Source: Clostridia bacterium
Lineage (GTDB): Bacteria > Bacillota > Clostridia > Oscillospirales > CAG-272
Direction of reading: 5' to 3'
Assembly: GCA_017473085.1 (NCBI GenBank)
Contig: JAFUNF010000020.1
Span: forward strand, 21,523-85,522
Length of the DNA: 64,000 bases
Shown here: piece after piece, positions 1 through 64,000 of the stretch
How the letters are laid out: the number at the start of each line of letters is the position of its first letter
Numbering within the stretch: position 1 is the stretch's first letter
Notes under the pieces: model-generated
Database searches by the model: none
What the model saw: only the letters and a program-made list of their open reading frames with translations
What the model was told of the DNA's origin: nothing
Translations under genes and position numbers: made by a program

Positions 1-214
1 CGATAACGATTTCGGGGTGGTCACACACCAACGGCACTTCCTCGTCCTCGGGGTCGTTTTCCAAGGTGCTATCCGAGCTACCTGAGCCTGTATTATTAGA
101 AGGATTTGAGCTAACGGGTGGCTCCGTATTAAATATGTCAAGTAATCCGCACGAGGTCAGGGCTAATATTAGCATACAGACCAACGCGATCACAACAAAT
201 ATTCTTTTTTTCAC
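1..214 (-). CDS. Lipoprotein, N-terminal part only (gene runs off the window start)
   Basis: The minus-strand frame is open from position 1 to a GTG at 212-214, preceded by AGGAG (221-225). It translates as V/MKKRIFVVIALVCMLILALTSCGLLDIFNTEPPVSSNPSNNTGSGSSDS..., i.e. signal peptide, lipobox LTSC, then a Gly/Ser/Asn linker like the lipoproteins at 30.9-36.8 kb. It is absent from the ORF track because no stop lies in the window. Confidence 0.55.
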   Translation of the reverse strand, partial: MKKRIFVVIALVCMLILALTSCGLLDIFNTEPPVSSNPSNNTGSGSSDSTLENDPEDEEVPLVCDHPEIVI

Positions 215-340
215 GATTATCTCCTTTATATGTAGATACCAAATTATACAAATACATAATAATTATACACTCATTTTATTTCTTTGTCAATTATTGAATA
301 AAATTCCTTGTACTTTTAACAATTTTTGTGAAAATAGCAC

Positions 341-377
341 AAAAAAGAGGTAACTGAAATCAGTTACCTCTTTTTGC
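341..377. terminator. Intrinsic terminator hairpin downstream of sbcC
   Basis: GAGGTAACTGA/TCAGTTACCTC inverted repeat flanked by an A-run and a T-run (aaaaaagaggtaactgaaatcagttacctcttttt). Confidence 0.6.
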
Positions 378-385
378 GTAATTAT

Positions 386-3124
386 TTAAACTATTATTGT
401 TGCAGCACTTCCGCCGTGCTTAGATTTTTTAACAATAATCTGCTTGTCAATTCTTGCCTTTAGCTCGCTAACGTGGGAAATAATTCCAACTAAGCGATTG
501 CCGTCCGACAAATTAATAAGTGCCTTTATAGCTTGATTTAAGGACTCCTCGTCAAGCGAGCCAAAGCCCTCGTCAACAAACATAGTGTCAAGCTTAATTC
601 CACCTGCGCTGGATTGTACCTCGTCAGAAAGTCCAAGAGCTAAGCAAAGCGATGCCTTAAAGGATTCTCCACCCGATAAGGTTTTTACACTTCTTTCGCT
701 TCCATTACTATGGTCAATTATATCGAGCTCAAGTCCTACCTGTCTTGCCTTACTATTATCAACTCGTCTCTTAAGCTCGTACAAGCCATCAGTCATTGCA
801 AGCAAGCGACGGTTAGCACGAATAATAATTCTATCGAAATAATTCATTTGAATATAGGTTTCAAGAGCAAGCTTTTCCTTACCTGTTAAATCTCCCTTTG
901 CCGTATCTGACAGGGACTTAACCATCATAAGCTCCTTTTCCTTTTTTTCGATACTCTGTGCCACTTTTTCAATATTTTCAAGGGTTTGAGTATTTGAAAT
1001 AAGCCTTGCATTTACTTCCTTTTCTTGCTTATCAAGGACTCCTTCCTCTTCCTTTAGTCCTTCGATTGTTTCACGACTATCATCAAGGTTAACACCCTCA
1101 TCATCACCATTCAAAAGGCTTTCAAGCTGTTCAATCTTACCCTTTAGCTGTACAGTAGCTTCCCTTCTCTTGTTGTAGCTGTCTTCCTTTGCCTTGTAGT
1201 CGCTATCTATTTCTATTATTTTTTGACTAATGTCCTTAAGTAGCTGAGATACCTCGTTTTGGTCCTTGCTTGTCAATTCCTTTTCAATCTCGACTAGCTT
1301 ATTTTCTCCATCCCTTTTACTGCTTTTGCCTGTTTCTAGCTTAACAAGTAATTCCTTTGCCTCGTTTTCAAGGAAGGTGATTTGCTTTTCAAGTGTAGGA
1401 ATATTTTTTTCAAGTTCTTCTTTTCTGTTAATTTTTCCATCGACCAGCTTTATTTCAAGGTCAATTTTTGAAATTTGCTCAGCGGTACTAGTCTTAGACA
1501 AATCAAGGCTCTTGTCAAAGGCTTTCATTTCCTTTTCAAGTGTAGCGTTTTTTTCCTCAAGCTTTGCCTTAATGCCTGAGCATTCCTCGCTTTTTTGCTT
1601 TGTCTTTTCTTGGCTAATTTGCCAAAGCTCTCTTTGATTATTTATCTCGGTCTCACTAGGTGGATTTGTAGAAAGGTTAGCAAGCTTAGGGTGTGAAATT
1701 GAGCCACAAACTGGACACTCCTGCCCACTTTTTAGCTCCTTTGCCAAAAGTCCTGCCTGTGCATCAAGAAATGCTCTATTCATTTTAAGATAGGTTTCTA
1801 CTGCCTCGTCCTCTAGGACCTTTAGCACCTCATACTCTGCTTGCTTGTACTCAAGTGTCTTTTTCAAGTTCTCGATTTCCTCTTTGTCCTTTAGCAATGC
1901 ATTAATTTTTTCTAAGGACCTTTCCTCGTCCCTTTTCCTTGCTAAAAGCTGTTGCTTTTCAGCAAGCGCACCCTCAAGGGATTTACTTTCGTCCTTAGCC
2001 TTATTATAGCTATCCTTAGCACACTTAATCTCGATTTCAAGCTCCGATTGCCTTTTACTATTTTTTTCTATTTCAAGGTTAAATGTATCTATTTGTCCCT
2101 TTATAGCTACTCGACTCTCGTGCTTTTTTAGCTCGTTTCTTAGTTGCTCAGCCTTTACGTTAAGGTCAGGGATAGTATCCTTGTCCACCCTTGCAAGCTT
2201 GTAGATTTTTTCTAACTCGCAAAGCTTGTTTTCTTCAATAGGCAAATCTTTTTTAAATTGCTCAAGGCTAGCCCTTGCTTTTTCCTTTTCAAGTATTTTT
2301 CCATAAAGCTCGTTTGCCCTTGCAAATCTTTTGGCTACCTCGTTTTTCTTTGCCTTTAGCTCGCTTTCCTTTTCCTTGTCCTGTGCAATAATTTTCTTAA
2401 GTAATGCCAAAACGTCATCGGTTAGCATTTCCTTATTTTTAGCAAGGACTGATAAGGGGTAAAGCTTACTATCTAGGTCACAGCTAATACCACTTATGTA
2501 TTGCTCGATACTTTGTCTCGCACCCTTACAGCCACTTTCAAGCTCACTTGTCATTTGGCTAAGCTCCTTTTGAAGTGCCTCGTATGGCTCGGTTTTAAAG
2601 ATTTTACGGAAGATAGCGCGTCTTTCATCAGTTGATGCTAAAAGTAGCTTTAAAAAGTCCCCCTGTGCAATCATTGCAATTTGCAAAAATTGATTTCTGT
2701 TAATACCAATTATTTCAATTATTTTTTCATCAACCTGCTTTTGCACAGATATTATGCTTCCATCAGGCAAGTAAAGAGTAGCAGAGGGCTTTTCCTTAGT
2801 TGTTCCCCCACCCTTTTTTGCAGGACGCTCATACTCAGGATTTCTTTTTACTGTGTAGGTTTTTTCTCTGTTTACAAAGGTCAATTCAACGTAGGTTGGA
2901 GTTTCAAGGTCTGCATATTTCGACCTTAGCATTGAGCTTGCACGATTATTGCCACTTGCCTCGCCATATAGCGCATATACAATTGCATCAAAAATTGTAG
3001 TTTTGCCTGCCCCTGTGTCGCCAGTTATCAAATACAAGCCGTTATTTCCTAAGGCATCAAGGTCAAGAATTTGTTCCTTAGCGTAAGGACCAAAGGCACT
3101 CATTTTTATCTCTAGTGGTCTCAC
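386..3124 (-). CDS. sbcC: SbcC/Rad50-family DNA repair ATPase (exonuclease SbcCD subunit C)
   Basis: N-terminal Walker A GDTGAGKTT, very long coiled coil with a central CPVCG zinc hook, C-terminal LSGGE signature and Walker B MFVDEGFGSLD. The likely start is the GTG at 3122-3124 (VRPLEIKMSAFGPY), which overlaps the sbcD TGA stop as GTGA. The track ORF extends to 3139. Confidence 0.9.
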   Translation of the reverse strand: MRPLEIKMSAFGPYAKEQILDLDALGNNGLYLITGDTGAGKTTIFDAIVYALYGEASGNNRASSMLRSKYADLETPTYVELTFVNREKTYTVKRNPEYERPAKKGGGTTKEKPSATLYLPDGSIISVQKQVDEKIIEIIGINRNQFLQIAMIAQGDFLKLLLASTDERRAIFRKIFKTEPYEALQKELSQMTSELESGCKGARQSIEQYISGISCDLDSKLYPLSVLAKNKEMLTDDVLALLKKIIAQDKEKESELKAKKNEVAKRFARANELYGKILEKEKARASLEQFKKDLPIEENKLCELEKIYKLARVDKDTIPDLNVKAEQLRNELKKHESRVAIKGQIDTFNLEIEKNSKRQSELEIEIKCAKDSYNKAKDESKSLEGALAEKQQLLARKRDEERSLEKINALLKDKEEIENLKKTLEYKQAEYEVLKVLEDEAVETYLKMNRAFLDAQAGLLAKELKSGQECPVCGSISHPKLANLSTNPPSETEINNQRELWQISQEKTKQKSEECSGIKAKLEEKNATLEKEMKAFDKSLDLSKTSTAEQISKIDLEIKLVDGKINRKEELEKNIPTLEKQITFLENEAKELLVKLETGKSSKRDGENKLVEIEKELTSKDQNEVSQLLKDISQKIIEIDSDYKAKEDSYNKRREATVQLKGKIEQLESLLNGDDEGVNLDDSRETIEGLKEEEGVLDKQEKEVNARLISNTQTLENIEKVAQSIEKKEKELMMVKSLSDTAKGDLTGKEKLALETYIQMNYFDRIIIRANRRLLAMTDGLYELKRRVDNSKARQVGLELDIIDHSNGSERSVKTLSGGESFKASLCLALGLSDEVQSSAGGIKLDTMFVDEGFGSLDEESLNQAIKALINLSDGNRLVGIISHVSELKARIDKQIIVKKSKHGGSAATIIV

Positions 3125-4257
3125 TCTTCTCCCTCCCAAATTTTCTTAATCAGACTTGTAACAAGGCTTTTTTGCTCATCTGTCATTCCCTTATTGTTTT
3201 GACGAACGTAAAGCTCCTCAAATAGCTCAAGTGGTGTCTTGTCCTCAACGCAGGAGGCACTATCAATGTCAAGATTTTTCCTTGTTCTTGTGTTGTCGTA
3301 GTCTAACTTCATTAGATTTTTGTATATTACACGAAGCTTGCCTATTGCATCAGGCACGTCCTGTTCATCAGTAAGAGTTATGTGGACGTAGTCCGTTTGA
3401 TAGGTAGTGCCCTTGTAAAAATCTGTCCTTGTAAGGTCGTTATAAGTACCCTTTAATTCAGCCATATCGTGAAGTGGTACAAGTGGCTCTGTAATAATTT
3501 CCATCTCTCCCTTCTTGCCAAGGTCAATAATAGTTACGGATTTCTTGTCCTTAGCCTCGGAAAAGGAATACTTTAAGGGTGTCCCACAATATCTGATTTT
3601 ATCTATGCCACAGCTCTGTGGACGATGAAGATGCCCTAAGGCAACATAATCAAAATCCATAAGCACAGATGCATCTATATTATCAGTACCACCTATGCTA
3701 ACCTCCTCAGACTCAGACCTTTCTGCACCTGTTACAAGCTGATGGGAAACAAGAATATTTCTTTTTGTATTGTCGATTCCCATTTCATCAACTACATACC
3801 TTACAGCATCGGTATAGGTGGAAATTTCCTCCTCGCTTTCTCTTTTAACCATAATAGGCTTAATAAAGGGTAAAAGGTATATATTGACCTCGCCATGCTC
3901 GTCCTTTAGTGTAAAGGGCTTGATTTTTTCCTTATATGCAGGAGAAATATGTATGCCACTTTTATCAATCAAGCGAGAGGCAAAGGCAAGCCTTTCCTGT
4001 GAGTCGTGATTACCACCTATTATAAACACCTCTAAATTTCTGTTAGCAAGCTCCACTAAAAAGCTATCAAGCACCACGGTTGCCTCAGCCGATGGTACTG
4101 TTTTATCGTACACGTCCCCTGCGATTAACACTCCATCTGGGGAATGCTTATCAATTATTCTTAGAATTTGCTCTAATATGTATTTTTGGTCCTCAAGCAT
4201 CGAAAAATCGTTTACTCTTTTTCCTATATGTAGGTCAGATAAGTGAATTAGTCTCAT
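3121..4257 (-). CDS. sbcD: SbcD/Mre11-family nuclease (exonuclease SbcCD subunit D)
   Basis: 378 aa with calcineurin-like phosphoesterase motifs: MRLIHLSDLHIG, IAGDVYD, IIGGNHD, ALGHLH. It lies directly upstream of sbcC and is coupled to it. Confidence 0.92.
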   Translation of the reverse strand: MRLIHLSDLHIGKRVNDFSMLEDQKYILEQILRIIDKHSPDGVLIAGDVYDKTVPSAEATVVLDSFLVELANRNLEVFIIGGNHDSQERLAFASRLIDKSGIHISPAYKEKIKPFTLKDEHGEVNIYLLPFIKPIMVKRESEEEISTYTDAVRYVVDEMGIDNTKRNILVSHQLVTGAERSESEEVSIGGTDNIDASVLMDFDYVALGHLHRPQSCGIDKIRYCGTPLKYSFSEAKDKKSVTIIDLGKKGEMEIITEPLVPLHDMAELKGTYNDLTRTDFYKGTTYQTDYVHITLTDEQDVPDAIGKLRVIYKNLMKLDYDNTRTRKNLDIDSASCVEDKTPLELFEELYVRQNNKGMTDEQKSLVTSLIKKIWEGEE

Positions 4258-4366
4258 AGTCCTCTCCTTTTTTGGTCTTTATATTATTTTAGTATAAAAG
4301 GTATTATTTTTCAATATAATTTGCTTTTTTTAATCTTATATGCTAAAATATTTTTGAGGTGATATT

Positions 4367-4963
4367 ATGATAAAATGCTTTAGTGGTTATTTAAACTCAA
4401 ACGTATACTTGGTTTACGATAAGGGCGAGGGTATGATAATCGACTGTGGCTGTCCTGTAAACGAAATACAAGCAACTGTAAACAGGCTAAAAATTGAGGT
4501 AAAATACATCGTTCTTTCCCACGGACACTATGACCACGTTTGCTATATTAACGAGTATATAAATGCATTTCCAAACGCCACGCTATTTTGTCACACATAC
4601 GAGCTTAAGGTTTTAAGAGATATGGAGGCTAACGTTTCAGTGCTTTTTGGCGACCCCCGTGTCTATAATCAGGAGTTTTCCTTGCTTAACGAGGGCGATA
4701 CCTTAAGTGTTGGCGAGCTTAAATTTTCAATTCTTTTAACACCAGGGCACACTCCTGGCTCAATTTGTCTTTTGTGCGAGGACAAAAAAATCCTTTTCAC
4801 AGGAGACGTGCTATTCAAGGACGGTTGGGGACGTACCGATTTTAAATATGGCGATTACGAAAAAATGGGCTTGTCCCTTAAACGCCTTATGGGTCTTGAC
4901 CCTGAAATTGTTTTCTATTCAGGTCACGGTCCTGAATCTAAAATTAAATACGAAATATATTAA
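4367..4963 (+). CDS. MBL-fold metallo-hydrolase (glyoxalase II-like)
   Basis: 198 aa with an HGHYDH (HxHxDH) motif and TPGHTPGS. GAGGTG RBS 6 nt upstream of the ATG. Confidence 0.85.
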   Translation: MIKCFSGYLNSNVYLVYDKGEGMIIDCGCPVNEIQATVNRLKIEVKYIVLSHGHYDHVCYINEYINAFPNATLFCHTYELKVLRDMEANVSVLFGDPRVYNQEFSLLNEGDTLSVGELKFSILLTPGHTPGSICLLCEDKKILFTGDVLFKDGWGRTDFKYGDYEKMGLSLKRLMGLDPEIVFYSGHGPESKIKYEIY

Positions 4964-4990
4964 AAAAAGGTCGCGTGTGCGACCTTTTTA
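4964..4990. terminator. Bidirectional intrinsic terminator
   Basis: aaaaaaaGGTCGCgtgtGCGACCttttt lies between convergent genes. Confidence 0.7.
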
Positions 4991-5575
4991 TATACCTAAT
5001 AAGCCTGTTACAAAAATTTCAATTCCTATAAGAATAAGTATTACTCCACCTATTATAGTTGCCTTGCCTGATAGCTTAGTACCGAAGATTTTACCAAGGA
5101 ATAAGCCAAGCATACAAATAATAAAGGTAACTAAGCTAATTATAAGCACGGAAGCGAGTGCCATCTGCCAAGGATGCTCTGCTATTGTAAAGCCTACCGA
5201 CAAGGCATCAATTGAGGTTGCAATTCCTTGCAAAAGCAAGCCACCCATTCCTAATTTAACAGGCTCACATTCCTCCTTGTGCTTAATACCATCGTATAGC
5301 ATTTTGCCACCAATAATACAAAGCAGTATCAGTGCAATCCAAGGAATGAATTTTTCAAGCACCTGAAAATATTGAAGTACAGTGTGCACACAAACCCAAC
5401 CAATCATTGGCATAAGCCCTTGAAAAAATGCAAACACTCCTGCTATTCCGACCATTTTTCGATTTTTCATATTCTTTTCATTTAGTCCATTTGCCAGTGA
5501 CACAGAAAAGGCATCCATTGCTAAGCCACAGCCTAACAAAATGCTTTCCAAAAAGAACATAAAGCTCCAGTCCAT
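4988..5575 (-). CDS. mntP: Manganese efflux pump MntP family
   Basis: 195 aa and about 6 TM segments. N-terminal LLGCGLAMDAFSVSLANGL and a second half with IDALSVGF are typical of the MntP/YebN family. Confidence 0.85.
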   Translation of the reverse strand: MDWSFMFFLESILLGCGLAMDAFSVSLANGLNEKNMKNRKMVGIAGVFAFFQGLMPMIGWVCVHTVLQYFQVLEKFIPWIALILLCIIGGKMLYDGIKHKEECEPVKLGMGGLLLQGIATSIDALSVGFTIAEHPWQMALASVLIISLVTFIICMLGLFLGKIFGTKLSGKATIIGGVILILIGIEIFVTGLLGI

Positions 5576-5593
5576 TTTATAAGCTTCTCCCTT

Positions 5594-5827
5594 TTATTCT
5601 AATATTCCTAAAATTTTTTCAAGCACAGGTCTTGGGCAGTTACCATCACAAAGGCTAAGAGCCTCATTTTCTGTAATTTCCTCAAGCTTTTTGTCCTTTT
5701 CAAGAATCCAAGCAGATGAAGGGGACATTTCCCATCCACCATTTTTATACCAAACTGTTATTATAGAGTTTTTTCTTGCGTGGGCAAGGACCTCTCCTGT
5801 GTCAAGCTTAAAATATACTATTTCCAT
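5594..5827 (-). CDS. Small hypothetical protein (77 aa)
   Basis: AGGAG RBS (aaaaaggagtgtcttATG). Its stop is 18 nt upstream of mntP, so it is probably co-transcribed. I recognise no family. Confidence 0.55.
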   Translation of the reverse strand: MEIVYFKLDTGEVLAHARKNSIITVWYKNGGWEMSPSSAWILEKDKKLEEITENEALSLCDGNCPRPVLEKILGILE

Positions 5828-5962
5828 AAGACACTCCTTTTTATCGTATTACAATAATGCCATACTTTTACCGAAATTTCAATACTTTTTATGCCAAATC
5901 TTGATTTTAATAAAACATTATGATAGAATACAAGGGATTATTGTAATTATTTGGAGAGACCA

Positions 5963-6883
5963 ATGAACAAAAAAAGCATACTCGGTATTGTATTACTTTT
6001 AATAACTGCATTTATTTGGGGACTTGCATTTATAGCGCAAACTAAGGGCATGGAAAACGTTGAGCCCTTTACCTTTAGTGCTACAAGAATGTTGCTTGGT
6101 GGTATAGCTTTGTTACCCATGGTTATTTTTTTAGATTATCGCAAGCTAAAGAGTGCAGATAGTCACAAAGCATGGAAGCACAAAAAGGCACGCACTCGCA
6201 GTATTATAAACGGATGCATTATAGGTGTTGTTTTTTGTGTCGCTTGTAATTTCCAACAATTTGCCCTTGTGTATTCAAGTGCTGGCAAGGTGGCATTTAT
6301 TACCGCCTTTTATATGCTACTTGTGCCTATTTTTTCACTACTTTTACGCTATTACGTGCCACCTGTTTACTGGCTAAGCTCTGTAATCGGCTTGGCTGGA
6401 CTTTTCTTCCTTTGCGTAAAAATCAACAACTTCCAAGGCTTCAATCGTGGAGACGTTTATGCCCTTATAGGCGCTGTTTTCTTTGCTATACATATTTTAC
6501 TTATAGAAAGCTTTGTTAAGAACACAGATGGCTTAAGACTTTCCTGCACTCAGCTTTTAGTTGGTGGTATTATTTCACTTATTCCAATGTTTATTTTTGA
6601 AAATCCAAGCTGGCAAGCAATAGGTGGTGCTATTATTCCTATCATATATGCAGGAATATTCAGCTGCGGAATTGCCTATACTCTACAAATAATCGGTCAA
6701 AAATACGTTGAGCCATCAATTGCAACTCTTGTTATGTCAAGCGAATCTGTATTTGCCGTTATACTCAGTTCAATAATTCTTAAAGAAACCATGGACGTTT
6801 TCGAAATTATAGGTTGCGTTATAATGGCAATAGCAATCGTCTTGCCTCAGGTTTTCGAAATAGTCAAAAATCGAAAAGTATAA
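5963..6883 (+). CDS. EamA/DMT-family transporter
   Basis: About 10 TM segments in two EamA-like halves. The ATG at 5963 has a GGAGAG RBS; the track start at 5951 is a TTG. Confidence 0.85.
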   Translation: MNKKSILGIVLLLITAFIWGLAFIAQTKGMENVEPFTFSATRMLLGGIALLPMVIFLDYRKLKSADSHKAWKHKKARTRSIINGCIIGVVFCVACNFQQFALVYSSAGKVAFITAFYMLLVPIFSLLLRYYVPPVYWLSSVIGLAGLFFLCVKINNFQGFNRGDVYALIGAVFFAIHILLIESFVKNTDGLRLSCTQLLVGGIISLIPMFIFENPSWQAIGGAIIPIIYAGIFSCGIAYTLQIIGQKYVEPSIATLVMSSESVFAVILSSIILKETMDVFEIIGCVIMAIAIVLPQVFEIVKNRKV

Positions 6884-6911
6884 AAAAAGCAAGTCGAAAG
6901 ACTTGCTTTTT
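6883..6911. terminator. Bidirectional intrinsic terminator
   Basis: aaaaaaGCAAGTCgaaaGACTTGCttttt lies between convergent genes. Confidence 0.7.
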
Positions 6912-8724
6912 AACTTTGACTGGCTGAATGCATTTTATAAAATTCTCCACCTTTGTTAATCAACTCGTTGTAGATGCCCTCTTCAACGCACCTTCCGTCC
7001 TTTATAACTACTATCTTGTCTGCATTTCTGATAGTTGAAAGTCGATGGGCTACGACTATTGTGGTTTTATCCTTGGTCAAGCTATTTATTGCTCTTTGAA
7101 TTTCCCTCTCTGACACATTGTCAAGTGCACTTGTTGCCTCATCAAGAATAATTAAGCTTGGGTTTCTGATTATCGCCCTTGCAATAGAAAGTCTTTGTTT
7201 TTGTCCGCCTGAGAGGTTAGCAGCATGCTCGTCAAGTCGGCTGTCAAGCCCCTTAGGTAGCGACATTACAAAATCATACATTCGTGATGCCTCAAGGGCA
7301 TTTTTTATTTGCTCCTCAGTTACGTTTTCAATCCCATAGGTTATATTTTCCCTTATGGACCCTGCAAACATTACGCTATTTTGAGGCACTATTGAAATAT
7401 GCTTTCTGTATGTGGTCAAATCTATGTCCTCAATATTTTTTCCATCAACTAACAGCTCACCACTTTTTGCGTGAATAAAGCCAATAATCAAATTTATAAG
7501 CGTGGTTTTTCCAACTCCACTTTCGCCAACAAGTGCAACGGTTTGTCCCTTTTCAATTTTCAAGCTAAGGTCCTTAATAAGCATTTGTTCCTCATCGTAG
7601 GAAAAGGACAAATCCTTAAATTCAAGAGTTCCCTCTAAGCTTTCTATTTTTTCCTTGCCCTCATTTGCTTCAATATCGTTTGATTGTAAGATTTCGCCGA
7701 TAGAGGAAACGCTCTCTGCTCCCTTTGTAATTATTGGTAGCATACCGATAATCGAGGAAACCTGCCAAGTAAGAGTATTAAAGTATGTTTGAAAAAGAGT
7801 TATATCTCCTATTTCCTTAAGATACCCATTTATGTAAAGCAGGCTCGAGAAAACTAAGCTACCTAATTGAAACAATTGAATAGTTACCCACAAAAACGAG
7901 CCAAAATAAGCCTGTATCATATCTAAGCTAAAGCCAGAGTTTGCAACACTCGTTAAATGAGAGGTCATCTTTTTTACCTCTGCATTTTCAAGAGCATGTG
8001 CTCTTGTTATTTGCACCATTTCCTCCATATCATTAAGGCTTGCCGCAGTTTTTTCCGTATCCTTTCTTAAGTCAGCAGTAGCCTTATTTATTTTTTTGCG
8101 AAAGGCACGAACAAGGGCTACGTTTACAGGCACACACAAAAGGAAGAATAAAAGCACAATTGGACTTTTTGTAGAAATAACCACTATTGCCGTTATTATA
8201 TTTACTAAAACTGCGGGCAACGTAGTAACAAGCTGTGTTGACAGAGTGTGTACGTTTGCCACGTCATTCATAAGCTTAGATTGTATTCTACCACTTTGCA
8301 TTTCAATATGAAACGGAATTGAAAGCCTTTGGAGCTTTTTAACCATAGCACCCCTTAAGCCTGCCTCAACACGTCTTGTTGCCTTACTGTAAAGCCTTAC
8401 GTAAATAGCATTAGTCGGTATATTGATAACAAGCAAGGCACCAATAAATATAATATGAGAAATAATTGTTCTCATAGGGTCTGTGCCCTTTACTATATAA
8501 GCTTCAACTGCATTTATAATTTCAGCAATAACAAGAGGCATAAACAAAACAGGGGCTTGCTTTATTAGGTAAAAGAAAGCAGATAGCAAAAACTCCCTCC
8601 AATACCTAAGATACATCTTAAAAAGAAGTCTAATGGACTTTTTTCCCGTTTTCAAATATTCTTCAATAAGCTCATCCTCAAGGGTCTCAATTTCTCCTTC
8701 AGAAAACATTTGCTTTTTTGACAT
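6910..8724 (-). CDS. ABC exporter, fused permease/ATPase (MsbA-like)
   Basis: 604 aa with an N-terminal 6-TM domain. The NBD has Walker A GESGVGKTT, signature LSGGQKQR and Walker B LIILDEATSALD. Confidence 0.9.
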   Translation of the reverse strand: MSKKQMFSEGEIETLEDELIEEYLKTGKKSIRLLFKMYLRYWREFLLSAFFYLIKQAPVLFMPLVIAEIINAVEAYIVKGTDPMRTIISHIIFIGALLVINIPTNAIYVRLYSKATRRVEAGLRGAMVKKLQRLSIPFHIEMQSGRIQSKLMNDVANVHTLSTQLVTTLPAVLVNIITAIVVISTKSPIVLLFFLLCVPVNVALVRAFRKKINKATADLRKDTEKTAASLNDMEEMVQITRAHALENAEVKKMTSHLTSVANSGFSLDMIQAYFGSFLWVTIQLFQLGSLVFSSLLYINGYLKEIGDITLFQTYFNTLTWQVSSIIGMLPIITKGAESVSSIGEILQSNDIEANEGKEKIESLEGTLEFKDLSFSYDEEQMLIKDLSLKIEKGQTVALVGESGVGKTTLINLIIGFIHAKSGELLVDGKNIEDIDLTTYRKHISIVPQNSVMFAGSIRENITYGIENVTEEQIKNALEASRMYDFVMSLPKGLDSRLDEHAANLSGGQKQRLSIARAIIRNPSLIILDEATSALDNVSEREIQRAINSLTKDKTTIVVAHRLSTIRNADKIVVIKDGRCVEEGIYNELINKGGEFYKMHSASQS

Positions 8725-8843
8725 TTATCCACCCCCTTTTTATCAGTTGATATTTTATCATTTTCTATACAATATTGCAATACCATCTTGCAAAAATTAT
8801 CCGTTTGCTTTAGAATAGAAGTATAAACTGATAAGGAGTCTTT

Positions 8844-9509
8844 ATGAAAATACTATTCTTAGGCACAGGGGCTGCCGACTTTCCAAGTGAAAGGTGTGAG
8901 GGCTTTCGTCGTACCTCCTCTGCATTAATTGATGATACAATTTTGATTGACCCAGGTCCTTGGGTCCTTGATGCAATAGAGGAATACGGAGTAGATGCTA
9001 GCAAAATCAAATACGTTTTAGCAACACACCTACATAGTGACCACTTTAACAGGGACACCCTTAATTATCTTTTAGATAAGGGTGCTAAGTATGTTGAGCT
9101 ATCTCCTAAGGAAACCATAACCCTTGATAGCTACACAATTTTAGGACTACCCTCTAACCACACAGTGCCCTGTACTCATTTCATAATTGAAAACGAGGGC
9201 AAGCGTATGTTTTATGGGCTTGATGGTGCTTGGCTTATGTATGAAGCAGTTGATGCTATATGGAAAAAGGGCGTTGACTTAGCAGTTTTTGATGGTACAA
9301 TTGGCTTTGTAGAGGGGGATTGGCGAGTGTTTGAGCACAATAGCTTATCTATGGTGCTTGAAATGAAGAAAAGCCTAAAGGATAGCGTAAAGCATTACGT
9401 TGTAAGCCACTTAGCCTATACATTACACCCTGAGCACAAAATAGTAGAGGCTGAAATGAAAAAGCAAGGAGTTACCGTTGCCTACGACGGACTAACAATT
9501 GAATTTTAA
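8844..9509 (+). CDS. MBL-fold metallo-hydrolase
   Basis: 221 aa with a THLHSDH (HxHxDH) motif. AAGGAG RBS. Confidence 0.8.
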   Translation: MKILFLGTGAADFPSERCEGFRRTSSALIDDTILIDPGPWVLDAIEEYGVDASKIKYVLATHLHSDHFNRDTLNYLLDKGAKYVELSPKETITLDSYTILGLPSNHTVPCTHFIIENEGKRMFYGLDGAWLMYEAVDAIWKKGVDLAVFDGTIGFVEGDWRVFEHNSLSMVLEMKKSLKDSVKHYVVSHLAYTLHPEHKIVEAEMKKQGVTVAYDGLTIEF

Positions 9510-9513
9510 TATC

Positions 9514-9549
9514 AAAAATGCAAGGAGCGTGTCGCTCCTTGCATTTTTT
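9514..9549. terminator. Bidirectional intrinsic terminator
   Basis: aaaaatGCAAGGAGCGtgtCGCTCCTTGCatttttt. Confidence 0.7.
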
Positions 9550-9552
9550 GTT

Positions 9553-11904
9553 TTATTTCTTTCTAATAAAAATCAAATCCTTGCCTTCGTTAGCTGACAA
9601 ATTCAAGATAATTGGATTTTGTGAGTTTATAGTATTCTTTGGTGGATAGATTTTTACGCTTCCATCTCTTGTGGCTACCACTCTTACTCTTACTTGCTCC
9701 TCGTCCCAGAAAATAGATACAGAATAGCCACCTCTTGCTTGGATATTTTCAATGCTACCTTTTTTCCAATCAAGCGGAATTGCAGGCAAAATTTTAATCT
9801 TTTTGCCGTCGGAATACATAAGCATTTCGTAAACTGCAGAGGTAAAGCCCATATTGGCATCAATTTGGAAGGGTGGGTGTCCTGCGTGAAGGAATTTAAG
9901 AGTTACACCCATATTTCTCCAGTCGTTGTGATGGGTATATAAATTGTCGCCTGTGCAGAAGCGAATTAGGTAATTTAGACACTCCTCGGCTCTTTTTCCG
10001 TCTCCAAGCCTTGCATAAATGTTTGCCATATGAGCAAGGGACCAGCCTGTTTGTGACTTTAAGCCAATGCAAAGACGCTTTTCAACTGCCACCTTAATCG
10101 CCTCAAAAAGCTCCTTATTCTCATACTCGTCAATCTCAAAGCCTGGGAATAGTGGGTAAATATGAGATTGATGTCTGTGATGATAGTTGTCCTTAAAGTC
10201 AGGGTGCATCCATTCCTTAATTGCTCCGTCCTCGTTTACCTCATAGGGTGGAATTGCATCAAGCATTTTTTGCCAACGACCAAGGTCATTTTTGTCAATG
10301 CCTAACTTATTTATTGCACTTGTAAGGTTAGTTAAAAGCTCCTTTAAAAGTGCAAAATCCATAGTTGCGTTTATAGAAACGCTAATTTCCTTAGCCCCCT
10401 CAAAATCTCCGTTAGGTCTGTTTTCAGGAGAGTCAGATGGGTAAGACTTTAACATACCATTTCCATCATAAACGTAAAAGTCCTCGTAAAATTCAGCAGA
10501 CTCCTTCATAAAGGGATATGCCTTTTCCAAAAGGAACTTTTCGTCCCCTGTGTATAAATAATAATCGTAATAAATTGCACTTATCCAAGCAGAGCTACCT
10601 GTCCAATAGATAACGTGAGGCTGTAAATTCTCCTTGTAGCCGTTTGAATTATCCATAAATAGTGGCAATAAAATTCCCTTACAGCCGAAAAGGTTTTTAG
10701 CGTTGTATCTGTAATCCTCAAAAAACTTCTCGTAAAGGTTGAATAGTGGCAAGGTTGCTTCCTTCAAATTGCCTGCATAAGCCTGCCAATATGCCATTTG
10801 AATATTTTCGTTGTTGAAAAACGTGCACGCCCAAGCAGGAGAGTATGCGCCATTCCATAGTCCCTGTAAATTTGCAGGGTATTCACAACCAACCGAGGAG
10901 GAAATAAGCAGGTATCTACCATAGTCTGCCATTTTCTCCACAAGCTTTAAATCAAGCTTGCCTTGGTAGGTGTTTAAAAGTAGTTGCTCGTTTGATTGAT
11001 TTTTGCCATAGCAAAGGTTTAACTTAACACGATTAAAAAGCTCCGCAAAGGCGTAGGACTGTTCCTTTAAAAGTAGCTTGTAGTCCTTTTTAATTTTGTC
11101 AATTTGCTCCTTCATTGTGTCAAAATCAGCCACGTGCTCGCTAATATCCATTAAAAGAGTAACCTGTGTTGCATTTTCTATTCTTAGATAGTCCTTAAGC
11201 GCAACATCACCACTCATATCAATATTTAGCCTCTTATCAGCCATTTGTGATACAATTTGACCGTTTGTTGAATGTACCCTTACAATACCTGAAAAATGGA
11301 GCTTTCCTGCCGTTTTACTCTCGGAGTAAATACAGCCGTCCTTGGCAAAGGACTTAAACTCGTCCCCATACCAATTATCAACGTAATCGGACATATCATG
11401 TCTTTCAAGAGAAATCTTAACACCAAATTCCCTTTCACTCTCCAAGTGTACGACAACTACACCCTCCCTTTGAGATGCAAAGACCTCTCTTTTGCATTTT
11501 GCACCATTATCAGTATATGAAACTGTTGCAAAGCCTCTTTGCATATCAAGGCATCTTTGATAGTCATTTGGCGCACCCTGTGTATCAAAAATCAAGTGAA
11601 TATCAAAGGCAGGGAAGAATTTTCCCTTATTCGACTTAAAGCCTGATTTCTTTATTTCCTCTGTGTAGTAATTCTCTGCTTCCTTGTATTTTCCTTGGTC
11701 CATTAGTTGTCTTACCTCGGCAAGACAGTGGGAAACATCGGGAAAGCCTGTGTCACAGGTCCAGTTATAAAGAGCTTCGTGATTTATAAGTATTCTTTCG
11801 TCATATACGCAACCATAAACGCTAGCCCCCAAACGACCATTTCCTAAGGGTGTTGCCTCCTTCCAATGTGTGGCAGGATAGCTATTGATTAGCTTTTTTT
11901 CCAT
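9553..11904 (-). CDS. Glycoside hydrolase family 95-like (alpha-L-fucosidase family)
   Basis: 783 aa. The N-terminus ..ATHWKEATPLGNGRLGASVYG.. and the overall size match my memory of GH95 enzymes. No signal peptide. Confidence 0.8.
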   Translation of the reverse strand: MEKKLINSYPATHWKEATPLGNGRLGASVYGCVYDERILINHEALYNWTCDTGFPDVSHCLAEVRQLMDQGKYKEAENYYTEEIKKSGFKSNKGKFFPAFDIHLIFDTQGAPNDYQRCLDMQRGFATVSYTDNGAKCKREVFASQREGVVVVHLESEREFGVKISLERHDMSDYVDNWYGDEFKSFAKDGCIYSESKTAGKLHFSGIVRVHSTNGQIVSQMADKRLNIDMSGDVALKDYLRIENATQVTLLMDISEHVADFDTMKEQIDKIKKDYKLLLKEQSYAFAELFNRVKLNLCYGKNQSNEQLLLNTYQGKLDLKLVEKMADYGRYLLISSSVGCEYPANLQGLWNGAYSPAWACTFFNNENIQMAYWQAYAGNLKEATLPLFNLYEKFFEDYRYNAKNLFGCKGILLPLFMDNSNGYKENLQPHVIYWTGSSAWISAIYYDYYLYTGDEKFLLEKAYPFMKESAEFYEDFYVYDGNGMLKSYPSDSPENRPNGDFEGAKEISVSINATMDFALLKELLTNLTSAINKLGIDKNDLGRWQKMLDAIPPYEVNEDGAIKEWMHPDFKDNYHHRHQSHIYPLFPGFEIDEYENKELFEAIKVAVEKRLCIGLKSQTGWSLAHMANIYARLGDGKRAEECLNYLIRFCTGDNLYTHHNDWRNMGVTLKFLHAGHPPFQIDANMGFTSAVYEMLMYSDGKKIKILPAIPLDWKKGSIENIQARGGYSVSIFWDEEQVRVRVVATRDGSVKIYPPKNTINSQNPIILNLSANEGKDLIFIRKK

Positions 11905-11976
11905 ATCTATACTCCTTTTTAGAGCTTTTTCTTTAGTATAGCATAGCTTTTTCTTATTTTCAATATATTACATTAC

Positions 11977-12003
11977 AAAAAGCGACCCAAGGGTCGCTTT
12001 TCT
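11977..12003. terminator. Intrinsic terminator hairpin
   Basis: aaaaAGCGACCCaaGGGTCGCTtttc. Confidence 0.6.
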
Positions 12004-12437
12004 TATAAATAGCTTCTTATATTTAGAGTCAAATCCTGCTCAAGATTAATTAGCCTTTTGCAAATGTCCTTAGACCTTTCCTCAGCTGCCTCGTACTTGT
12101 TAAGGTAACGATTTAAGGATTTCACACCCATATTGCACCCATCTGTAATTAGGTCGGCTATGGTGTGGTCGGACTCGTTTACTGCTAACATCATATTTGT
12201 TTTCATCCAGCTCATACCCTTAGCCATAGGATTTGGATTTTTACCCTCGTCCTTGTATTCGGCAAGTAGCCTTTCCGTTTCCATACCTAACTGGGTATGC
12301 TTGTCCTTACACTCAACTAAGGTTTTCTTTAGCTTGTCCGACCCTACGTACTTTAGCACGTCATCAATTGAGGAAACTCCCATCTTAATTCCCGAGTCAC
12401 ATTCTCTTAGTAGCTTTATTGTATCTTGCTCTATCAT
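12003..12437 (-). CDS. Hypothetical helical protein (144 aa)
   Basis: Clean ORF with an AGGAG RBS. It is predicted all-helical; I cannot assign a family confidently. Confidence 0.7.
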   Translation of the reverse strand: MIEQDTIKLLRECDSGIKMGVSSIDDVLKYVGSDKLKKTLVECKDKHTQLGMETERLLAEYKDEGKNPNPMAKGMSWMKTNMMLAVNESDHTIADLITDGCNMGVKSLNRYLNKYEAAEERSKDICKRLINLEQDLTLNIRSYL

Positions 12438-12519
12438 AATAAATCTCCTTTTTTATGATAGTATTTGCAAAAAAGCCCACCCTGTATTCAAATTTAAGCA
12501 AAAAAGCCCACACAGGATT

Positions 12520-12873
12520 TTATACACAATATTTTGTCGGCTTTAAAAGAAGTGCAAAGAAATCGAAAAACACACCGAATCCAAATATTCCACAGGTAAT
12601 GAGATACACTATACCCATGAAGAATTTTTCCTCATAAAACTTATGTGCACCAAAAAATCCTAAGAATATGCACAAAAATAAAGCGACCCACTTGTTTTTG
12701 AAGTTTCCTTTTGTTACTTTACTTGAATTGGCGTTTAAATTGCTATTCGTGTTTACATTGTTGATTACGACATTCGAGCCACCTGCTGACTTAAAGTCCT
12801 GCACCTGCCTTCCACAATGAGTGCATACTATCGAGTCAGAATGAATTTCACCACCACAATACTTACAATACAT
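12520..12873 (-). CDS. Zinc-ribbon + TM2 domain membrane protein
   Basis: N-terminal CKYCG..CTHCG zinc ribbon and a C-terminal TM2-like segment (ALFLCIFLGFFGAHKFY..GIVYLITCGIFG). Confidence 0.8.
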   Translation of the reverse strand: MYCKYCGGEIHSDSIVCTHCGRQVQDFKSAGGSNVVINNVNTNSNLNANSSKVTKGNFKNKWVALFLCIFLGFFGAHKFYEEKFFMGIVYLITCGIFGFGVFFDFFALLLKPTKYCV

Positions 12874-12982
12874 AATTCCTCCGTTGTTTTTTTATTTTAT
12901 ATTTATATTATACTCAATCTTTGAGTAAAAGTCAATACTCAATTTATGAGTATGTTAAACTTTCATAAAAGGAGTTGAGATT

Positions 12983-13189
12983 ATGAATTATCGAACAAGA
13001 ATGAGAAATTTACGTGAGGACAACGATTTAACTCAACGCGAGGTGGCACAAATCATTAGCAAATCTCAACAAGGATACAGTCACATTGAGGACGGACGTG
13101 CCGAGCTTAAAATCGACGACCTCATTAAGCTTTGCAAATTTTACAAGGTTAGTGCTGACTATTTTATTGGAATTACAGACAAAAAATAA
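12983..13189 (+). CDS. XRE-family helix-turn-helix transcriptional regulator (68 aa)
   Basis: LRNLREDNDLTQREVAQIISKSQQGYSHIEDGR.. is a typical Cro/C1 HTH. AAGGAG RBS. Confidence 0.85.
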   Translation: MNYRTRMRNLREDNDLTQREVAQIISKSQQGYSHIEDGRAELKIDDLIKLCKFYKVSADYFIGITDKK

Positions 13190-13225
13190 AACAGATTTTG
13201 CCGAGGCAAAATCTGTTTTTGTTTT
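13188..13225. terminator. Bidirectional intrinsic terminator
   Basis: aaaACAGATTTTGCCgagGCAAAATCTGTttttgttttt lies between convergent genes. Confidence 0.7.
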
Positions 13226-15663
13226 TATTTACGAATGTCTGCGCCAAGCTTCTTTGAAAGCTTTTTGATAGCACTGTTTGCTACCTCTTCAATTTCTTGA
13301 CCTGTAAGAGTCTTGTCGCTTGAGCCGATAACAAGTCTGATTGTAATAGACTTCTTGCCCTCTGGAATTTGCTTGCCCTTGTATTCGTCAACAAACTTTA
13401 CGTCACGAAGAAGTGAGTTATCTGTAATCTTTTCTGCAAGAGTGCTATAAATTTCGTCCCATTTTACCATGCTATCAACAAGGAATGAAACGTCATACTC
13501 ATTCATTGGATGCTCAGGAATATGAACAAAGCGATTTGTTCTTGACTTGAATGGTATTAGCTTATCCATATCAATTTCAACAAGCACAGCACTTAATACC
13601 TTAATGCCACAAACACTTGCCGACTTCTTAGAAAGAAGTGCCATATCGCCTATTTTTTCCTCGCCTAAATAAATGTTAGTCCAAACTGTTGCATCTGCCC
13701 AGTATGGCTTTTCTACTCTCTTAAAGGTAAAGCCCTCCATATGAGTGTAGCGAGGCATCATACCGATAACACCCTTAGCACGACGGAATAGGTCGCTAAT
13801 CTTATCGTTTTTACCAACAAAGGCACAACCTAAATGCTTGCTTTGCTTTGGCAATTTCTCAATTGGGTCATACTCAGAGGTGTAGTCACTATCGAAGAAT
13901 ACCTGCGCCTCCTCGAAGATTGCAAACTCCTCAAAGCTATGCTCATTCTTAACAATTGCACGACAAATGTTAGGTAGAAGTGTTGAACGCACGTATTTTT
14001 CATTTGGTGCAGGTGGTGTGGAAAGTGCTAAAACTCCCTCTGTTGATGGAAGAATAGCATTTACAAAGTTGTCCTGCATCCAAGGATAAGTAAAGATTTC
14101 CTGCATATTGCAACGGAATGCAAGATATTCCTTAACCTTGCGTACAAGGTCCATATCAAGCTGATTGATAGCACCATCAAATACAGCAGTAATTGAGGAA
14201 GCCTCGAAGTTTTCGTAGCCGTACATACGGGCAACCTCTTCCATAATGTCAGCCTTAATGGAAACGTCGCCTGTGGAACGCCATGTAGGAACTACAATGT
14301 GCATACCCTTATCATTAAAGGTAACCTCATAGCCCATAGTGCCAAGCTTTCTTGCCACAACCTCCTGTGGTATTCTCTTACCAAGACGCTTGTCAAGCCA
14401 TTCAAACTCAACGTCAATTTCCTTTTTAACAAGCTTATTTGGATACTTGTCCTCGTAAGCTGTAACCTTCATATTTGGGAAAAGCTCAGAAAAAAGCTTC
14501 ATTGCCATTGAAACGGCAAGGTCGCATCTTTCAGGGTCAACTGCCTTTTCGTATCTTGAGGAAGCCTCTGTTCTGTTATCGTAGCGAAGCGCTGTTTTAC
14601 GAACAGTCTTAGAATCAAAGTTAGCAACCTCTAAAATAACACTGCTTGTGGTTGGCAAAACTGAATCCTTAGCGCCACCCATAACACCAGCTAAGGCAAC
14701 TGCACCCTCGCTGTCAGCAATAACAAGGTCATCACAGGAAAGCTCAAGGGACTTGTCGTTTAAAAGAACAAGCTTTTCATTTTCCTTTGCACCACGAATT
14801 TCGATATAGTCCTTAATATGCTCAGAGTCAAATACGTGGGTTGGCTGACCTAATGCAAGCATAACGTAGTTAGTTACGTCAACAAGTGCGTTGATTGGAC
14901 GCATACCTACACGCCAAATTCTGCTTTGCATCTCGAATGGAGATGGAATAATACCAAGCCCCTCGATTTTTGCACCAATGTAGCGAGGACACTTTTCCTC
15001 GTCAACAATTCTTACGTCAACCTTATTTTCTGTGTTAGGCACGTATTTTTCAAACTCAACAAGAGGGAGGTCGTAAATTGCAGCAATCTCTCTTGCAATA
15101 CCATAGTGACCCCAAAGGTCAGGACGATTAGTCATTGACTTGTTGTCAATTTCAAGAATCATATCATCAAGACCAAGAGCCACAGCTAGTGGTGTACCTG
15201 CATCAATATCAAGGTGAGAAAGGTCCATAATATCGTGGTCGCCCTTAGGTGGGAACAAATCCTCTAAGCATACCTCTGTGCTTGCGCAAATCATACCATA
15301 GCTCATAACACCACGAAGCTTGCCAGCCTTAATTTCAACAGGCTCGCCCTCGCCGTGCCATACAACAAAGGAGCCAGGAAGTGCAACCACAACTCTCATG
15401 CCTACCTCAAGATTGCTACCACCACAAACGATGTCAACCACCTCTGTGCCAACGTCAACCTTGCAAACACGAAGTCTGTCTGCGTTTGGATGAGGTAAAA
15501 CCTCCTTGATAATACCAACTACAATGTTGTTATATTGCTTACCCAAATCGTGAACACCCTCAACCTCAACTGTTGACATAGTAAGGTCATAAGCCAAGCG
15601 AGATAGGTCCATATCATCAGGAATTTTTACATAGTCCTTAATCCAATTTAAAGATAATTTCAT
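13225..15663 (-). CDS. pheT: Phenylalanine--tRNA ligase beta subunit
   Basis: 812 aa. It has an N-terminal tRNA-binding domain (..VVGIIKEVLPHPNADRLRVCKVDVG..) followed by B3/4, B5 and a C-terminal anticodon-binding-like region. It sits directly downstream of pheS. Confidence 0.97.
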   Translation of the reverse strand: MKLSLNWIKDYVKIPDDMDLSRLAYDLTMSTVEVEGVHDLGKQYNNIVVGIIKEVLPHPNADRLRVCKVDVGTEVVDIVCGGSNLEVGMRVVVALPGSFVVWHGEGEPVEIKAGKLRGVMSYGMICASTEVCLEDLFPPKGDHDIMDLSHLDIDAGTPLAVALGLDDMILEIDNKSMTNRPDLWGHYGIAREIAAIYDLPLVEFEKYVPNTENKVDVRIVDEEKCPRYIGAKIEGLGIIPSPFEMQSRIWRVGMRPINALVDVTNYVMLALGQPTHVFDSEHIKDYIEIRGAKENEKLVLLNDKSLELSCDDLVIADSEGAVALAGVMGGAKDSVLPTTSSVILEVANFDSKTVRKTALRYDNRTEASSRYEKAVDPERCDLAVSMAMKLFSELFPNMKVTAYEDKYPNKLVKKEIDVEFEWLDKRLGKRIPQEVVARKLGTMGYEVTFNDKGMHIVVPTWRSTGDVSIKADIMEEVARMYGYENFEASSITAVFDGAINQLDMDLVRKVKEYLAFRCNMQEIFTYPWMQDNFVNAILPSTEGVLALSTPPAPNEKYVRSTLLPNICRAIVKNEHSFEEFAIFEEAQVFFDSDYTSEYDPIEKLPKQSKHLGCAFVGKNDKISDLFRRAKGVIGMMPRYTHMEGFTFKRVEKPYWADATVWTNIYLGEEKIGDMALLSKKSASVCGIKVLSAVLVEIDMDKLIPFKSRTNRFVHIPEHPMNEYDVSFLVDSMVKWDEIYSTLAEKITDNSLLRDVKFVDEYKGKQIPEGKKSITIRLVIGSSDKTLTGQEIEEVANSAIKKLSKKLGADIRK

Positions 15664-15676
15664 CGTTTAGTCCTCC

Positions 15677-16714
15677 TTAACGGAATTGTCCAAGGAATCT
15701 TAAATCAGTTCCGTGGAAAAGACGAACGTCGTCAACACCGTAACGCATCATAACAAGTCTGTCAAGACCAATATTTACGTAGAAGCCTGTATATTCCTCA
15801 GGGTCAACACCTGCTGCACGAAGTACATTTGGATGAGGTGTGCCACCTGGCATAATTTCAATCCAACCAACGTGCTTACAAACACTACAGCCCTTACCAC
15901 CACATACAAGACAGCCCATATCAATTTCAAAGCCAGGCTCAACGAATGGGAAGAAGCCTGCTCTCATTCTTACAGGCACATCCTGACCGAATACCTTTGA
16001 AAGAATACTCTTAATCATAACCTTACCAGCTGTATAGGTAAAGTCCTTATCAACGATAAGAGCCTCATATTGGAAGAATGCACGCTCGTGACGAGCATCT
16101 GTTGTTTCGTTTCTATATACTCTGCCTGGGTAAACAAAGCGATAGGGTGGCTTGTGTGTTTTCATATAGCGAACACTACCACCTGTCAGGTGAGGACGAA
16201 GACAAAGCTTTTCGTTAGCCTCTCCTGAGTCGTGTCCCTCTAACCAGTATGTATCCATGCTCTCACGTGCAGGGTGGTTAGGTGGGAAGTTCAGATTATC
16301 AAAAGCAAAATATTCGCTTGTAATTTCAGGTCCGTGATAAACCTCAAAGCCCATTGAACGAAAGGCGTCGTTTAGGTCGTAGCACATTTGTGTAATTGGA
16401 TGAAGACCACCAATTTGTGGCTCAATGCCTGGCAAGGTGTAGTCAAAATCCTCAGAAATTTCAGAAGCCTTAAGCTTAATTTCCTCAAGACGACCCTCAA
16501 TTTGCTCCTGCAAAAGATTTTTTACATTGTTTACAGCCTTACCCATTTCAGGACGGAGAGAAACGTCGAGCTTAGGGATTTCCTTCATAATCTCGGTAAC
16601 CTTACCCTGCTTACCAAGAAGATAACCCTTTATCTCCTGTAATTCTGCCTCGTTTTTAGCAGACTGAATTTTTTCTGCTCCCTCACGGAGCAAAGCCTCT
16701 AATTTATCCTTCAT
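15677..16714 (-). CDS. pheS: Phenylalanine--tRNA ligase alpha subunit
   Basis: 345 aa with class II aaRS motifs (..HPARESMDTYW.., ..FRNETTDARH.., ..GFEIDM..GWIEIMPGG..GLDRLVM). Confidence 0.97.
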   Translation of the reverse strand: MKDKLEALLREGAEKIQSAKNEAELQEIKGYLLGKQGKVTEIMKEIPKLDVSLRPEMGKAVNNVKNLLQEQIEGRLEEIKLKASEISEDFDYTLPGIEPQIGGLHPITQMCYDLNDAFRSMGFEVYHGPEITSEYFAFDNLNFPPNHPARESMDTYWLEGHDSGEANEKLCLRPHLTGGSVRYMKTHKPPYRFVYPGRVYRNETTDARHERAFFQYEALIVDKDFTYTAGKVMIKSILSKVFGQDVPVRMRAGFFPFVEPGFEIDMGCLVCGGKGCSVCKHVGWIEIMPGGTPHPNVLRAAGVDPEEYTGFYVNIGLDRLVMMRYGVDDVRLFHGTDLRFLGQFR

Positions 16715-16763
16715 TTTAAGCTCCTTAAAATAAATTTTGCTCTATATATTTTAAACATTATAA

Positions 16764-16792
16764 AGTATAACACAAAATATTGCGTATTTCAA
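16764..16792 (-). promoter_or_regulatory. Candidate sigma-A promoter of pheST
   Basis: On the minus strand: TTGAAA, 17 nt, TATACT, about 50 nt upstream of the pheS ATG. Confidence 0.4.
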
Positions 16793-16839
16793 TAATATTA
16801 AAGTATTTTTATAAAAAATAAGATGCGTTAAATAGAAAA

Positions 16840-16875
16840 ATCAGAAGCCTTTTGAAAAGCCTCTGATTTTCCCTT
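16840..16875 (-). terminator. Candidate terminator after the 728-aa LRR gene
   Basis: Imperfect 8-bp hairpin (TCAGAGGC/GCTTCTGA, one mismatch) followed by a T-run on the minus strand. Confidence 0.4.
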
Positions 16876-16879
16876 GATA

Positions 16880-19066
16880 TTATTCCTTTATCAACATAAC
16901 AGGGCAAAGGCCAAATTCGTCATACATATGGCTTGACATATCATCACCGCCAAGTGGTTGAATAACCTTGCTCTCGGTTCTTGTCATATATTGACTTTCT
17001 CTTCCTGTTAAATTTAATTCCTCGCCATATTCGTCCATGGTAGACTTTGCTATTAATGGTGCTCCTTGACAGATGGCAAAGTCAGTTGCGATAATTTTTC
17101 TGTTTACGCATTTTTCTCCGCCAGTTGAGTTAAGATTTCCATTAAATCCGTATTTTTCAGTTTTTAACTCCACTAAGCTTGGCAAATAAATTTTATGCTG
17201 AGTTATTTCATCTGTTTCCACTACCCAGCTACGAGTACTATTGTCAACATCGGAGGTTAAAATTCTATCTCTCTCGGTAGCTGTAAATGCCTTTTGATAA
17301 AAATCATTATTTAACCATTGACACTCAACAGTTTCATAGAAAGCTCTCATATAGTTACCATGAACGCTTGTTCCACTTGTTTCTTCGTTGATAGTCACCC
17401 AAATAACGTTTTCGCATATTACAAATTCATTACCATTTTCTTCCTCTAACACTCTCCACCTAATCGGCTCAACCTTAAAGTAATAGGTATTTCCCCAAAT
17501 TACTTTTTCGCCATTAGAAAAATAATGTGTTACACCATCCATATAATAGCTTCCTATAGGTGGTGTTGCAGTCAATTTTGCGTAATAGCATCCATCGCTA
17601 CCCGTATAATATCCCTGAGAATTAGTAGAGCCAGAAATGGTTACGCTTGCAGACTTAATCGTTTGAGGAAATTCTCCAAACGTGATATATGCTCCGTCGT
17701 GTCTTATTTCCTTGCCACTCGCTTTTTCAATAATATAATTGCCCTCACTGTAATAATACGAGTTTTCACTTGATATTTCTATCTCGTCTATTAGTGGCTC
17801 CGTTGTATCATCTGCTCCAAAAAGAAGGTAGTTTGATATTTTGCTTACTGTTTTAGGAATTACAAGCTTTTTTATAACGGTTATATCTCTGAAAGCATAA
17901 CCAATTAATTCCGTGACCTCTTTACCATTGATATATTCGGGAATATACAAATCAAATGGTGTTTGAACGGCAACGGAGCCATCGTCAGACTGATATCTTT
18001 CATTATATCCACAAATAGCTATCGTGCCATCATTTTTCTCACACCAAATTATTCCATTATCCGTTTCTCCATACACATTCTTGCAGTTAAGCAAGCGCTT
18101 TACTATTGACATTTTGCAATCATCCCAATACATGCCGAAGTCCTCAGGAATACTGTCTGCCTCGAAGCATACCGTAAGCTCGTCACAGATATTAAACGCA
18201 AAATTTTCAATCACCTTTACACTTTTAGGCACGTACACAAGGTGTAGATTTCCACTTTGTATAAATGCATTCTCGGATATATGCTCAAGAGATGGTGGCA
18301 AAGTAACGTACAAAAGACTTGTGCAGTGCATAAATGCGCTTTTTCCTATTGTTTTTAATGCTCCAGTTTCAAATATTACACTTGACAAAGACCTACAATT
18401 GCTGAACGCATCATTTTCTATTGTTTTAATAGTGCTGGCAATTTGCACCTCTTTAATGTTCGTGTATGCAAATGCCGAAGCTCCGATTACCTCTACAGGA
18501 AGCCCCTCGTAAATGTCAGGTATCACAATTACATCATCAGTAGCCTCTCCTATATCCGTTACAATATAATAATTTCCATCATCGCTTAAGGTATATTCCA
18601 GTCCCTCTGTAGGAACTCTTACCATAGAGCAGGCATCACAGCCTCCAAGTCCCTTATCGTATGTATGTGGGCCATATTCTGAAATCTCATCTCCATGCTC
18701 ACAGGTTGCCTCTTTCCAGTGATGAGTTAAATTATAGCTCCATTCCTCACTAAACGTATGCGTATGAACGTTTGGGGTATCGGGGTTGTCGGGGTTGTCT
18801 GAATCATCAGGATTGTCGGGATTTACCGAATCATCAGGATTGTCTGGGTTTACCGTATCATCAGGATTGTCTGGATTATCTGGCTTGTCGGGATTTACCG
18901 AATCGTCAGGGTTGTCTGGATTATCTGGCTTGTCCTGACTCGACGTATCAGTCGGCTCGTGTGGAGGCTCATTTGATGGGCCTCCACAGCCTATAAACGT
19001 ACAAACAACAAGTAAAAGCACAAGCAATAAAGCTACAAGACTAATCCTTTTGCTCGCTTTTGTCAT
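16880..19066 (-). CDS. Surface lipoprotein with BspA-type leucine-rich repeats
   Basis: 728 aa. Domain order: lipoprotein signal (LVVCTFIGCGG); Pro/Asp/Asn-rich linker; one His/Cys module (HTHTFSEEW..HHWKEATCEH..HTY..CDAC); BspA-like LRRs (..IGASAFAYTNIKEVQIASTIKTIENDAFSNC..); and a C-terminal region with WRVL / IYLPSLVEL motifs resembling DUF6273-type domains (from memory). Confidence 0.85.
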   Translation of the reverse strand: MTKASKRISLVALLLVLLLVVCTFIGCGGPSNEPPHEPTDTSSQDKPDNPDNPDDSVNPDKPDNPDNPDDTVNPDNPDDSVNPDNPDDSDNPDNPDTPNVHTHTFSEEWSYNLTHHWKEATCEHGDEISEYGPHTYDKGLGGCDACSMVRVPTEGLEYTLSDDGNYYIVTDIGEATDDVIVIPDIYEGLPVEVIGASAFAYTNIKEVQIASTIKTIENDAFSNCRSLSSVIFETGALKTIGKSAFMHCTSLLYVTLPPSLEHISENAFIQSGNLHLVYVPKSVKVIENFAFNICDELTVCFEADSIPEDFGMYWDDCKMSIVKRLLNCKNVYGETDNGIIWCEKNDGTIAICGYNERYQSDDGSVAVQTPFDLYIPEYINGKEVTELIGYAFRDITVIKKLVIPKTVSKISNYLLFGADDTTEPLIDEIEISSENSYYYSEGNYIIEKASGKEIRHDGAYITFGEFPQTIKSASVTISGSTNSQGYYTGSDGCYYAKLTATPPIGSYYMDGVTHYFSNGEKVIWGNTYYFKVEPIRWRVLEEENGNEFVICENVIWVTINEETSGTSVHGNYMRAFYETVECQWLNNDFYQKAFTATERDRILTSDVDNSTRSWVVETDEITQHKIYLPSLVELKTEKYGFNGNLNSTGGEKCVNRKIIATDFAICQGAPLIAKSTMDEYGEELNLTGRESQYMTRTESKVIQPLGGDDMSSHMYDEFGLCPVMLIKE
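18772..18945. repeat. In-frame imperfect tandem repeat encoding a (PDNPDD[ST]VN)n linker
   Basis: The DNA reads ...ggattgtcgggatttaccgaatcatcaggattgtctgggtttaccgtatcatcaggattgtctgg.... The protein reads PDNPDNPDDSVNPDKPDNPDNPDDTVNPDNPDDSVNPDNPDDSDNPDNPDTP. Confidence 0.8.
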
Positions 19067-19069
19067 CTA

Positions 19070-21673
19070 TTATTCCTCCGTTACAGCTACACGCTTCCAA
19101 TAATACTTAGAGTATGTTTCACCAAGCAAGGTTTTATTTGCTTCCAAATCGCTTACGTCAACACTTATACCCGTTTCGCTGTCTAAAGCCTCGTAGCACA
19201 TCCAGCCATCTTCGTTTTCAAATGTAACCTTAGTAAGTGCCGTAATACTCTCAAAGGCTTGTGCACCTATATATTCAACACTTGCAGGGATAAGTATCTC
19301 TTTAATTTCCTTACAATACCAGAATGCCTTATCTTCAATTGTCTTTAGAGAGGCTGGAAGAGTTATACTTTCAAGCACAAAGCTACCTGCAAAGGCAAAA
19401 TAACCTATTTTTTCTACACTGTCAGGCATATTTACATTTTTCAAATATTGGCAGTTTGCAAATGCTAGTTGTGGAATTTCCTTAATATTTCCAGTAAACG
19501 TTACCGTTTCAAAACGACAACCAGAAAATTCTCCATCTGAAATTGTATCACCAGTATACACAATTGTTTTAAGAGATTCAGGTAAAACATATGTTAAAAA
19601 TCCACCAGTTGAGTCGTATTGCTGATTTGCCTCGTAATCTCCCATACCTAAGCCATACTCATCGAAAATATAGCCGAATAATGAATATTCTGGTGATGTG
19701 TTTCTTGCATATCCACCAAAAGGAATTGTCATTTTTTCAAGGCCTATATCATACGCAAAGCACCCCGCGTTCATTCTTTGCATACTATTTGGAATGACAA
19801 CCTCTGTAACTAAAGGACAGTATGCAAAGCTATATGAGCCTATATCAGTTACTCCCTCTTCAATTACAATAGTGGTAACCTCTGTACAGCCAAAAAATGC
19901 TTCATTACCTATTTTTGTACAGGTTGATGGAATCGTAATTTTAGTTAAGCCTCTGTAGCCTGCAAAACAGCCAGCAGGAAGATTAGTTATACTTGCTGGA
20001 ACAACAAGCTCGGTTAAAACCTCATTGCCTAAAACAAGCTTATCAGCGCAAACAGGAGCACTCTCTCCTTCTCCAAATTCAATTTTTAGCCATTCCTCCA
20101 AGGTACCCTCGTACGTTGTCGTTTCAATTTCAGCTACTGAGTAAAATGCATCATTTCCTATCGCAGTTACACTCTTTGGAATGGTTATATTTTTTAGTCC
20201 TGTGCAATTGTAAAATGCACGTGTATCAATAAGCTCAACAGTTGATGGAATAACTATCTCCTTCAAGCCCTTATTACTTGCAAACGCATATTGTCCTATT
20301 GCTTTCAACGAACCATTATCGGAAAAATTAATCTTTTCCAAGGAAGAACAGCTTCCAAAGGAATATTTTCCCAAGGTTTCTTGAGCAGGTGTAAATTTAA
20401 TTTCGGTAAGGCTTTTGCAGTTGTAAAAGGCGTATGTGCCAATTTCTCTGAGGTTTTCCCCAAGAGTGAGCTTCTTTAGCGATTCGCATCCGTAAAAGGC
20501 ATAATCTTTTATTCTTTCAATGGTGCTATCAATTTCCAAATTTCTGATAGGTGTATTGTTTATGTATAGAACAACCGTGCCATACAGGGGATTGCTACCG
20601 TAGTCATTAAAATTAATATTTACCCAATCCTTTAGGGTTCCCGTGTAATATACAGATGCAATTGGTTTTTCAGAGCCAGAATATTTAAATGCATTTTTGC
20701 CTATACCCTTTATTGTTGGTGGTATAGTTAAGCTGTTCAAGCTTATGCTCTTAAATACATTTGAGCCTATTGCCGTTATCGGTAGGTCCTTATACGTGCT
20801 TGGAATTGAAAGATCCGTTCCACTAAGAGAAGCTTGTACGCCTGTCAAGGTCCAACCCGTGCGCTCGTCATTCAACTCAAATTCAAGACCATTAGCACTT
20901 GCCTCCATGTGACCACAGCTTGAGCATCTGTTGTCATCTCCAATTGTATGAGCAGTTTTTTCAATAATTTCTGTCAATACGTAATTGCAGTCAGCACAAG
21001 TATACACCACCCTGCCATCCTTAAAGCAATTTCCAATAACCTCTGTTACACCTGCATCAAAGCTGTGTGGTGCTCTTGGGCTTAATTCGTTAGAATGCTC
21101 ACACGTTGCAGAGTGCCAGTGTCCTTGCTCATTTGAATCCCAGTCCTCACTATACGTATGGTTCAGCATAGGAATTTCTTGGTCGATGCTAAAATCACAC
21201 TCTGAGCAAACGAATGTTTTAACACCATTCTCTCCACAGGTTGCTTCTCTTGTAATGCTACTTTCAAAGCTATGCGCCTTTTTTTCACCCACAACTGTTG
21301 TATGCTCACAGTTAGCAATCACCCAGTGACCATACTCGTCCTTTTGATATTCGCTTGAATATGCGTGTCCTGTTTGTGGAATTGTTTCCTCCTTTACGTA
21401 TTGACAAACAGTACAGGTATATTTCTTAAGCCCGTTTTCTGTACAGCTTGCCTGAGAAACAATCTCAGCCTCTCCAAAGGTATGTGGAGCTTTATTGCTT
21501 ATAAGCTCTGTATGCTCACAGCTGGCATCGTGATAATGTCCAGTAGCATCGCTTGTCCACGCTTCGTTGAAGCTATGCTCATGCCTATTGCAAGAGGCTA
21601 CAAATATCGTTATTGTTACTATTAGCATAGACAATACAACGATTGTTAAAAGATTTCTTTTAGATTTTTTCAT
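19070..21673 (-). CDS. Secreted BspA-type leucine-rich-repeat protein with triplicated His/Cys-rich module
   Basis: 867 aa. Signal/TM segment (LLTIVVLSMLIVTITIFVASC), three ~70-aa His/Cys modules, then many LRR units of the IG..AF..C..L..I.IP.SV type. Confidence 0.85.
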   Translation of the reverse strand: MKKSKRNLLTIVVLSMLIVTITIFVASCNRHEHSFNEAWTSDATGHYHDASCEHTELISNKAPHTFGEAEIVSQASCTENGLKKYTCTVCQYVKEETIPQTGHAYSSEYQKDEYGHWVIANCEHTTVVGEKKAHSFESSITREATCGENGVKTFVCSECDFSIDQEIPMLNHTYSEDWDSNEQGHWHSATCEHSNELSPRAPHSFDAGVTEVIGNCFKDGRVVYTCADCNYVLTEIIEKTAHTIGDDNRCSSCGHMEASANGLEFELNDERTGWTLTGVQASLSGTDLSIPSTYKDLPITAIGSNVFKSISLNSLTIPPTIKGIGKNAFKYSGSEKPIASVYYTGTLKDWVNINFNDYGSNPLYGTVVLYINNTPIRNLEIDSTIERIKDYAFYGCESLKKLTLGENLREIGTYAFYNCKSLTEIKFTPAQETLGKYSFGSCSSLEKINFSDNGSLKAIGQYAFASNKGLKEIVIPSTVELIDTRAFYNCTGLKNITIPKSVTAIGNDAFYSVAEIETTTYEGTLEEWLKIEFGEGESAPVCADKLVLGNEVLTELVVPASITNLPAGCFAGYRGLTKITIPSTCTKIGNEAFFGCTEVTTIVIEEGVTDIGSYSFAYCPLVTEVVIPNSMQRMNAGCFAYDIGLEKMTIPFGGYARNTSPEYSLFGYIFDEYGLGMGDYEANQQYDSTGGFLTYVLPESLKTIVYTGDTISDGEFSGCRFETVTFTGNIKEIPQLAFANCQYLKNVNMPDSVEKIGYFAFAGSFVLESITLPASLKTIEDKAFWYCKEIKEILIPASVEYIGAQAFESITALTKVTFENEDGWMCYEALDSETGISVDVSDLEANKTLLGETYSKYYWKRVAVTEE

Positions 21674-21701
21674 TTTCTTCTCCTTTTACTATAATGTACG
21701 A

Positions 21702-21727
21702 TGTACATCGAATAACATATTCGGTGT
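21702..21727. promoter_or_regulatory. Palindromic site 1 (TGTACATCGAATA-ACA-TATTCGGTGT) in the 5' leader of the LRR operon
   Basis: A near-perfect hairpin/operator-like palindrome about 30 nt upstream of the 19070..21673 start codon. A second copy lies at 21830-21858. Confidence 0.35.
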
Positions 21728-21789
21728 TTGTTTTTTTGCAAAGGAGATTATAATTGTTATTAGATTTTCACAAAGATATAGAATTTTTG

Positions 21790-21818
21790 TTGACTTTTGA
21801 AATAAAATATGATACAAT
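21790..21818 (+). promoter_or_regulatory. Orphan plus-strand promoter-like element
   Basis: TTGACT, 17 nt, TACAAT, with a TG at the extended -10 position (tgaTACAAT). No plus-strand gene follows it. Confidence 0.35.
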
Positions 21819-21829
21819 TAGCTACACAA

Positions 21830-21864
21830 TGTACATCGAATATGTTATTCGGTGTACATTTTTT
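21830..21864 (+). promoter_or_regulatory. Palindromic site 2 (TGTACATCGAATA-TGT-TATTCGGTGTACA) followed by TTTTTT
   Basis: A 13-bp stem (with one G-T pair) and a 3-nt loop, then a T-run, about 10 nt downstream of the orphan promoter. Same arms as site 1, with the loop complemented. Confidence 0.35.
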
Positions 21865-21883
21865 AGTGTACCTTTTTACTTTT

Positions 21884-21962
21884 CGCAAATCGAAAAGCCA
21901 CGGAATTTCCGTGGCTCTTACTATATATAACACGTGCCACAGGTTAGCCTGTGGCACGTTTC
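21884..21962 (-). terminator. Two tandem hairpins terminating the liv operon
   Basis: ACGTGCCACAGG-ctaa-CCTGTGGCACGT, then GCCACGGAA-a-TTCCGTGGC followed by TTTTCGATTT (read on the minus strand), directly downstream of livF. Confidence 0.6.
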
Positions 21963-22030
21963 GTATTTATGAAATAAATATTTTCACTTGTCGAAGGGCA
22001 AATTTCATTGCATTGTACCTATCACAATGC

Positions 22031-22741
22031 TTAGCCACCAAGGTAAGCCTTGCGAACCATTTCGCTTTCGCTAAGCTCCTTGCCTGTGCCAGAAAGAACG
22101 ATTTCGCCGTTTTCCAAAACGTAGGCTCTGTCGGAGATTGCAAGAGATTTTCCCGCATTTTGCTCAACTAATAAAATCGTTGTGCCACCCTTGTTTATGT
22201 CCTTGATAATTTCAAAAACCTGATCAACAAGGAGTGGGGAAAGTCCCATAGATGGCTCGTCAAGCATAAGCAATTTAGGATGGCTCATAAGAGCACGTCC
22301 CATTGCAAGCATCTGCTGTTCGCCACCTGACAAGGTTCCTGCAACCTGATTTTTTCTTTCCTCAAGACGTGGAAAGCGTGCATAGATTGCTTGAAGGTCC
22401 TCCTTTAAGGTTGCTTTATTCTTATTGGAATAAGCACCCATTAAAAGATTTTCATAAACTGTAAGCTCTTGGAAGATACGTCTGCCCTCAGGAACCTGTG
22501 TCATACCTAAATGAACAACCTTGTGACAGGGTGTTTTAGTTATGTCCTCTCCCTGAAAGGTAACTGTACCTCCCTTTTTTGGAATAAGTCCAACTATACT
22601 TTGCATTGTGGTGGTTTTGCCTGCACCATTTGCACCGATAAGGGTAACTATTTCCCCCTCATTTACCTCGAAGCTAATGCCCTTAATGGCACGGATAACA
22701 CCGTAGTTTACCTCAAGGTCGTGTACCTCTAACATAGCCAT
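22031..22741 (-). CDS. livF: Branched-chain amino acid ABC transporter ATP-binding protein
   Basis: 236 aa with Walker A GANGAGKTT, signature LSGGEQQML and Walker B LLMLDEPSMGL. Last gene of the livJHMGF order. Confidence 0.93.
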   Translation of the reverse strand: MAMLEVHDLEVNYGVIRAIKGISFEVNEGEIVTLIGANGAGKTTTMQSIVGLIPKKGGTVTFQGEDITKTPCHKVVHLGMTQVPEGRRIFQELTVYENLLMGAYSNKNKATLKEDLQAIYARFPRLEERKNQVAGTLSGGEQQMLAMGRALMSHPKLLMLDEPSMGLSPLLVDQVFEIIKDINKGGTTILLVEQNAGKSLAISDRAYVLENGEIVLSGTGKELSESEMVRKAYLGG

Positions 22742-22744
22742 AGC

Positions 22745-23593
22745 TTAACCTCCAATGTATGCCTTAATAACCTCAGGGTCACTAAGCGCAGTTTTTGTAT
22801 CGCCCTCTGCAAGCACTGTACCGAAGTTCAATACAGTAATCTCGTCGCAAAGACCTGAAACAAATTTCATATCGTGCTCGATAAGTAGAATTGTCATATC
22901 AAAGTTATCACGAATGTATTTGATAGTCTTAACTAAATCCTCTGTTTCGTTAGGATTCATGCCTGCCGCAGGCTCGTCAAGTAAAAGCAATTTTGGATTA
23001 GTTGCAAGAGCTCTTGCAATTTCAAGCTTTCTTTGCTTACCATAAGGCAAATTACAAGCAAGATTATTTCTTTCGTCCTCTAAGTCGAAAATTTTGAGTA
23101 AATCCTTTGCTCTTTGACGCATTGTCTTTTCAACCTTAAAGTGCTGAGGCAAGCGAAGAATTGACACAAGCTCATTGCACTTAAATTCAGGATTGTTATG
23201 CAAGCCAACCATTACGTTACGAACAACAGTCATATTATTAAACAAACGAATGTTTTGGAAGGTACGTGCAATTCCCTTTTGGTTTATTACCTCCTGAGAA
23301 AGTCCCTTTAGCTCCTCGCCATTTAGGTAGAAGGTGCCACTTGTTGGCTTATAAACACCTGTTAAAAGATTGAAAATTGTAGTTTTACCAGCACCATTAG
23401 GACCGATAAGACCATAAATTTGATTTTTCTTTATTTTAATATTTACGTTTTGCGCAGCCTTTAAGCCACCAAAGGTAATACCCAAATCCCTTGTTTCAAG
23501 AACGTAATCGCTTTCGATTTTTTCTCTTACGTGAGCTTTTTGGAGGATTTTCTCTTTGACAAAGCCTTTTATTGAATCTATAAATTTTGCCAT
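22745..23593 (-). CDS. livG: Branched-chain amino acid ABC transporter ATP-binding protein
   Basis: 282 aa with GPNGAGKTT, LPYGKQRKLEIARAL, LLLLDEPAAGMN and the LivG-type C-terminal extension. Confidence 0.93.
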   Translation of the reverse strand: MAKFIDSIKGFVKEKILQKAHVREKIESDYVLETRDLGITFGGLKAAQNVNIKIKKNQIYGLIGPNGAGKTTIFNLLTGVYKPTSGTFYLNGEELKGLSQEVINQKGIARTFQNIRLFNNMTVVRNVMVGLHNNPEFKCNELVSILRLPQHFKVEKTMRQRAKDLLKIFDLEDERNNLACNLPYGKQRKLEIARALATNPKLLLLDEPAAGMNPNETEDLVKTIKYIRDNFDMTILLIEHDMKFVSGLCDEITVLNFGTVLAEGDTKTALSDPEVIKAYIGG

Positions 23594-24768
23594 TATTCAC
23601 TACCTCCTCGCTCGCCTACGTCGGCACTATTGTCGCCTGTATCATCAACTACAATATCAGTAGACAAAACCTCGTCCATAGAGATTTTTGTAGGCACCAC
23701 GTCCCATCTTGCCGCATCGTCTCGTGTCCTTGCAGGGTCGTGCTTTCTCTTGGATAGCATTTTAATAATATTATCAATGCTGTACTTATCACGGAATCTC
23801 TTTAGCTTAGGAGCATTGTTGTAAATAACAATCAATATAAGAATCAACGCATAAATCAAATCCTTAAGAATAGCAAGGTCACCCTTAAGCACGTTTTGAA
23901 GCTGAACGTTTAAGAAGGTAATCAAGGTAGCTGAAATAATTGAGCCGTTTATACTACCCATACCACCTAAAACGACCATAACTAAGATTTCAATTGAATA
24001 GTTATAGTCAAAGGTTGCACTTGAAATAGTGCTTTGGCTATAACTGAAGATTACACCAGCAAAGCCTGCAAAAATTGCAGCTATTATAAAGCCGATTAGC
24101 TTATACTTAGTTACGTTAATGCCCATTGCTCTTGCTGCAATTTCGTTATCACGAATAGCAGTAATTGCACGGCCGTGCTTACTCTTGATAAAGTTTTGTA
24201 ATACTGCAAGAGTAGCCAAAACCATCAAGAAGCCAATTATAAACAAATATTTCTTGTCAAATCTTGGTGTTGTAAGACCAATAGGTCCACCAAAGGATTC
24301 TGTGCTTGAGTTTTGGAAGATAACCTTAACAATCTCACCAAAGGCAAGGGTAACAATTGCAAGATAGTCGCCCTTCAATCTAAGAGCAGGAAGACCTACG
24401 ATAAATCCACAGGCACCTGCACAAATACCACCAACCACAAGGGCAATTATAAGAACGAGTATTCCGTCTCCTACTCCACCTAATGCAGTTTTTGCAAGCA
24501 TAGCTGCAACCTTACCACCAAGGTATGCTCCTACACACATAAAGCCTGCGTGACCTAAGGAAAGCTCACCCAAGAAGCCAACAACAAGACTAAGTGAAAC
24601 GGCAAGAATTATGCTTATTGCTATTTTTTCAAGAAGATAAATTGTTGATGATGGAAGCCCACCTGCCAAGGAAAGAGCACCAAAAACTATTGTAACAATA
24701 GCAATTGCTGTATAGTTAATATAATTTTTCCATTTAACCTTTTTTAGTCCATTTACAAATTTACTCAT
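23593..24768 (-). CDS. livM: Branched-chain amino acid ABC transporter permease
   Basis: 391 aa, multi-TM, LivM-like. It has an unusual ~70-aa hydrophilic C-terminal tail. It overlaps livG by 1 nt and livH by 1 nt. Confidence 0.9.
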   Translation of the reverse strand: MSKFVNGLKKVKWKNYINYTAIAIVTIVFGALSLAGGLPSSTIYLLEKIAISIILAVSLSLVVGFLGELSLGHAGFMCVGAYLGGKVAAMLAKTALGGVGDGILVLIIALVVGGICAGACGFIVGLPALRLKGDYLAIVTLAFGEIVKVIFQNSSTESFGGPIGLTTPRFDKKYLFIIGFLMVLATLAVLQNFIKSKHGRAITAIRDNEIAARAMGINVTKYKLIGFIIAAIFAGFAGVIFSYSQSTISSATFDYNYSIEILVMVVLGGMGSINGSIISATLITFLNVQLQNVLKGDLAILKDLIYALILILIVIYNNAPKLKRFRDKYSIDNIIKMLSKRKHDPARTRDDAARWDVVPTKISMDEVLSTDIVVDDTGDNSADVGERGGSE

Positions 24769-25631
24769 TATACCTTCTCCCTTCTCTTCTTACCGAGCAA
24801 GCCTGTTGGCTTAACAAGAAGAATTATAATAAGTATTGAAAACTCAATTGCATCAGTGTAAGCAGAGATTGCAGGGATTGAAAGACAAATGCTTTCAACA
24901 ACACCGAGCAAAAGTCCACCAACCATAGCACCAGGAATTGAGCCGATACCACCGATAACCGCAGCAGTAAATGCCTTAATACCAGGTAATGCGCCAAAGG
25001 TTGTTGTCATTGTTTGTACCTTTAGGAAATAGAACAAGCCTGCAATAGCTGCAAGGGCTGAGCCTATTGCAAAGGTTATCATAATAATAAAGTTTACGTT
25101 AATGCCCATTAGTTGTGCAGCACCCTTATCCTCGGATACTGCTACCATTGCACGACCCACCTTTGTATATTTTACAAAAAGATGAAGAGCAAGCATTACA
25201 ATAACGGAGCAAACAAGTGTAATAATTGTAGATATTTCAATCTTTAGCTCTCCGAGTTGAAGTGCGCCAAGATTAATCTGTTGAATTTTTGGAGCTGAGC
25301 CAAAAATAACCTGTGCAAGGCTTTGCAAAAGTGTGCTTACACCAATTGCCGTAATCAAAACTGCAAGAGGTGACGCTCCACGAAGTGGCTTGTAAGCAAA
25401 TTTTTCAACAGTTATACCGACTATTACACAAAATACTATTGCCGCTACAATTGCAAGCACAGGGTTTACTGGAATAAAAAGCAGAATGGTATAGCCACCT
25501 ACCATTATTATGTCGCCGTGTGCAAAGTTAAGCATCTTTGCAATACCGTAAACCATGGTATAGCCAAGGGCTATCATTGCATAGATACCACCTAAGCTAA
25601 GACCGTTTACCAATGTAATTAAAAAATCCAT
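24768..25631 (-). CDS. livH: Branched-chain amino acid ABC transporter permease
   Basis: LivH-like (MDFLITLVNGLSLGGIYAMIALGYTMVYG...). I prefer the start at the ATG at 25631 (RBS AAGGAAA) over the track start at 25667. Confidence 0.9.
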   Translation of the reverse strand: MDFLITLVNGLSLGGIYAMIALGYTMVYGIAKMLNFAHGDIIMVGGYTILLFIPVNPVLAIVAAIVFCVIVGITVEKFAYKPLRGASPLAVLITAIGVSTLLQSLAQVIFGSAPKIQQINLGALQLGELKIEISTIITLVCSVIVMLALHLFVKYTKVGRAMVAVSEDKGAAQLMGINVNFIIMITFAIGSALAAIAGLFYFLKVQTMTTTFGALPGIKAFTAAVIGGIGSIPGAMVGGLLLGVVESICLSIPAISAYTDAIEFSILIIILLVKPTGLLGKKRREKV

Positions 25632-25701
25632 CTCATTTTCCTTTATTAAAAAGTTGCCGACGCACAAGGCGTCGGCAAAATTCTTTTGTTATTTCGCCAA
25701 A

Positions 25702-26910
25702 TTAAGCATTAGCCTCTTTTACTACGTACTTAATAGCTTCCTTGTTTACGTATCCTGTGCTCTCCCAAGAGATATCGGACTTGTTATCGCCCTCTGTCTT
25801 ACCTGTGATGCCGTGGAATACGAAGCTGTCGCTATTGAATACCTCTGTGAGAATATCACAAAGAGCACTTGGTGCGATATTAGCTGGGATTTCGTTACCA
25901 TTAGCCTTAGCTACCTTCATAGCCTCGTAAATTGCCCATACACAGTCATATGCAGCAGCACCGAACTGGTTGAGTGGCTCCTTAACCTCATCGTAAGCTT
26001 CGTTGTACTTGTCGATAAATACCTTAGCAGGACCACTTGTAGCATTTGAGTTGAAGTGTGAAAGATAAGAAACCTCTTGTGGAATTGTTGTAATATCAAA
26101 GCCGTCGATAGCATCGATACCATCAAGACCATCACAACCATAGTAGATTGTGCTTGCCTTAACTGTTGTAGCACCCTGTGACATAAATTGTGAAGCAGGT
26201 GTGTAATAGATAGGCATAAAGATTACGTCGCAATCCTTCAAAAGATTGATTTGTGAATCGAATACAGTTGCTTCACCAGTGAATGGAGCCTCAACGATTG
26301 TACCGAAGGATTGGTCAAGTGTAGATTTGAACTGATCAAAAATACCCTTTGAGTATTCGTCGTCTGCCTTGTAGAATACGCCAATCTTCTTACCTTGGTA
26401 GTTGTCGTTGAAGTAAACGGCTGAAGCACCACCTTGGTTAGAGTCAGCGAAGCACATTTGGTAGCCGTTTGAGAACTCAGGAATAGCATCACCTGTTGCA
26501 GATGGTGTTAGGAAGAACACATTGTCGTCCTTAGAAAGCACCTTGAACTCAAGACCTGGCTTTGTTGTAACTGTACCAAGAGATACCTGCATACCATTCT
26601 CGTAAAGGTTTGCATAGCCTGTTGGAACGTTTGTTGGGTCGTGCTTGTCATCATACATATCAAGCTCGAACTGAAGACCTAAAGGACCATTGCCGTCCTT
26701 TTCAATTTCGTTGATTTCGTTTACTGCAAGCTGAGCAGAATTTCTAACTGCAATACCATAAATAGCAGCACCACCAGTTAACGGACCGGATACACCGATT
26801 TTGATTTTTGTGTTGTTCTCTGCGTAGTTAGTTGTGCCACAAGAAGCGAATGCACATACTATACCGAAGCAAAGTACAACTGCAAGAATTAAGGATAAAA
26901 CCTTTTTCAT
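25702..26910 (-). CDS. livJ: Branched-chain amino acid ABC transporter substrate-binding lipoprotein
   Basis: Type I periplasmic-binding fold (..IKIGVSGPLTGGAAIYG..) and a lipobox (AFASCG). I prefer the start at 26910 (GGAGGAAG RBS) over the track start at 26925. Confidence 0.88.
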   Translation of the reverse strand: MKKVLSLILAVVLCFGIVCAFASCGTTNYAENNTKIKIGVSGPLTGGAAIYGIAVRNSAQLAVNEINEIEKDGNGPLGLQFELDMYDDKHDPTNVPTGYANLYENGMQVSLGTVTTKPGLEFKVLSKDDNVFFLTPSATGDAIPEFSNGYQMCFADSNQGGASAVYFNDNYQGKKIGVFYKADDEYSKGIFDQFKSTLDQSFGTIVEAPFTGEATVFDSQINLLKDCDVIFMPIYYTPASQFMSQGATTVKASTIYYGCDGLDGIDAIDGFDITTIPQEVSYLSHFNSNATSGPAKVFIDKYNEAYDEVKEPLNQFGAAAYDCVWAIYEAMKVAKANGNEIPANIAPSALCDILTEVFNSDSFVFHGITGKTEGDNKSDISWESTGYVNKEAIKYVVKEANA

Positions 26911-26945
26911 TTCTTCTTCCTCCAAAATGTAAATAATACTAACAT

Positions 26946-26972
26946 ATTATACCCTTTTTTCTTACTTGTCAA
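26946..26972 (-). promoter_or_regulatory. Candidate liv operon promoter
   Basis: On the minus strand: TTGACA, 15 nt, TATAAT. Both hexamers are consensus but the spacer is short, hence the low confidence. Confidence 0.3.
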
Positions 26973-27014
26973 GAGTAAACCTTAAAATTTTCTTAAAAAA
27001 GTATAAATATTCAG

Positions 27015-27027
27015 AATTTTCGAAAAT
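27015..27027. promoter_or_regulatory. CodY-box-like palindrome upstream of the liv operon
   Basis: AATTTTCGAAAAT contains the perfect 12-nt palindrome ATTTTCGAAAAT. It resembles the Firmicutes CodY consensus AATTTTCWGAAAATT but lacks the central W. Confidence 0.2.
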
Positions 27028-27153
27028 ATTCATAATTTATTCAATTAAAAGAAAATTCAAGGGAGCCGACAAGAAAGCTCCCCTCTAATTAATATAAGAT
27101 ATTGTGCTCAAGAGGTTTAATCTTATACAAGCTGATTTACTCTGACAACAATT

Positions 27154-27645
27154 TTATGCATTCTTATCTGCATACTCCTTGATACGTCTTTTTACCTCGT
27201 TGAATTTGACCTCGTCGTAGATATACTTCTGTCTTTCCTTAACAAAGTTTTTGCTACCTCTCTTCTCGTGGCTGTATCTTGGAATAAGCTGAATGTGGTA
27301 ATGGTTGTTAGGTCCGTCGCACATTGTACACATATAGACTCTTTCACAGCCATAAACCTCTCTTATGATAATCATAAGCTGCTTAGCAAAGCGAATTATC
27401 TTTTCATTAATATAGTCAGGTGCTTCACTAAGGTCGTGATAATGCTCTTCAGTTGATATGCAAAGATGTCCCTGTGCCCTTGGATTGTTGGCAAAAAACG
27501 CCTCAATATCCTTGTCCCTGTAAACTAAAATATTTGTATCGTCTCCAAAAACAGCACCCCCGTGCTCTCTGTCAAAGCAGGTAGGACAAATACCAATGTC
27601 GGTAAGCTCCCCTGCACTTAGCTTAAGTAAATCCTTTAGTTCCAT
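27154..27645 (-). CDS. HIT-family protein
   Basis: 163 aa with the histidine triad NHYHIQLIP and an N-terminal CPTC. It is 12 nt downstream of the LarA homologue. Confidence 0.85.
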   Translation of the reverse strand: MELKDLLKLSAGELTDIGICPTCFDREHGGAVFGDDTNILVYRDKDIEAFFANNPRAQGHLCISTEEHYHDLSEAPDYINEKIIRFAKQLMIIIREVYGCERVYMCTMCDGPNNHYHIQLIPRYSHEKRGSKNFVKERQKYIYDEVKFNEVKRRIKEYADKNA

Positions 27646-27657
27646 TTTTATTCTCCT

Positions 27658-28932
27658 TTATTTTTCCACAATTACCGACACTCCATCGGGGATTGCTACG
27701 ATTTTAGGTGAATTATTGCCTAAAATCTCCTTAGCCTTGAAAAGTGCCTCATCAATAGAGTGAGCAGGAATTAAATGTAAGCTTTCCACCACCTTGTCCT
27801 CAAGTGTAGATATGTAAATTACGCTTGCGTGCATAAGCACACGCAAAAGCACCTGTGTTTGCCATTGGTCAGGCACAGTTTCCCACCTTTCTCTTTTTAG
27901 AAAGGCGTCCATTGTTTTATTAATATCACTCTCGTCGGCTAATTGATGATAAAAATGGTCCCCACCAACTCCGTCGCTTGAGTCGGCAAGCATAATAATT
28001 ACACCATTTTTCTTAACAGTTGATTCCCCTGCCGTCATTCCCTTAACTGCCTGATATGCGTTTTGGTCAAGAGGATAGCCACCATTTGTGGTTATTACTA
28101 TGTCAGCCTCCTTAGCCTTGACACCACAAAGGGAGGAAATAAAGTCAGTACCCCTTTTGTGTGATAGCTCACAATCGCCAGCCGTTGCAAAGATAACTCT
28201 TTTATCTGCGTTTAAAACTACGTTTACAATAAAAGCAAGCTTAGCCTTTTTTGAAGCCCATAGCATATCCTTGTGCATTGGGTTGTTTTCAAGAATACCT
28301 GTCCTGCAATTTGGATTAGCAATAAACTCGGAGCAATGGTTGGCTAAAACCGTCTTTCTGCCACACACCCCTGGCAAAACGCTTTTTCTTCCACCTGAAA
28401 AGCCTGCAAAAAAGTGTGGCTCAATAAAGCCCTCGGAAACAAGCAAATCTGCCTCATAGGCAAGCCTGTTTATCTCGCACTCTCCACCTGAGGGAAGGGT
28501 GCCAATATTTACAAGCATATCCTTGTCGTCACAATCGTGTATGTAGATATTTTCCTTTTCTACAATTTCCTTGCCAAATTTGGCTACAAGCTCATTTTTA
28601 GTTGTACCACGATGACAGCCTGTTGCTATTAAAATCGTAATTTTAGCATCAGGAGATACGCTTCTTATTTCCTTTAACATTAAAGGCATAATAATCTTAC
28701 TTGGCACAGGGCGAGTGTGGTCGCTTGCAATTATTACAATATTTTTCTTACCCTTAGCCAACTCACTTAATTTTTCTCCAACAGGATTTTTAAGTGCTTC
28801 CTTGACTAAGTCCTCTTCACTTAGTGGGGGGACGTATTCGTTAATCGAGGATTCAAGCACCCCTATTAGCTGTTTTTCGTCGAAGGAGTGTTCAATTTTT
28901 TCTTTTCCATATGGAAAGCTAACCTTTATCAT
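27658..28932 (-). CDS. larA: LarA-family (nickel-pincer cofactor-dependent) 2-hydroxyacid racemase/epimerase homologue
   Basis: 424 aa. The motifs ..IIASDHTRPVP.., ..IATGCHRG.. and ..GFIEPHFFAGFSGGRKSVLPG.. match my memory of LarA/DUF2088. Substrate unknown. Confidence 0.8.
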   Translation of the reverse strand: MIKVSFPYGKEKIEHSFDEKQLIGVLESSINEYVPPLSEEDLVKEALKNPVGEKLSELAKGKKNIVIIASDHTRPVPSKIIMPLMLKEIRSVSPDAKITILIATGCHRGTTKNELVAKFGKEIVEKENIYIHDCDDKDMLVNIGTLPSGGECEINRLAYEADLLVSEGFIEPHFFAGFSGGRKSVLPGVCGRKTVLANHCSEFIANPNCRTGILENNPMHKDMLWASKKAKLAFIVNVVLNADKRVIFATAGDCELSHKRGTDFISSLCGVKAKEADIVITTNGGYPLDQNAYQAVKGMTAGESTVKKNGVIIMLADSSDGVGGDHFYHQLADESDINKTMDAFLKRERWETVPDQWQTQVLLRVLMHASVIYISTLEDKVVESLHLIPAHSIDEALFKAKEILGNNSPKIVAIPDGVSVIVEK

Positions 28933-29468
28933 TTTTCCTCTCCTGTTACTCGTCTTTTATTTATTAGATGCATAATTAATGGAATTAAAACAAGCTGTAA
29001 GATTATGCCAGGGATTGCATCAACCACACCCGACATAAAAAGTGCGTACAGAGTTATACTCTGTCCTGCCACACCTAAAAGAATTGCTTTTGCAATTCCC
29101 CAAGCTACCCTGCCTGCTATCATTGATATAACAAGAGATAGATAAAGGTAGCCAATATGCTTTTTTCTTGCCTTAATATATAGTAAGCCAATAACTAAGC
29201 CATAGGTGGCAAGCTCAATCGCCATCCACACTGCATTGGGATAAAGGGGTGGCATACCAAAAATAAGGGAGCGCAAAAATGGTAAGGTAGCCCCCACCAC
29301 AAGCCCATACCTGTAGCCACAAATAAGACCGCATAGCATAACTGCTAAGTGCATTGGCAAAAGCGAATCACCGATTTCCTTAATCTGCCCAGTCAAAAGA
29401 GGCAAAACCATACCTAACGCCAAAAACAACCCAGCCAAAACAAGATTTTTTATATCTTTTCTTTTCAT
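28929..29468 (-). CDS. ECF-transporter S (substrate-capture) component-like membrane protein
   Basis: About 6 TM segments (MKRKDIKNLVLAGLFLALGMVLP...). I prefer the start at 29468, because the track start at 29525 lies inside the predicted promoter. Its stop overlaps the larA start as ATGA. Confidence 0.65.
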   Translation of the reverse strand: MKRKDIKNLVLAGLFLALGMVLPLLTGQIKEIGDSLLPMHLAVMLCGLICGYRYGLVVGATLPFLRSLIFGMPPLYPNAVWMAIELATYGLVIGLLYIKARKKHIGYLYLSLVISMIAGRVAWGIAKAILLGVAGQSITLYALFMSGVVDAIPGIILQLVLIPLIMHLINKRRVTGEEK

Positions 29469-29496
29469 TTCTGCCCCTTTCTTCCTTAATATATTT

Positions 29497-29525
29497 ATTA
29501 TAGCATTTATTGACGCTAAGTGCAA
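29497..29525 (-). promoter_or_regulatory. Candidate promoter of the ECF-S/larA/HIT operon
   Basis: On the minus strand: TTGCAC, 17 nt, TATAAT. Confidence 0.45.
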
Positions 29526-29543
29526 TATGAAAATAAAGCGAAA

Positions 29544-30112
29544 AACAAAGCAAGGAGAGTGAGGACTTGACTTTATTCGAGTCCTTAATCGACTATGCGA
29601 CTTTGCGTGGCACAGAACACGGGCTTTGTCCTTTAGGGCAAGGCGAAAGCCACAAGCTTTAGGCTTGTGGCTTCCTTATAGACGAACTAAGTCTATAAGC
29701 TGAACGCAAGCCGAAAACAATTGGGTATTGTTTTCGGTGCAGTGTTTCAAACAAAGCAAGGAGAGTGAGGACTTGACTTTATTCAAGTCCTTAATCGACT
29801 ATGCGACTTTGCGTGGTACAGAACACGGGCTTTGTCCTTTAGGGCAAAGCGAAAGCCACAAGCTTTAGGCTTGTGGCTTCCTTATAGACGAACTAAGTCT
29901 GTAAGCTGAACGCAAGCCGAAAACAATTGGGTATTGTTTTCGGTGCAGTGTTTCAAACAAAGCAAGGAGAGTGAGGACTTGACTTTATTCGAGTCCTTAA
30001 TCGACTATGCGACTTTGCGTGGCACAGAACACGGGCTTTGTCCTTTAGGGCAAAGCGAAAGCCACAAGCTTTAGGCTTGTGGCTTCCTTATAGACGAACT
30101 AAGTCTATAAGC
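29544..30112. repeat. Tandem array, 2.75 copies of a 206-bp unit, abutting and overlapping the rnpB 3' end
   Basis: The motif CAAAGCAAGGAGAGTGAGG recurs at 29546, 29752 and 29958 (period 206). The copies differ by only a handful of substitutions. The unit shares its last ~20 nt with the 3' end of rnpB. Confidence 0.95.
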
Positions 30113-30457
30113 CGTGTTCTGTTGAAGATGGTCATCTATCTTTGCCTTGTGTCGCCACAAGGCTCCGCAAAATTGCGTGCCACCCAAGAGAATAGCAAAG
30201 CTTTATCGGGCAAATAAAAATCCTCTTATGCGGTGTTGCTTCGGATAGGGTTTACACCTACTCTATGTTACCATAGAATATCGTGAGCTCTTACCTCACG
30301 TTTTCATCCTTACCTAAAAAGGCGGTAATTTTCTGTTGCACTTTCCCTAAGGTCACCCTCGGCTGACGTTATCAGTTATCCTGCCCTATGAAGCACGGAC
30401 TTTCCTCACACTACTACCTTTCGGCGTGATAGTGCGCGACCATCCAACTTAGTTCCC
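30092..30457 (-). ncRNA. rnpB: RNase P RNA
   Basis: The minus strand carries the universal blocks GAGGAAAGTCCGTGC, GGGAAAGTGCAACAGAAA, GTGAGGTAAGAGCTCACG, GTAAACCC, AGATAGATGACCATC and ACAGAACACGGCTTAT. P1 pairs GAACTAAGT (5') with ACTTAGTTC (3'). A consensus promoter lies just upstream. Ends are +/- a few nt. Confidence 0.93.
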
Positions 30458-30461
30458 TTGT

Positions 30462-30490
30462 ATTATAATAAATTTTTTCCACTTTGTCAA
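30462..30490 (-). promoter_or_regulatory. rnpB promoter
   Basis: A perfect TTGACA, 17 nt, TATAAT on the minus strand, about 6 nt upstream of the predicted RNA 5' end. Confidence 0.7.
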
Positions 30491-30551
30491 GTTATTGTCA
30501 ATTATATTTCCTTGGCATAGGCTAAAAATAACTATACAAAAGGAGCTTATT

Positions 30552-30737
30552 ATGGACAATAATTATGAAAAAATGTGCGTACCACTTCAAATGGCACTTG
30601 CTCACAACGAAAGTGCCTTTAGAAGCTTTTTAAATATGGATATTCCCACACAAAACGAATTTATACACAAGGCAAATGCCACAGGAAGTGTGGCAGAAAT
30701 TAACTCTTTAGTAAATGAATTGGCAAAAAAGGAGTGA
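30552..30737 (+). CDS. Small hypothetical protein (61 aa)
   Basis: ATG at 30552 with an AAAGGAG RBS (the track ORF starts earlier, at a non-ATG codon at 30495). Helical; no family recognised. Confidence 0.45.
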   Translation: MDNNYEKMCVPLQMALAHNESAFRSFLNMDIPTQNEFIHKANATGSVAEINSLVNELAKKE

Positions 30738-30854
30738 CCGGTCAGCGTGATGTCCCTGACGGACAATCACGCAATTAAATCCGTCAACGAGTCCCTCTCA
30801 TTTGAGAGAAACGAAGATTTCACCGTGACCCTGTCACGATTTCATCAAAGCAAC

Positions 30855-30900
30855 AAAAAAGAGAGAGCATTTCGGATTTCCGATTTACTCTCTCTTCTTA
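30855..30900. terminator. Bidirectional terminator (nested hairpin)
   Basis: aaaaaaGAGAGAGcatttCGGAttTCCGatttaCTCTCTCttctt lies between convergent genes. Confidence 0.6.
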
Positions 30901-30922
30901 TATTGCAGAAGACTGTTATTAA

Positions 30923-32122
30923 TTAGTTTGCTTTAGGTGCAAGCTGAACCATAAACTCCATTGCTTCGCTTGAGCTGTTTGTTACCTTAATGTAAGCCTT
31001 GTCCTCGCTACCGAGGTCAATAGGATTTGCTGTATCACAAGCATTTCCGTCGATTGTTACTGTGCAATCAAAGCCCATAACAACGCTAAGATTGTAGCTT
31101 TCTGGGTTTACAACGTAGAACCAAACGCTTTGTCCTGCCTCAATTGTTGTATAAGCCTCACCTGGAATGAACTTAGCATTTGACTTCATTGAGCCAGAGG
31201 GAGCATTGGTTACTTTAATTTCGCCCTCGTCCTCGCCATTTTTTTGGAACATTACAACAGTTGCACTTTGAGTTGACTCAACCTCTGCAACTACATAGTA
31301 GGTGCCATTTGGTAGGTCCATAAGAGCAACGCCGTTTTCGTCTGAGCCTGCGCTCATTATCATACTGTATTCCTCAGTATAAACGCTAATACCTACTGAA
31401 ACGCCACCATTCATATCTGTAACAGTTACCTTATACTGAATATCCTCGGTGCTTTCGTTATATGTAGCAGTAATTGTATCACTTTCGCCAAATACAATAA
31501 CGCTTGCATTAGCTGAATCTGTTGGATTAGCAAGTGTAAATGCACCATTTACGTGAGTTAGCACTGCATAGTAGCTATCTGGTGCAATTTCAAAGGTAAC
31601 AATGCCTGTTTCGTCAACAGTTGCCTTAGCGCAGGATTCGTCTTGTCCGTTGAAAAGCTCAACTACTGCACCACAGGGTGCGTTTACTGTATAGGTCTTA
31701 ACCTGCTCAAGTGTGATTGTGATATTAACCTCATTTGCTTCAAAATAAATATAGCCACTTGGAATCTTAAAGCCCTCTGGTGCCTCGTTAATTTGAACAC
31801 CTGGCTCGCCAAGCTTTGTGTCAAAGGTGTAGGTAGCCTTACCATCGTCGCCTGTTACCTTTGGCTTAAGACAGCTACCACCATCACAAATTTGTAGGTT
31901 TACGTCCTTTATTGGGTTACCATTTGCATCTACAATGGTAATTGTATATATAATTTGGGTGTCCTCTGGCTTTTGCTCGCCATTGCCTGAGCCTGTGCTT
32001 GAGCCTGTACCATTGCCTGAGCCTGTTTCAATTGGTGGGTTTTCTGTGCCATCACAGGAAGCAAATACACATACTACAAGAAGCAATGCACAAGCCAAAA
32101 TCAGTAATTTTTTTAGCTTCAT
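30923..32122 (-). CDS. Lipoprotein with Ig/prealbumin-like repeats
   Basis: Start at the ATG at 32122 (TAGGAG RBS). Lipobox VFASCDG and a GSGNGTGSSTGSGNG linker. The YTITIVDANGNPIKDVNLQI.. segment is carboxypeptidase-regulatory-like (inference). Confidence 0.8.
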   Translation of the reverse strand: MKLKKLLILACALLLVVCVFASCDGTENPPIETGSGNGTGSSTGSGNGEQKPEDTQIIYTITIVDANGNPIKDVNLQICDGGSCLKPKVTGDDGKATYTFDTKLGEPGVQINEAPEGFKIPSGYIYFEANEVNITITLEQVKTYTVNAPCGAVVELFNGQDESCAKATVDETGIVTFEIAPDSYYAVLTHVNGAFTLANPTDSANASVIVFGESDTITATYNESTEDIQYKVTVTDMNGGVSVGISVYTEEYSMIMSAGSDENGVALMDLPNGTYYVVAEVESTQSATVVMFQKNGEDEGEIKVTNAPSGSMKSNAKFIPGEAYTTIEAGQSVWFYVVNPESYNLSVVMGFDCTVTIDGNACDTANPIDLGSEDKAYIKVTNSSSEAMEFMVQLAPKAN

Positions 32123-32181
32123 AAATATTCTCCTATGCTTTTTTCTTAATTTTAACATACGTTAGAGGGTTTTTCAAGTTT

Positions 32182-33771
32182 TTACTGAAAATCCTTAAAG
32201 GTAAAGGAAACAATTTTTTCCTCTGTGCCACTTAGTGTAATTGAAAATTCAGGGGTGGCTGTGTCCATTTCAATATAAATCAAGCCTGTTGAATCAGCCG
32301 TATAATCTGTACCACCAAAGCTTACGGTTATGCCCTGCCCTGCTGTAATGGTCAAAATACCTCTTGTAGTGCCCTTTAGATAGAAGCTCTCGCCCTCTCC
32401 AAGCTTAACTGTATAAACTGTTGCAGGTATAACCTCGCCATTTTGTGGGTTCGTTGTGTCGTTTGAGGTCTTAATTGACATTGGGGAGCTTTGTGTGCCC
32501 TTTGTGTTTGGCTCAACGTAACAGCAAGCAAATAGCCACTTGTTAGCATTTACAATACCAACCATTGGCATTGAGGAAACGTTGCCATCTGCATCTACTG
32601 AATGCTCAACAAATAGGGACCTGTCGCCCTCAAACCAACCATTGTATGCGCCTGCCTTTTCAATAACATACTTAAGCTCATCTGTTAGTGGGCAAGCTCC
32701 TGAGGAGTCGCATTGATTAGCATAAGCAGAAATTAAATCGTTATATCTTTCCTTAAGAGTTACGTTTCCGTCCTGATCCTCTTCTACACAAACAAGGCTA
32801 CCAATCTCAGTTAAAGCACCAAGATATGGGCTTGCAGATGCAATTCTTATAAGAACTACTGGTCCTTGCTCATTTCCTATATGGTAAAAGCCGTCGCTAC
32901 CCTTAATGACAGTTAGATTCTTGTCCTTCAGGTCAACGTTTTTAATGGTATAGTTCAAAAGACCATAGGTGTATTTGTCACTTGAAACCTCTTGTGCCTG
33001 CTTATCAGTAAATGGTACAACAGGCTTAGGGTCGCCTGTGCGCTCAACCACTAAAACAGCGTCTTCGCTCTCGCCGTAAAGTGCAACAACTATTGAGGTA
33101 GTACCTGTACCACTCGTGCCAATACCCGAATCAAGCACCTCAACTTCAAAGGCACCATCAACTGTTTCAGTAGTATTTTGGCTTTGTACAAAGTTTGCGC
33201 TACCACGATATTCAATAGATAAATCTGCATCTGCCACATAACTGAATTTGTAAACGCCACCCTTTGTTGGAATAAATACAAAGTAGCTAACACCATCAAG
33301 GGCAACCATTGTAGCACCCTCTTTTACGATTGGTGCATCGTACTCCTCGGAATTGGTAAAGCCATTTTCAGCTGGAGTTAAAACCCAAATTTCAGTAGTT
33401 GCCACAGAGGAGTCATATACTTTAATTTCCACATTTGCTTTAGTTTTTTCTAAAATACAGCTATTTTTGTCGTAGGAGATTTCTCCGTCGGCAGAGGAAA
33501 GCTTAACCTCATATTTTTCGCTTGCGGGAAGAGTTGTTTGGTATGTTCCTGACTCGTTTAGCTTGTCCATTTCAACAAACTCGGACTCAGCCCCCTCCAC
33601 AAGCTTAAAAATTTCTATATAAAGTGCCTTTTGTGGTACCTCGCCCTTGTAGTCCTTAACTGTAATGGTATAGGTAATCTCGCTTGGCTCCTCGTTACCA
33701 TTACAAGCAGAAAACACAAGACACATACCAAGTGCCAAAAGCAAAATAGATAGGGTAATTAATTTTTTCAT
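32182..33771 (-). CDS. Lipoprotein, paralogous module to the C-terminal part of the 995-aa neighbour
   Basis: 529 aa with lipobox VFSACNG. It shares the GSDGFYHIGNEQGPVVL and CPLTDELKYVIEK modules with 33836..36823. Confidence 0.8.
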   Translation of the reverse strand: MKKLITLSILLLALGMCLVFSACNGNEEPSEITYTITVKDYKGEVPQKALYIEIFKLVEGAESEFVEMDKLNESGTYQTTLPASEKYEVKLSSADGEISYDKNSCILEKTKANVEIKVYDSSVATTEIWVLTPAENGFTNSEEYDAPIVKEGATMVALDGVSYFVFIPTKGGVYKFSYVADADLSIEYRGSANFVQSQNTTETVDGAFEVEVLDSGIGTSGTGTTSIVVALYGESEDAVLVVERTGDPKPVVPFTDKQAQEVSSDKYTYGLLNYTIKNVDLKDKNLTVIKGSDGFYHIGNEQGPVVLIRIASASPYLGALTEIGSLVCVEEDQDGNVTLKERYNDLISAYANQCDSSGACPLTDELKYVIEKAGAYNGWFEGDRSLFVEHSVDADGNVSSMPMVGIVNANKWLFACCYVEPNTKGTQSSPMSIKTSNDTTNPQNGEVIPATVYTVKLGEGESFYLKGTTRGILTITAGQGITVSFGGTDYTADSTGLIYIEMDTATPEFSITLSGTEEKIVSFTFKDFQ

Positions 33772-33835
33772 AAATTTACCTCAATTGTATTTTAATCAAA
33801 CTATGCGACACAAGGGGTGTCGCATAGCCATTCAA

Positions 33836-36823
33836 TTATTCGCCTAATGTAAGGCTATCGTAGTAGTAGCAAACCTTTGTCCAAGAGCCCTCAACCTGGA
33901 AGGAGAACTTGTCGATAAGCATTTGAAGAAGCTCTGCAAGCTCCTTATCAACTGCTACACAGCCCTGAAGCTCTGGATAGTCTGGGTCGTCAATTAGCTT
34001 ATCTAAATATGCACTAATTTCGTCAGTCATATCCTCGCCAGTGCCGTGGTAGATGTTGTTTTGAATATCGTCAAGCTGATAGAACTCGTACCAGTACTCG
34101 TAGTCAGTACCCCAAGCCTCCTTAAGGTCGTCAAGGGTATTGTTTTGAAGTAGCGTGTAAGCGTAGTTATCGTGCTCTGTCATCTTGAAGTTGAACGCAC
34201 CATTAGTAATCATTTGCTTAAGTGAGTTAGATGGGAACATATTTGTTCCAAAGTGGAAGTCTGCATATACAATTGAGCCAAGACTTCCGTCCTCTAACTT
34301 ATGATGGTAGTAGCCATCCTCACCAAGTGCAACATCAATACCACCAACGATTAGGTCGCCTACTGTGCCATCAAGAGTTTCCTCGTAGGTAAATACACCT
34401 GAGGATGCAGCTCTGAAGTGGTCAAAGGACTCGCCAAGATACTTAACGTTAAAGGTAAAGGAGCCTGTTGCATATACGTCGTAGTATGCAAGGTCAATAT
34501 AGTAGGTCTTACCTGCCTCTAAGAGAGCAACCATTGAAATGTTGGTGTAATCTCTTACAAGCTGACCATTTTCATTTTCAACAAGAAGCTCAGTGCAATA
34601 TCTTTCGCCCTGGTCACCATCTGTATAAAGGAATCTGTCGCCATTTGCAATCCACTCATCGTGGCTACCTGTAAAGATCCAGCCTACAACCTCCTGTGAG
34701 CTATTTGAGGTAAAGCGATATACACCACCAACAGTTGGTGTAAATGCGTACATATAGCCTCTTGGCATAATTACTCTGTCATAAGAAAAGTCGTAGCTTT
34801 CAGACTCAAGCACATTGTTGTCAGGATTTTCTTCATCAATTACAGGTGTAAAGTCGATTACAGGTGCGCTGAAGGAAGCAAGACCTGAAATAACGTCACC
34901 CAATTGCTCAGCAGGATTGCCGTTTTCGTCCTTACCATATACATCATAGTAGGAGCATAGACGGAGCCATGCATTTTCATTGTAAATGAATGCGTTTTGC
35001 TTTGCAAACTCGTCAAGCAAGTCCTTAAGCTCAGGAGTTACAGAGCAATAGCCGTAAATCTTTGCGTTTGCCGCATAGTTACAATATTGAACGAGTGTGT
35101 CAAACTTATTTACTCCGTCAACCATAAAGATTCCTGCACTTGTTACATCGTCAAAGGTTTCGTAAATCTTCATAGAGAGTGAGTATTCATTTGAGAAGTT
35201 TGAATAGTTTAGTAGGCTTGCCATAAGGATTGGTCCGTCCTCAGTGCCTACGTGATAGTAGCCATCGCTACCAAGCACAACAGTTACATATTGTGTATAG
35301 TCTGTGTTATTTTCGTTTGGCTTTGTTGCTGCCTCACGTGGCACGTATGCCTCAACGTCAAGGTCGTCCTTATTTACAATTTCAAAATTCTTAATATGAA
35401 CTGCGTCCTCGCCGTAGCCGTCAGATACGTCCTTTTGGAAAAGAAGCACGATATCGTAAACTCCGTCCTCATTAGCTACATAAGCACCACACTTTTCCCA
35501 ATCCTTGTTAAGTGAGGAAATAGCATAAATGTCCTCGCCGTCAACAAGCACGTAGAAATAATCGTAGGTAGGTTGCATTGAAGCAAAGTATTCAAAGGTA
35601 ACTGCCTCGCCTGCCTTCAAGCTGACCTTTGCGTGAAGGATTGAGTAGGAGGAATCCTTACCTGTGTTAGAGGTTGTAGCGTAGCCCTTTTCTGAATCAA
35701 TGATAAATGGCCACGCATACTCTGCGTCACTTGTGCCCTGTTCTGCCTCAAATGTGAAGCTGTCCTTTTGCTCCTCATTCTTAACTAAGAGGTCCTTAAG
35801 TTGCTCGTAGTGGTCCTCTGGAAGCTCAACGTCAGGCTTTTCAACAGGAATAAGCTCGCCAATATTTTCCTCAGTTACAAGCTTTTGAGTATAGTCGTCT
35901 GCTGTGTAGTATTCAAAAAGAGTTGTAAAGTGTCTTTCACTTGGAAGTGCACCTAAGTAAATCATTGTAATAACACCATAGCGGTCAATCATTACAGATA
36001 CAGGGTTACCCCAAGAGTCCCCATAAAGTCTTTCAAATGGGTCCTCAACAGGATTTGTTTGATTATCCTTAGCAATTGGGAAGGAAAGCTTTAAATCCTC
36101 TTGCTCCTCGCCCTCTGGTAGTGGATAGTACGCATAATATCTGTCCTTAAACTCATTTACAAAGGCCTGAACAGCAAAAATGTCCTCGGTAGAGTTACCA
36201 TTAATAGCAATTACATCGATTTTGTCCTTGTACTGCTGATATGCGTTTTCAAGGTCAGGGAACTCACCGATACAATATGTACAGGTTGTGTACCAGAAGT
36301 TAAGTAAAACTGCCTTCTTTTCCTTTAGCACCTCGGAAAGAGTCCATGTGCTACCGTCAACTAAGGTCACAGAAAAGTCGTGAATGATGTCGCCTGTGTT
36401 ATAGGTAACGTTTGTTGTATCGGTGTCCTCAATTACACCAGAGGTAAGCACAATGCTTGTACCTGTTGAGTTCACAGGATAGCTTTCATTTACCTTGTAG
36501 CCAGCTGGCACATCGCTTAGCTTAGCAACATAGTTGGATTTTTGAGCAACCTTAAAGGTAGCAATACCGTTTGCATCAGTTCTTACTCCCTTGCTTGCCA
36601 ACTTTCCATCGGAATAAAGCTCAACTAAAACGTCCTTTAGCTTAAAGCCACCAATAGATTTAATTTCAATGGTATAGGTGCCTTGCGTACCTGTTGTGTC
36701 GCCACTTCCCGAGCCTGTTTCCACAGGTGGATTGTTATTTCCATTACAGGAAACCATTTGAAGTAGCATAGTACCAAGCATAAGCACTACCAAAATGATA
36801 GACAATACTCTTTTAAATTTCAT
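33836..36823 (-). CDS. Large lipoprotein with TlpA/ResA-like thioredoxin domain
   Basis: 995 aa with lipobox MVSCNG. It has a prealbumin-like N-domain and a thioredoxin-like segment ..KAVLLNFWYTTCTYCIGEFP.. (CxxC). Two DGYYH + C.(V/L)..EL modules follow. Confidence 0.85.
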   Translation of the reverse strand: MKFKRVLSIILVVLMLGTMLLQMVSCNGNNNPPVETGSGSGDTTGTQGTYTIEIKSIGGFKLKDVLVELYSDGKLASKGVRTDANGIATFKVAQKSNYVAKLSDVPAGYKVNESYPVNSTGTSIVLTSGVIEDTDTTNVTYNTGDIIHDFSVTLVDGSTWTLSEVLKEKKAVLLNFWYTTCTYCIGEFPDLENAYQQYKDKIDVIAINGNSTEDIFAVQAFVNEFKDRYYAYYPLPEGEEQEDLKLSFPIAKDNQTNPVEDPFERLYGDSWGNPVSVMIDRYGVITMIYLGALPSERHFTTLFEYYTADDYTQKLVTEENIGELIPVEKPDVELPEDHYEQLKDLLVKNEEQKDSFTFEAEQGTSDAEYAWPFIIDSEKGYATTSNTGKDSSYSILHAKVSLKAGEAVTFEYFASMQPTYDYFYVLVDGEDIYAISSLNKDWEKCGAYVANEDGVYDIVLLFQKDVSDGYGEDAVHIKNFEIVNKDDLDVEAYVPREAATKPNENNTDYTQYVTVVLGSDGYYHVGTEDGPILMASLLNYSNFSNEYSLSMKIYETFDDVTSAGIFMVDGVNKFDTLVQYCNYAANAKIYGYCSVTPELKDLLDEFAKQNAFIYNENAWLRLCSYYDVYGKDENGNPAEQLGDVISGLASFSAPVIDFTPVIDEENPDNNVLESESYDFSYDRVIMPRGYMYAFTPTVGGVYRFTSNSSQEVVGWIFTGSHDEWIANGDRFLYTDGDQGERYCTELLVENENGQLVRDYTNISMVALLEAGKTYYIDLAYYDVYATGSFTFNVKYLGESFDHFRAASSGVFTYEETLDGTVGDLIVGGIDVALGEDGYYHHKLEDGSLGSIVYADFHFGTNMFPSNSLKQMITNGAFNFKMTEHDNYAYTLLQNNTLDDLKEAWGTDYEYWYEFYQLDDIQNNIYHGTGEDMTDEISAYLDKLIDDPDYPELQGCVAVDKELAELLQMLIDKFSFQVEGSWTKVCYYYDSLTLGE

Positions 36824-36881
36824 TTTATTCTCCTTTACTTAATTTAGAAATTAAATTATTAAAATTATAATGTCGCTTATA

Positions 36882-36910
36882 ATATTAACATAAAATAAGA
36901 AATTTGTCAA
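36882..36910 (-). promoter_or_regulatory. Candidate promoter of the 3-gene lipoprotein operon
   Basis: On the minus strand: TTGACA, 17 nt, TAATAT. Confidence 0.4.
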
Positions 36911-37012
36911 TAGAAACCAGCCATTCACAAAGTCCACACCACCTCATAAACAAAAAAGTGCCACCCTGTGTCCAATTTTTCAACACTTTAGCACTTTAGT
37001 TCATTAAAATTT

Positions 37013-37054
37013 AACAAAAAAGGCTATCGCAAAAGCAATAGTCATTCTCGTTTA
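37013..37054. repeat. Direct repeat copy A (degenerate terminator segment) bounding the islet
   Basis: aacaaaaaaggctatcgcaaaagcaatagtcattctcgttta matches 40516-40557, differing by 2 substitutions and 2 single-base indels. Confidence 0.75.
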
Positions 37055-37086
37055 TCATTTACTTGTTTTTTTGTAGAGCCACTAAT

Positions 37087-37129
37087 CAATTGTCAATCCT
37101 TTGGAGACGAGGAACTGTCCCTTGTCTTC
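37087..37129. repeat. MITE-like repeat family, right-arm fragment
   Basis: caattgtcaatcctttGGAGACGAGGaactgtcCCTTGTCTtc. Confidence 0.7.
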
Positions 37130-37155
37130 TTTCCCCGTCTTTTTTTGGTGTCACC

Positions 37156-37977
37156 TTATTTGATTCTTATTAAGATTGAGTCTACTAATCTTGGCATATA
37201 TGTTGATGCTCCAACGCCAATAATTTGTGGTTCGCACTTCTTTTTAGCACTGTTGAGGTAAGTAGCTAAAGAATAACAGCGAACACAATGGTTGTAATAA
37301 GTTTTGATAGGCTCATCGTATGAAGCATTAGCATTTTGTATAGACAACTTGCTTTTTAAAAAATTTCTTTCCGAATCGGTTATTTCAAGCCAATCCGACG
37401 AAGAAACCGTTTCAACTTGAAAAATGCGATTCACTCTGCCCGAATAAAGTCCGATACCACCTGCCAATGATAATGAATCAATAATAAAAAACACATTTGG
37501 ACACATAAAGTGTAGGAATTTACTGCAAAAAGAAACGACGTTTTCGCTTCCATCTCCCATAGAATCTTTTATCATATTATTGAGAAGGTTTACACAATAC
37601 ACGCAATCATTCAAAATGGATATATCATGCCCAAAGGTAAATGAGTATGTTTTTGAATTCAAATTATCCAACTTATCATACAGTTTTTTATAATCAGGAT
37701 GATTTACGATTGAATTAGCTATTTTATCAAATGATAGTCCTAATCCTTCACTCTTCACAAGTGAAGTGGCACTTCTTGTAGGATCAGCAGAGTATGCTTT
37801 TCCGATAATCCAAATTGCACTGCTAAGCTTTCCAACATTGTATGTAGTATCCGACGGATGAGGCATAATGCTGAAATTAAAGCTCTTGTACAATACCTCA
37901 TTTCCATAGACATAATTGATTTTATTGACTTCATCAACATGTTTCAAAAATTCGTTTTCCGTAAATGCTATGGGCAT
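37156..37977 (-). CDS. Hypothetical protein (273 aa)
   Basis: Clean ORF with a GGAGGG RBS in A+T-rich DNA. No family recognised with confidence. Confidence 0.7.
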   Translation of the reverse strand: MPIAFTENEFLKHVDEVNKINYVYGNEVLYKSFNFSIMPHPSDTTYNVGKLSSAIWIIGKAYSADPTRSATSLVKSEGLGLSFDKIANSIVNHPDYKKLYDKLDNLNSKTYSFTFGHDISILNDCVYCVNLLNNMIKDSMGDGSENVVSFCSKFLHFMCPNVFFIIDSLSLAGGIGLYSGRVNRIFQVETVSSSDWLEITDSERNFLKSKLSIQNANASYDEPIKTYYNHCVRCYSLATYLNSAKKKCEPQIIGVGASTYMPRLVDSILIRIK

Positions 37978-38030
37978 ATTTGTACCCTCCTATTTGTTTC
38001 TTTATAATTTATGTGATGTTTTTTTAGAAA

Positions 38031-38160
38031 GATAGGGGATGTGGTATGTCTTTTCCCCTGTCGGCAAGCCGAGACATTGAGTGCCAAAAGGCACCCTTGT
38101 CTCTTTTTTGAGTTAATTAAATATCAATCCTTTGGAGACGAGGAACCGTCCCTTGTCTCC
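38031..38160. repeat. MITE-like repeat, full-length copy (~130 bp)
   Basis: The left end is gataggggatgtggtatgtc and the core is ctgtcggcaagccgagac..gtgccaaaaggcac..gttaattaaat. The right end is a hairpin, GGAGACGAGGaaccgtcCCTTGTCTCC. Confidence 0.8.
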
Positions 38161-38513
38161 ACGTTATCCACCTCTGTTATAAATATTCCAAATTGCTCAT
38201 TATCTTTTGTAGAGCCAAATTGTTCTGCTGTGGTATAGTACTCCAAAGTTAAAAATTGTTCATCTATTTCTATTTCAGATGGTTCTTTGAGCATAATTTC
38301 ATTAAAAATTTTCAATAAAACGGTGCGTTCTATTTTTTCTTTTTCACAACTAAAATCTATATGTGATTTTTGAAAGTTATCAATTTTCCAACTATAATCC
38401 TCTTTTTGTATCTGCTCCAGCTTTATTTCGTATTTATCACATACGCTATTAATTCGTTTAATTAATCTTGCAGTATTATCTTTGCAATGAATAATAAATC
38501 CACTAATTTTCAT
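38124..38513 (-). CDS. Hypothetical protein (129 aa); the last 11 codons lie in the repeat
   Basis: The ORF ends ..ETRDGSSSPKD*, with the tail and the TGA stop supplied by the MITE-like element. Confidence 0.6.
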   Translation of the reverse strand: MKISGFIIHCKDNTARLIKRINSVCDKYEIKLEQIQKEDYSWKIDNFQKSHIDFSCEKEKIERTVLLKIFNEIMLKEPSEIEIDEQFLTLEYYTTAEQFGSTKDNEQFGIFITEVDNVETRDGSSSPKD

Positions 38514-38547
38514 TTATGAGTATACGTCCTTTCCATGATACATTAAT

Positions 38548-38568
38548 GAGAGACGATTCCTTGTCTCC
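38548..38568. repeat. Short derivative of the repeat hairpin
   Basis: gagagacgattccttgtctcc. Confidence 0.4.
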
Positions 38569-39192
38569 TCATTCAGAAAAATCATGATATTCACCAAAAT
38601 ATGTATCGATAAATGATGTCCAATTCTCCTTTGTATTGTTAATATATTTATCATCAACTCCTTGATTTTCTTCATAGAATCCAATAAAACATAAGGAGTG
38701 ATTTTCGTCATTATAACTTGCCATTGTGAAAAATGTTGGCACCTTAGCATAATGATGTATTTCCAGAAAATTAATATTTCTGTAGAACTTGTAGTTGCCA
38801 TAGGTGTATATTTCCTCATTTTCGATAGGAATTTCTTCCAACATACATTCTTTTGCTAAAGCATATGTTTCTTCATCGTACTTTAAAAATATTAAACTGA
38901 TTGTAGGAGCTCCATTTAATTTAGCTGGATCTTCTTCATAAAAACTATATTTACCCTCTAAATATTCAAAATCTCTCAAAAAACTCTGAGTTGGCAAAAA
39001 ATATTCTGGGTCATCAATTTCGTACACAGAAAATCCAGAATTGCTTCTTGGATCTTCAATTTTTTCAATGTATTCGTCCAAAGACGAATAATTGTAATCT
39101 ACATAGCAAGATGTCAAACAAAAAACTAAGATTAGCATTAGTATAAAAAAGTAATTATAAATTTTTTTCATTTTTGATTTTTCTAACTCCAT
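38569..39192 (-). CDS. Hypothetical lipoprotein (about 200 aa)
   Basis: Signal peptide with an LTSC lipobox. The start could be 39192 or the ATG at 39171. A+T-rich. Confidence 0.7.
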   Translation of the reverse strand: MELEKSKMKKIYNYFFILMLILVFCLTSCYVDYNYSSLDEYIEKIEDPRSNSGFSVYEIDDPEYFLPTQSFLRDFEYLEGKYSFYEEDPAKLNGAPTISLIFLKYDEETYALAKECMLEEIPIENEEIYTYGNYKFYRNINFLEIHHYAKVPTFFTMASYNDENHSLCFIGFYEENQGVDDKYINNTKENWTSFIDTYFGEYHDFSE

Positions 39193-39202
39193 TCTAATAA
39201 GC

Positions 39203-39307
39203 GAGACAGGTTTAAAACATAGAACGGTGATATGTCTATTTTCCTTGTCCCTTTTTCAGTTAATTAAACGTCAATCCTTTGGAGACGAGGAAGTGTTCCC
39301 TGTCTCC
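39203..39307. repeat. MITE-like repeat, shorter copy (~105 bp)
   Basis: gagacagg..ggtgatatgtc..cagttaattaaacgtcaatcctttGGAGACGAGGaagtgttCCCTGTCTCC. It lacks the gtcggcaag..ggcaccc core. Confidence 0.8.
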
Positions 39308-39322
39308 GTTAGAGCCTTCAAT

Positions 39323-39709
39323 TTAAGTGTTTTTATTTTGTATTTTTCTCAATTCTTTTATAATCCATTTAAGAGATTCTATAAATTCTTCATCATCTTT
39401 CCAAGAGAAGAACTTCACTCTGTTTTTTCGATCAATTTCTAAAATTTCAGTAGCATCTGTCAAATGTTCAAAATCCAATGAGTCGACTAAAATAATTTTT
39501 CCTTGCTGATCTATAGCAGAAAAGCTCAAATAAATTATCTTTGGATACTTTTCCTTCTTCGCATCCATTGCTTCACCGATAGATATATCAATCGAATATC
39601 CCAACAGTTTCGCCAAAGAACTGATTTCCAAAAAATATTCGCTATTTTTTAAAATTTGAATTTCATTTTTGCAGTAATAATCAAGAGTTTGCATTACGCT
39701 TTGATTCAT
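39323..39709 (-). CDS. Hypothetical protein (128 aa)
   Basis: Clean ORF with a GGAGAA RBS that ends 16 nt before the repeat. No family recognised. Confidence 0.65.
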   Translation of the reverse strand: MNQSVMQTLDYYCKNEIQILKNSEYFLEISSLAKLLGYSIDISIGEAMDAKKEKYPKIIYLSFSAIDQQGKIILVDSLDFEHLTDATEILEIDRKNRVKFFSWKDDEEFIESLKWIIKELRKIQNKNT

Positions 39710-39748
39710 ATTATATTCTCCTTAAATTCCACCAAATTCACCGACCTA

Positions 39749-39803
39749 CAGTTCCAGCAACTTCCAGGGGAGACAGGAAATCTCCCCTGTCTCCATGGAA
39801 CTG
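39749..39803. repeat. Solo palindrome derived from the repeat terminus
   Basis: CAGTTCCAgcaacttccagGGGAGACAGGaaatctcCCCTGTCTCCaTGGAACTG. Confidence 0.6.
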
Positions 39804-39832
39804 CCTGCTTATTCATATACGTTAAATTGTGG

Positions 39833-39910
39833 TTGATTTTCTGTCGGCAAGCTAAGACGTTGGGTGTCAAAAGTCAATTTTATCAAAGCTTTTTCATTTT
39901 CATTTTAACA
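39833..39910. repeat. Repeat core fragment plus a 36-bp segment duplicated at 40462-40497
   Basis: ttctgtcggcaagctaagacgttgggtgtcaaaag, followed by caattttatcaaagctttttcattttcattttaaca. Confidence 0.6.
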
Positions 39911-40060
39911 CAAAGACAGGGGACGGTGGTGCAAAGACAGGGGACGGTGGTGTGTCTTTTTCTCTGTCGGTAAGCTGAGACGTTGGGTGTCAAAAGGCAC
40001 CCTTGTCCCTTTTTCAGTTAATTAAATGTCAATCCTTTGGAGACGAGAAGCTGTCTTCTG
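39911..40060. repeat. MITE-like repeat, full-length copy with duplicated left end
   Basis: caaagacaggggacggtggtg occurs twice in tandem (39911-39931 and 39932-39952). The core follows, then a degenerate right arm, ggagacgagaagctgtcttctgcc. Confidence 0.8.
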
Positions 40061-40391
40061 CCTTCTGTAACAGCATTTTTGCTGAAAAGCAAATTGTTGA
40101 ATCATCCGAAATATCAATTATTCTTTTTAAAACAAAAATAGCTTGCTTAACTAAAATTTCCATCTGCAAACAGAAAGAAGCTGCATTGACTTTTACCCTG
40201 TCATCTTCGTGATTAAGCAACATATACAATATATCTTCACTTGGATTTTGATTCATTTCATTCTGTAACTTATTGAGTTTTTTGGAAGCTTCATTATGCT
40301 TTTTAACTTTTAGTTTATTCGCATAGTCGTTTTTAGTACACTGTTGTAACGATAATTCCACAAATAAATTATAGTAATCTTTCATACACAT
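40029..40391 (-). CDS. DUF2019-like small helical protein (120 aa); tail in the repeat
   Basis: The pattern ..FVELSLQQ...NKL..K....SKKL......EDILYMLLNHEDDRVKVNAASFCLQ... resembles the DUF2019 family (from memory). The ORF ends ..SFSSPKD* inside the repeat. Confidence 0.6.
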   Translation of the reverse strand: MCMKDYYNLFVELSLQQCTKNDYANKLKVKKHNEASKKLNKLQNEMNQNPSEDILYMLLNHEDDRVKVNAASFCLQMEILVKQAIFVLKRIIDISDDSTICFSAKMLLQKAEDSFSSPKD

Positions 40392-40421
40392 ACCTTACAT
40401 AAACATCTTAATAACGTTAAT

Positions 40422-40497
40422 GGAGACAGGGGACTGTTCCTTGTCTCCTATTTCCGAAAGACAATTTTATCAAAGCTTTTTCATTTTCATTTTAACA
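40422..40497. repeat. Solo terminus palindrome plus the second copy of the 36-bp segment
   Basis: GGAGACAGGGgactgttCCTTGTCTCC (40422-40448), then caattttatcaaagctttttcattttcattttaaca (40462-40497). Confidence 0.6.
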
Positions 40498-40515
40498 TAA
40501 CAATTTAACTGTGTC

Positions 40516-40557
40516 AACAAAAAAAGGCTATCGCAAAAGCAATAGCCATCTTGTTTA
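40516..40557 (-). terminator. Intrinsic terminator of the 301-aa gene; also direct repeat copy B
   Basis: On the minus strand: GGCTATtgcttttgcgATAGCC followed by TTTTTTT. The 42-bp segment is repeated at 37013-37054. Confidence 0.7.
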
Positions 40558-41460
40558 GTTTGAGCCTGGAATTTGTGATACACCACTTAGCTCTGTGTGA
40601 GTATAGTCCTCGCTTGTAAAGAAAGCGAAAAGGCTTTCCAATTGGCTTTCACTTAGTGCGCCCTCGTGGATAAAGGAGATTACTCCATATCTGTCGATTA
40701 CAACAGTTGCAGGGTTGGAGCTAAAGCCAAAGGCATTTTCTATTCCTTGGTTGTCAATTGCAAGGGGTAAGGTCAAGTCAGGCACGTCAATTGGACTTGC
40801 CTCGGTGTTATTGTACTTATTGTAAACTGTATCAAAATTAGCAATAAAATTATTTATGCTTACTTGATTGTTTACAGAGTTAAGACCGATAAAGCCTGCT
40901 TTTTGGGAATGCTGGTCATATACCTTGTTCATATCGGGAAATTCCTTTACACAAAATGAACAGGTTGTGTACCAGAAGTTTAGCATAACCATTTCCTTGT
41001 CCTCAAGGATTTGAGAAAGGGTTAAGGTGTTGCCATTTTGGTCGGTCACAGTAAAGTCGTGCATAATATCGCCTAACTGATAACGAACATTTTCGTGGCT
41101 TTCGTTTATAAGCTGTGTTGTTAGTAAAATTTCAGTATTTGTGCCACCCAGTGTATAGCTTTCGCTATATTGATAGCCCTTTGGCACATCAGAAAGCAAA
41201 GCCGTTTTTGCTTCCTTTTCAAGATTTTCTACTGCTACTCGTCCGTTTTCATCGGTTGTCTTGTAATCCAAAAACTCTCCGTTTTCGTCTAAAAATTCAA
41301 CTGTTACATTTTGCAAAATCTTTCCTGTATCTGTTTTAATATCAACAACGTAGGAAAAGGTGCTTGGTGTAGGTGGTGGATTTTCCTCATTGTTACAGCC
41401 TACCAAGAAAAGCAAGGTAGTCAAGGCTAACACAAGGGAAATACATAAAAGCTTTTTCAT
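40555..41460 (-). CDS. Lipoprotein with TlpA-like thioredoxin domain (short paralogue of 33836..36823)
   Basis: 301 aa with lipobox LVGCNN. ..MVMLNFWYTTCSFCVKEFP.. (CxxC). It is collinear with aa 1-~300 of the 995-aa protein. Confidence 0.85.
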   Translation of the reverse strand: MKKLLCISLVLALTTLLFLVGCNNEENPPPTPSTFSYVVDIKTDTGKILQNVTVEFLDENGEFLDYKTTDENGRVAVENLEKEAKTALLSDVPKGYQYSESYTLGGTNTEILLTTQLINESHENVRYQLGDIMHDFTVTDQNGNTLTLSQILEDKEMVMLNFWYTTCSFCVKEFPDMNKVYDQHSQKAGFIGLNSVNNQVSINNFIANFDTVYNKYNNTEASPIDVPDLTLPLAIDNQGIENAFGFSSNPATVVIDRYGVISFIHEGALSESQLESLFAFFTSEDYTHTELSGVSQIPGSN

Positions 41461-41483
41461 TTCAATTCTCTTTTCTTTTTTTA

Positions 41484-42710
41484 TTAAAGCTTATTTTTTA
41501 GCTTTCTTCTTATTTTTGAGCCTTTTTTAAAAAGTCTAAGTCCAACGGAGTAAGCAAGCTTGCTATGGAAGATTTTTTGTCCTAAGCTTACCCTTCTTTT
41601 TGGTATAGCGATTACGGCGTTTTTGTCTTGCTTTATGCTTTTGCCCATTTGGGTGTTCATATACTCAATTACGCCTGCTACGTATGCATCCCTTTTATCG
41701 TAATTTACAGACACTTCCCCGCTTCTTTTTGAAATATCGTAAAGCATACTGTCAACTACGTCAAAGTTATCTCCTAAGAGTCCGTTTGCAATATAGCCCA
41801 CCTCGTCCTTGGGTCTTGATACCTCAAGTACCTCAACTCCATAGGCTTCCTTAATTACACTCTCAAGCTGTGGTAGCTCCAAGGATTTTGCAGTTGTATA
41901 TTGTACTCTTGACATTAGCTTGCCCCACTCACAAATACCTTCTTGTAGCTCAACTTCTGCGTTTTCCTTCATAAGTTTAATTGTTTTTGCCATTGAGTTG
42001 ATTTGTGAAAGTAGTCTTTTTTCGCAATTGTCAATATAAGTGCTTTGCTCATCGTGAACACGATAAAAGTAGTACCCTGTGTGGATATTTGATAGCTTTT
42101 TAGCATTCTTATAAGCAAAGAAGTTTAAAAGGGTGTCCTCGCTATAACCCATTCTTTCCATTATAGCATCAGTTTTTTCAAGCTCCCTTTTTGCTTGAAG
42201 AAGAAGTGATTTTTTATACACCTTATTCCACAAAACAAATAAGCTATGATATTTACCCTGTGCACCTGTAAAGTATTTGATAATTTCCTCATTTTCAAGG
42301 CAAAGGTCGTTTTTAATTGTAATATCGTCCTTAGGGTAAGCCTTTCCGTTTTTGCTATGGAATGCCCAATCATTTATAACTATATCGCAATTTTCTTCTA
42401 TTGCCTTTTTGAGCATTGGTGCGTAATAGTTTACTGATGCTGTATCGTCAGAATCGCAAAAGGCAACGTATTCCCCCTTAGCAATCATTAAGCCATAAAG
42501 ACGGCTTGCTAAGTGTCCTCTGTTGTCTGTTTTTACGTAGGTTGGCTTATAGTATTCCACAAGCTGTGAGTAATCCTGTGTTGAGCCATCGTCAATTACT
42601 AAAATCTCATAATCCTCCTTGTTAAGAGTGGATTTTGTAATTGAGGAAAGGCAATCCTTTAAATACTCTTTTTTAGTGTTGTAAAGACAAATAATTATAC
42701 TGAGCTTCAT
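41484..42710 (-). CDS. Family 2 glycosyltransferase
   Basis: 408 aa with MKLSIIICLYN.., VIDDGSTQDY and FCDSDD (DxD) motifs. Confidence 0.9.
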   Translation of the reverse strand: MKLSIIICLYNTKKEYLKDCLSSITKSTLNKEDYEILVIDDGSTQDYSQLVEYYKPTYVKTDNRGHLASRLYGLMIAKGEYVAFCDSDDTASVNYYAPMLKKAIEENCDIVINDWAFHSKNGKAYPKDDITIKNDLCLENEEIIKYFTGAQGKYHSLFVLWNKVYKKSLLLQAKRELEKTDAIMERMGYSEDTLLNFFAYKNAKKLSNIHTGYYFYRVHDEQSTYIDNCEKRLLSQINSMAKTIKLMKENAEVELQEGICEWGKLMSRVQYTTAKSLELPQLESVIKEAYGVEVLEVSRPKDEVGYIANGLLGDNFDVVDSMLYDISKRSGEVSVNYDKRDAYVAGVIEYMNTQMGKSIKQDKNAVIAIPKRRVSLGQKIFHSKLAYSVGLRLFKKGSKIRRKLKNKL

Positions 42711-42849
42711 TTTTCTCTCCCGATTTGATTTTCTTCATATATTTTAACATTTCAAGGCTAAATTGTCAACAGATTATAGAGCCACATAAGGAATATTTTG
42801 TCGATTTTAGTAAACTAAAATTTCTTTTGGTTAAAATTACCTATTTTTA

Positions 42850-42878
42850 TTGACTTTTAGTACGTTTTATATTATACT
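42850..42878 (+). promoter_or_regulatory. Candidate promoter of the glycoside hydrolase gene
   Basis: TTGACT, 17 nt, TATACT. The leader contains a hairpin, AAGAGCATACCCgtaGGGTATTCTCTT (42885-42911). Confidence 0.5.
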
Positions 42879-42944
42879 ATCCCTAAGAGCATACCCGTAG
42901 GGTATTCTCTTATAACACGTTTTTCGCAAGGAGATTTCAAAAAA

Positions 42945-44912
42945 ATGAAGCCACAAAAAATCAGAGTAACTCCAGATATGCTTATCAACGATATGGGCAT
43001 TGAAAGGATTGAAAACTTTTTCTGTGAGTTTGACAATGACGGCGACCCTCTATATGGCATTGAGGGACAAAAGCCACAGGTACACCCAAGACACGACCAC
43101 TGGTGGGTTGGACAGACTGATTTAGCATTTACTGTTGATTTGGGTGCTATCTATCAAATTACAAATATGTACATTTACAACGACTACGACGAATACAAGC
43201 CTGAAAAGGATAAGCACGACTATGGTGTTCGTAAGGTTAAGGTTAAGATGGGTACTCCATTTAGCTGGGAATACAACGAGGAGCTTGCTCCCGAGGTTAG
43301 AAAATGGACTGGCTTTGAAACAAGCTACAAGACCCAATATATTAACTTCTCCTTCAATAATAACCAAGCACCAAGTGAAATTCTTATTTACGGCTACAAG
43401 GTTGAGGACGTTGAGAATATTATACCTGAAAGAAAGCCACATAAAAAATCAAAGCTTACACACTTCGTTGGTATGAACGCATTCATTAACGATGCTGACG
43501 ATATTAACCGTGCAGTTACTTATATTCGTGAGTACCACCCTTGGACCTGGACCTGTGAGGGCGAGGGCTCTGACGTTTCCATTTCTATGAATCCATCTCT
43601 TAACAAGATGTGGGACTTCGACGATTACTACACAAGACTTCACAAATATGGCATTAGCGTATGCCCTACACTCTCCACACACAGTAAGAGATTACCTAAG
43701 GACGGTGTTGAGCCAAGTGACGACCCAAGCAACTTCTTGTCCTATGCTTCAATGCTATTCCAATTTGTTGCTCGTTATGGTAGCAATAAGGATATTGACC
43801 CTGAGCTTATTAAGGTTGGCGAGGGACAGGAAAAGAAAATCGGTCTTGGCGTATTAAACGCCCTTGAGCCACTAAATGAGCCTGACGGCACATGGCTTGG
43901 CAGAGGTCAATACTTCTCTCCATTTGAAATGGCAGCGCTTCTCTCTATCTGCTACGACGGACACGAGGGCAAGTTTAAAAACGCAGGCGTTAAGCAGGCT
44001 GACCCTAACTTCTTTATGTCTATGTCAGGTGGTGCAGGCTTGCACCTTGGCAGACTCCGTGCTATGCAATTCTGGTGCAAGTACAACAGAAAGGACGGAA
44101 AATTGCCATTTGATGCTATCAATGCTCACTGCTACTGCGGTAAGAGTGTTGACAAGGAAGGTATCATTGCTCTTGTCGACGTAAATATTGACGACAGAGA
44201 CGCACTTAGCGAAAAGGTTTACGTTGGTGTCAGCCCAGAGGAAGGCGATATTTGTGGTCGCTTCGCTGATATTATGGATTGGCGTGACAGATACTATCCA
44301 GATATGGAAATTTGGCTAACTGAATTTGGTTGGGACACTAACCAAAGCTACAAGACCTCAACCTCATCTCACGCCTATGGCAAATACACAGGCAGACAGG
44401 TACAGGGTATGTGGCTTGTACGTGAGTATTTGCTCCTTACCTCTATCGGTGTTGAAAGAGCTGCTATGTATATGTCAAGAGACTGTGGTCCTGAGGAGCA
44501 CGCAATTGGTAAGTATGGCTCTTCTGGTCTTGTAAGATACCCAATTGAAATCTCAGCAAACAACGTAATTATGGGTAATAAGAAGGACTCCTTCTATTAC
44601 GTATATACAACAAAGGAAATTCTTAAGGACACCTACTTCGATTGCGAGGTTGACTCTGGCAACGAAAACGTTAAAATCTTTAAGTACGTAACAGACGAGG
44701 GCGAGGCAAAATATGCAGTTTGGTGCCCAACCTCTAACTCCACCGAGGTTAAGGACTTCAAGCTCCACGTTGGTCACGGCGACTTTATTCTTGCTCAGCT
44801 TGAATTTGAGCGTTACAACGGCTTACGCACCGACCTTGTGGAAGAAAACGGCTACGTAACAATCGACGTTTCCGAAAAGCCTGTCTTTGTAATCCCAAAG
44901 CCAGCAAAATAA
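42945..44912 (+). CDS. Clan GH-A-like glycoside hydrolase with N-terminal discoidin/CBM-like domain
   Basis: 655 aa. A candidate acid/base lies in LNALEPLNEPDG and a candidate nucleophile in IWLTEFGWD. No signal peptide. The family is not assignable by eye. Confidence 0.7.
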   Translation: MKPQKIRVTPDMLINDMGIERIENFFCEFDNDGDPLYGIEGQKPQVHPRHDHWWVGQTDLAFTVDLGAIYQITNMYIYNDYDEYKPEKDKHDYGVRKVKVKMGTPFSWEYNEELAPEVRKWTGFETSYKTQYINFSFNNNQAPSEILIYGYKVEDVENIIPERKPHKKSKLTHFVGMNAFINDADDINRAVTYIREYHPWTWTCEGEGSDVSISMNPSLNKMWDFDDYYTRLHKYGISVCPTLSTHSKRLPKDGVEPSDDPSNFLSYASMLFQFVARYGSNKDIDPELIKVGEGQEKKIGLGVLNALEPLNEPDGTWLGRGQYFSPFEMAALLSICYDGHEGKFKNAGVKQADPNFFMSMSGGAGLHLGRLRAMQFWCKYNRKDGKLPFDAINAHCYCGKSVDKEGIIALVDVNIDDRDALSEKVYVGVSPEEGDICGRFADIMDWRDRYYPDMEIWLTEFGWDTNQSYKTSTSSHAYGKYTGRQVQGMWLVREYLLLTSIGVERAAMYMSRDCGPEEHAIGKYGSSGLVRYPIEISANNVIMGNKKDSFYYVYTTKEILKDTYFDCEVDSGNENVKIFKYVTDEGEAKYAVWCPTSNSTEVKDFKLHVGHGDFILAQLEFERYNGLRTDLVEENGYVTIDVSEKPVFVIPKPAK

Positions 44913-44925
44913 TTAACCAATAATA

Positions 44926-44960
44926 AAACAAATCCGTGCTTCTCAGCACGGATTTTTGTT
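44926..44960. terminator. Bidirectional intrinsic terminator
   Basis: aaaacaaATCCGTGCTtctcAGCACGGATttttgttt. Confidence 0.7.
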
Positions 44961-44962
44961 TC

Positions 44963-45469
44963 TTAGGCGTTTAAATATTCATTGCATTTATCGGAAAAAC
45001 TTTTCAACCTTTTGGTTTGCCTTTCATATACCCGAAACATTGCCAATCGGCAAGTTGGATGTGCAGACCAAGAAATTATTTTCTTAGTACTATTTCTAAA
45101 ATTAATATCAATGGTAAACAATTTTTTCACTTGCATGCCATCAGACACAGTTATACTTATCAGACTATCCAAGGACAATTCTTCTTTTTTAAATCCAAAA
45201 CTTTCTCTAACTATCAATTTATTGCTCTCTACATCTAAGCATATGTAGGTTTTAAAAATCGTGAAATACATAAATACACAATAAGAAATCATTAAAAGCA
45301 AAAGAATAATCATAGCACCTTTTCTTTCGAACCCCAAAATCAAACCGACTATTGGAATAGCAGTTAAGAACAAAGCAGAAAATATTCCCAATATTCTTTC
45401 TAATATTGGCATTTGGTAAATAATAATTTTCTTATTCAAATTTTGTCTTTTTAAGTTCTTACCATCCAT
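44963..45469 (-). CDS. Hypothetical membrane protein (168 aa)
   Basis: Two TM helices followed by a soluble beta-rich domain, possibly bacterial PH-like (weak inference). Confidence 0.6.
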   Translation of the reverse strand: MDGKNLKRQNLNKKIIIYQMPILERILGIFSALFLTAIPIVGLILGFERKGAMIILLLLMISYCVFMYFTIFKTYICLDVESNKLIVRESFGFKKEELSLDSLISITVSDGMQVKKLFTIDINFRNSTKKIISWSAHPTCRLAMFRVYERQTKRLKSFSDKCNEYLNA

Positions 45470-45601
45470 ATCCCAATAACTCCACTAATTTCTTCAGGGT
45501 TAAGGCTAAACGTCTCAGCACTTTGATAATGATAATAATCACGGATTTCCAAATGCCTTTCGCTGTCATTACTATAATTAAACCTTTTTCCTCTACTATT
45601 A

Positions 45602-46336
45602 TCATTTATCTTTTGAAAGCGAGGAAGTGTTCCCTGTATTTTTTGTTGATTTTTTAATTAGCGTTAATATAACGCCAAATGCAACAGCCAGTCCTATGAC
45701 AAAAGCTACAAAAAGAATCCCTATGATTATTCCCTGTGAATTTGGCTGGCTTGATACATCATATATGGTTTTTGTTACGTTATCCTTTGTTATATCAACC
45801 TTAGAATAATTCGCACCAAAAAAATTGTAGCCCGTTGCCTCGTATAGCACTCCGTTAATTTCTTGCTTGTCAGCGTCAAACTCTCTTCTAATTATCGAGC
45901 TTGTATCAGTTGTATCAACAATATTAGCAACACATTGTGCTCGTGCAAAGCTATCAACAGAAACTAACACATCACTTCTTATAAAATAAATTACAACATT
46001 ATCTCCATCCCATTTCATTCGAAACGTTCCACTGCATTTGAATTTATATCCATACAAGAAATCGCCTCTGTCGTTATAGACGCATATCATTTTTTCATTT
46101 GAATTATTTACACCAATTGCGATTTTCCCATTTTCATTAGCACAAAAATACTCAAATGCAAATGGAGTTGGCTCTGTTGCAAATCTTCGTATTGACACCC
46201 TGTTCAAAAATTCTTGTGCTTGCTCATCTTCCATTTTTTCTATTTGTGCTTCGGTATTAATGTCGGTGCTTGCATACACAGTAATAGAAAAAAGTGCAGT
46301 TAAAATTATACATAGAATGAATATTTTCTTTAACAT
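45602..46336 (-). CDS. Hypothetical secreted/membrane-anchored protein (244 aa)
   Basis: Signal peptide and a C-terminal TM helix. The last 12 codons (NTGNTSSLSKDK*) are homologous to the repeat right arm. Confidence 0.65.
   Translation of the reverse strand: MLKKIFILCIILTALFSITVYASTDINTEAQIEKMEDEQAQEFLNRVSIRRFATEPTPFAFEYFCANENGKIAIGVNNSNEKMICVYNDRGDFLYGYKFKCSGTFRMKWDGDNVVIYFIRSDVLVSVDSFARAQCVANIVDTTDTSSIIRREFDADKQEINGVLYEATGYNFFGANYSKVDITKDNVTKTIYDVSSQPNSQGIIIGILFVAFVIGLAVAFGVILTLIKKSTKNTGNTSSLSKDK
45605..45637. repeat. Repeat right-arm relic embedded in the 3' end of a CDS
   Basis: The segment gcgaggaagtgttccctgt shares 18 identical nt (cgaggaagtgttccctgt) with copy 39203-39307. Confidence 0.5.
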
Positions 46337-46385
46337 TTTACCACTCTCCTATTTTCCAATTTATCCAATCAGTTGTTTCTAATAT

Positions 46386-46460
46386 AAGACAGGTGATGGT
46401 GGAGTGTCTTTTTTTCTGTCGACAAGTTGAAGATTGGGTTAAAAATGTGCCCTTGCTGGC
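46386..46460. repeat. MITE-like repeat, left end plus core fragment
   Basis: aagacaggtgatggtggagtgtctttttttctgtcgacaagttgaagattgggttaaaaatgtgcccttgctggc. Confidence 0.6.
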
Positions 46461-46462
46461 TT

Positions 46463-46885
46463 TTACAAAACGACCTTTGTTTTTGACAAAATATCAACGA
46501 TAGATAGGGTGTCGGACTTGAAAACTAAAAACACATCAGCAATAAAGAGAAAACGGCTTAGTCCTCTTATTAAGAGCTGTTTCTTTGTTGGCTTTTTTCT
46601 TTCAAGGCTCCTTGCATCCTCTATTCGCACCTTGCAAATTTTACAGCCTATGCTACCCTCCTTGGTAAAGAAATCCATCAAAACCATATACAATAAGCAC
46701 AGGGTAATTGAAAGAGCATAAAAGATAGCCTTAAATATGGCTTCGCTATTTTCCACGTTTTTCAATATTAATTGGACAACTGCCAAAAATGGCAATTCAG
46801 CCAATAATAAAAGTGGCACAATCAACATAAAAACAAGGGCGTCAGCTCTTCTTATCTTATTTCTTTCCCTATAAGTCAGTTTCAT
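46463..46885 (-). CDS. Hypothetical membrane protein, possibly RDD family (140 aa)
   Basis: TM helices plus a ..GSIGCKICKVRIED.. segment reminiscent of RDD-family proteins (weak). Confidence 0.55.
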   Translation of the reverse strand: MKLTYRERNKIRRADALVFMLIVPLLLLAELPFLAVVQLILKNVENSEAIFKAIFYALSITLCLLYMVLMDFFTKEGSIGCKICKVRIEDARSLERKKPTKKQLLIRGLSRFLFIADVFLVFKSDTLSIVDILSKTKVVL

Positions 46886-47005
46886 TTTTCCTCCGTGTGG
46901 AAAAGTGGCTTATTGACTCCACTCTGTCCTTGATTGCTTTAAATATTTTCAATCATTTTTCTAAATCAATTTTATCATATTTATCTATCAATGTCAACAA
47001 AATGC

Positions 47006-47042
47006 AAAAAAGCAAGCTACCCTTTGCAAAAGAGGGTAGCTT
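47006..47042 (-). terminator. Terminator of the WYL regulator gene
   Basis: On the minus strand: GCTACCCTCttttgcaaaGGGTAGCttgctttttt. Confidence 0.6.
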
Positions 47043-47046
47043 AGAT

Positions 47047-48066
47047 TTATTTAGTTGACCTTTTTTCTTTTGGTGGGGTGTCGCCTTCGTAGTTTTTTTG
47101 CATACTGTTTGCAAAATCACGAAGCTGGTCGCGCATTTCTTGTGGCTCGATTACGGTTGCCTTGTGGCCGAAGCGAATTGCCCAACGCAAAACGTCCTCA
47201 CGGCTGGCTCTTGTGCGAATTATAATTCGTGAGTCACGAAGTCCGTTTATTCTAAAATTCTTGCCGAAGGCATCAATTACCTCGCCAATCAGGTCCTTGT
47301 CGATGGCAAGGGTTATATCAAGCATTTCCCCTGATAGCATATAGGGGTGAGAATATATGTAGTCGTCTATTTTCTCATCTGCCCTTTTTCGTGGGGACGC
47401 AAGAATACAAAGGCTTGTTATTTTATCAACTCGGTAGCCATTTAGCTCCTCTCGTTCGTTGCTTGCAATTAAGTAGTAATGTCCGTGTGACATAACTAAA
47501 CGATAGGGGCTTACTACTACCCTTTCAATTGGGTGAAGGGCTTTGTCTATGCCATAGTCGTTTCTTACAAATTCAACCTTCAGGTTTTGTGACATAGCCT
47601 CGTTTAGTTGGGCTATGGTATTGAAAAGGTCCTTGTTGTCGCTTTTGTCAAAGGTATCAAGGGTATGTATGTTTCTTGCCTCGGATTTAAAGTGCTTACT
47701 TGTCAGGCTACATAGCTTATTTATTATCTTTCTTGTGCTCCCTGTGTCTATACATCTGCTTGCTAAAACAAGGTCGATAAGCAAGCACAGCTCTGCCTCG
47801 GTTAAGTCCTTGCCACAGGAGTCGTAATAAGCTCCCTTTGTGGTTTTGAAAACTCCTATGCCACTTGACTCTAAGTCTCCAAGATAATTACTAATTGCCT
47901 TTCTTTCAAGTAGAATATTATACTCTACCTCAAGTAAATTGGAGATTTCAGCTTGGGTCAGCATTTTCGCCTCGGAAAGCTTGCCACTTGGAGAGGGTCT
48001 TGTATGCTTTTTTAAAATATGAAAAATTCTTAGGCACGCCATTCGCTTAGTTTCATTGCTTGCCAT
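47047..48066 (-). CDS. WYL-domain transcriptional regulator (wHTH-WYL-WCX architecture)
   Basis: 339 aa with an N-terminal wHTH (..LTQAEISNLLEVEYNILLERKAISNYLGDLESSG..). The central WYL-like strand motif is ..VVVSPYRLVMSHGHYYLIASNEREELNGYRVDKITS... The C-terminal segment is ..RWAIRFGHKATVIEPQEMRDQL... Transcribed divergently from the helicase operon. Confidence 0.85.
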   Translation of the reverse strand: MASNETKRMACLRIFHILKKHTRPSPSGKLSEAKMLTQAEISNLLEVEYNILLERKAISNYLGDLESSGIGVFKTTKGAYYDSCGKDLTEAELCLLIDLVLASRCIDTGSTRKIINKLCSLTSKHFKSEARNIHTLDTFDKSDNKDLFNTIAQLNEAMSQNLKVEFVRNDYGIDKALHPIERVVVSPYRLVMSHGHYYLIASNEREELNGYRVDKITSLCILASPRKRADEKIDDYIYSHPYMLSGEMLDITLAIDKDLIGEVIDAFGKNFRINGLRDSRIIIRTRASREDVLRWAIRFGHKATVIEPQEMRDQLRDFANSMQKNYEGDTPPKEKRSTK

Positions 48067-48390
48067 ACATATCTCCCCCTCTCTTAAAAATTTTTAGAAC
48101 ACCATACAGAGTAAAAAATCTGTGATATACAATACATTTCTAACAATCCTAATATAACATATATGAAGATATAATTCAACTATATTTTTATATTAAACAT
48201 TAATATTTTTAGGTCAATGTACCATTTTTGATACATTGAAGCCTATAAAATGGTAGTAAAGCCTGAAAAATTGGGCGATTTTTGTCAAGTACAAGCTTCG
48301 AAGAATATATGGCTACATTATTTATGTGCAATAGTTGGTTTGTTTTGCACTATTTAACAGATTAAAAACAGTTTTTTATAGGAGGTACTT

Positions 48391-51300
48391 ATGAAAGGCT
48401 TTGACGACATTCAAAAAATGCTAAACGACTTCTACTCCAGCTTAGACACCCTAAAGGCTGGCTACGAAAAGGAGGAGGAAGAAAAGGCACAGAAGGAAGA
48501 GGTACAGGAAATTGACGAGAAGGCGCAGGCAGAGGCACTTTTACAAGAGGAGCAAAAAAGAAAGGAAAACCTTGAAAAGCTTCGTCTTGAGGACCAACGC
48601 AGAAGCCTTGAAAACGAAGAAAGGCTTAAGGCAGAAAGAAAGGCACTTGACGAGCCACCTATTTTCTTCTCCGCAGGACCAATTGATTTTGACGATTATA
48701 GCTTTGACGATTTTGACGACAAGCCCTCTGACCAGCTTGTAAAGGAGCAAAACGGTCCTTATGATTTTAGTGACTTTGATGATTTTGACGATATTGACAA
48801 TTCTTCTATTACAGATATGCCCGACGATTTGGGTGGCGATTCCTCTGACAAGGTATCAGAGCCTGTCAGTGATAAGGTTGACAAGGACACCCCCGACCAA
48901 GACAAGAGTGGTAATGATGACAAGGACGACAAGAGTGACAAGGTAGACGAGGACGAGCCTAAGGAAAAGAAGCCTAAGTCTATTTTTGACATTCTCAAAA
49001 ATAGAAAGCCTGAAGAAATGGACGAGGAAATTAACAAGAAGGTTGACCCTCTTTATCACAGTGACGACTCCACCTCTGCTGTTTCGGAAAATGACGAGCT
49101 ACTTAAGAAGTGGCAAAGAGAAATTGACCAATGGAAGAAGAATATTATTGACGAGGGTGGCTTTGTTGACGATGGCAAGCTTGTGCAAAAGGTTACCTGT
49201 CACGATATTCCAGACGATTGGAAAAACAGATACGTTGATGATGAAAGAGCCAACATTCACATTGAGGACCTTTCTACTGCTCTTTTGCATTGTCTTAATA
49301 TTCTTGGTGTAGTTGATATTGAATATATTGCTACAATTACTAAGCTTTCCTATGGCGATGTTATAAACGGTCTTAAGGGTGCTATTTATCAAAACCCTAT
49401 GAAATGGGGCGAATGCTTTTTCCGTGGCTGGGAGCTTAGTGACGATTATCTTTCAGGTAATATCATTCACAAATGGCGTGTGGCTATGGAGGAAAACGAC
49501 AAGTATCACGGCTACTTCAAGGACAACGTAGATGCTCTTGAAAGGCTTATTCCTGCATCTCTTCGCACTAAGGACATTTACGTAACCCTTGGCTCTCCTT
49601 GGATTCCACCTGACATTATTGACGAATTTATTTACTATTTAGTTGGCGAGCCTGTGGCAAGACACGAATCTATTACTACTAAGTATGACGAGCATTCAGG
49701 TCTTTGGGAAATTCCTTACAAGTCAAGATTTAAGCGTGGCAAGCATTCTGTTAAGGCCTCCTCTCTTTATGGTACGGCTGATATGGATATGCTTCATATT
49801 ATTGAAAACACTCTTAATATGAAAACTCTTGTGGTTTACCAAAAGGTGAACAATGCCTTTTCAAAGAAGGGTGAGGTTTTCGTGCCTGATCAAAGCAAGA
49901 CTCTTTTAGTTCTTGAAAAGCAACGTATGCTTATTGAGAAGTTCCAGAGCTGGATTTGGGACGACGAGGAGCGTAAGGAAAGGCTACAAATTCTTTATGA
50001 AACTCGCTTTGGTGCTCACCGTAAAAGAGAGTTTGACGGAAGCTTCCTGACCTTCCCACAAATGAACCCTAATGTTACTCTTTTTCCATTCCAAAGAAAT
50101 GCAGTTGCAAGAATTATTTTGACCCCTAATACCCTTCTTGCCCATGATGTTGGCTCAGGTAAGACCTACGTTATGATTGCCTCAGGTATGGAAATGAGAA
50201 GAATTGGTATTTCCAAAAAGAATATGTACGTTTTGCCAAACAACCTGATAGGTCAGTGGAAAACTATCTTTATGGAAATGTACCCCTCGGCTAACATTTT
50301 AGTTGTTGAGCCTAAGGATTTTGTCCCAACCAAGAGAAACGCAACTATGGCTAAGATTAAGAGCATTGATTACGATGCAATTTTAATGGCATATAGCTGT
50401 TTCGATATGATACCTCTCTCACTTGAGTATTACGAGAAGGAATATGAAAGGGTGCTTCAAAAAATTAAGCAATCCCGTGCTACCTTTGAATCAAAGGCTT
50501 CTGTTGACAGAAAGCACAAGTCCCTGCTTGCAAGCCTTGAAAAGCTGAAAAAGGAGCTTGAGGAAAACGAAATGAAGATTACCTTTGACCAGCTTGGTAT
50601 TAATACTCTATTCGTTGATGAAGCCCACAATTATAAAAACGTGCCTATTGACACAAAAATCACAAGAATACTTGGTATTTCCAAAAATGGCTCTCGCAAA
50701 TGCTCTGATATGCTTGACAAGGTTAAGTGTGTGCAGAAGCAAAATGGTGGTCGTGGTGTTGTATTTGCAACAGGTACGCCTATTACCAACTCCATAACCG
50801 ACGCTTACGTTATGCAATCCTACCTACAAAGTGGAGAGCTTGCACTTCTTGGTCTTACAAGCTTTGACTCCTGGGTTGGTATGTTTGCTGAAAAATCTAC
50901 TGACTTTGAGGTTGACGTGGACACTACAAACTTCCGTATGGCAACAAGATTTGCAAAGTTCCACAACCTACCAGAGCTTACCTCTATTCTTGCATCTATT
51001 GCAGACTTCCACGCAGTTGACAAAACTGGTGGTATGCCTGACTTCAATGGCTATACAGACAGTGTAATCAGCCCTACCCCTGCATTTAAGGATTATCTTA
51101 AGGAAATTTCCTCCCGTGCAGATGATGTACGTAGTAGGCGTGTACCACCTGACGTTGATAATATGCTTAAGATTACCAACCACGGAAGGCTTGCAGCCCT
51201 TGACCTTCGTTTAGTAGATAATACTGCTCGCTTTACCCTTCAATCCAAGGTGGCAAGATGTGCTGAGTGTATTATTGATACCTATAATTCCTCCAGCAAA

Positions 51301-52413
51301 ACTAAGAGTGCACAGCTTGTTTTCTGTGACATCTCAACACCTAAGATAGGCTTTAATATGTATGACGAGCTTGCTCGCTTGCTTGTTTTTGCAGGCGTGC
51401 CAAGAGAGGAAATTGCCTTCGTTCACGATGGCACAACCGACAAAAAGCGTGATGCTCTATTCCAAGATGTAAGAGATGGCAAAATCAGAGTTTTGATAGG
51501 CTCTACTGCTAAGCTTGGTATGGGTGTAAACGTACAGGAAAGGCTTATTGCAATACACCACCTTGACGTGCCGTGGCGTCCTGCTGATATGGTGCAGAGA
51601 GAGGGTCGTATTCTAAGACAGGGTAACACCAGCGAAAAGATTTATATTTTCAGATACGTAACTGACGGAAGCTTTGACGCTTATTCCTGGCAGTTGCTTG
51701 AATCTAAAGCAAGATTTATTGCACAATTGCTTGGTGGCTCTATGAAGATGCGCTCAGGCTCTGACGTTGACTCTGCCGTTCTTAACTACGCAGAGGTTAA
51801 GGCGCTTGCTATTGGTAACCCACTTATCAAGGACAGAGTTATTGCATCTAATGAGCTTGAAAAGTTCTATATTCTTCAAAGGGAGGCTCTCCTTGAGCGT
51901 GACAAGATGAATGTTGAGCTTAGCGAGCTACCTAAGAAGATTGACAGGCAAAAATCTCTTATCGAAACCTGTGAAAGAGATATTCTCTTTTATAGCAACA
52001 ACAAGCGTGAATATAGTCCTGAGGACAAGGAAAAAATCCGTTCTGATATTGCTAATTCATTAAGAGCTAACGTTTTGAATCCTGAGGAAACTGAGGTATT
52101 AACCTATCAAGGCTTCCAAATATTCGTTCCTTCCTTTATGCGTAAGGAGCAACCCTGCGTTTATATCAGAAACAACGGAAAATACATTGTTGATATGGGC
52201 TCTGAGTCCAGCATCTTAAAAAGAATTGATGAGTTCCTTGATAACTTTAGCGAGGTGCTTGCAAGCTATAAGGCAAGCTTAAACGCTTACTATGTAAGAC
52301 AGAGTGAATTAAGCTCAGCACTTGCAAACAAGATAGGCTATCAGGACAAGATTGAGGAGCTTCAAGAAAAGCTTAAGGAAATTGATGAAAGGTTAGGAGT
52401 TAAACATGAGTAA
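48391..52413 (+). CDS. Large SNF2/SF2-family helicase-like protein with acidic disordered N-terminus
   Basis: 1340 aa with a TAGGAGG RBS. SF2 motifs: I AHDVGSGKTY, II LFVDEAHNYKN, III FATGTPITNS, VI QREGRILRQGN. A conserved-looking pre-helicase region contains LGSPWIPPDIIDEF. I see no methyltransferase NPPY/DPPY motif. Confidence 0.9.
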   Translation: MKGFDDIQKMLNDFYSSLDTLKAGYEKEEEEKAQKEEVQEIDEKAQAEALLQEEQKRKENLEKLRLEDQRRSLENEERLKAERKALDEPPIFFSAGPIDFDDYSFDDFDDKPSDQLVKEQNGPYDFSDFDDFDDIDNSSITDMPDDLGGDSSDKVSEPVSDKVDKDTPDQDKSGNDDKDDKSDKVDEDEPKEKKPKSIFDILKNRKPEEMDEEINKKVDPLYHSDDSTSAVSENDELLKKWQREIDQWKKNIIDEGGFVDDGKLVQKVTCHDIPDDWKNRYVDDERANIHIEDLSTALLHCLNILGVVDIEYIATITKLSYGDVINGLKGAIYQNPMKWGECFFRGWELSDDYLSGNIIHKWRVAMEENDKYHGYFKDNVDALERLIPASLRTKDIYVTLGSPWIPPDIIDEFIYYLVGEPVARHESITTKYDEHSGLWEIPYKSRFKRGKHSVKASSLYGTADMDMLHIIENTLNMKTLVVYQKVNNAFSKKGEVFVPDQSKTLLVLEKQRMLIEKFQSWIWDDEERKERLQILYETRFGAHRKREFDGSFLTFPQMNPNVTLFPFQRNAVARIILTPNTLLAHDVGSGKTYVMIASGMEMRRIGISKKNMYVLPNNLIGQWKTIFMEMYPSANILVVEPKDFVPTKRNATMAKIKSIDYDAILMAYSCFDMIPLSLEYYEKEYERVLQKIKQSRATFESKASVDRKHKSLLASLEKLKKELEENEMKITFDQLGINTLFVDEAHNYKNVPIDTKITRILGISKNGSRKCSDMLDKVKCVQKQNGGRGVVFATGTPITNSITDAYVMQSYLQSGELALLGLTSFDSWVGMFAEKSTDFEVDVDTTNFRMATRFAKFHNLPELTSILASIADFHAVDKTGGMPDFNGYTDSVISPTPAFKDYLKEISSRADDVRSRRVPPDVDNMLKITNHGRLAALDLRLVDNTARFTLQSKVARCAECIIDTYNSSSKTKSAQLVFCDISTPKIGFNMYDELARLLVFAGVPREEIAFVHDGTTDKKRDALFQDVRDGKIRVLIGSTAKLGMGVNVQERLIAIHHLDVPWRPADMVQREGRILRQGNTSEKIYIFRYVTDGSFDAYSWQLLESKARFIAQLLGGSMKMRSGSDVDSAVLNYAEVKALAIGNPLIKDRVIASNELEKFYILQREALLERDKMNVELSELPKKIDRQKSLIETCERDILFYSNNKREYSPEDKEKIRSDIANSLRANVLNPEETEVLTYQGFQIFVPSFMRKEQPCVYIRNNGKYIVDMGSESSILKRIDEFLDNFSEVLASYKASLNAYYVRQSELSSALANKIGYQDKIEELQEKLKEIDERLGVKHE

Positions 52414-53518
52414 GGAACAAGCTACAATTCCCTCTCTATCCATTGAAAAAATGATAGGAGAGCTTACAAGCATTTATACAAAGGTAATCAACAAGGGCTT
52501 ATCACCAAAGATAGTCCCCTCAGTTATGCTGTGGGGACCTCCTGGTGTAGGTAAGTCACAGGCAGTAAGACAGATTGCTAAGGAGCTTGAATACTCCACA
52601 GGCAAGCGTTGTCACGTTACTGACGTAAGACTTTTGCTATTTAACCCAATTGATTTGCGTGGTATTCCTACTGCAAATGAGGACAAAACCCTTGCTATTT
52701 GGCTAAAGCCACAAATTTTCCAAATGGACCCAAGTGACAGAGTTATAAATATTCTATTCCTTGATGAAATTTCGGCTGCACCTATGTCGGTGCAGGCAGC
52801 TGCCTACCAGATTACTCTTGACAGAGTTGTTGGCGAGCATAAGCTACCTGACAACTGTATTGTTATTGCGGCAGGTAACAGAGTTACAGATAAGTCTGTT
52901 GCCTTTAAGATGCCTAAGGCACTTGCTAACCGTCTTTGCCACATTGATGTTAAAGGCTCAAATGATTCTTGGGAAAGATGGGCCGTTAAGAATGGTATTA
53001 ACGAGCGAGTTATCGGCTTTATTGCATTCCGTCCTAACTACCTAATGGGCTTTGATGCAGGTAATGATGACCTTGCCTTTGCAACACCACGTTCTTGGGA
53101 AATGGTAAGCAATATTCTAAATTTGAATGGTGGCGATGTTAAGACCTCCTATTCCTTGATAGCAGGCTGTATTGGTACAGGTGCGGCAGTTGAGTTCAGC
53201 TCCTTCTGTAAGCTTTACGACAAGCTACCAAGAATTGATGAAATTTTCGAGGGCAGATACTTCAACGTACCTAAGGAGCCTGATATTCTTCACGCACTCA
53301 TTTCCTCAATGACTGCTTATGCAAGAGAATACAAGCACGATTTAAGAAGAATTTCTAACTCAATCAGCTATGCTGTGGGTATGCCTGCTGATTTTTCGGC
53401 AGTTTTGTTCAAAAATTACTGTGCTATTGAAAAGGACTACAAGGAATTTTTAATGAAGATTCCAGAGTTCTACAAGTGGTTTAGCACAAAGGGGGCACAC
53501 TTCAATGGCATTATCTAA
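52406..53518 (+). CDS. MoxR-like AAA+ ATPase (AAA_5 type)
   Basis: 370 aa with Walker A WGPPGVGKSQ, Walker B ILFLDEISAAP, sensor-1 region VIAAGN and ..ALANRL... It overlaps the helicase gene by 8 nt. Confidence 0.9.
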   Translation: MSKEQATIPSLSIEKMIGELTSIYTKVINKGLSPKIVPSVMLWGPPGVGKSQAVRQIAKELEYSTGKRCHVTDVRLLLFNPIDLRGIPTANEDKTLAIWLKPQIFQMDPSDRVINILFLDEISAAPMSVQAAAYQITLDRVVGEHKLPDNCIVIAAGNRVTDKSVAFKMPKALANRLCHIDVKGSNDSWERWAVKNGINERVIGFIAFRPNYLMGFDAGNDDLAFATPRSWEMVSNILNLNGGDVKTSYSLIAGCIGTGAAVEFSSFCKLYDKLPRIDEIFEGRYFNVPKEPDILHALISSMTAYAREYKHDLRRISNSISYAVGMPADFSAVLFKNYCAIEKDYKEFLMKIPEFYKWFSTKGAHFNGII

Positions 53519-54443
53519 GGAGGAGCTTCGCGAATATTTTATCAAGCTTTGCCACGCCAGAAACAGGGTTATATTTGAAAGTAGTCTGCTTGGCATCTTG
53601 CTTGTTCAATTTAAGCTCGCTGTTGATGAAAATTGCGATACTGTCTATTTTGACGGAGAAAGAATTGCCTTTTCTCCTAAGCTTTTAGACGAATTGGAGT
53701 TAGACGAAATTTCTCACGTATTAGTACACGAGATGCTTCACTATATCAAGGGACACTTCTCTATTGAAAGAAAGGAGCGTGCAATTCTTGACCTTGCCTG
53801 CGATATGGAGGTTGAGTCCTTAATATATGAATTGAATAGTCATTGCTATCATGGTGTTGGTGGCTACGTAATTCCATATAAGCTTCCTGGTAGTAGGTAC
53901 GTTTCTGCCTTTTCCGTTGATGATGCTTACGATACGTTAAAGAGTCAAAAGGAAATTGCCCTATACAAAAGCTTTGATAACCATAGTAAGTGGGAAAATG
54001 CAAAAAAATCTTGCCAAAGTCAAATACATATGAAAAGGGCTATTGCCTTAGTTCACAAGAGCCCCTTTACAAAGCTACCCCCATCATTAGAGAGTCTTTG
54101 TGATATGGAGCTTGACACCTGTGACATTTGGGAGGGCTTGAGTGAGCCTGTACCCTCGGTTGAGGAGATTTTTGAAGGCAACTGTAAGGCTGTGCCAAAA
54201 AGTCTTGATACACTTTTAGCACTTATCTATCAAATGGTACAGTATGCTAAGGAATGTAGGCACGATTTAAGAAAAATTTCTAACTCAGTTAGCTATGCTT
54301 GTGGTATGCGTGCTGACTTTGCATCAATTTTGTTCAGAGACTACTGTTATATTGAAAAGGGCTACAAGGACTTCTTAATGAAGATTCCTGATTTTTATAA
54401 ATGGTTTAGTACAAGGGGGGCACACTTCAATGGCATTATCTAA
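53505..54443 (+). CDS. Chimeric protein: HExxH (DUF2201_N-like) domain fused to a copy of the AAA ATPase C-terminal domain
   Basis: 312 aa. Residues 1-~165 parallel the N-terminus of 54430..55809 (HVLVHEMLH). Residues 219-312 parallel residues 277-370 of 52406..53518, with 63 of 94 identical by hand alignment. 14-nt overlaps at both ends. Confidence 0.8.
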   Translation: MALSKEELREYFIKLCHARNRVIFESSLLGILLVQFKLAVDENCDTVYFDGERIAFSPKLLDELELDEISHVLVHEMLHYIKGHFSIERKERAILDLACDMEVESLIYELNSHCYHGVGGYVIPYKLPGSRYVSAFSVDDAYDTLKSQKEIALYKSFDNHSKWENAKKSCQSQIHMKRAIALVHKSPFTKLPPSLESLCDMELDTCDIWEGLSEPVPSVEEIFEGNCKAVPKSLDTLLALIYQMVQYAKECRHDLRKISNSVSYACGMRADFASILFRDYCYIEKGYKDFLMKIPDFYKWFSTRGAHFNGII

Positions 54444-55809
54444 GGAAGAGCTTCACAAGTATTTTATAAGATTGACTCAATCTCGCGCTCGTCTTCTTAT
54501 TGAGTATCCCTTTTATGGAGTACTACTTACTCACGTTAAGCTATCTATTGACGAGGATTGCGAAACTGCCTATACAGATGGCATGCGAATTGCCTTTTCT
54601 CCTGCCTTTCTTGACGATTTAAGCGATAGCGAGGTTGACTTTGTAATGATGCACGAAATCCTTCATATAGTGTTAGTCCACTGTTACAGACAAAAGCCTG
54701 ACCACGAGCTTTTTAATATTGCCTGTGATATAGTTGTAAACTCTAACATTCTTAAATCTAAGGATATGGACAATGGCTCTATTACTCTAAAAAAATATGG
54801 AGAATCAATGCACTTAACTCCTGACAACAAGGAGGGCTATGAGTTTACCGCCGAGGAGGTTTACGATATGCTTGTTAAAAAGCAAGGCTCGTCTAACTCT
54901 CAAAGTAGAGGCAAAAACGGTCAAAAGAATAAGCAAGGTCAAGGACAAGGTCAGGGTCAGGGTCAAGGTGACGATGGTGACGATGACGATGCAAGTGCCA
55001 ATAGTGGTAAGAGTGGCAAGGATAAAAACAAAAAGGGTGGTAAAGGCACTGGCAAATCCAAGAGAAAGCCAGGTGCTTGTCCTGACGAGTTTGATAGCTT
55101 TGACAGTCACGGCAAGTGGAAGCGAGACGGCGAGGCTGATGAGGAGCTTAGCGACAAGTGGACAAAGATTTTAAACGATACTGCACAGGTAATTGAAATT
55201 ACCGAGTCTGACAAGGGTCAAGGCTCTATTCCTCTTTGTGCACAAAGGCTTCTAAAGGAAATTCGCAATCCACAGGTGGATTGGAGAACTATTTTAAACG
55301 ACTTCGTTCAAGAGGATATATGCGATTACTCCTTCTCTCCTCCAGACAGGAGATTTGGAGATTCCGATTTCTTCCTGCCTGACTTTAACGAGAAGGAGGA
55401 CAGAGTTGAAAAAATCCTATTTATGATGGACACCTCTGGCTCTATTACTGATAAAATGCTCGCCTCTGCCTTTTCTGAAATAGTTGGTGCTATTAATCAG
55501 TTTGGTGGTAGATTTGAGGGCTATTTAGGATTTTTCGATGCCGCGATTTACGAGCCTGTACCCTTTGCTTCAGTTGATGATGTTTTGAAAATCCGTCCAC
55601 GAGGTGGTGGTGGTACTAATTTCCATATTATTTTCAAATATGTAAACGAGAAAATGATAGAGGACCCACCTGTTTCCATTATTATTTTAACTGACGGATA
55701 TGCAGATTTTCCAAAGGAATCGGAAGCGAATGGTATTCCTGTTTTGTGGCTCATCAATAACGATGAGATTACTCCACCTTGGGGTAAAATTGCCCGTATC
55801 AAGCTATAA
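54430..55809 (+). CDS. HExxH metallopeptidase-like + vWA domain protein (DUF2201_N/DUF2201-like)
   Basis: 459 aa with MMHEILHIVLVH. It has a low-complexity linker (GQGQGQGQGQGDDGDDDD, then K-rich). The C-terminal vWA has the MIDAS-like motif FMMDTSGSI and later IILTDGYAD. Confidence 0.88.
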   Translation: MALSKEELHKYFIRLTQSRARLLIEYPFYGVLLTHVKLSIDEDCETAYTDGMRIAFSPAFLDDLSDSEVDFVMMHEILHIVLVHCYRQKPDHELFNIACDIVVNSNILKSKDMDNGSITLKKYGESMHLTPDNKEGYEFTAEEVYDMLVKKQGSSNSQSRGKNGQKNKQGQGQGQGQGQGDDGDDDDASANSGKSGKDKNKKGGKGTGKSKRKPGACPDEFDSFDSHGKWKRDGEADEELSDKWTKILNDTAQVIEITESDKGQGSIPLCAQRLLKEIRNPQVDWRTILNDFVQEDICDYSFSPPDRRFGDSDFFLPDFNEKEDRVEKILFMMDTSGSITDKMLASAFSEIVGAINQFGGRFEGYLGFFDAAIYEPVPFASVDDVLKIRPRGGGGTNFHIIFKYVNEKMIEDPPVSIIILTDGYADFPKESEANGIPVLWLINNDEITPPWGKIARIKL

Positions 55810-55818
55810 GGAGGCACA

Positions 55819-56601
55819 ATGAAAAATATTTTATTTAAGAAAAGTAAATATTTGAATATTGCTTTTGCTTGTGTTGGTGACAAATGTCACGAATCTTGCA
55901 AGAAGGCACTTAAATTGGTTAGCTATCATATTGATACTGTTTTGTCAGATGACAACGCTTCTTCCTCTATTTCTCTTCTTCTGTATAAAAGGATAGGAGC
56001 AAAGAAAATTGTTAATGATTTAAAAATTTATGATGCTATATTTTTTGTAGCTGACGTAAACGACGAGGAAAGTGTTAATCGTTGTCTTGAAGCAAGTGAG
56101 CAGTTGGAAAAAGAGAGTGCTTGCTCCTGTATTTTCCTTTCCGAAAATAAAAGGCAAATTGAATCCTCCTTATCGGTTGCTGTGATTAAGGAGAGTGAGC
56201 TTTGTCACACTATTGCAAGACTATTCTCTGCTTGCAATTTAAGTGATGCTCTTGAAAGGGAGCTTAGTCTTGTGCTTGACCTTTCAGAAAAATGCACCTC
56301 TATTTTCAAGTGGGAGCTTTTGTTAAAATCCCTTGGGAGTGGTTGGGAAAAGCGTCTTGACAATATTGACTTAGATGGTGCAACACAGGTCCTTGCAGTA
56401 ATAAAATCTAAGGAGTCTTTATCACTTGAAGCCTATGATGAGCTTTCCTTTGCTCTTATGTCAAGATTAGGTGACGGGATTGATATTTCCTTTGAAACTA
56501 TTCAAGATGAAAAGCTAAAGGGCACTGCTATGCTTAGCATATATTCAGGATATCCGAAAAAGGTGCTTGAATTGGATAGAACAAATTTCACAAAAAATTG
56601 A
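55819..56601 (+). CDS. Degenerate FtsZ/tubulin-like protein (260 aa)
   Basis: AAGGAGG RBS, 9 nt after the vWA gene. Collinear resemblance to FtsZ: [15 protein letters not shown] vs [23 protein letters not shown] vs [21 protein letters not shown] vs [34 protein letters not shown] vs [23 protein letters not shown]. The GGGTGTG loop is missing. The CDS call is firm; the fold call is an inference. Confidence 0.7.
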   Translation: [260 protein letters not shown]

Positions 56602-56645
56602 CAGAATATACTAAAAATTTTTCTATTAAAACAAATATATTTTTC

Positions 56646-56674
56646 TTGAACTATTAAAAAATGTATGTTATACT
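56646..56674 (+). promoter_or_regulatory. Candidate promoter of the guaA-like gene
   Basis: TTGAAC, 17 nt, TATACT. Confidence 0.4.
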
Positions 56675-56714
56675 TTTTTTATCAAAATTTTTGTAATTTT
56701 AGGAGGAATCGGTT

Positions 56715-57716
56715 ATGAATTATAATTTACGTCCAGAAAGCATGGAGCGTATCACTACTCCCGAGCTTGCTAACAGCTTCATCGAGGAGCAGGTTAAGGC
56801 AATAAGAAAGCAGGTTGGAGACAGTAAGGTTTTGCTTGCTCTTTCTGGTGGTGTTGACTCAAGCGTTGTGGCTGCTCTTTTGATTAAGGCAATTGGTAAG
56901 CAATTGATTTGCGTTCATGTTAATCACGGCTTAATGCGTAAGGGCGAAAGCGAAAACGTTATTGAGGTATTTAGAAACGGACTTGATGCTAACCTTATTT
57001 ACGTTGATGCAACTGACAGATTCCTTGGTAAGCTTGAGGGTGTTTCTGACCCTGAAAGCAAGCGTAAGATTATTGGTAAAGAATTTATAAACGTTTTTGC
57101 TGACGAGGCAAGAAAGCTTGAGGGAGTTGAATTCTTAGCTCAGGGTACTATTTATCCCGACATTCTTGAAAGCATTAAGAAGGACGAGGGCAAGGAGGCA
57201 GTTAAATCTCACCACAACGTTGGTGGTCTTCCAGAGGACCTTGAGTTTGAGCTTGTTGAGCCACTTATGCTTCTTTATAAGGACGAGGTAAGAGTTGTTG
57301 GCGAGGCGCTTGGTCTTCCCCATGCTATGGTTTACCGTCAGCCATTCCCAGGTCCTGGACTTGGTGTAAGATGCTTAGGTGCTATTACAAGAGACAGACT
57401 ACACGCACTTCGCGAGGCTGATGCTATTCTTCGTGAGGAATTTGACTTAAATGGTCTTTGTGAAAAGGTTTGGCAATACTTTGTTGTTGTGCCTGATTTA
57501 AAGAGTGTTGGTGTAAGAAACGAAAGCCGTTACGTAGGCTGGAGTGCTATTATTCGTGCAGTTAACACCACTGATGCAATGACTGCAACTATTGAGGAAA
57601 TTCCTTACGCAGTTCTTCACAAGATTACTAATCGTATCGTTACAGAGGTTGAGGGAATCAACCGTGTGCTTTACGACTTAACTCCAAAGCCAACTGGCAC
57701 AATCGAGTGGGAATAA
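56715..57716 (+). CDS. guaA: GMP synthase ATP-pyrophosphatase subunit (GuaA C-terminal half only)
   Basis: 333 aa with the PP-loop LALSGGVDSSV and motifs ..QGTIYPD..ES.., ..HHNVGGLP.., ..LVEPL..L.KDEVR..G..LG.. It ends ..PKPTGTIEWE like full-length GuaA. There is no glutamine amidotransferase domain upstream. Confidence 0.9.
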   Translation: MNYNLRPESMERITTPELANSFIEEQVKAIRKQVGDSKVLLALSGGVDSSVVAALLIKAIGKQLICVHVNHGLMRKGESENVIEVFRNGLDANLIYVDATDRFLGKLEGVSDPESKRKIIGKEFINVFADEARKLEGVEFLAQGTIYPDILESIKKDEGKEAVKSHHNVGGLPEDLEFELVEPLMLLYKDEVRVVGEALGLPHAMVYRQPFPGPGLGVRCLGAITRDRLHALREADAILREEFDLNGLCEKVWQYFVVVPDLKSVGVRNESRYVGWSAIIRAVNTTDAMTATIEEIPYAVLHKITNRIVTEVEGINRVLYDLTPKPTGTIEWE

Positions 57717-57790
57717 GCCGAAGTGTTTCAGAACACACACAAATGTTCTTAGAGAACAATTTTGCGTATTCTCGGAAAAATGAAAATATA

Positions 57791-57837
57791 GCCTTGTAGA
57801 TACAATACATTTTTACAAGGCTTTTTTAACATCAAAA
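57791..57837 (+). terminator. Candidate terminator after the guaA-like gene
   Basis: GCCTTGTAgatacaatacatttTTACAAGGCtttttt. Confidence 0.55.
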
Positions 57838-57948
57838 GGAGGCTTAAATAAATTTGCAAATTTTTTTGTTTATTCCTATTTTGTGTGATATAATTTAACA
57901 AAGACAAGCTTCAATCACGTTATAAATTTAAAGGAGTAGGTAATACAT

Positions 57949-58335
57949 ATGGATTTTTCTAAGGTGACAAGCAAAAAATACGTGGAATATTTTTTAAGCG
58001 TTGATGAATCAAGCATAAATGATGAAATAATGGATGAATTTCTAAATAAAATGATAGAAAGTAGCGAAAGCCTTTACGAGGATGAAATAGCACCACCAAT
58101 TGAGGTTATTAAGGAAATTAAAACAAGGCTTGGGCTTGATGATAACATATATATCATCATAACCCAAATTGTAAGTAGCGATTTGATAGATTCTTTATCA
58201 AGCCTTGAGGTTTTTACGCTTTTATGGTTTATTTCCTGTAAAAATGTTTTTTGCTTCGAAAAGGGTGTTTATTATAATATGACAAAGAACAAAACCATTG
58301 GCAAATTACTAAAAAAGCTCGCTTCCTTTCAGTAA
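57949..58335 (+). CDS. Hypothetical protein (128 aa)
   Basis: AAAGGAG RBS; A+T-rich; no family recognised. Confidence 0.6.
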   Translation: MDFSKVTSKKYVEYFLSVDESSINDEIMDEFLNKMIESSESLYEDEIAPPIEVIKEIKTRLGLDDNIYIIITQIVSSDLIDSLSSLEVFTLLWFISCKNVFCFEKGVYYNMTKNKTIGKLLKKLASFQ

Positions 58336-58516
58336 AAAATATATATTATGTAATTTTTCTCGGTTGTTTTTCTAAACATATTTACCTTAATATCTTTGAG
58401 AATATTAATATTTGTCTTAATGAGATTACTTTTAATTATTCTTAAACAATTTTTGACATCGTCAAAAATCAACTATGAATTTTGTGCTGAAAATTTATAT
58501 AAAGGAGAAAAAATTA

Positions 58517-59070
58517 TGAATGAAGTATGGGTATTAACAGTTAAAACGTCACTTCCAGGGGTGTGTGAATCAAAGGCAGATTTGAAATTAAGCGTGTTTA
58601 CATATAACAGCTTTGAGAATGCTAAGCAAGCATTGAGAAAGAAATTGAAGGAGCTTTCCTTTGCCTCAAATGAAATGTTTGACGGTAATGGTGGAATAAA
58701 GGAATTAGTTAAATATTCTAAAAACAGCGTAGAAGAGCCATATGAAGAAGATGATGAAGAGGTTCTATCAACCAGTGTTACTGACTCAGTAAATGAAATT
58801 TTATTGAAAATTTTTTCAGGAAAAGATACAAGCCTGAAAAAAATACCTGAGTATTGTACTGATTGGAGTATTGCTATCGAAAAGAAAAAGGATGCTCTTT
58901 TAATACACGGAACAGATGATGGTCCATATAACGGATATGATCCTTTTATCTATACGAATATGGCTTCAATGACAGAAGAAAAAAATTATTTCCTTTATAT
59001 AGATGATTACTTCGGTCAAGAGGCTTCATCAGAATTGTACATCGATTTAGTGAAATCGGAAATTGTCTAA
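58517..59070 (+). CDS. Hypothetical protein (184 aa)
   Basis: I prefer the ATG at 58517 (AAAGGAGAA RBS) over the track start at 58396. No family recognised. Confidence 0.65.
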
Positions 59071-59076
59071 GCAATA

Positions 59077-59108
59077 GAAAAAAGCCTTGCGTTTGCAAGG
59101 CTTTTTTT
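59077..59108. terminator. Bidirectional intrinsic terminator
   Basis: aaaaaaGCCTTGCgtttGCAAGGCttttttt. Confidence 0.7.
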
Positions 59109-59109
59109 A

Positions 59110-60258
59110 TCATCTCATGCTCCTAAAGGAGCCACAGGTGCCTGTTTGTCTTACGAAGCTACCGTTACAGCCTCTGCCGTAATTGTAGCATCTGCTACAC
59201 ATACTTGTGTCGTATCTTTTATTGCTTTGTTGCCTCATTTGGTCGGCTTGTCGCTTTAGCTCGTCGCCTTGTCGTCTTAGCTCGTCGTTTTGTTCTCTTG
59301 CTGCTCTTTCCATTTCCCTGTTGTGTCTTCTTTCCTCCTCTGCCTGTCTTCTTAAAATTTCCTCTTGTCTTTGTGCCTCGTTACGTCTTGCCTCTGCCTC
59401 GTTTTCCTTACGCTCGTCGTCAATGGCAAGGTTTAATGCCTCCTTTAAGGTATCGGCTCTTCCACTTTTTAGATTATCGGCTACGTGCAAGGCAAGATAA
59501 TAGTAGCTTGGTGTAAGAACTCCAACTGAGGCAAGCTCCTCTTGAACCTCTTTTTTATGTTCTACCAGCTCATTATTCTTTCTTACGTATTCAAGCTGTG
59601 CCTCCTGCTTTTTTCTGTGGTACTCACTATAAGCGTCGTTTATTTCTGTATGGGTTTGATTTATAAATTTCAAGAAGGAGTTATCAAAGGTAATGCTCTC
59701 CTTTAAGAAGGCTTCTCTTACGTCCTCATTTATTGCTTCGTTTAGTTGGTTTGCCCATTCCTGAAGGCTTTGCTCATAGGCTTGGCATTTTTTATCGTAA
59801 TCTAAAACGTCTGCTCTTCTTGCTCCTGTGAAAACCCAGGGTAGCATTAAGCCGATAAAAACAAGGAATACAGGGAACACCTTGTACGGTACTATGTAAT
59901 CGGGATTTGTAGAAGCCAAAATCATAAAAGCGCCTAAAAATATAAAGGCTACATATACTAAAAATCCGTACACTCCTGCCATCATTACCTTTTTTCCAGT
60001 GTCGCAATCTGGGTCTCTTGGCTTTTTAGGTGGTGCTATTAGCCACTGCTTTGGTAATACTGGACGGCTTGCAATTTTATTCTCATTTGTGCTTATTATT
60101 GTTTCTACCTTTGAGTTTGCATTGCTTATTAAGGAGCGATTTATTTGTGCGTCCTCGTTTTTCAGCTTTTCTATTTTCTCTTTAGTTACATAAATCTCTT
60201 CAACTAAATTTGCGGTCAGATATAATTTATCAATTAGCTCTTTTTTGTTTTCTTCCAT
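59110..60258 (-). CDS. Membrane protein with coiled-coil regions and a Cys-rich C-terminal tail (382 aa)
   Basis: An N-terminal coiled coil, two TM helices, a long Arg/Glu/Gln-rich coiled coil, then CSRCYNYGRGCNGSFVRQTGTCGSF. Confidence 0.75.
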   Translation of the reverse strand: MEENKKELIDKLYLTANLVEEIYVTKEKIEKLKNEDAQINRSLISNANSKVETIISTNENKIASRPVLPKQWLIAPPKKPRDPDCDTGKKVMMAGVYGFLVYVAFIFLGAFMILASTNPDYIVPYKVFPVFLVFIGLMLPWVFTGARRADVLDYDKKCQAYEQSLQEWANQLNEAINEDVREAFLKESITFDNSFLKFINQTHTEINDAYSEYHRKKQEAQLEYVRKNNELVEHKKEVQEELASVGVLTPSYYYLALHVADNLKSGRADTLKEALNLAIDDERKENEAEARRNEAQRQEEILRRQAEEERRHNREMERAAREQNDELRRQGDELKRQADQMRQQSNKRYDTSMCSRCYNYGRGCNGSFVRQTGTCGSFRSMR

Positions 60259-60264
60259 TTTTCC

Positions 60265-60819
60265 TTACCTCCCGTTTCTAAAATTGTGAACAAAGGGTGC
60301 TACAAGCTTTTGGTCGTTTTCGCCCTCTCCTATGGCAATTATCAATCTTTCAAGCCTGTATTGGTCACTTACGTTGCCATTATTACAATAGGAAAGCCTT
60401 TTGTAAGGTGTTTTTTCTGGATTTGAAAAGGCATCTAACTCCTCTTCGTTGTAGTTTGTGAGCAAAAGAATGGTACAGGTATCAAATGAGCCAGTCTTTT
60501 TAAAATACAAAAGCGTTGGGTTTTTGTCCTCGTCTATGATGCTTGGATATGATTGGTAGCTTAGCTTTGATTTGGCTATTCCCTCAGCCAAGAAAAATGC
60601 CATTTTGGTAATTTCCTTTTCGCTTTTGGCTGTGAATACGTTTGTCAGGTATTCGTGGAAAAATGCTACCCTTTTGCCTAAGGTATCAGCTTGCAAATAA
60701 GCTTTTTCGCCCTCTTCGGATAAATACCATTCCTTGTCCTTTTTTACTTCTTTGATTACGTACTTTTCCTTGTCCTTGATAAACAAGAAAAGCGTTTTGG
60801 GTGATACAAATAATTTCAT
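60265..60819 (-). CDS. Hypothetical protein (184 aa)
   Basis: GGAGGAAG RBS, 6 nt upstream of the 382-aa gene (an operon pair). No family recognised. Confidence 0.7.
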   Translation of the reverse strand: MKLFVSPKTLFLFIKDKEKYVIKEVKKDKEWYLSEEGEKAYLQADTLGKRVAFFHEYLTNVFTAKSEKEITKMAFFLAEGIAKSKLSYQSYPSIIDEDKNPTLLYFKKTGSFDTCTILLLTNYNEEELDAFSNPEKTPYKRLSYCNNGNVSDQYRLERLIIAIGEGENDQKLVAPFVHNFRNGR

Positions 60820-60965
60820 TGCTTCCTCCTTTTATATTTAATTTTTATTTATTTTATCATTACTAATGTGTCAAATTGCTCCCACAACTAAGCACGCATA
60901 TTTTTGTTTGAGCCTCGTTGAGTCCTCTTTTTGACACATTGGCTTTGATATACTGACAATAGAAA

Positions 60966-61121
60966 TAAAAAAAGTGCACCCGATTAAGAGTGCACAAAAA
61001 ACGCACAACTCCAATCGTTACCACACGAATTAACCACATACAAGTACGCAGAAAATGGAGTATGCATTTTTATCAATTTTAAAATGCGTACTCTTACGTG
61101 GTTTTATTCAATTCGTGTGGT
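60966..61121 (-). ncRNA. Candidate small RNA (~155 nt): promoter, ~100-nt imperfect hairpin and terminator
   Basis: On the minus strand, a near-consensus promoter (61128-61156) is followed immediately by the long inverted repeat 61120-61021. The hairpin GTGCACtcttaatcggGTGCAC plus TTTTTTT (60995-60966) follows. There is no ORF with an RBS. Confidence 0.45.
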
Positions 61122-61127
61122 GCTATT

Positions 61128-61156
61128 ATTATATCACACATAAAACGAAACTTCAA
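61128..61156 (-). promoter_or_regulatory. Promoter of the candidate sRNA
   Basis: On the minus strand: TTGAAG, 17 nt, TATAAT, with a TG at the extended -10 position. It lies back to back with the azlC promoter. Confidence 0.5.
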
Positions 61157-61177
61157 GTTTTTTTATTATATTTAAAG

Positions 61178-61206
61178 TTGACTTCTTATAATTTGTGTGC
61201 TAAAAT
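61178..61206 (+). promoter_or_regulatory. Candidate azlCD promoter
   Basis: TTGACT, 17 nt, TAAAAT. Confidence 0.4.
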
Positions 61207-61236
61207 ATCTGCATACAATTATATGGGAGCATAAAA

Positions 61237-61941
61237 ATGAAGCAATATTTAAGGGGACTTCGCCTTGGTGTCCCCATTGGGCTTGGATATCTTTCTGTGT
61301 CCTTTACCTTTGGCATTATGGCAGTGTCGCTTGGGCTTTCCTGGTGGCAGGCTGTTTTAATTTCCATGGTTACTCTAACCTCGGCAGGTCAGCTTGCAGG
61401 TGTTCAGGTTATGGTTAATCCTGGTCAATATTTGACTATGCTAATATCTCAGCTTACTATAAATGTAAGGTATTCCTTTATGTCAATTTCCTTGTCACAA
61501 AGGGTATCGACCTCCTTTAAGGGTATTAAAAGGTGGCTTTTGGGATTTTTTATTACTGACGAGATTTTTGCAGTTGCATATCAAGAAAAGGACGTTGAGC
61601 CTAAGCTATTTTTAGGAATTGCCACAACTCCTTGGATTGGTTGGACTCTTGGTACGCTTTTAGGTGCATTGATTGGTAACGTTTTACCACCACTTGTTAT
61701 GGGCGCTCTTTGTCTTGCCATTTATGGTATGTTTTTGGCTATTGTTATTCCACCTGCAAAAAAGTCTAAGCCTATTTTGATTGTAGTTATTATTTCGGCT
61801 ATTTTGAGCTGTATATTTTACTACGTGCCACTTTTCAAGGAAATTCCCTCAGGTATTTCTATTAGCATTTGTGCAATTGTAGCATCTATTATTGGTGCTT
61901 TGCTTTTCCCTATTGAAAGCGAGGTAAATAAAAATGACTGA
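61237..61941 (+). CDS. azlC: AzlC-family branched-chain amino acid exporter subunit
   Basis: 234 aa, multi-TM. ..PIGLGYLSVSFTFGI.. and ..SAGQLAG.. are typical of AzlC. It is followed by an overlapping azlD. Confidence 0.88.
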   Translation: MKQYLRGLRLGVPIGLGYLSVSFTFGIMAVSLGLSWWQAVLISMVTLTSAGQLAGVQVMVNPGQYLTMLISQLTINVRYSFMSISLSQRVSTSFKGIKRWLLGFFITDEIFAVAYQEKDVEPKLFLGIATTPWIGWTLGTLLGALIGNVLPPLVMGALCLAIYGMFLAIVIPPAKKSKPILIVVIISAILSCIFYYVPLFKEIPSGISISICAIVASIIGALLFPIESEVNKND

Positions 61942-62245
61942 TTATTTTATTTACCTTTTAATTTTGGCAGGGTCAACCTATTTAATAAGAGCCATACCCT
62001 TTGCTCTTGTAAAAAAGAATATTACTAATATATACGTAAAATCCTTTTTAAGCTACATTCCTTATGCAGTTTTGGTAGCAATGACTGTGCCCTCTGCCTT
62101 TTATGCAACAGGAAGCCTTGCATCCAGTGTTATTGGGCTTTTTGTGGGGGGAGTGTTTGCTTTTCGTGGCAAAAGCTTAACTGTTGTTGCAGTTATTAGC
62201 TGTGCTACTGCCCTTTTAGTTGACGTAATTTTGAAATTTATTTAA
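61934..62245 (+). CDS. azlD: AzlD-family small membrane protein
   Basis: 103 aa with 3-4 TM segments. It overlaps azlC by 8 nt. Confidence 0.85.
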   Translation: MTDYFIYLLILAGSTYLIRAIPFALVKKNITNIYVKSFLSYIPYAVLVAMTVPSAFYATGSLASSVIGLFVGGVFAFRGKSLTVVAVISCATALLVDVILKFI

Positions 62246-62277
62246 AAAAAAGCACTTCAAACTGAAGTGCTTTTTTT
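62244..62277. terminator. Bidirectional intrinsic terminator
   Basis: aaaaaaaAGCACTTCAaacTGAAGTGCTtttttt. Confidence 0.7.
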
Positions 62278-62278
62278 G

Positions 62279-63466
62279 TTATTTCTTATATTCCTCGGCA
62301 AGTGCCTTGAAGGCTGGGAGTGCGTTTACTATTCTTTGCTTATCTACACAGTAAGCAATTCTTACATAGCCACTTACTCCAAAGTCGTCACAGGGGACTA
62401 CTAAAATTTCCTTTGATTTTGCTCTTTCAAAGAATTTGTATGCATCGTCCTCAAGTGCCTTTACGAAAAGATAGAAGGCACCGTCTGGCTGAACACACTC
62501 GTAGCCGTATTCAGTAAGCGCGTTATATAAAATATCTCTGTTTTCCTTATAAATATTTACGTTTACCTTAGCGCCTATGGTATGCTTGATTACCTGCTGG
62601 AAAAGGCTTGGTGCACATACGTAGCCCAAGGACCTGCCTGCACCACATACAGCTAAATACACCCTTTGGCTATCCTGTGCACGAGGGCTTACTGCAATAT
62701 AGCCTATTCTCTCGCCTGGTAGGGAGAGTGCCTTTGAATAGGAGTAGCAAACTATTGTATTATCGTAATAATTCATAAGGTATGGCACCTTAACATCGTC
62801 AAAAACAAGCTCTCTATATGGCTCGTCAGCGATTAGGTAAATGGGGTTGCCATATTCCCTTTGCTTCTTTTCCAAAGCCTTACAAACTGCCTTTATTGTT
62901 TCCTCATTATAGACAACACCACTTGGGTTGTTAGGGGAGTTAATAATAACTGCTCTTGTTTTTTCGTTTATCTTGCTTTCAAGGTCGTAAACGTCAATTT
63001 GGAAGGTTTTTTCCATTGGTGTGGAGATTACAAGCTTGCCCCCTGCGTTTTCTACAAAAACGCGATACTCTGTAAAGAAGGGTGCGAAAACCACACACTC
63101 ATCCCCCTCATTCAGAAGGGCACGCAAGGAAATTGTCAAGGATGCGGCAGCACCACAGGTCATATAAATGCTATTTTCGCCCAACCCTGCGCCAAATTTA
63201 TCATTTATTTCCTTAGCAATTGCTTGTCTTACTCCTAAGTCCCCCTGTGCAGAGGTATAGCCATGGAGTAAAACAGAGTTTTCATTATTTACAAGGTCAA
63301 TAATTGATTCGCTTATTTCCTTGGGTGGCTCAACGCTTGGATTTCCTATACTAAAGTCAAAAACCTTGTCAGGTCTTATTTCCTTAGCACGTCCCTTACA
63401 GTACTCGAAAATCTCTCTTATAATTGAACGCTTGTTGCCCAAGGCGTACATTTTTTCGTTTAACAT
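62279..63466 (-). CDS. Class I/II pyridoxal-phosphate-dependent aminotransferase (aspartate/aromatic type)
   Basis: 395 aa with ..NPSNPSG.., ..DEPY.. and the PLP-lysine motif YSYSKALSLPGERIGY. Confidence 0.92.
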   Translation of the reverse strand: MLNEKMYALGNKRSIIREIFEYCKGRAKEIRPDKVFDFSIGNPSVEPPKEISESIIDLVNNENSVLLHGYTSAQGDLGVRQAIAKEINDKFGAGLGENSIYMTCGAAASLTISLRALLNEGDECVVFAPFFTEYRVFVENAGGKLVISTPMEKTFQIDVYDLESKINEKTRAVIINSPNNPSGVVYNEETIKAVCKALEKKQREYGNPIYLIADEPYRELVFDDVKVPYLMNYYDNTIVCYSYSKALSLPGERIGYIAVSPRAQDSQRVYLAVCGAGRSLGYVCAPSLFQQVIKHTIGAKVNVNIYKENRDILYNALTEYGYECVQPDGAFYLFVKALEDDAYKFFERAKSKEILVVPCDDFGVSGYVRIAYCVDKQRIVNALPAFKALAEEYKK

Positions 63467-63591
63467 AGTTCACCTAAATTTTCAATTTTTTGTTATTATC
63501 TGCCAGTAAGATTTGTTATTGATTTAATTATAGCATAGGTTATGGATTAAAAACACCCTTTTCTAAAAATTTTTGAGATTTTTTTAAAGCA

Positions 63592-63620
63592 TTGACAAAA
63601 GGTGTGTCCTTTAGTATAAT
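63592..63620 (+). promoter_or_regulatory. Promoter of the last (partial) gene
   Basis: A perfect TTGACA, 17 nt, TATAAT. Confidence 0.6.
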
Positions 63621-63647
63621 TAAAGCAGTATTTTAAGGGGGGATTTT

Positions 63648-64000
63648 ATGAGCTTAGTTTTATGCTCTACGGGGGCGCTTATTGGTAGGCCTAATGGTAG
63701 AAACTTTTATTTGCTTAAGGACGTTGTGCCAAACCTTGAGTGTGACGGATTAGAGTTTATGTTTTATGAAACCTGGCACGACAGGATTGAAGAAATTAAG
63801 TCGGTTGTTAAGTCCCTTCCCTTACCTGTTTTGGTTTTCCATTTAGAAAAGCAAATTGGCGAGCTTTTAAGCTATGAGAGGTTAGACGACTCACTTAAAA
63901 TTATGAGGCTTAATTGTAGCTTAGCTAAGGATTTGGGTGCTAAAAAATTAGTTTTGCATCTTTGGAATGGTATTATTTCGGACAGTAATATTGATTACAA
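63648..64000 (+). CDS. Sugar phosphate isomerase/epimerase-like TIM-barrel protein, N-terminal part (runs off the window end)
   Basis: ATG at 63648 after a GGGGGG RBS, open to the window end. It reads MSLVLCSTGALIGRPNGRNFYLL..ECDGLEFMFYE..AKDLGAKKLVLHLWNG... It is not in the ORF track because no stop lies in the window. Confidence 0.5.
   Translation, partial: MSLVLCSTGALIGRPNGRNFYLLKDVVPNLECDGLEFMFYETWHDRIEEIKSVVKSLPLPVLVFHLEKQIGELLSYERLDDSLKIMRLNCSLAKDLGAKKLVLHLWNGIISDSNIDY

Follow-up and report, generated by a model that had tools for sequence, protein, structure and literature searches.

Tandem repeats at the end of the RNase P RNA gene of Escherichia coli have been known for forty years without an explanation; the repeats in the 3' flank of rnpB were reportedly described by Reed and Altman in PNAS in 1983. 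We re-derived the array of strain K-12, which consists of 3.5 copies of a 113-bp unit and overlaps the last ~23 nt of the gene. Ends of conserved genes are also used by tyrosine integrases, which target tRNA genes between the T-loop and the 3' end as well as the 3' end of rpsI, and the elements of these integrases leave attL/attR duplications in the 3' ends of tRNA genes, the tmRNA gene and genes such as rpsI. Integrase-less, cis-mobilisable derivatives, called CIMEs, are known from streptococci. A further point of comparison is given by the REP/BIME/REPIN-RAYT sequences and the PATEs of IS200/IS605, which share with the cassettes described below an extragenic location, hairpin formation and strand specificity, a frequent position at the 3' ends of transcription units, an arrangement in tandem mosaics, and imperfect stems with G-T pairs and mismatches.

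The window analyzed in this work (64,000 nt of contig JAFUNF010000020.1, assembly GCA_017473085.1 of a Clostridia bacterium of the order Oscillospirales) comes from a metagenome-assembled genome (MAG) of 33 contigs that is 87% complete. It contains an rnpB gene followed by an array of 206-bp units, and the features of this locus are as follows.

30092..30455, minus strand: rnpB, bacterial RNase P RNA class A (Rfam RF00010, full-length match to model positions 1-367, 247.5 bits against a gathering score of 100, E = 2.2e-79)
30462..30490, minus strand: rnpB promoter TTGACA-17-TATAAT with 12/12 consensus positions (promoter scan)
30111..30122, minus strand: CR-V / P4 3'-strand block ACAGAACACGGC in rnpB (RF00010 match and sequence)
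29497..29525, minus strand: promoter-like TTGCAC-17-TATAAT of the ECF-S / LarA / HIT operon (read from the sequence, 17 nt beyond the array)
29907..30112, minus strand: cassette unit 1, 206 bp, whose first 21 nt are the true rnpB end
29701..29906, minus strand: cassette unit 2, 206 bp, with substitutions relative to unit 1 at positions 6, 90 and 122 of the unit
29543..29700, minus strand: cassette unit 3, 158 bp, truncated and lacking the apical F hairpin, equal to unit 1 apart from one private change
30086-30112, 29880-29906 and 29674-29700, minus strand: X, the 27-nt rnpB tail GCTTAYAGACTTAGTTCGTCTATAAGG, a direct repeat bounding each cassette
30061-30083, 29855-29877 and 29649-29671, minus strand: terminator-type hairpin GCCACAAGC-CTAAA-GCTTGTGGC (sequence)
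30024-30036, 29818-29830 and 29612-29624, minus strand: X', the 13-nt inverted CR-V copy GCCCGTGTTCTGT (sequence)
29906..30023, plus strand, antisense to rnpB: copy 1 of the structured module, made up of four helices (100.9 bits with covariance model R1)
29700..29817, plus strand: structured module copy 2 (R1, 103.2 bits)
29543..29611, plus strand: structured module copy 3, 3' half only, with the apical hairpin missing (R1 partial match, 42 bits)

Tandem Repeats Finder indicated a single array at 29543-30112 with a period of 206, 2.8 copies, 98% matches and zero indels, which, together with the RF00010 match, bears out the near-identical 206-bp repeat, present 2.75 times and fused to the 3' end of rnpB, that had been described in an earlier note on this DNA. 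As the RF00010 match extends over 30092-30455, the array covers the last 21 nt of rnpB, which belong to its first unit, and the boundary claimed to lie inside the gene, with gene and repeats diverging at 30113, was indeed found at 30112/30113, within the universally conserved ACAGAACACGGC block. The units share with the RF00010 gene just these 21 nt and an inverted 13-mer. On the rnpB strand, the order within a unit is X, hairpin, weak U-tract, spacer, X', and the segments D (CACGCAAAGTCGCATAGTCGATT), E (the GGACTYGA hairpin, then CACTCTCCTTGCTTTGTTT) and F (the hairpin CCGAAAACAA-TACCCAA-TTGTTTTCGG). The three hairpins and the inverted CR-V complement ascribed earlier to each unit were located copy by copy, the GGACTYGA hairpin occurring three times and the CCGAAAACAA hairpin twice in the array. 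The distance from the array to the -35 box of the downstream promoter, given previously as 19 bp, has to be corrected to 17 nt.

The anatomy of the cassette is thus a matter of direct observation. Its first hairpin has a G+C-rich stem of 9 pairs and the tail TTTCGCTTTG, a weak U-tract, and the terminator scan made no call there. A single unit folds with an energy of -75.2 kcal/mol (z = -7.3 versus shuffles), no ORFs were found in the repeat units, and a search with model R1 showed that within the source genome the module is confined to the array. Units 1 and 2 differ at three positions and unit 3 repeats unit 1 with one private change; this 1-2-1' pattern of substitutions would favour a recent local duplication.

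The reality of the array was checked indirectly with the independent ENA assembly ERZ28654512, reached through the two flanking proteins. In the stretches retrieved from it, two contigs match the window with zero mismatches (over 3169 nt in the case of the first contig). They end at 29597 and 30058, each 54 nt within the array; such breaks are the behaviour of a short-read (de Bruijn) assembler at a genuine repeat. The repeat is real, and 2.75 copies are a lower bound. Two metagenome scans intended as a read-level check on the array found nothing. It is very improbable that the array is an artefact of assembly concealing a single unit. Such a view could point to the fragmented and incomplete state of the MAG and to the second assembly, from an identical or nearly identical population, whose contigs end at either edge of the array; it is opposed by the distinct substitutions of the three units, which define unique junctions, by the breaks 54 nt in on both sides, as expected of a true repeat, and by independent MAGs from other species with two or more units. 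The array may therefore be taken as a genuine repeat, as the contig breaks and the unit-specific substitutions attest.

Most of each unit beyond X' is occupied by a module of ~120 nt (its D-E-F segment is ~116 nt), whose structure was analyzed on a set of 53 non-redundant copies. The module consists of four helices with 28 pairs, of which 22 show compensatory changes; 91.9% of the cells are paired, shuffling of the columns lowers this to 73.1%, with none of the 500 shuffles attaining the real value, and slid-partner controls give 36-49%. The folding strand is the one antisense to rnpB: at one position 15 G-U pairs are found on this strand that would be C.A mismatches on the other, and the alifold energy is -24.7 kcal/mol on it versus -16.8 on the other strand. 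A tandem G.A/A.G internal loop (GGAG opposite CGAC) is conserved, and orthologous rnpB-linked copies contain compensatory variants, e.g., GGACTTGA/TCAAGTCC versus GGGCTTGA/TCAAGCCC. Both the fold and its strand are direct observations.

An Rfam 15 search of positions 29400-30200 on both strands, with E values up to 10, returned chance-level matches only (the best match to the repeat region scored 20.6 bits against a gathering score of 100), so that the comparison of the unit with Rfam, recommended in the earlier note, yielded no family on either strand; at the related loci only tRNA and 5S matches were obtained. The hairpin sequence is absent from the literature searched, and the folded module is conserved and apparently so far undescribed. 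Three other identities of the module were considered and rejected. A small ORF (TTG preceded by AAGGAG, with ...IDYATL shared by two copies) was dismissed because the variable hairpin contains indels whose lengths are not multiples of three and because the start codon lacks conservation. A hammerhead-like CUGAUGA...GAAA occurs in a subset of copies only, is a by-product of the boundary sequence and has no Rfam match. A tRNA-like or tmRNA-like fold of the module together with the tRNA fragment was also discarded, the halves of the T-arm being degenerate and ARAGORN calling intact tRNAs only.

Comparison of the region downstream of rnpB in related genomes, also proposed earlier, revealed copies in other species rather than their absence. 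rnpB was detected in 40 of 41 genomes of the genus, and nine other species of the fetched set (L023, L025, L028, L029, L033, L035, L037, L043 and L050) have, ~200-325 nt downstream, a second copy of an rnpB tail. For the majority of the nine, this second copy matches the rnpB tail of its own species and co-varies with it. Many species of the genus have rnpB without a cassette, and where cassettes are present the unit number ranges between species from 1 to about 2.75. In an alignment of 15 species the hairpin loop GCCTAAAGC is invariant while its stem covaries, and the X' core CCGTGTTCT is invariant next to a hypervariable spacer, with D-E-F conserved; because of this invariance across 15 species, X' and the hairpin loop are under constraint and are not recent copies. 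The tails of the first hairpin in relatives have the form TTTTTC(T)TTT, which gives a good U-run in most of them.

In a maximum-likelihood tree the rnpB-linked modules of at least 11 species form one clade (support 99/98), and modules cluster by host gene and not by genome, therefore they constitute old, locus-bound lineages in which the fold has been retained. The proximal and distal units of two species fall into separate sub-clades common to both. The age of the rnpB lineage and its locus-bound descent are thus directly visible. In genome G003 the proximal rnpB tail and terminator are unlike those of its close relative G052, and the distal tail and terminator are of the G052 type, which fits the remnant that would be expected if an incoming cassette had replaced the gene end.

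BLAST and nhmmer searches located the D-E-F module of relatives at other genes as well: in related Clostridia it adjoins, on the downstream side, tRNA-Pro(GGG), tRNA-Met, tRNA-Asn (after the 5S rRNA) and rpsI. At these loci single or tandem units are present, and the end of the host gene is copied in sense and antisense; the units at rpsI, for instance, start with its last codons (...APQFSKR*). A common grammar applies at each locus, i.e., a copy of the host gene end, a terminator, an inverted piece from just upstream, and the module, and these locus-specific gene-end copies are plainly seen. The folding strand of the module is antisense to the host gene at rnpB, rpsI and tRNA-Asn, and sense at tRNA-Pro and tRNA-Met. 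In the rpsI version of the hairpin a G-U pair is compatible with the gene strand only.

The tRNA-Leu/tRNA-Met locus allows a filled site to be compared with an empty one. In genome G005 it holds 280 bp between 21-bp direct repeats (CAAATCCCACCTCCGCACCCA, from the T-loop to the 3' end), and in G009 the same locus has no insert. The post-tRNA flank of G009 aligns (128/146) with the G005 flank that follows the distal repeat, and not with the sequence after the gene, and the intact tRNA-Met gene of G005 is followed by the insert's own, different terminator. An insertion that restores the gene end is thus directly seen at this locus; judged on its sequence, it is the classical signature of site-specific integration in which the 3' end is restored by the insert. 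A cDNA of mature tRNA was rejected as a source of the tRNA fragments because they copy the genomic flank (...CACCCA for tRNA-Met, without CCA).

The distribution of the module is patchy. Its apical hairpin, with compensatory stem variants, occurs 1-8 times per genome in 36 of 50 genomes of the genus, and the full module was found in 8 of 201 genomes sampled across the order; the hairpin is also present in other phyla. Among 10 loci fetched from other genera, the module lies within about 250 nt of a tRNA gene at nine, seven of them downstream and one upstream on the same strand; of the two others, one has it on the strand opposite to the tRNA gene, and one has no tRNA gene in the stretch fetched. 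The 21-nt core of the hairpin has exact matches in more than 119 contigs of species representatives. In Gastranaerophilales/Melainabacteria and in Muribaculaceae the hairpin is part of a 45-nt motif, CCTCTCG-hairpin-CTCGGCAGAGT. The motif lies at a distance of 33-220 nt from tRNA genes, which represent at least 13 isoacceptors, mostly upstream of them and within tandem units that repeat the promoter-like upstream region of the tRNA gene together with its first 12-17 nt. In Flavobacteriaceae and Anaerobiospirillum, some exact matches fall within a conserved coding region of the polA type; these were excluded as unrelated.

We also looked for an enzyme or a vehicle that could move the module. 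Searches of IMG/VR viral contigs, INPHARED phages and PLSDB plasmids gave no match, and a phage or plasmid origin was rejected on this absence. Clustering of the ORFs over 134 loci showed no recombinase or nuclease linked to the module and no enriched recombinase family; the ORF clusters common across these loci are house-keeping neighbours such as rpsI and rplM. The ORFs between two module copies of G020 have no Pfam domain. An IS110/IS1111 bridge RNA was rejected, since true PF01548 matches are confined to 2 of the 50 genomes of the genus and the remaining matches are weak and located within proteins of ~1440 aa. Mobilisation by IS200/IS605 or RAYT was likewise rejected, as Y1 transposases do not track the element: Y1_Tnp is found in 23 of 50 genomes compared with 36 of 50 for the hairpin, and five genomes (G005, G003, G013, G045 and G062) have 5-8 hairpins each without a Y1 transposase. 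Two IS200-like copies are adjacent to a module, and in both cases the module lies outside the IS ends.

When the locus is set against the known systems, the E. coli K-12 array is the most similar in plan. As in the source genome, every one of its units carries the gene tail and the terminator hairpin, and the units contain a further piece of the gene, copied from the rnpB stretch that immediately precedes the boundary; in E. coli the CR-V core of this copy is disrupted or replaced. This copy is direct in E. coli, whereas it is inverted in the source genome; moreover, there is no similarity of sequence or model (R1 finds no match in the E. coli locus, L186), and nothing in the E. coli unit corresponds to the 120-nt module. 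To our knowledge, the E. coli unit has not been reported at tRNA genes. The E. coli array is thus an architectural analogue without homology.

The resemblance to att duplications is of another kind. In both, a direct repeat of the gene 3' end bounds the insert, which supplies the working end, and the targets are of the same kinds (tRNA genes from the T-loop to the 3' end, and the 3' end of rpsI); native flank follows the distal repeat, as in the tRNA-Met case, and tandem accretion occurs at the regenerated site. Gene-end direct repeats are represented here by the 27-nt rnpB tails and by the 21-bp tRNA-Met repeats of G005. Native flank together with an empty site is seen at tRNA-Met, and no empty rnpB site with a matching distal flank was found among the relatives compared, for which reason the insertion at rnpB is argued by analogy. 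Neither the cassettes nor a parent were found to carry a recombinase, and the search revealed no parent element. The cassettes further differ from att elements in their size of 206-323 bp without an integrase or an ORF, and from att sites in that the sequence to the left of the crossover is copied in inverted orientation and that a covarying module is present; we know of no att site with either of these two features. REP, BIME and PATE sequences, in turn, are distinguished from the cassettes by the low number of the latter (1-8 copies per genome) and by the long direct repeats of the host gene that bound them.

With a probability of roughly 55%, we regard the array as an ancient, ORF-less insertion cassette that restores the gene end and carries a structured module, amplified locally, and not as an extension of the RNase P RNA. 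It would then be a stack of at least 2.75 copies of a non-coding cassette of ~206 bp, which entered the 3' end of rnpB before the divergence of the related species in the genus. Each cassette would bring along its own rnpB tail as well as a terminator hairpin, so that rnpB would stay intact. To these would be added the short inverted copy of the sequence immediately upstream of the insertion point and the four-helix module of ~120 nt, which belongs to a family residing at tRNA, rnpB and rpsI gene ends in Oscillospirales-type gut Clostridia, with the apical hairpin beside tRNA genes in other phyla. By analogy with the tRNA-Met locus, the rnpB cassette may have arrived by the same site-specific, att-like route, with a putative enzyme supplied in trans. 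Arrays in general could arise from repeated integration at the regenerated site or from unequal crossing-over between units, and the extra units of the source genome probably result from slippage or unequal recombination involving the 27-nt repeats or longer ones. In practice, rnpB would gain serial terminators and the mature ribozyme would be unchanged.

Several observations run counter to the cassette reading. No recombinase or ORF lies in or beside the cassettes; clustering by host gene and the kept fold agree with a selected function no less than with a selfish element; a passive scar leaves the invariant X' and terminator loop of 15 species unexplained; and the distal end of the array is a truncated unit instead of a clean tail copy followed by native flank. 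As no recombinase is linked, no IS tracks the element, and the lineages are locus-bound and fold-keeping, substantial weight has to be given to a selected function of the module. It is possible, though we consider it less than probable, that the module is a host-selected functional ncRNA or folded ssDNA signal, transcribed antisense to rnpB, and that the gene-end copies are a terminator or target-matching arms pairing with the RNA or DNA of the neighbouring gene. The strong covariation with its G-U strand bias, the compensatory changes among orthologous rnpB-linked copies, the low copy number, the invariant terminator loop and inverted piece, the descent bound to the host locus, and the position of 7 of 10 loci of other genera downstream of a tRNA gene on the same strand all speak for it. 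It accords less well with the promoter scan, which found no promoter-like site for the antisense strand in or next to the array (none was seen by eye at the tRNA loci either), with the variable orientation to the host gene and with the presence of the full module in so few genomes of the order; moreover, the hairpin is identical across phyla, which argues for horizontal spread rather than an old host gene. Of the options listed in the earlier note, an independent structured RNA nevertheless comes closest to the evidence in so far as the module is a conserved structured element, leaving aside whether its form is RNA or ssDNA. More doubtful is a guide-armed mobile element, in which a folded RNA or ssDNA scaffold with two arms matching opposite strands on the two sides of the insertion site (one arm an inverted copy of the left flank, the other a copy of the right flank) would direct insertion into conserved gene ends (tRNA, rnpB, rpsI) and rebuild the end, following a bridge-RNA-like logic with another enzyme; related hairpin cassettes would act likewise at the tRNA genes of several phyla.

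The remaining readings concern rnpB and its terminator region themselves. If the units were a cis-acting 3' extension of rnpB, X' would sequester CR-V and hold the precursor inactive or guide its folding or processing, and the pairing on which this depends is indeed predicted: in a read-through transcript the CR-V:X' probability is about 1.0, and the duplex (-21.1 kcal/mol) is twice as stable as P4 (-10.1 kcal/mol). The invariance of X' in 15 species between hypervariable flanks and the weak U-tract after the hairpin in the source genome agree with it as well. Most relatives, however, have a good U-run after the hairpin, which should terminate transcription ahead of X', many species of the genus have rnpB without the cassette, and the module folds on the opposite strand. 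Since tail copy, terminator, inverted piece and module are also found together at rpsI and tRNA-Asn, the arrangement is a property of the cassette and not of RNase P. Thus, the suggestion that read-through could sequester the P4-forming strand stands as a predicted pairing with an invariant X' and fails as an rnpB-specific device, given the intervening terminator, the tRNA and rpsI copies and the covarying strand antisense to rnpB; the broader option of a 3' extension meets the same architecture at tRNA and rpsI ends and a conserved terminator hairpin that precedes X'. We therefore consider an rnpB-specific regulatory extension unlikely. A neutral minisatellite, in which slippage or unequal crossing-over duplicated the rnpB terminator region without insertion or function, is even harder to credit as the origin of the array. 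The three 98% identical units, of which unit 3 is a near copy of unit 1, the variation of copy number between species, and the E. coli example, which shows that such arrays form at rnpB, would suit it, but it leaves unexplained the covariation of the module, the presence of the module at tRNA and rpsI genes and in further genera, the signature of insertion seen at tRNA-Met and the invariant elements of 15 species. It is contradicted as a full account and probably accounts only for the latest amplification step; this part of the earlier proposal thus probably holds for that step alone in the source genome, whose unit is old, being shared by at least 15 species, and structurally constrained.

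The occurrence of the same arrangement in a distant phylum ties the E. coli-type arrays to a wider pattern, in which small, ORF-less cassettes are lodged in the ends of the most conserved and highly expressed genes and copy pieces of their host genes. These cassettes carry a folded module that is absent from Rfam and shows very strong covariation. If the module is a cis-acting part of an unrecognised insertion system, it would point to a novel mode by which conserved genes are targeted; were it a host RNA, it would constitute a new family of RNAs associated with the genes of stable RNAs. In the annotation of genomes, the cassettes also explain contig breaks as well as pseudo-tRNA and pseudo-rnpB fragments in MAGs of gut bacteria.

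In the ENA assembly ERZ28654512, two contigs end within the array of 206-bp units at the 3' end of rnpB, at window positions 29597 and 30058, each 54 nt inside the array and from opposite sides, and both show zero mismatches to the window over the stretches fetched. The element is a break point of gut MAG assemblies. Within the window, the following reading frame was distinguished:

Window 30552-30737, plus strand: ORF of 61 aa, divergent from rnpB and preceded by a strong RBS.

This ORF is identical in another assembly, and no Pfam match is on record for it.

Tandem units carrying the module (the four-helix segment of each unit) were also observed downstream of rplM-rpsI in three genomes of relatives (L066 1100-1600, L056 and L060; genomes G018, G020 and G012). 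Each of these units starts with the final ~20 nt of rpsI (..CCACAGTTCTCNAAGAGATAA) followed by the rpsI terminator, and in each the codons located just upstream recur as an inverted copy of 11 nt (CTGTGGAGCAC).

An array located at the rnpB gene is present in Escherichia coli as well:

L186 1847-2239 (NC_000913 3269846-3270238): rnpB array of E. coli K-12 MG1655, composed of 113-bp units.

Every unit reproduces the 3' region of rnpB in "dead" form: ATGACTGTCCACGAC and CGGCTTATCGGTCAG... are retained, while the core of CR-V (the conserved block forming the P4 3' strand), AGAACC, is swapped for 18 nt.

A 45-nt motif, CCTCTCG-[AAAACAATACTCAATTGTTTT]-CTCGGCAGAGT, was found upstream of tRNA genes, within units of 100-230 nt arranged in tandem, in GTDB representatives of Gastranaerophilales/Melainabacteria, Muribaculaceae and rumen MAGs (L131, L160, L128, L094, L179, L077 and L118). 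Each unit repeats the promoter-like region upstream of the tRNA together with the first 12-17 nt of the tRNA, after which the hairpin replaces the D-loop and tRNA positions ~17/23-37 follow. In Flavobacteriaceae and Anaerobiospirillum (L111, L127, L129, L140 and L102), the hairpin core is matched exactly within a conserved polA-like coding region, and these matches are unrelated to the element.

Module copies with decayed tRNA-Pro-like flanks, distant from every tRNA gene, were identified at four loci (L057, i.e., G020:C4 1200-5300, L062, L064 and L065); at L057, a 225-aa ORF without a Pfam domain is enclosed by two copies separated by 1316 bp. In two species, IS200-like elements (Y1 transposase, ~730 bp) are localized 60-215 nt from a module copy (L197, G018:C33; L198, G021:C69). 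In both cases the two share orientation and the IS ends do not enclose the module; this proximity may mean that the IS favors such hairpin-rich sites.

In genome G003 (L035), the rnpB-proximal tail (the gene's 3' end) and terminator are unlike those of its close relative G052 (L028), whereas the distal copy of the tail and the distal terminator belong to the G052 type, which suggests that the end of the G003 rnpB gene was replaced by incoming DNA.

Follow-up and report, generated by a model that had tools for sequence, protein, structure and literature searches.

Hairpin repeats in two small-gene islands of a Clostridia bacterium are probably REP-like elements of a RAYT system

A 64-kb stretch of the genome of a Clostridia bacterium (the window) contains a family of short palindromic elements. 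It is quite likely that they are REP-like hairpin repeats associated with a TIRYT/TIRtron-type RAYT system, in which the transposase is an IS200-related Y1 HUH enzyme with a C-terminal helix-turn-helix. Selfish or domesticated repeats of this kind are already known, and the family adds a new example; we did not find the repeat motif itself in the literature that we searched. The ~130-bp composite elements in the window have oppositely oriented units at their two ends, as are found around the transposase gene in other genomes, but without the transposase. Judging from these sequences, the composites are miniature, non-autonomous derivatives of the transposase-bearing unit.

The repeat unit and its copies in the window

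The unit that the copies share is the 13-mer AGACAGGGGACGG. It builds imperfect hairpins of 25-27 nt, which come in two types, Y (AAGACAGGGGACGGTGGTGTGTCTT) and Z (GGAGACRAGGAACNGTCCCYTGTCTCC). The 13-mer corresponds to the 5' arm and the loop and is kept across many Clostridia; the 3' arm is variable (...TGGTGTGTCTT in the Y form and ...TTCCTTGTCTCC in the Z form). At its foot, the hairpin reads (A)AGACA or GGAGACA, with no GTAG (or CGTC) tetranucleotide head; CGTC is present only within the loop and the 3' arm. As single-stranded DNA, the 25-27-nt hairpins have folding energies of -2 to -9 kcal/mol, and the composites fold well on both strands (z-scores of -4.4 and -4.1). Across genomes, the loop is as strongly conserved as the stem, which suggests recognition by a sequence-specific protein.

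A first-pass annotation of the window described these elements as a local family of MITE-like palindromes of ~105-150 bp and listed ten copies or fragments. All of them are present, and none are expected by chance, according to a repeat search and pattern counts. The palindromes are real, but the unit is not one palindrome: each ~130-bp "full copy" is a cluster of three related hairpins whose orientation alternates. The repeat search identified five copies of the right part with its hairpin (37065-37127, 38096-38158, 39243-39305, 40001-40063, and 45577-45639), three copies of the core (38041-38108, 39824-39891, and 39947-40014), and the left end at 38028, 39934, and 46386. The 27-nt palindrome pattern matches at 37103, 38134, 39281, and 40422 (0 expected, from shuffles), and the left-end 22-mer matches at 39935 and 46387 (0 expected). 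An exact AGACARGGG occurs seven times in the 64 kb, always within 37119-40432.

An nhmmer profile that we built from eight composite copies, and that does not cover the left part, matches the window at eight places, namely seven of the ten listed copies or fragments plus a weak palindrome at 39769-39795. It found no site in the window beyond the earlier list. It missed 38548-38568 and 46386-46460, and the latter is mostly in the left part, outside the profile. All of the copies in the window are restricted to 37.0-40.5 kb and 45.6-46.5 kb. They lie in two islands that add up to ~5.6 kb, and there are no copies in the other ~58 kb.

Hairpins are intergenic or overlap the 3' ends of ORFs. (Elements are on the plus strand unless stated otherwise.) At one end of island 1, a truncated composite at 37065..37129, which was found by the repeat search, the palindrome pattern, and the profile, comprises a T-run, a linker, and a Z hairpin (37103-37129, GGAGACGAGGAACTGTCCCTTGTCTTC). 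This composite is located 26 nt 3' of the stop codon of a 273-aa gene on the minus strand and adjoins a duplicated terminator. The full composite at 38028..38162 contains hairpins at 38031-38062 and 38071-38103 and a Z hairpin at 38133-38161, each with an AGACA..TGTCT foot. A 129-aa ORF extends 37 nt into this composite (its C-terminus is ..SSSPKD, then the stop). At 38548..38568, a degenerate Z hairpin (GAGAGACGATTCCTTGTCTCC) directly adjoins the stop codon of a 207-aa gene. The composite at 39203..39308, which is 15 nt past the stop of a 128-aa gene, has an internally deleted core and a degenerate left end, with the linker and the Z hairpin (39281-39307) intact. There are also a variant palindrome at 39749..39803, which has no assigned strand and whose inner part (39767-39794) is GGGGAGACAGGAAATCTCCCCTGTCTCC, and a core fragment without termini at 39833..39876 (CTGTCGGCAAGCTAAGACGTTGGGTGTCAAAAG).

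In the full composite at 39911..40065, the Y left end (AAGACAGGGGACGGTGG..) is duplicated in tandem, as had been noticed; the two 21-nt copies (39911-39931 and 39932-39952) are 100% identical. A 120-aa ORF extends into the degenerate Z hairpin of this composite (its C-terminus is ..SFSSPKD, then the stop). A solo Z hairpin at 40422..40448 is inverted (minus strand); it is part of the 5' leader that separates the 120-aa gene from promoter P1. In island 2, there is a degenerate right arm (45605..45637) within the 3' end of a 244-aa ORF, and a Y left end with a core fragment (46386..46460) located 3 nt 3' of the stop of a 140-aa gene. Both 38548-38568 and 45605-45637 are very degenerate.

The duplicated flanking segment, which had been put at 36 bp, is 44 bp long (39870-39913 and 40457-40500; 95% identical). 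The copy at 39870..39913 (minus strand) carries the TGTTAAAAT extended -10 and the P1 leader, and is fused here to the Y end of the composite. The first-pass annotation also proposed that the stem pairs better in plus-strand RNA, with a G-U pair, than in minus-strand RNA, with an A-C mismatch. This asymmetry is not conserved: the commonest hairpin elsewhere has its wobble on the opposite strand and at a different pair.

Two strain-specific islands of small genes

The elements are confined to two strain-specific islands of small unknown genes, which are absent or different in close relatives. Island 1 (37046-40519) is a five-gene block between two copies of the same terminator. Its upstream boundary (40489..40549, minus strand) comprises terminator T1 of a 301-aa gene (40547-40526) and promoter P1 (40517-40489). 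The second copy, T1' (37041-37024), lies at 37014..37045 on the minus strand. Together, T1 and T1' form a ~33-bp direct repeat around the island, and the empty site in the relative L070 has a single ancestral copy. Because island 1 is bounded by the duplicated terminator and not by hairpins, the transposase probably did not insert the whole island. Island 2 (44958..47040, minus strand) has a terminator and a promoter of its own and contains element fragments along with three small genes, of 140, 244, and 168 aa. In the relative L055, there are ~50 bp in place of island 2.

The elements fill every intergenic gap of both islands, usually 0-26 nt past the stop codon or overlapping it. The five-gene block has one strong promoter (P1) and one terminator (T1'). 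No T-run is present 3' of the hairpins in the sense of the genes, so read-through is expected. In the transcript of an operon from P1 to T1', the elements would form hairpins between the cistrons; their influence on the mRNA, if any, would be a secondary matter.

Related hairpins flank a RAYT-class transposase in other genomes

The family is local only inside the window. The same hairpins are found on another scaffold from the same sample and in ~25 MAGs of gut or rumen Clostridia/Eubacteriales (GC of 0.34 to 0.54), in which the AGACAGGGGACGG-type hairpin is nearly invariant. In these MAGs, half-sites occur as singles, as inverted pairs, and as tandem arrays of 16-18-nt units. Besides these further copies, we found what the first-pass annotation had suggested searching for, which was an IS200/IS605-type transposase with matching ends: a Y1 HUH gene (IS200-like, of the RAYT class) with AGACAGGGGACGG hairpins inverted around it.

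In L004, L011, and L045-L052, half-sites lie on both sides of this ~250-aa ORF, those upstream in plus and those downstream in minus orientation (relative to the gene). In L053 and L054, a half-site was detected only downstream. If those two are counted, the transposase is flanked by hairpins at 12 of the 14 loci where its gene is complete or almost so, and this holds for 7 of the 8 distinct proteins. The arrangement in the related genomes is one or more upstream units and one inverted downstream unit.

The window contains neither a RAYT gene nor a remnant of one, and the domains and motifs were tested on the proteins from the related loci. The ORF matches Y1_Tnp from Pfam (E = 3e-16) and the NCBIfam model for REP-associated tyrosine transposases (NF047646; 87.7 bits, with a cut-off of 80). 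It contains the HUH motif (HVH, in CLMGNHVHLL) and RYIHQNP. In the protein from L011, the C-terminus has hits to HTH_28 (residues 218-249; E = 8e-4) and to HTH_23 (E = 1.6e-3), both under Pfam's gathering scores, and the C-terminal tail ..GMSIRQISRLTGETKGMVEKWLK is conserved in all copies of the transposase.

L045, which has seven units upstream of its RAYT gene, comes from the same sample as the window (ERZ28654512, scaffold_70). The reverse complement of its downstream TIR (AAGACACACCACCGTCCCCTGTCTT) is identical to 39934-39958 in the window (25/25), and the composite core of the window occurs twice near the RAYT gene, in copies that match at ~90%. The GGGGAGACAGGAAATCTCCCCTGTCTCC-type palindrome also adjoins a RAYT gene remnant in L045. 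We place scaffold_70 and the window in the same genome only by their shared sample, their shared repeats, and their similar GC. At 6511-6640 of L045, a remnant of the RAYT C-terminus is followed by a TIR, and another remnant is found in L050, so deletion derivatives do exist. In the intermediate forms in L045, all that is left of the transposase gene is its last ~29 codons.

An identical RAYT protein (P0074) is found in at least two unrelated contexts, with 1, 3, or 5 upstream units. The point where the sequences at these loci begin to diverge coincides exactly with the outer end of the TIR downstream of the gene. Many RAYT homologs are on contigs of ~1 kb, which hints at repeats that break the assembly. 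(The IS110 gene beside L048 and L049 is unrelated.)

The TnpA of IS200/IS605 and the TnpA-REP of E. coli are the established model for the recognition and cleavage of hairpins on single-stranded DNA; we know of no biochemistry for any TIRYT-type enzyme. By analogy with those enzymes, the transposase would recognize the folded hairpin on single-stranded DNA and would cut and rejoin beside it. This would copy or move hairpins, pairs of hairpins, or the intervening DNA, without a target-site duplication. The three full copies have no direct repeats at their flanks (tagaa/acgtt, aacac/tgtaa, and taagc/gttag), which fits an HUH enzyme, and we saw no constant flanking tetranucleotide. We found no filled-versus-empty polymorphism of a single small element, so that the 130-bp composites are mobile is only our inference.

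Comparison with known systems and other explanations

TIRYT genes are flanked by TIRs that share GGGGWSAS, and copies of the TIRs are single, dimeric, or clustered (Di Nocera et al. 2013, PMC3733652). TnpA-REP proteins of subclass 2.1 have HTH_23, HTH_28, or DnaA_C tails, and the authors report an absence of REP-like sequences near their genes (Quentin et al. 2018, PMC6006769). RAYT group 1 is present in Clostridia (Bertels et al. 2017, PMC5581495). These three groups are equivalent. Our system resembles them in having, at the related loci, a RAYT-like Y1 HUH protein with a C-terminal HTH_23/HTH_28 tail, whose gene is bracketed by inverted repeats with a GGGGWSAS-type motif (here GGGGACGG, with one mismatch to the consensus, or GGGGACAG in L022, L026, and L034). 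It is also found in Clostridia, has additional repeat copies as singles, dimers, and clusters, and shows the IS-like trait of the same protein in several contexts. Moreover, the elements in the window share their termini, and a core that is present twice in L045, with the transposase-bearing unit. In contrast to TIRtrons, each repeat here is a 25-27-nt hairpin in its own right, like a REP. The repeats also assemble into ~130-bp composites of three hairpins and into tandem arrays whose units measure 16-18 nt, and they are concentrated in small-gene islands.

The elements also resemble the REPs, BIMEs, and REPINs of Enterobacteria and Pseudomonas. They are short, imperfect, intergenic palindromes just past stop codons. 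Y and Z variants alternate in orientation and are joined by linkers, as in BIMEs, and inverted pairs are found, as in REPINs. As in REP/RAYT systems, the cognate Y1 transposase is flanked by repeats, and some ORFs extend into a repeat. The differences from REPs are that the hairpin foot lacks a GTAG or CGTC head, that the transposase carries an HTH tail in addition, and that the copies in the 64-kb window are clustered. The lack of the canonical GTAG head, and the clustering in two islands instead of the genome-wide scatter of classical REPs, both count against our explanation.

With IS200/IS605 elements and PATEs, which are their miniature, palindrome-associated derivatives, the system shares a catalytic core of the Y1 HUH type, element ends that form hairpins, the lack of target-site duplications, and miniature derivatives that arise by internal deletion. 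However, the protein scores just 18.3 bits against the IS200 model (NF033573; cut-off 55) versus 87.7 bits against the RAYT model, the element ends are inverted copies of each other, which those of IS200/IS605 are not, and there is no TnpB partner. The low score, the inverted-repeat ends, and the lack of a constant flanking tetranucleotide argue against this identity.

The location of the hairpins could also reflect a role in RNA, as intercistronic stem-loops that shield the upstream mRNA from 3' exonucleases or as processing sites, with spread by selection for that role instead of by a transposase. REPs in E. coli do stabilize mRNAs. In 7 of 7 island genes, a AGACARGGGACGG-bearing hairpin (in gene sense) lies 0-26 nt past the stop codon or overlaps it, hairpins are similarly near stop codons in L014 and L045, and the single strong promoter, the single terminator, and the expected read-through fit as well. 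We nevertheless consider an RNA role unlikely as the primary explanation. The hairpins have no match in Rfam, even at E ≤ 1; the conservation of the loop points to recognition by a protein; units are found in either orientation and, upstream of the transposase gene, also as tandem arrays; and the unit after a stop codon in L056 is oppositely oriented. An RNA role would account for the retention of the elements and not for their origin, so it is compatible with a RAYT system as a secondary effect.

We find it harder still to credit that the 27-nt palindromes are double-stranded core sites (10-7-10) of a site-specific recombinase and that the islands are cassette arrays, like integrons or the pdif modules of Acinetobacter plasmids. 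As with attC or pdif sites, imperfect palindromes separate single promoterless small genes, all in the same orientation, under a common promoter; one site (40422) is inverted; and the content of the same chromosomal spot differs across four relatives, with a junction hairpin in each non-empty version (the window, L055, where it is degenerate, and L056). But no integrase, recombinase, or transposase is encoded in the 64-kb window (among ~55 proteins scanned, none has Phage_integrase or another recombinase domain), and there is no Xer-type partner. The GTTRRRY/RYYYAAC signature of attC, with its R and L boxes, is absent, and GTTRRRY is not conserved at the element ends. The recurrent neighbor is an HUH transposase instead of a tyrosine or serine recombinase. 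No hairpin is present near the homologs of the 273-aa cassette gene at nine other loci, so this gene does not move with its site as a unit, and the boundaries of island 1 are terminators, not palindromes.

Finally, we put very little weight on classical MITEs moved by a DDE transposase (such as IS630/Tc1-like) or on purely local duplication. The small size, the several fragments, and the mosaic look that comes with the 44-bp flank duplication would suit these ideas, and the terminal-inverted-repeat and non-autonomous character implied by "MITE-like" does stand. Yet no full copy is flanked by a target-site duplication, and among the loci examined, the Y1 enzyme is the only recurrent neighbor and no DDE transposase has these ends. 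The elements are better described as REP/TIR-type elements of a RAYT (TIRYT). A purely local origin is excluded by the copies on other scaffolds and in other MAGs.

Hairpin repeats in the window

We read 36.8-40.7 kb and 45.3-47.3 kb directly and searched the window for repeats. Together these recovered every copy and fragment in the first-pass annotation. The right part of the element, with its hairpin, occurs five times (37065-37127, 38096-38158, 39243-39305, 40001-40063, and 45577-45639), the core occurs three times (38041-38108, 39824-39891, and 39947-40014), and the left end is found at 38028, 39934, and 46386. There is also a perfect 21-nt tandem duplication (39911-39931 and 39932-39952) and a 44-bp duplication (95%; 39870-39913 and 40457-40500). 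The 27-nt palindrome GGAGACRAGG-N7-CCYTGTCTCC is present at 37103, 38134, 39281, and 40422, and a 22-mer from the left end is present at 39935 and 46387; shuffled sequences are expected to contain neither. All seven exact AGACARGGG sites in the 64-kb window lie within 37119-40432. An nhmmer profile built from eight composites found eight sites in the window, which correspond to seven of the ten annotated copies or fragments and a weak palindrome at 39769-39795. The profile found nothing in the window beyond the annotated list. It missed 38548-38568 and 46386-46460; the latter is mostly left part, which is outside the profile's coverage.

The full copies of ~130 bp are not single long palindromes. 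As single-stranded DNA, each of them forms three distinct hairpins with AGACA...TGTCT feet (folding z-scores of -4.4 and -4.1). For instance, the composite at 38028-38162 contains hairpins at 38031-38062, 38071-38103, and 38133-38161. The common unit is the 13-mer AGACAGGGGACGG, which forms the 5' arm and the loop of an imperfect hairpin of 25-27 nt. The 3' arm is variable: the Y form is AAGACAGGGGACGGTGGTGTGTCTT and the Z form is GGAGACAGGGGACGGTTCCTTGTCTCC, whose reverse complement appears in the window with small changes. The two ends of a composite carry units in opposite orientations, which is why terminal inverted repeats (TIRs) had been proposed, and the description of a non-autonomous family with inverted termini was essentially right. 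None of the three full copies has visible direct repeats at its flanks, which read tagaa/acgtt, aacac/tgtaa, and taagc/gttag.

The elements lie in two islands of small genes, and every neighboring gene is on the minus strand. Island 1 contains five small ORFs (273, 129, 207, 128, and 120 aa, between 37156 and 40391), and island 2 contains three (168, 244, and 140 aa, between 44963 and 46885). Seven of the eight ORFs terminate inside an element or 0-26 nt ahead of one; the exception is the 168-aa gene, whose 3' end lacks an element. The 129-aa and 120-aa ORFs enter a Z hairpin in the same frame, and both end in SSPKD*. For the five-gene block there is a single strong promoter (40517-40489; 11/12 matches, with TG). 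It comes immediately after the terminator of a 301-aa gene (40547-40526, minus strand), and the block closes at a second copy of this terminator (37041-37024). Because the hairpins have no downstream T-run in the sense of the genes, we expect read-through. The window's copies would be transcribed as intercistronic hairpins, with a possible stabilizing or insulating effect on the mRNA. In the plus strand, the middle hairpin of one composite (38081-38110) has GTGCCAAAAGGCAC within GAGACA..TGTCTC, with T6 behind it. As an intrinsic terminator, this hairpin scores on the plus strand only, which is antisense to all of the neighboring genes. The first-pass annotation also noted that the stem pairs better in plus-strand than in minus-strand RNA. 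This carries no weight, as the commonest hairpin elsewhere wobbles on the opposite strand.

The island proteins had no informative matches in Pfam, NCBIfam, or PADLOC apart from a weak match of the 120-aa protein to DUF2019 and sub-threshold matches to EbsA (168-aa protein) and RDD (140-aa protein). With no functional match, a role in immunity is unsupported.

A repeat family that brackets a RAYT-class transposase gene

The family had been described as local. We scanned one genome per species for the palindrome pattern and found 42 loci, ~25 of which are from gut or rumen MAGs of Clostridia/Eubacteriales (GC of 0.34-0.54) and have a nearly invariant GGAGACAAGGAACCGTCCCCTGTCTCC. (The high-GC matches look like chance.) Given these copies in other MAGs, the hairpin family is widespread and is not a local duplication product. 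Across the scanned loci, the 13-mer occurs as single sites, as inverted pairs, and as tandem arrays of six to nine copies with a 16-30-nt period (L014 1362-1515, with nine units of 16-18 nt; L015 5560-5735; and L045 3737-3945). The arrays are often just 5' of a transposase gene or a small gene. Another locus, L035, has three copies of the window's composite core. In a metagenome collection that is poor in this lineage, we found no matches to the composite core and three to the Y hairpin, one of which adjoins the N-terminus of a REP-associated tyrosine transposase (RAYT).

In L004, a ~130-bp module is repeated ahead of two different small genes (3266-3400 and 4023-4160). The module comprises a promoter (TTGACA..TATACT), a ~60-nt leader, and a Z hairpin. 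It parallels three features of the window: promoter P1 (40517-40489), the hairpin at 40422-40448, and the duplicated 44-bp segment with a promoter fragment at 39870-39913.

The first-pass annotation had suggested a search for a cognate transposase, for example of the IS200/IS605 or IS630 type, and we found an IS200-like one. In L004 and L011, 13-mers in inverted orientation bracket an ORF of ~250 aa. This protein matches Y1_Tnp from Pfam (E = 3e-16) and exceeds the cut-off for REP-associated tyrosine transposases in NCBIfam (NF047646; 87.7 bits, cut-off 80), whereas its score against the IS200 transposase model is just 18 bits (cut-off 55). It has an HUH motif (HVH), the tyrosine motif RYIHQNP, and a C-terminal tail that resembles HTH_28 or HTH_23. 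Public data contain more than 7,800 homologs at E ≤ 1e-10, one of which was named RayT by JGI. Many of the homologs are on ~1-kb contigs, as expected if the flanking repeats break assemblies.

We fetched the contexts of four RAYT homologs and mapped the 13-mer on them. In L045-L052, one to seven plus-orientation units lie within ~70-340 nt upstream of the RAYT gene, and one minus-orientation unit lies 17-37 nt past its stop codon; L053 and L054 have the downstream unit only. Counting L004 and L011, the bracketed arrangement is present in 12 of 14 loci, or for 7 of 8 distinct RAYT proteins. The elements have the same termini as the inverted repeats on either side of a RAYT-class Y1 HUH gene. 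Also, the transposase unit occurs in several contexts, delimited by the repeats: the identical RAYT protein P0074 is found in unrelated contexts, and downstream of its gene L047 departs from L049 and L050 precisely at the outer boundary of the TIR. Upstream of the gene are 1, 3, and 5 units in L049, L050, and L047, respectively. We found no empty-versus-filled pair for a single 130-bp composite, so for the composite itself we infer mobility.

One of these loci, L045, is scaffold_70 of ENA sample ERZ28654512, and the window's sequence is in the same sample (scaffold_2486). The RAYT protein of L045 is encoded at 4001-4753. Three features connect L045 with the window: its downstream repeat, AAGACACACCACCGTCCCCTGTCTT, agrees with the reverse complement of window 39934-39958 at every position; the window's composite core is present in it twice, at ~90% identity (6299-6395 and 8500-8600); and its GC content is 0.34. 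The two scaffolds are likely from one genome. At L045 6511-6597, all that is left of the transposase gene is the part for its last 29 residues (86% identity). The TIR comes next, and ahead of the remnant stands a palindrome of the type found at window 39767-39794. L050 contains a similar remnant. These remnants are deletion intermediates between the full transposase unit and the miniature composites. With transposase-bearing units, deletion intermediates, and miniature composites together, the origin of the small elements becomes readable. In the window itself, a Pfam scan of essentially all ORFs of at least 110 aa found no integrase, recombinase, or transposase, and tblastn with two RAYT proteins as queries, even in a permissive run, detected neither a RAYT gene nor a remnant of one.

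In both L045 (1-8753) and L051 (1-8750), a transposase unit lies directly after a gene for an RHS/YD-repeat toxin of ~2,000 aa and one or more small downstream genes. The RAYT proteins of these loci are ~55% identical, and the loci are independent. The units are among further small ORFs and RHS fragments, in an arrangement that resembles an orphan toxin/immunity array.

RAYT-like genes with flanking TIRs instead of GTAG REPs were described as TIRYTs, or TIRtrons; GGGGWSAS is common to many of their TIRs, whose copies are single, dimeric, or clustered (Di Nocera et al. 2013; PMC3733652). Most TIRYTs belong to subclass 2.1 of TnpA-REP, with tails like HTH_23, HTH_28, or DnaA_C, and the authors did not find REP-like sequences near subclass 2.1 genes (Quentin et al. 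2018; PMC6006769). These proteins correspond to RAYT group 1, which has members in Clostridia and is more IS-like than any other RAYT group (Bertels et al. 2017; PMC5581495). The hairpin family fits this class. Its motif GGGGACGG, with GGGGACAG in L022 and L034, resembles that of the TIRYTs, and it adds hairpin-forming TIRs, three-hairpin composites, and tandem arrays of units. A literature search for the 12-mer motif of the hairpin found no relevant paper.

A single-strand mechanism is established for the TnpA of IS200/IS605 and for TnpA-REP from E. coli. By analogy, the enzyme would recognize the folded hairpin on single-stranded DNA, perhaps assisted by its HTH tail reading the conserved 13-mer, and would cut and rejoin beside the hairpin. 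This reaction would give rise to further copies, to inverted pairs and tandem units, and to miniature composites, with no duplication of the target. To our knowledge, almost all work on RAYT/REP systems has been in Proteobacteria, and we know of no biochemistry for the HTH-tailed group (TIRYT, subclass 2.1, or group 1). The family gives this group a clear, sequence-defined repeat in gut and rumen Clostridia, and the conserved 13-mer could be used directly in binding and cleavage assays.

Island boundaries and the origin of the hairpins

Island 1 is flanked by minus-strand genes for two paralogs, of 995 aa (33836-36823) and 301 aa (40555-41460), which share prealbumin/SpaA-like and Redoxin/AhpC-TSA domains; the pair is kept in relatives. 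Using homologs of the 995-aa redoxin protein, we fetched the corresponding loci. Two relatives, L070 (85% at the amino acid level) and L057 (68%), have an empty site: the 301-aa gene, a single terminator, a conserved leader (GTTAAATTTTAATGAA...), and the 995-aa gene. At the same spot, L055 (87%) has an LRR_5 gene (L055 7016-8722) and a degenerate hairpin, GACAGACAAGAAATAGTCCTTTGTCTCC. L055 also lacks island 2: there, ~50 bp correspond to window 44958-47040. In L056 (89%), the same junction has another gene, of 133 aa, and then two tandem Y units. Given these comparisons, the DNA that houses the elements is accessory, varies between strains, and lies at hot spots. Other contigs with the 273-aa gene were 100% identical, so we saw no strain polymorphism of the window.

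Relative to L070, island 1 (37046-40519) is an insertion just after the T-run of the terminator. A direct terminator repeat of ~33 bp, ATG[G/A]CTATTGCTTTTGCGATAGCCTTTTTT(T)GTT, brackets the 3.5-kb island (37014-37045 and 40517-40549), and the empty site in L070 has one copy. This repeat may have arisen as a long target duplication, or it may be what recombination at the terminator left behind. The comparison indicates that island 1 as a whole is bounded by the duplicated terminator and not by hairpins.

The 273-aa protein (37156-37977) belongs to a rare family, with 47 homologs among 5.8 billion proteins. At nine other loci (L061-L069), its homologs are always followed, 12 nt later, by a partner gene of 160-173 aa. 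The window's gene lacks this partner; a hairpin element and the terminator copy stand there instead. We found no hairpin motif near the homologs at these nine loci, which implies that genes and hairpins do not travel together. Also, none of 12 window proteins had a tblastn match in the 42 loci that carry hairpins. We rejected co-mobility of genes and hairpins on these two grounds.

What, then, are the hairpins? The missing target duplication and the copies elsewhere exclude both a classical DDE MITE and a purely local duplication. The term MITE-like holds insofar as the elements are non-autonomous with inverted termini, but they are better described as the REP/TIR-type repeats of a RAYT (TIRYT) system. 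Hairpins between genes might instead have arisen purely at the RNA level. This is unlikely, as the loop is conserved in sequence, the hairpins occur in both orientations, and arrays adjoin the transposase gene. Also, Rfam returned only RNase P and two chance matches (at gathering thresholds for the whole window and at E ≤ 1 for 36.9-40.6 kb), so the hairpins are no known RNA family. An integron-like or pdif-like recombination site is unlikely as well, given that there is no recombinase and no attC signature and that the genes are found elsewhere without the sites.

A bolder idea is that the hairpins act as junctions where small accessory genes are picked up, cut short, duplicated, and rearranged, so that an HUH transposase acting on single-stranded DNA would build gene arrays much as an integron does. 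The genes in question might be immunity or orphan genes from polymorphic-toxin loci. Most of the island genes (7 of 8) end at, inside, or near a hairpin element, two of them with the same element-encoded ..SSPKD* tail, and a promoter fragment is duplicated beside a hairpin. Close relatives have either nothing at the same spot or inserts, of three different kinds, with associated hairpins, and a transposase unit directly follows an RHS/YD toxin and small downstream genes at two independent loci. If true, this would be a new mechanism of gene-array formation. However, homologs of the 273-aa protein lack hairpins elsewhere, and it is a duplicated terminator that bounds island 1. The present evidence is not in favor of this idea, and we consider it improbable. 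As RAYT-associated repeats, the hairpins have a practical significance: they break up metagenome assemblies and mark strain-variable islands.

Other genes in the window

The remainder of the window is chromosomal housekeeping, including PheST, SbcCD, ABC transporters, and RNase P RNA (bacterial class A; 30092-30455, minus strand; 247 bits). We found no tRNA genes in the window. Island 2 is at a hot spot between a WYL gene and a gene for a 655-aa protein. Adjoining island 2, 47047-55809 encodes a WYL/WCX regulator, a 1,340-aa SNF2-type helicase, a MoxR-like AAA ATPase, and a pair of metallopeptidase proteins with DUF2201_N. The helicase has weak PADLOC matches to the DrmD, DpdE, and BrxH helicases, and the second metallopeptidase protein has a DUF2201 (VWA-like) domain in addition. 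The stretch may be a defense-like gene cluster. Its WYL gene and its helicase are kept in L055. The window also encodes two large BspA-type LRR_5 proteins (16880-21673, minus strand).

Follow-up and report, generated by a model that had tools for sequence, protein, structure and literature searches.

MoxR-vWA pairs are chaperone/cochaperone couples, and in the phage version of the pair the vWA protein carries an N-terminal metallopeptidase (PMC7824862; PMC7159879). The locus described here lies within a 64,000-nucleotide stretch of a Clostridia bacterium genome (the window), and two of its genes resemble RavA-ViaA, CbbQ-CbbO, NorQ-NorD and CoxD-CoxE in being a MoxR-class AAA+ ATPase and a vWA cochaperone. 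The pair differs from these systems in that the ATPase has an additional C-terminal helical domain of ~100 aa, the vWA protein has an additional N-terminal zincin-like domain, and the two genes are always preceded by a gene for a DarB-like SNF2 helicase. The same parental architecture is found in the phage MoxR and metallopeptidase-vWA pair (Iyer et al. 2021, PMC7824862; phrog_1297 and phrog_1314), for which a role as a virion-assembly chaperone has been predicted (PMC7824862). Among phage records, 558 contain a homologue of the vWA protein; the phage proteins are, however, at most 36% identical, and the window locus, by contrast, is chromosomal and syntenic across species. Among the described MoxR-vWA pairs we found none with a third gene built of pieces of both partners, which is the arrangement that we report below.

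A third gene inside a MoxR-like ATPase and vWA operon

The first gene of the conserved triad (48391..52413, + strand) encodes an SNF2-type helicase with a DarB-like helicase module (Pfam Helicase_C and SNF2-rel_dom; phrog_10089 'DarB-like', 1.4e-232), and it is immediately 5′ of the AAA gene in essentially all surveyed loci (n = 80). Divergent from the operon is a WYL/WCX-domain regulator (47047..48066, − strand; Pfam WYL 1.2e-08, WCX 1.3e-06; PADLOC WYL 6.6e-25) that is syntenic in three related loci (L001, L002 and L006). The first parent, a MoxR-like AAA+ ATPase of 370 aa (52406..53518, + strand; Pfam AAA and AAA_3 above cut-off; phrog_1297, 4e-93), has the P-loop alpha/beta core with Walker A (52535-52558) and Walker B (52754-52768) and the lid that characterize the MoxR class of AAA+ proteins. 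Its AlphaFold2 (AF2) model comprises three domains (pLDDT 80) and matches the folds of NorQ and other AAA+ proteins, and a PDB sequence search with the AAA profile returned Walker-A-level matches only. The second parent is a metallopeptidase-vWA protein of 459 aa (54430..55809, + strand; Pfam DUF2201_N 6.2e-38 and the vWA-like DUF2201 7.2e-14; phrog_1314, 1.7e-83) with an HEILH motif at 54652-54681 and a low-complexity linker at 54883-55074. The two parents thus form a translationally coupled MoxR-like AAA+ (AAA_3; NorQ fold match) and vWA pair, and between them lies an open reading frame of 312 aa (53505..54443, + strand), which we refer to as the chimera.

Downstream of the vWA gene is a 260-aa gene (p260; 55819..56601, + strand) that was restricted in a tblastn survey to the clade carrying the chimera and to L088, a close syntenic relative, where the homologue is 228 aa long. 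A family search with p260 gave nothing significant (FtsZ_C, E = 0.025, is under its cut-off), and we rejected the idea that it is another duplicate of the operon genes because no similarity to them was found. The chimera, the vWA protein and p260 had no match in PADLOC v2 and are unassigned in NCBIfam. In PADLOC v2 the SNF2 protein gave only generic helicase-domain matches (DrmD, DpdE and others) and the AAA protein only weak matches in the P-loop region (residues ~13-63, with mad8 reaching residue 101); none of the core proteins had a significant system-specific match among these models of known anti-phage defence systems.

Origin of the chimera by duplication across a gene junction

The N-part of the chimera (residues 1-211; 53505..54137, + strand) is a zincin-like DUF2201_N domain that corresponds to residues 1 to ~285 of the vWA protein minus the low-complexity linker. 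Residues 1-107 of the two proteins are 46% identical (E = 3e-29, BLASTP), and the chimera passes the PF13203 (DUF2201_N) gathering score at 45.9 bits against 23.2 (E = 7.4e-12), the match covering only profile positions 5-99 of 271. An hhalign alignment with the vWA family runs colinearly across the FDxHxKW and DW motifs, and Foldseek superposes the N-part on phage metallopeptidase-vWA proteins over 210-230 columns (rmsd 4-5 Å, E down to 1.4e-5); against the PDB, Foldseek found nothing significant for the chimera, with marginal minigluzincin matches only. No PF09967 match was obtained for the chimera, and tblastn with the vWA C-domain detected the downstream gene only.

The C-part (residues 212-312; 54138..54443, + strand) is a copy of the C-terminal helical domain of the ATPase (residues 270-370; 53213..53518, + strand), to which it is 64% identical (65/101, E = 4e-44, BLASTP). 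In the AF2 model of the ATPase this domain consists of helices spanning residues 277-366 (pLDDT 93-96), preceded by the lid helix at 258-273, and the chimera model repeats the helix pattern with an offset of 58 residues. Most of the residues that are invariant in the AAA family are kept in the C-part. Similarity is confined to residues 270-370 of the ATPase, beyond the lid, and the chimera has no AAA Pfam match and is without the P-loop core. The whole chimera was modelled with a pLDDT of 87.7 and a pTM of 0.88, the latter from an alignment in which no more than six rows were paired chimera sequences. Separately, two near-identical genomes (L002 and L006) differ by an allele swap in the C-domain of the chimera.

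Both boundaries of the chimera carry the same sequence. The 31-mer GGGGGCACACTTCAATGGCATTATCTAAGGA is present exactly twice in the window, at 53491 and 54416, where shuffled sequences give an expectation of 0. The first copy (53491..53521, + strand) holds the AAA stop, an AAGGGGG Shine-Dalgarno-like run just 5′ and the overlapping ATG of the chimera (53505), and the second (54416..54446, + strand) holds the chimera stop, a Shine-Dalgarno-like run and the overlapping ATG of the vWA protein (54430), with a stop/start overlap of 14 nt at each boundary. The same 925-nt spacing relates longer direct repeats, 53281-53542 with 54206-54467 (79% nucleotide identity) and 53601-53695 with 54526-54620 (71%), and similarity ends on the left ~285 nt 5′ of the start codon, which is codon 270-272 of the AAA gene. 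Both parents are full length and conserved, the chimera consists of the 5′ part of the vWA gene followed by the 3′ part of the AAA gene, and colinear paralogous segments extend at one spacing to both sides of the junction, as is expected of a junction-spanning tandem duplication. The original prediction, read from these letters alone, had placed a repeated junction 925 bp apart with starts at 53505 and 54430, counted 43 of 84 residues identical to the vWA N-terminus and 63 of 94 to the AAA C-terminus, and noted a missing vWA domain; the 31-mer count and the reading frames reproduced the first, both residue counts proved exact and the searches above agree with the last. Its parallel between the N-part and the vWA protein also held, although hhalign and Foldseek carry the homology to about residue 210 and not ~165. 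We conclude that the chimera arose by a tandem duplication that spanned the AAA/vWA junction.

The event was a single tandem duplication of ~1.1 kb in the common ancestor of the small clade of Clostridia, from ruminant/animal guts, that carries the chimera. The copied segment starts near codon 270 of the AAA gene, crosses the stop/start overlap and ends near codon 285 of the metallopeptidase-vWA gene. The breakpoints were in frame on both sides, the one in the AAA gene coinciding with a domain boundary, and the outcome was therefore an additional gene, coupled in translation to its neighbours, between parents that stayed intact. In its product the cochaperone's zincin-like N-domain is joined to the whole of the ATPase's C-terminal helical domain.

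An exact 31-nt repeat could mislead an assembler or seed gene conversion, and we considered whether, instead of one old event, the similarity reflects faulty assembly, repeated independent duplication or gene conversion. The identical chimera protein is found on four contigs from different sources and diverged orthologues are present in separate assemblies, which argues against an artefact, and recurrent duplication or conversion is countered by the monophyly of the chimera copies, which do not group by genome. Junction identity amounts to only 17-20 nt in relatives, and in L088, where the chimera is absent, the one junction is almost identical in sequence to that of the window; recent gene conversion is ruled out by these two observations as the source of the 31-nt identity. 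For the same reasons the identity is an ancestral feature, kept by dual coding and ribosome binding site constraint, and not the mark of a recent event. We regard an artefact, recurrent duplication or conversion as extremely improbable and favor one old duplication.

Descent and retention of the chimera

Phylogenetic trees point to a single origin. The C-halves of the chimeras are monophyletic (bootstrap 96-99), as are the N-halves (bootstrap 100), and each of these clades falls within the local family, with the parental copies from the same genomes as its sister group. Support for this nesting was 88 and 96 in trees without L088 and 57 and 70 with L088 included, and the question of whether L088 lost the chimera or diverged earlier received bootstrap values of 53-62%, with long chimera branches. 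Because both halves are monophyletic and nested beside the parent genes of their own clade, one duplication event gave rise to all copies, in agreement with the old tandem duplication over the gene boundary that had been predicted.

At least five further lineages, each assembled independently, have an orthologue in this operon slot that is 50-65% identical over 100% of the length, and with the window at least six lineages have intact open reading frames of 310-312 codons. The plain arrangement of AAA gene followed directly by vWA gene, with no chimera, was found in 79 of 80 species loci. Only one of the 1.84e9 protein cluster representatives searched matched the chimera over its full length. 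JGI metagenome contigs yielded no further chimera loci with a pattern derived from the profile or from the YHGVGGYVIPY motif (described below), and the chimera motif was not found in IMG/VR and phage contigs. The chimera, whose occurrence is known from ENA/NCBI/Logan matches, is thus confined to one small clade of ruminant/animal-gut Clostridia.

We next consider whether the chimera is a neutral relic that is open by chance and slowly decaying. Its non-synonymous branches are 3-12 times longer than those of the parents, L088 has no copy and the HExxH motif is degenerate in most copies, all of which such a relic could explain. However, reading frames are intact across lineages separated by a dS from 1 to saturated, the overlapping start and stop signals are preserved in the orthologues, and 117 columns are invariant among seven chimera clusters, including the chimera-specific motif YHGVGGYVIPY. 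Omega for the window against L001 was 0.245 (bootstrap 95% CI 0.15-0.36) and never reached 1 in 1000 resamples, and pairwise comparisons of chimeras ranged from 0.10 to 0.31; these are NG86 pairwise estimates, blind to episodic positive selection and rough because dS is saturated in most comparisons. On the same measure the AAA gene gave 0.059 and the vWA gene 0.118, which indicates that the chimera is under purifying selection weaker than that on its parents. We therefore consider a neutral relic very unlikely; the chimera has been passed on by vertical descent under purifying selection, at a rate of evolution several-fold above that of either parent.

These results bear on the remaining expectations of the original prediction. 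Retention under selection is borne out by the intact orthologues in one operon slot and by the omega values. Neutral decay was to be recognized by relatives without the chimera together with a dN/dS of about 1; relatives outside the clade do lack the gene, but its dN/dS is far below 1. The survey of homologous operons answers its query with a lineage-specific gene, and the assembly artefact that it had allowed for is set aside because the gene recurs in separate assemblies.

The zincin motif of the window chimera, HEMLHYIKGH (H75, E76, H79 and H84; 53727..53756, + strand), differs in its conservation from that of the parent. HExxHxxxxH is present in 121 of 121 parental vWA homologues, whereas E76 is replaced by Gln in five of the seven orthologue clusters, giving HQxxH; the retention of HExxH that had been predicted therefore holds for the window (HEMLH) and the P0007 lineage and not for those five clusters. 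H71, H75, H79, H84 and D100 are invariant across chimeras. The chimeras also have invariant cysteines of their own and the motif YHGVGGYVIPY (53847..53879, + strand), identified from the chimera alignment and from hhalign against the vWA family, which is nearly invariant (the first Gly is replaced by Ser in a single lineage) and at which the parent differs. Since Gln replaces the catalytic Glu in most clusters while the His and Asp residues are invariant, peptidase catalysis is probably dispensable in the chimera.

It has to be weighed against this that the chimera could be an active, retargeted metallopeptidase, in which the AAA-derived domain anchors a catalytic zincin to the ring of the ATPase, or to a client of the ring, as a vWA-independent protease arm. 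In favor of this, HExxHxxxxH and D100 persist in the window allele and in the P0007 lineage, and the N-part has the fold of the phage metallopeptidase domains together with a weak likeness to minigluzincins. On the other hand, the HQxxH copies are still under purifying selection, the substitution occurs in 0 of 121 parental homologues, and in the searchable literature we found no demonstrated peptidase activity for DUF2201_N and nothing relevant on DUF2201. Because the window copy keeps HExxH it may still be an active peptidase, and for the chimera in general we judge this reading to be unlikely and prefer a non-catalytic role.

Proposed role and relation to known systems

The chimera is most likely an accessory or regulatory subunit, neither an ATPase nor a vWA protein, of the SNF2, MoxR-like AAA and metallopeptidase-vWA machine. 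We infer this role because both the ATPase module and the vWA/MIDAS domain are missing, because the zincin His/Asp residues and nearly all of the invariants of the AAA C-domain are kept, and because Gln mostly stands in place of the catalytic Glu. The AAA-derived domain would dock at the normal site of the AAA C-domain, the N-domain would either offer or fill the surface used for binding by the cochaperone N-domain, and the chimera would thereby tune the AAA-cochaperone cycle or act in competition with it. The original prediction had suggested that a protein with this ATPase domain could compete for, or bridge, the partners of the domain. The high pTM of the AF2 model suggests that the two halves pack against each other, and the fusion may therefore fix in cis a contact that in the parents forms in trans. 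Taken as a whole, we think it likely that a junction-spanning duplication, retention by selection and a non-catalytic accessory role in the AAA-vWA machine account for the chimera. A more speculative extension, which we hold to be rather improbable, is that the chimera is a natural 'Rosetta-stone' fusion that locks an AAA-C/zincin docking interface in cis and would act as a pseudo-enzyme decoy or threshold-setter in a WYL-regulated SNF2, MoxR and metallopeptidase-vWA anti-mobile-element system, with the L002/L006 allele swap reflecting an arms race.

Several known systems can be set beside the chimera. Minigluzincins (selecase, jannalysin) and M48/SprT-like zincins share an HExxH helix and small beta-sheet with chimera residues ~37-110, but the likeness is marginal (Foldseek matches to minigluzincins are weak, E ~0.7 and prob ~0.8, and Pfam M48/SprT matches are sub-threshold or weak) and the catalytic Glu varies among chimeras. 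The MoxR-vWA 'ternary' conflict systems (Kaur et al. 2020, PMC7159879) also combine a MoxR-vWA core with a third component, and peptidase domains fused to their vWA component are often catalytically inactive (PMC7159879), which parallels the E-to-Q chimeras. Their third components (VMAP, iSTAND, FtsH-like) are unrelated proteins, however, whereas the chimera is made from the two core genes, and in NCBIfam and PADLOC the window proteins had no effector or membership signature of these systems.

For MoxR-vWA machines the fusion suggests that the C-terminal domain of the ATPase and the zincin-like N-domain of the cochaperone act together, and that selection on the chimera preserves something other than catalysis by the zincin-like domain. 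The general impact is moderate because the gene is limited to a few uncultured gut Clostridia.

Chimeric genes at the junctions of tandem duplications are known from Sdic in Drosophila and from duplication join-point fusions in Salmonella and E. coli genetics. The mechanism here is the same, with end points in different genes that yield an in-frame fusion and leave the parents intact. Unlike those examples, the chimera is a natural bacterial case that formed across an overlapping stop/start junction and was kept through speciation, and because the duplication spans that junction the new gene inherits both translational-coupling signals. It is an unusually clean and datable birth of a new bacterial gene through a boundary-spanning duplication, in which the pre-duplication arrangement survives in syntenic relatives and the chimera has been selected for long enough to reach 35-50% divergence.

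Structure and duplication origin of the chimeric gene

Three co-oriented, overlapping ORFs lie on the plus strand, encoding a 370-aa AAA+ protein (52406-53518), a 312-aa chimera (53505-54443) and a 459-aa metallopeptidase-vWA protein (54430-55809), with a 14-nt stop/start overlap at both boundaries. The original prediction described a 31-mer repeated at these junctions, and it was found exactly twice, at 53491 and 54416 (none expected by chance), each copy flanked by direct repeats at a constant spacing of 925 nt. BLASTP of both halves confirmed the proposed two-part origin: chimera residues 1-107 matched vWA protein residues 1-107 (46% identity, E=3e-29) and residues 212-312 matched AAA residues 270-370 (64% identity, E=4e-44). 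The earlier hand counts of 43/84 and 63/94 identical residues were exactly right on recount.

The homology of the N-terminal part to the vWA protein stands, but its predicted length of ~165 residues was too short. A profile-profile alignment of chimera orthologues against the vWA family was colinear between chimera residues 1-~210 and vWA protein residues 1-~285, taking in both the FDxHxKW and the DW motif and omitting a parental linker (54883-55074), and in a Foldseek search against viral models 210-230 chimera columns superposed on phage metallopeptidase-vWA proteins (rmsd 4-5 Å, E down to 1.4e-5). The linker (plus strand, residues 152-215) is of low complexity, with QG, D and KG runs, varies in length among homologues and is absent from the chimera.

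In its AlphaFold model (pLDDT 80) the AAA protein divides into an alpha/beta core (residues 36-183), a set of lid helices (186-273) and, separate from these, a helical domain (277-366) modeled with very high confidence. Foldseek matches over the full length of the model were AAA+ proteins of three domains, RFC and ORC subunits among them, with NorQ giving the best superposition. Residues 77-102 (52634-52711) were the least confidently modeled (pLDDT < 50) and yet are the most conserved stretch of the family (invariant D73-T89); they probably form a loop of the pore or insert type, ordered only with partners or on oligomerization. In the chimera model (pLDDT 87.7, pTM 0.88), helices 219-309 are the same series as AAA 277-366, offset by 58 residues, and at the nucleotide level the copies are similar from AAA codon ~270-272 onward, ~285 nt 5′ of the start codons. 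Because this separate domain is reproduced, the models place the AAA breakpoint at a domain boundary, with a complete domain transferred. The chimera carries neither the P-loop module nor the vWA domain.

One tandem duplication, from AAA codon ~270 to vWA protein codon ~285, accounts for the entire arrangement: both parents stay intact, and the chimera acquires at either end the same RBS and start/stop overlap. The 925-nt repeats, the two-part homology and the trees all support the junction-spanning tandem duplication originally proposed. In neighbor-joining trees built separately for the two domains, the chimera copies formed one clade (bootstrap 96-99 for the C-domain, 100 for the N-domain). 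When L088, a syntenic close relative without the chimera, was left out, this clade was sister to the parental copies of the same genomes, jointly excluding non-chimera relatives (88 and 96); adding L088 lowered the joint support to 57 and 70. On this topology, with the chimeras monophyletic in both trees and beside the parents from their own genomes, we read the history as one duplication followed by vertical inheritance, and we rule out import of a foreign fusion as well as recurrent duplication and wholesale gene conversion. L088 genes grouped only weakly with the parental clade (62% and 53%), so that either a loss in L088, which recombination between the repeats could have caused, or a split before the chimera arose would fit.

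Exact 31-nt junction identity occurs only in the window. In relatives 17-20 nt are shared, and the one junction that L088 has is almost the same sequence as the 31-mer; we therefore attribute the identity to dual-coding and RBS constraint and not to recent conversion.

Selection and loss of the catalytic glutamate

Omega was estimated from the least saturated pair, the window and the chimera-bearing locus L001, with bootstrap 95% CIs. Values were 0.245 (CI 0.15-0.36; maximum 0.43 across 1000 resamples) for the chimera, 0.059 (0.033-0.092) for AAA and 0.118 (0.079-0.165) for the vWA protein. In other pairs of orthologues chimera omega was 0.10-0.31, with saturated dS; all these values lie far below the 1 that the original prediction gave as the sign of neutral decay. 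These values support its claim of retention under selection. Three-point dN branch lengths gave the chimera copies 3-12 times more change than the parental copies since duplication. The chimera is thus under constraint, though of a much looser kind than its parents, which is what one expects of a neofunctionalizing or partly released duplicate.

Two near-identical genomes differ sharply over the chimera C-domain and the 5′ end of the vWA gene (L002 8634-9250 versus L006 8733-9350). The C-domains share 70% amino acid identity with a dS of 0.80, and dS is 0.29 over the first 107 vWA codons versus 0.09 or less in the rest of the operon, which looks like recombination import of an allele across the chimera/vWA junction.

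All 121 of 121 parental homologues examined carry HExxHxxxxH. The prediction that the chimera retains HExxH needs correction: it holds for the window and the P0007 lineage, the only chimeras that keep the catalytic Glu, and the remaining five clusters read HQxxH. H71, H75, H79, H84 and D100 are invariant among chimeras. The HQ lineages form one subclade of the N-domain tree (bootstrap 94-95), so a single E-to-Q change would be enough to explain the pattern. Retention of the His and Asp residues under continued purifying selection, with the catalytic base lost, argues that binding or scaffolding, not proteolysis, is what selection maintains in the N-terminal part.

Across the seven chimera cluster sequences, 117 columns are invariant, among them cysteines absent from the parents, and a chimera-specific motif, YHGVGGYVIPY, is nearly so. 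Cys 170, 227, 251 and 281 are invariant in all clusters, three of them within the AAA-derived domain. Residues 227 and 251 are Tyr in the window AAA parent (Y285, Y309), and Cys 281 is also Cys in the AAA copies of this clade but is not conserved across the wider family. The four cysteines could form a new metal or redox site.

Distribution and genomic setting

The chimera is neither an assembly artifact nor private to the window genome. An identical protein occurs on four contigs from different sources, and full-length homologues were found at 65%, 58-59% and 50% identity, on contigs with the gene order WYL, SNF2, AAA, chimera, vWA, a 260-aa gene and a guaA-C-like gene. On the short Logan contigs L086 and L087 the chimera lies immediately 3′ of the AAA C-terminus, and L086 extends into the start of the downstream vWA gene. 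Among 80 genome loci, one (L006, a goat-caecum MAG) has the chimera, and the other 79 have plain AAA-to-vWA order with the same short overlap and AAA identity of 79% or less. L088 shares the synteny, down to a counterpart of the 260-aa gene, and its vWA protein is 74% identical to that of the window, but the chimera is absent. When 1.84 billion cluster representatives were searched exhaustively with a profile, one full-length match came back, the chimera cluster itself, the remaining matches covering the N-half or C-half alone; scans with sequence patterns gave no chimera in JGI metagenome contigs or in IMG/VR.

Homologues of the 260-aa gene (55819-56601, plus strand), which lies directly 3′ of the vWA gene, are confined to the chimera clade and L088 (228 aa); a family search gave it no assignment, the only match being FtsZ_C at E=0.025, below cut-off. 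It is missing in L007 and L009, where the guaA-C-like gene directly follows the vWA gene. Just 3′ of the locus, 56715-57716 (plus strand) encodes a stand-alone GMP-synthase C-terminal/PP-loop protein (GMP_synt_C, 1.6e-35). Because this gene is syntenic in L007, L009 and L088, we take the locus to be a stable chromosomal site and not a mobile island.

Proposed function and relation to known systems

The chimera keeps nearly all of the residues that are family-invariant in the AAA C-domain and can therefore plausibly bind the same partners as that domain. A ring-assembly role for the AAA C-domain is possible by parallel with RFC-type proteins, in which domain III has this task. Since the P-loop and vWA modules are missing and these residues are kept, we favor the reading that the chimera is an accessory or regulatory subunit, which would dock into the AAA/cochaperone complex and compete with or bridge partners. 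The compete-or-bridge function originally proposed is reasonable but unproven. The pTM of 0.88 exceeds expectation for independently placed halves and suggests that the two halves pack together, in which case the fusion may imitate within one chain an interface that forms in trans between the parents.

The AAA protein matches Pfam AAA and AAA_3 (MoxR type) and phrog_1297, with Walker A GPPGVGKS and Walker B LFLDE, and the vWA protein combines DUF2201_N (putative metallopeptidase domain, HEILH) with vWA-like DUF2201 and matches phrog_1314. Phage records with a homologue of the vWA protein number 558, none exceeding 36% identity. Across 80 species-representative Clostridia genomes, the same DarB-like SNF2 helicase (phrog_10089, 1e-232) almost always precedes the AAA/vWA pair, and a WYL regulator lies within 7 kb in 33 loci. 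In the SNF2 protein the N-terminal ~290 residues (48391-49260, plus strand) are acidic and of low complexity, with 67-76% identity between close relatives versus 90-96% for the helicase body. No PADLOC or NCBIfam model places the SNF2/AAA/vWA triad in a known system.

The chimera, well documented but narrowly distributed, is a new domain architecture that arose through a familiar type of mutational event within a system of a type already known. Its parents are the same kind of couple as the MoxR-like ATPase and metallopeptidase-vWA protein of jumbo phages, a predicted chaperone-cochaperone pair (Iyer et al., PMC7824862), and its HQ pattern is similar to the peptidase domains fused to vWA components in MoxR-vWA conflict systems, which are often inactive (Kaur et al., PMC7159879).
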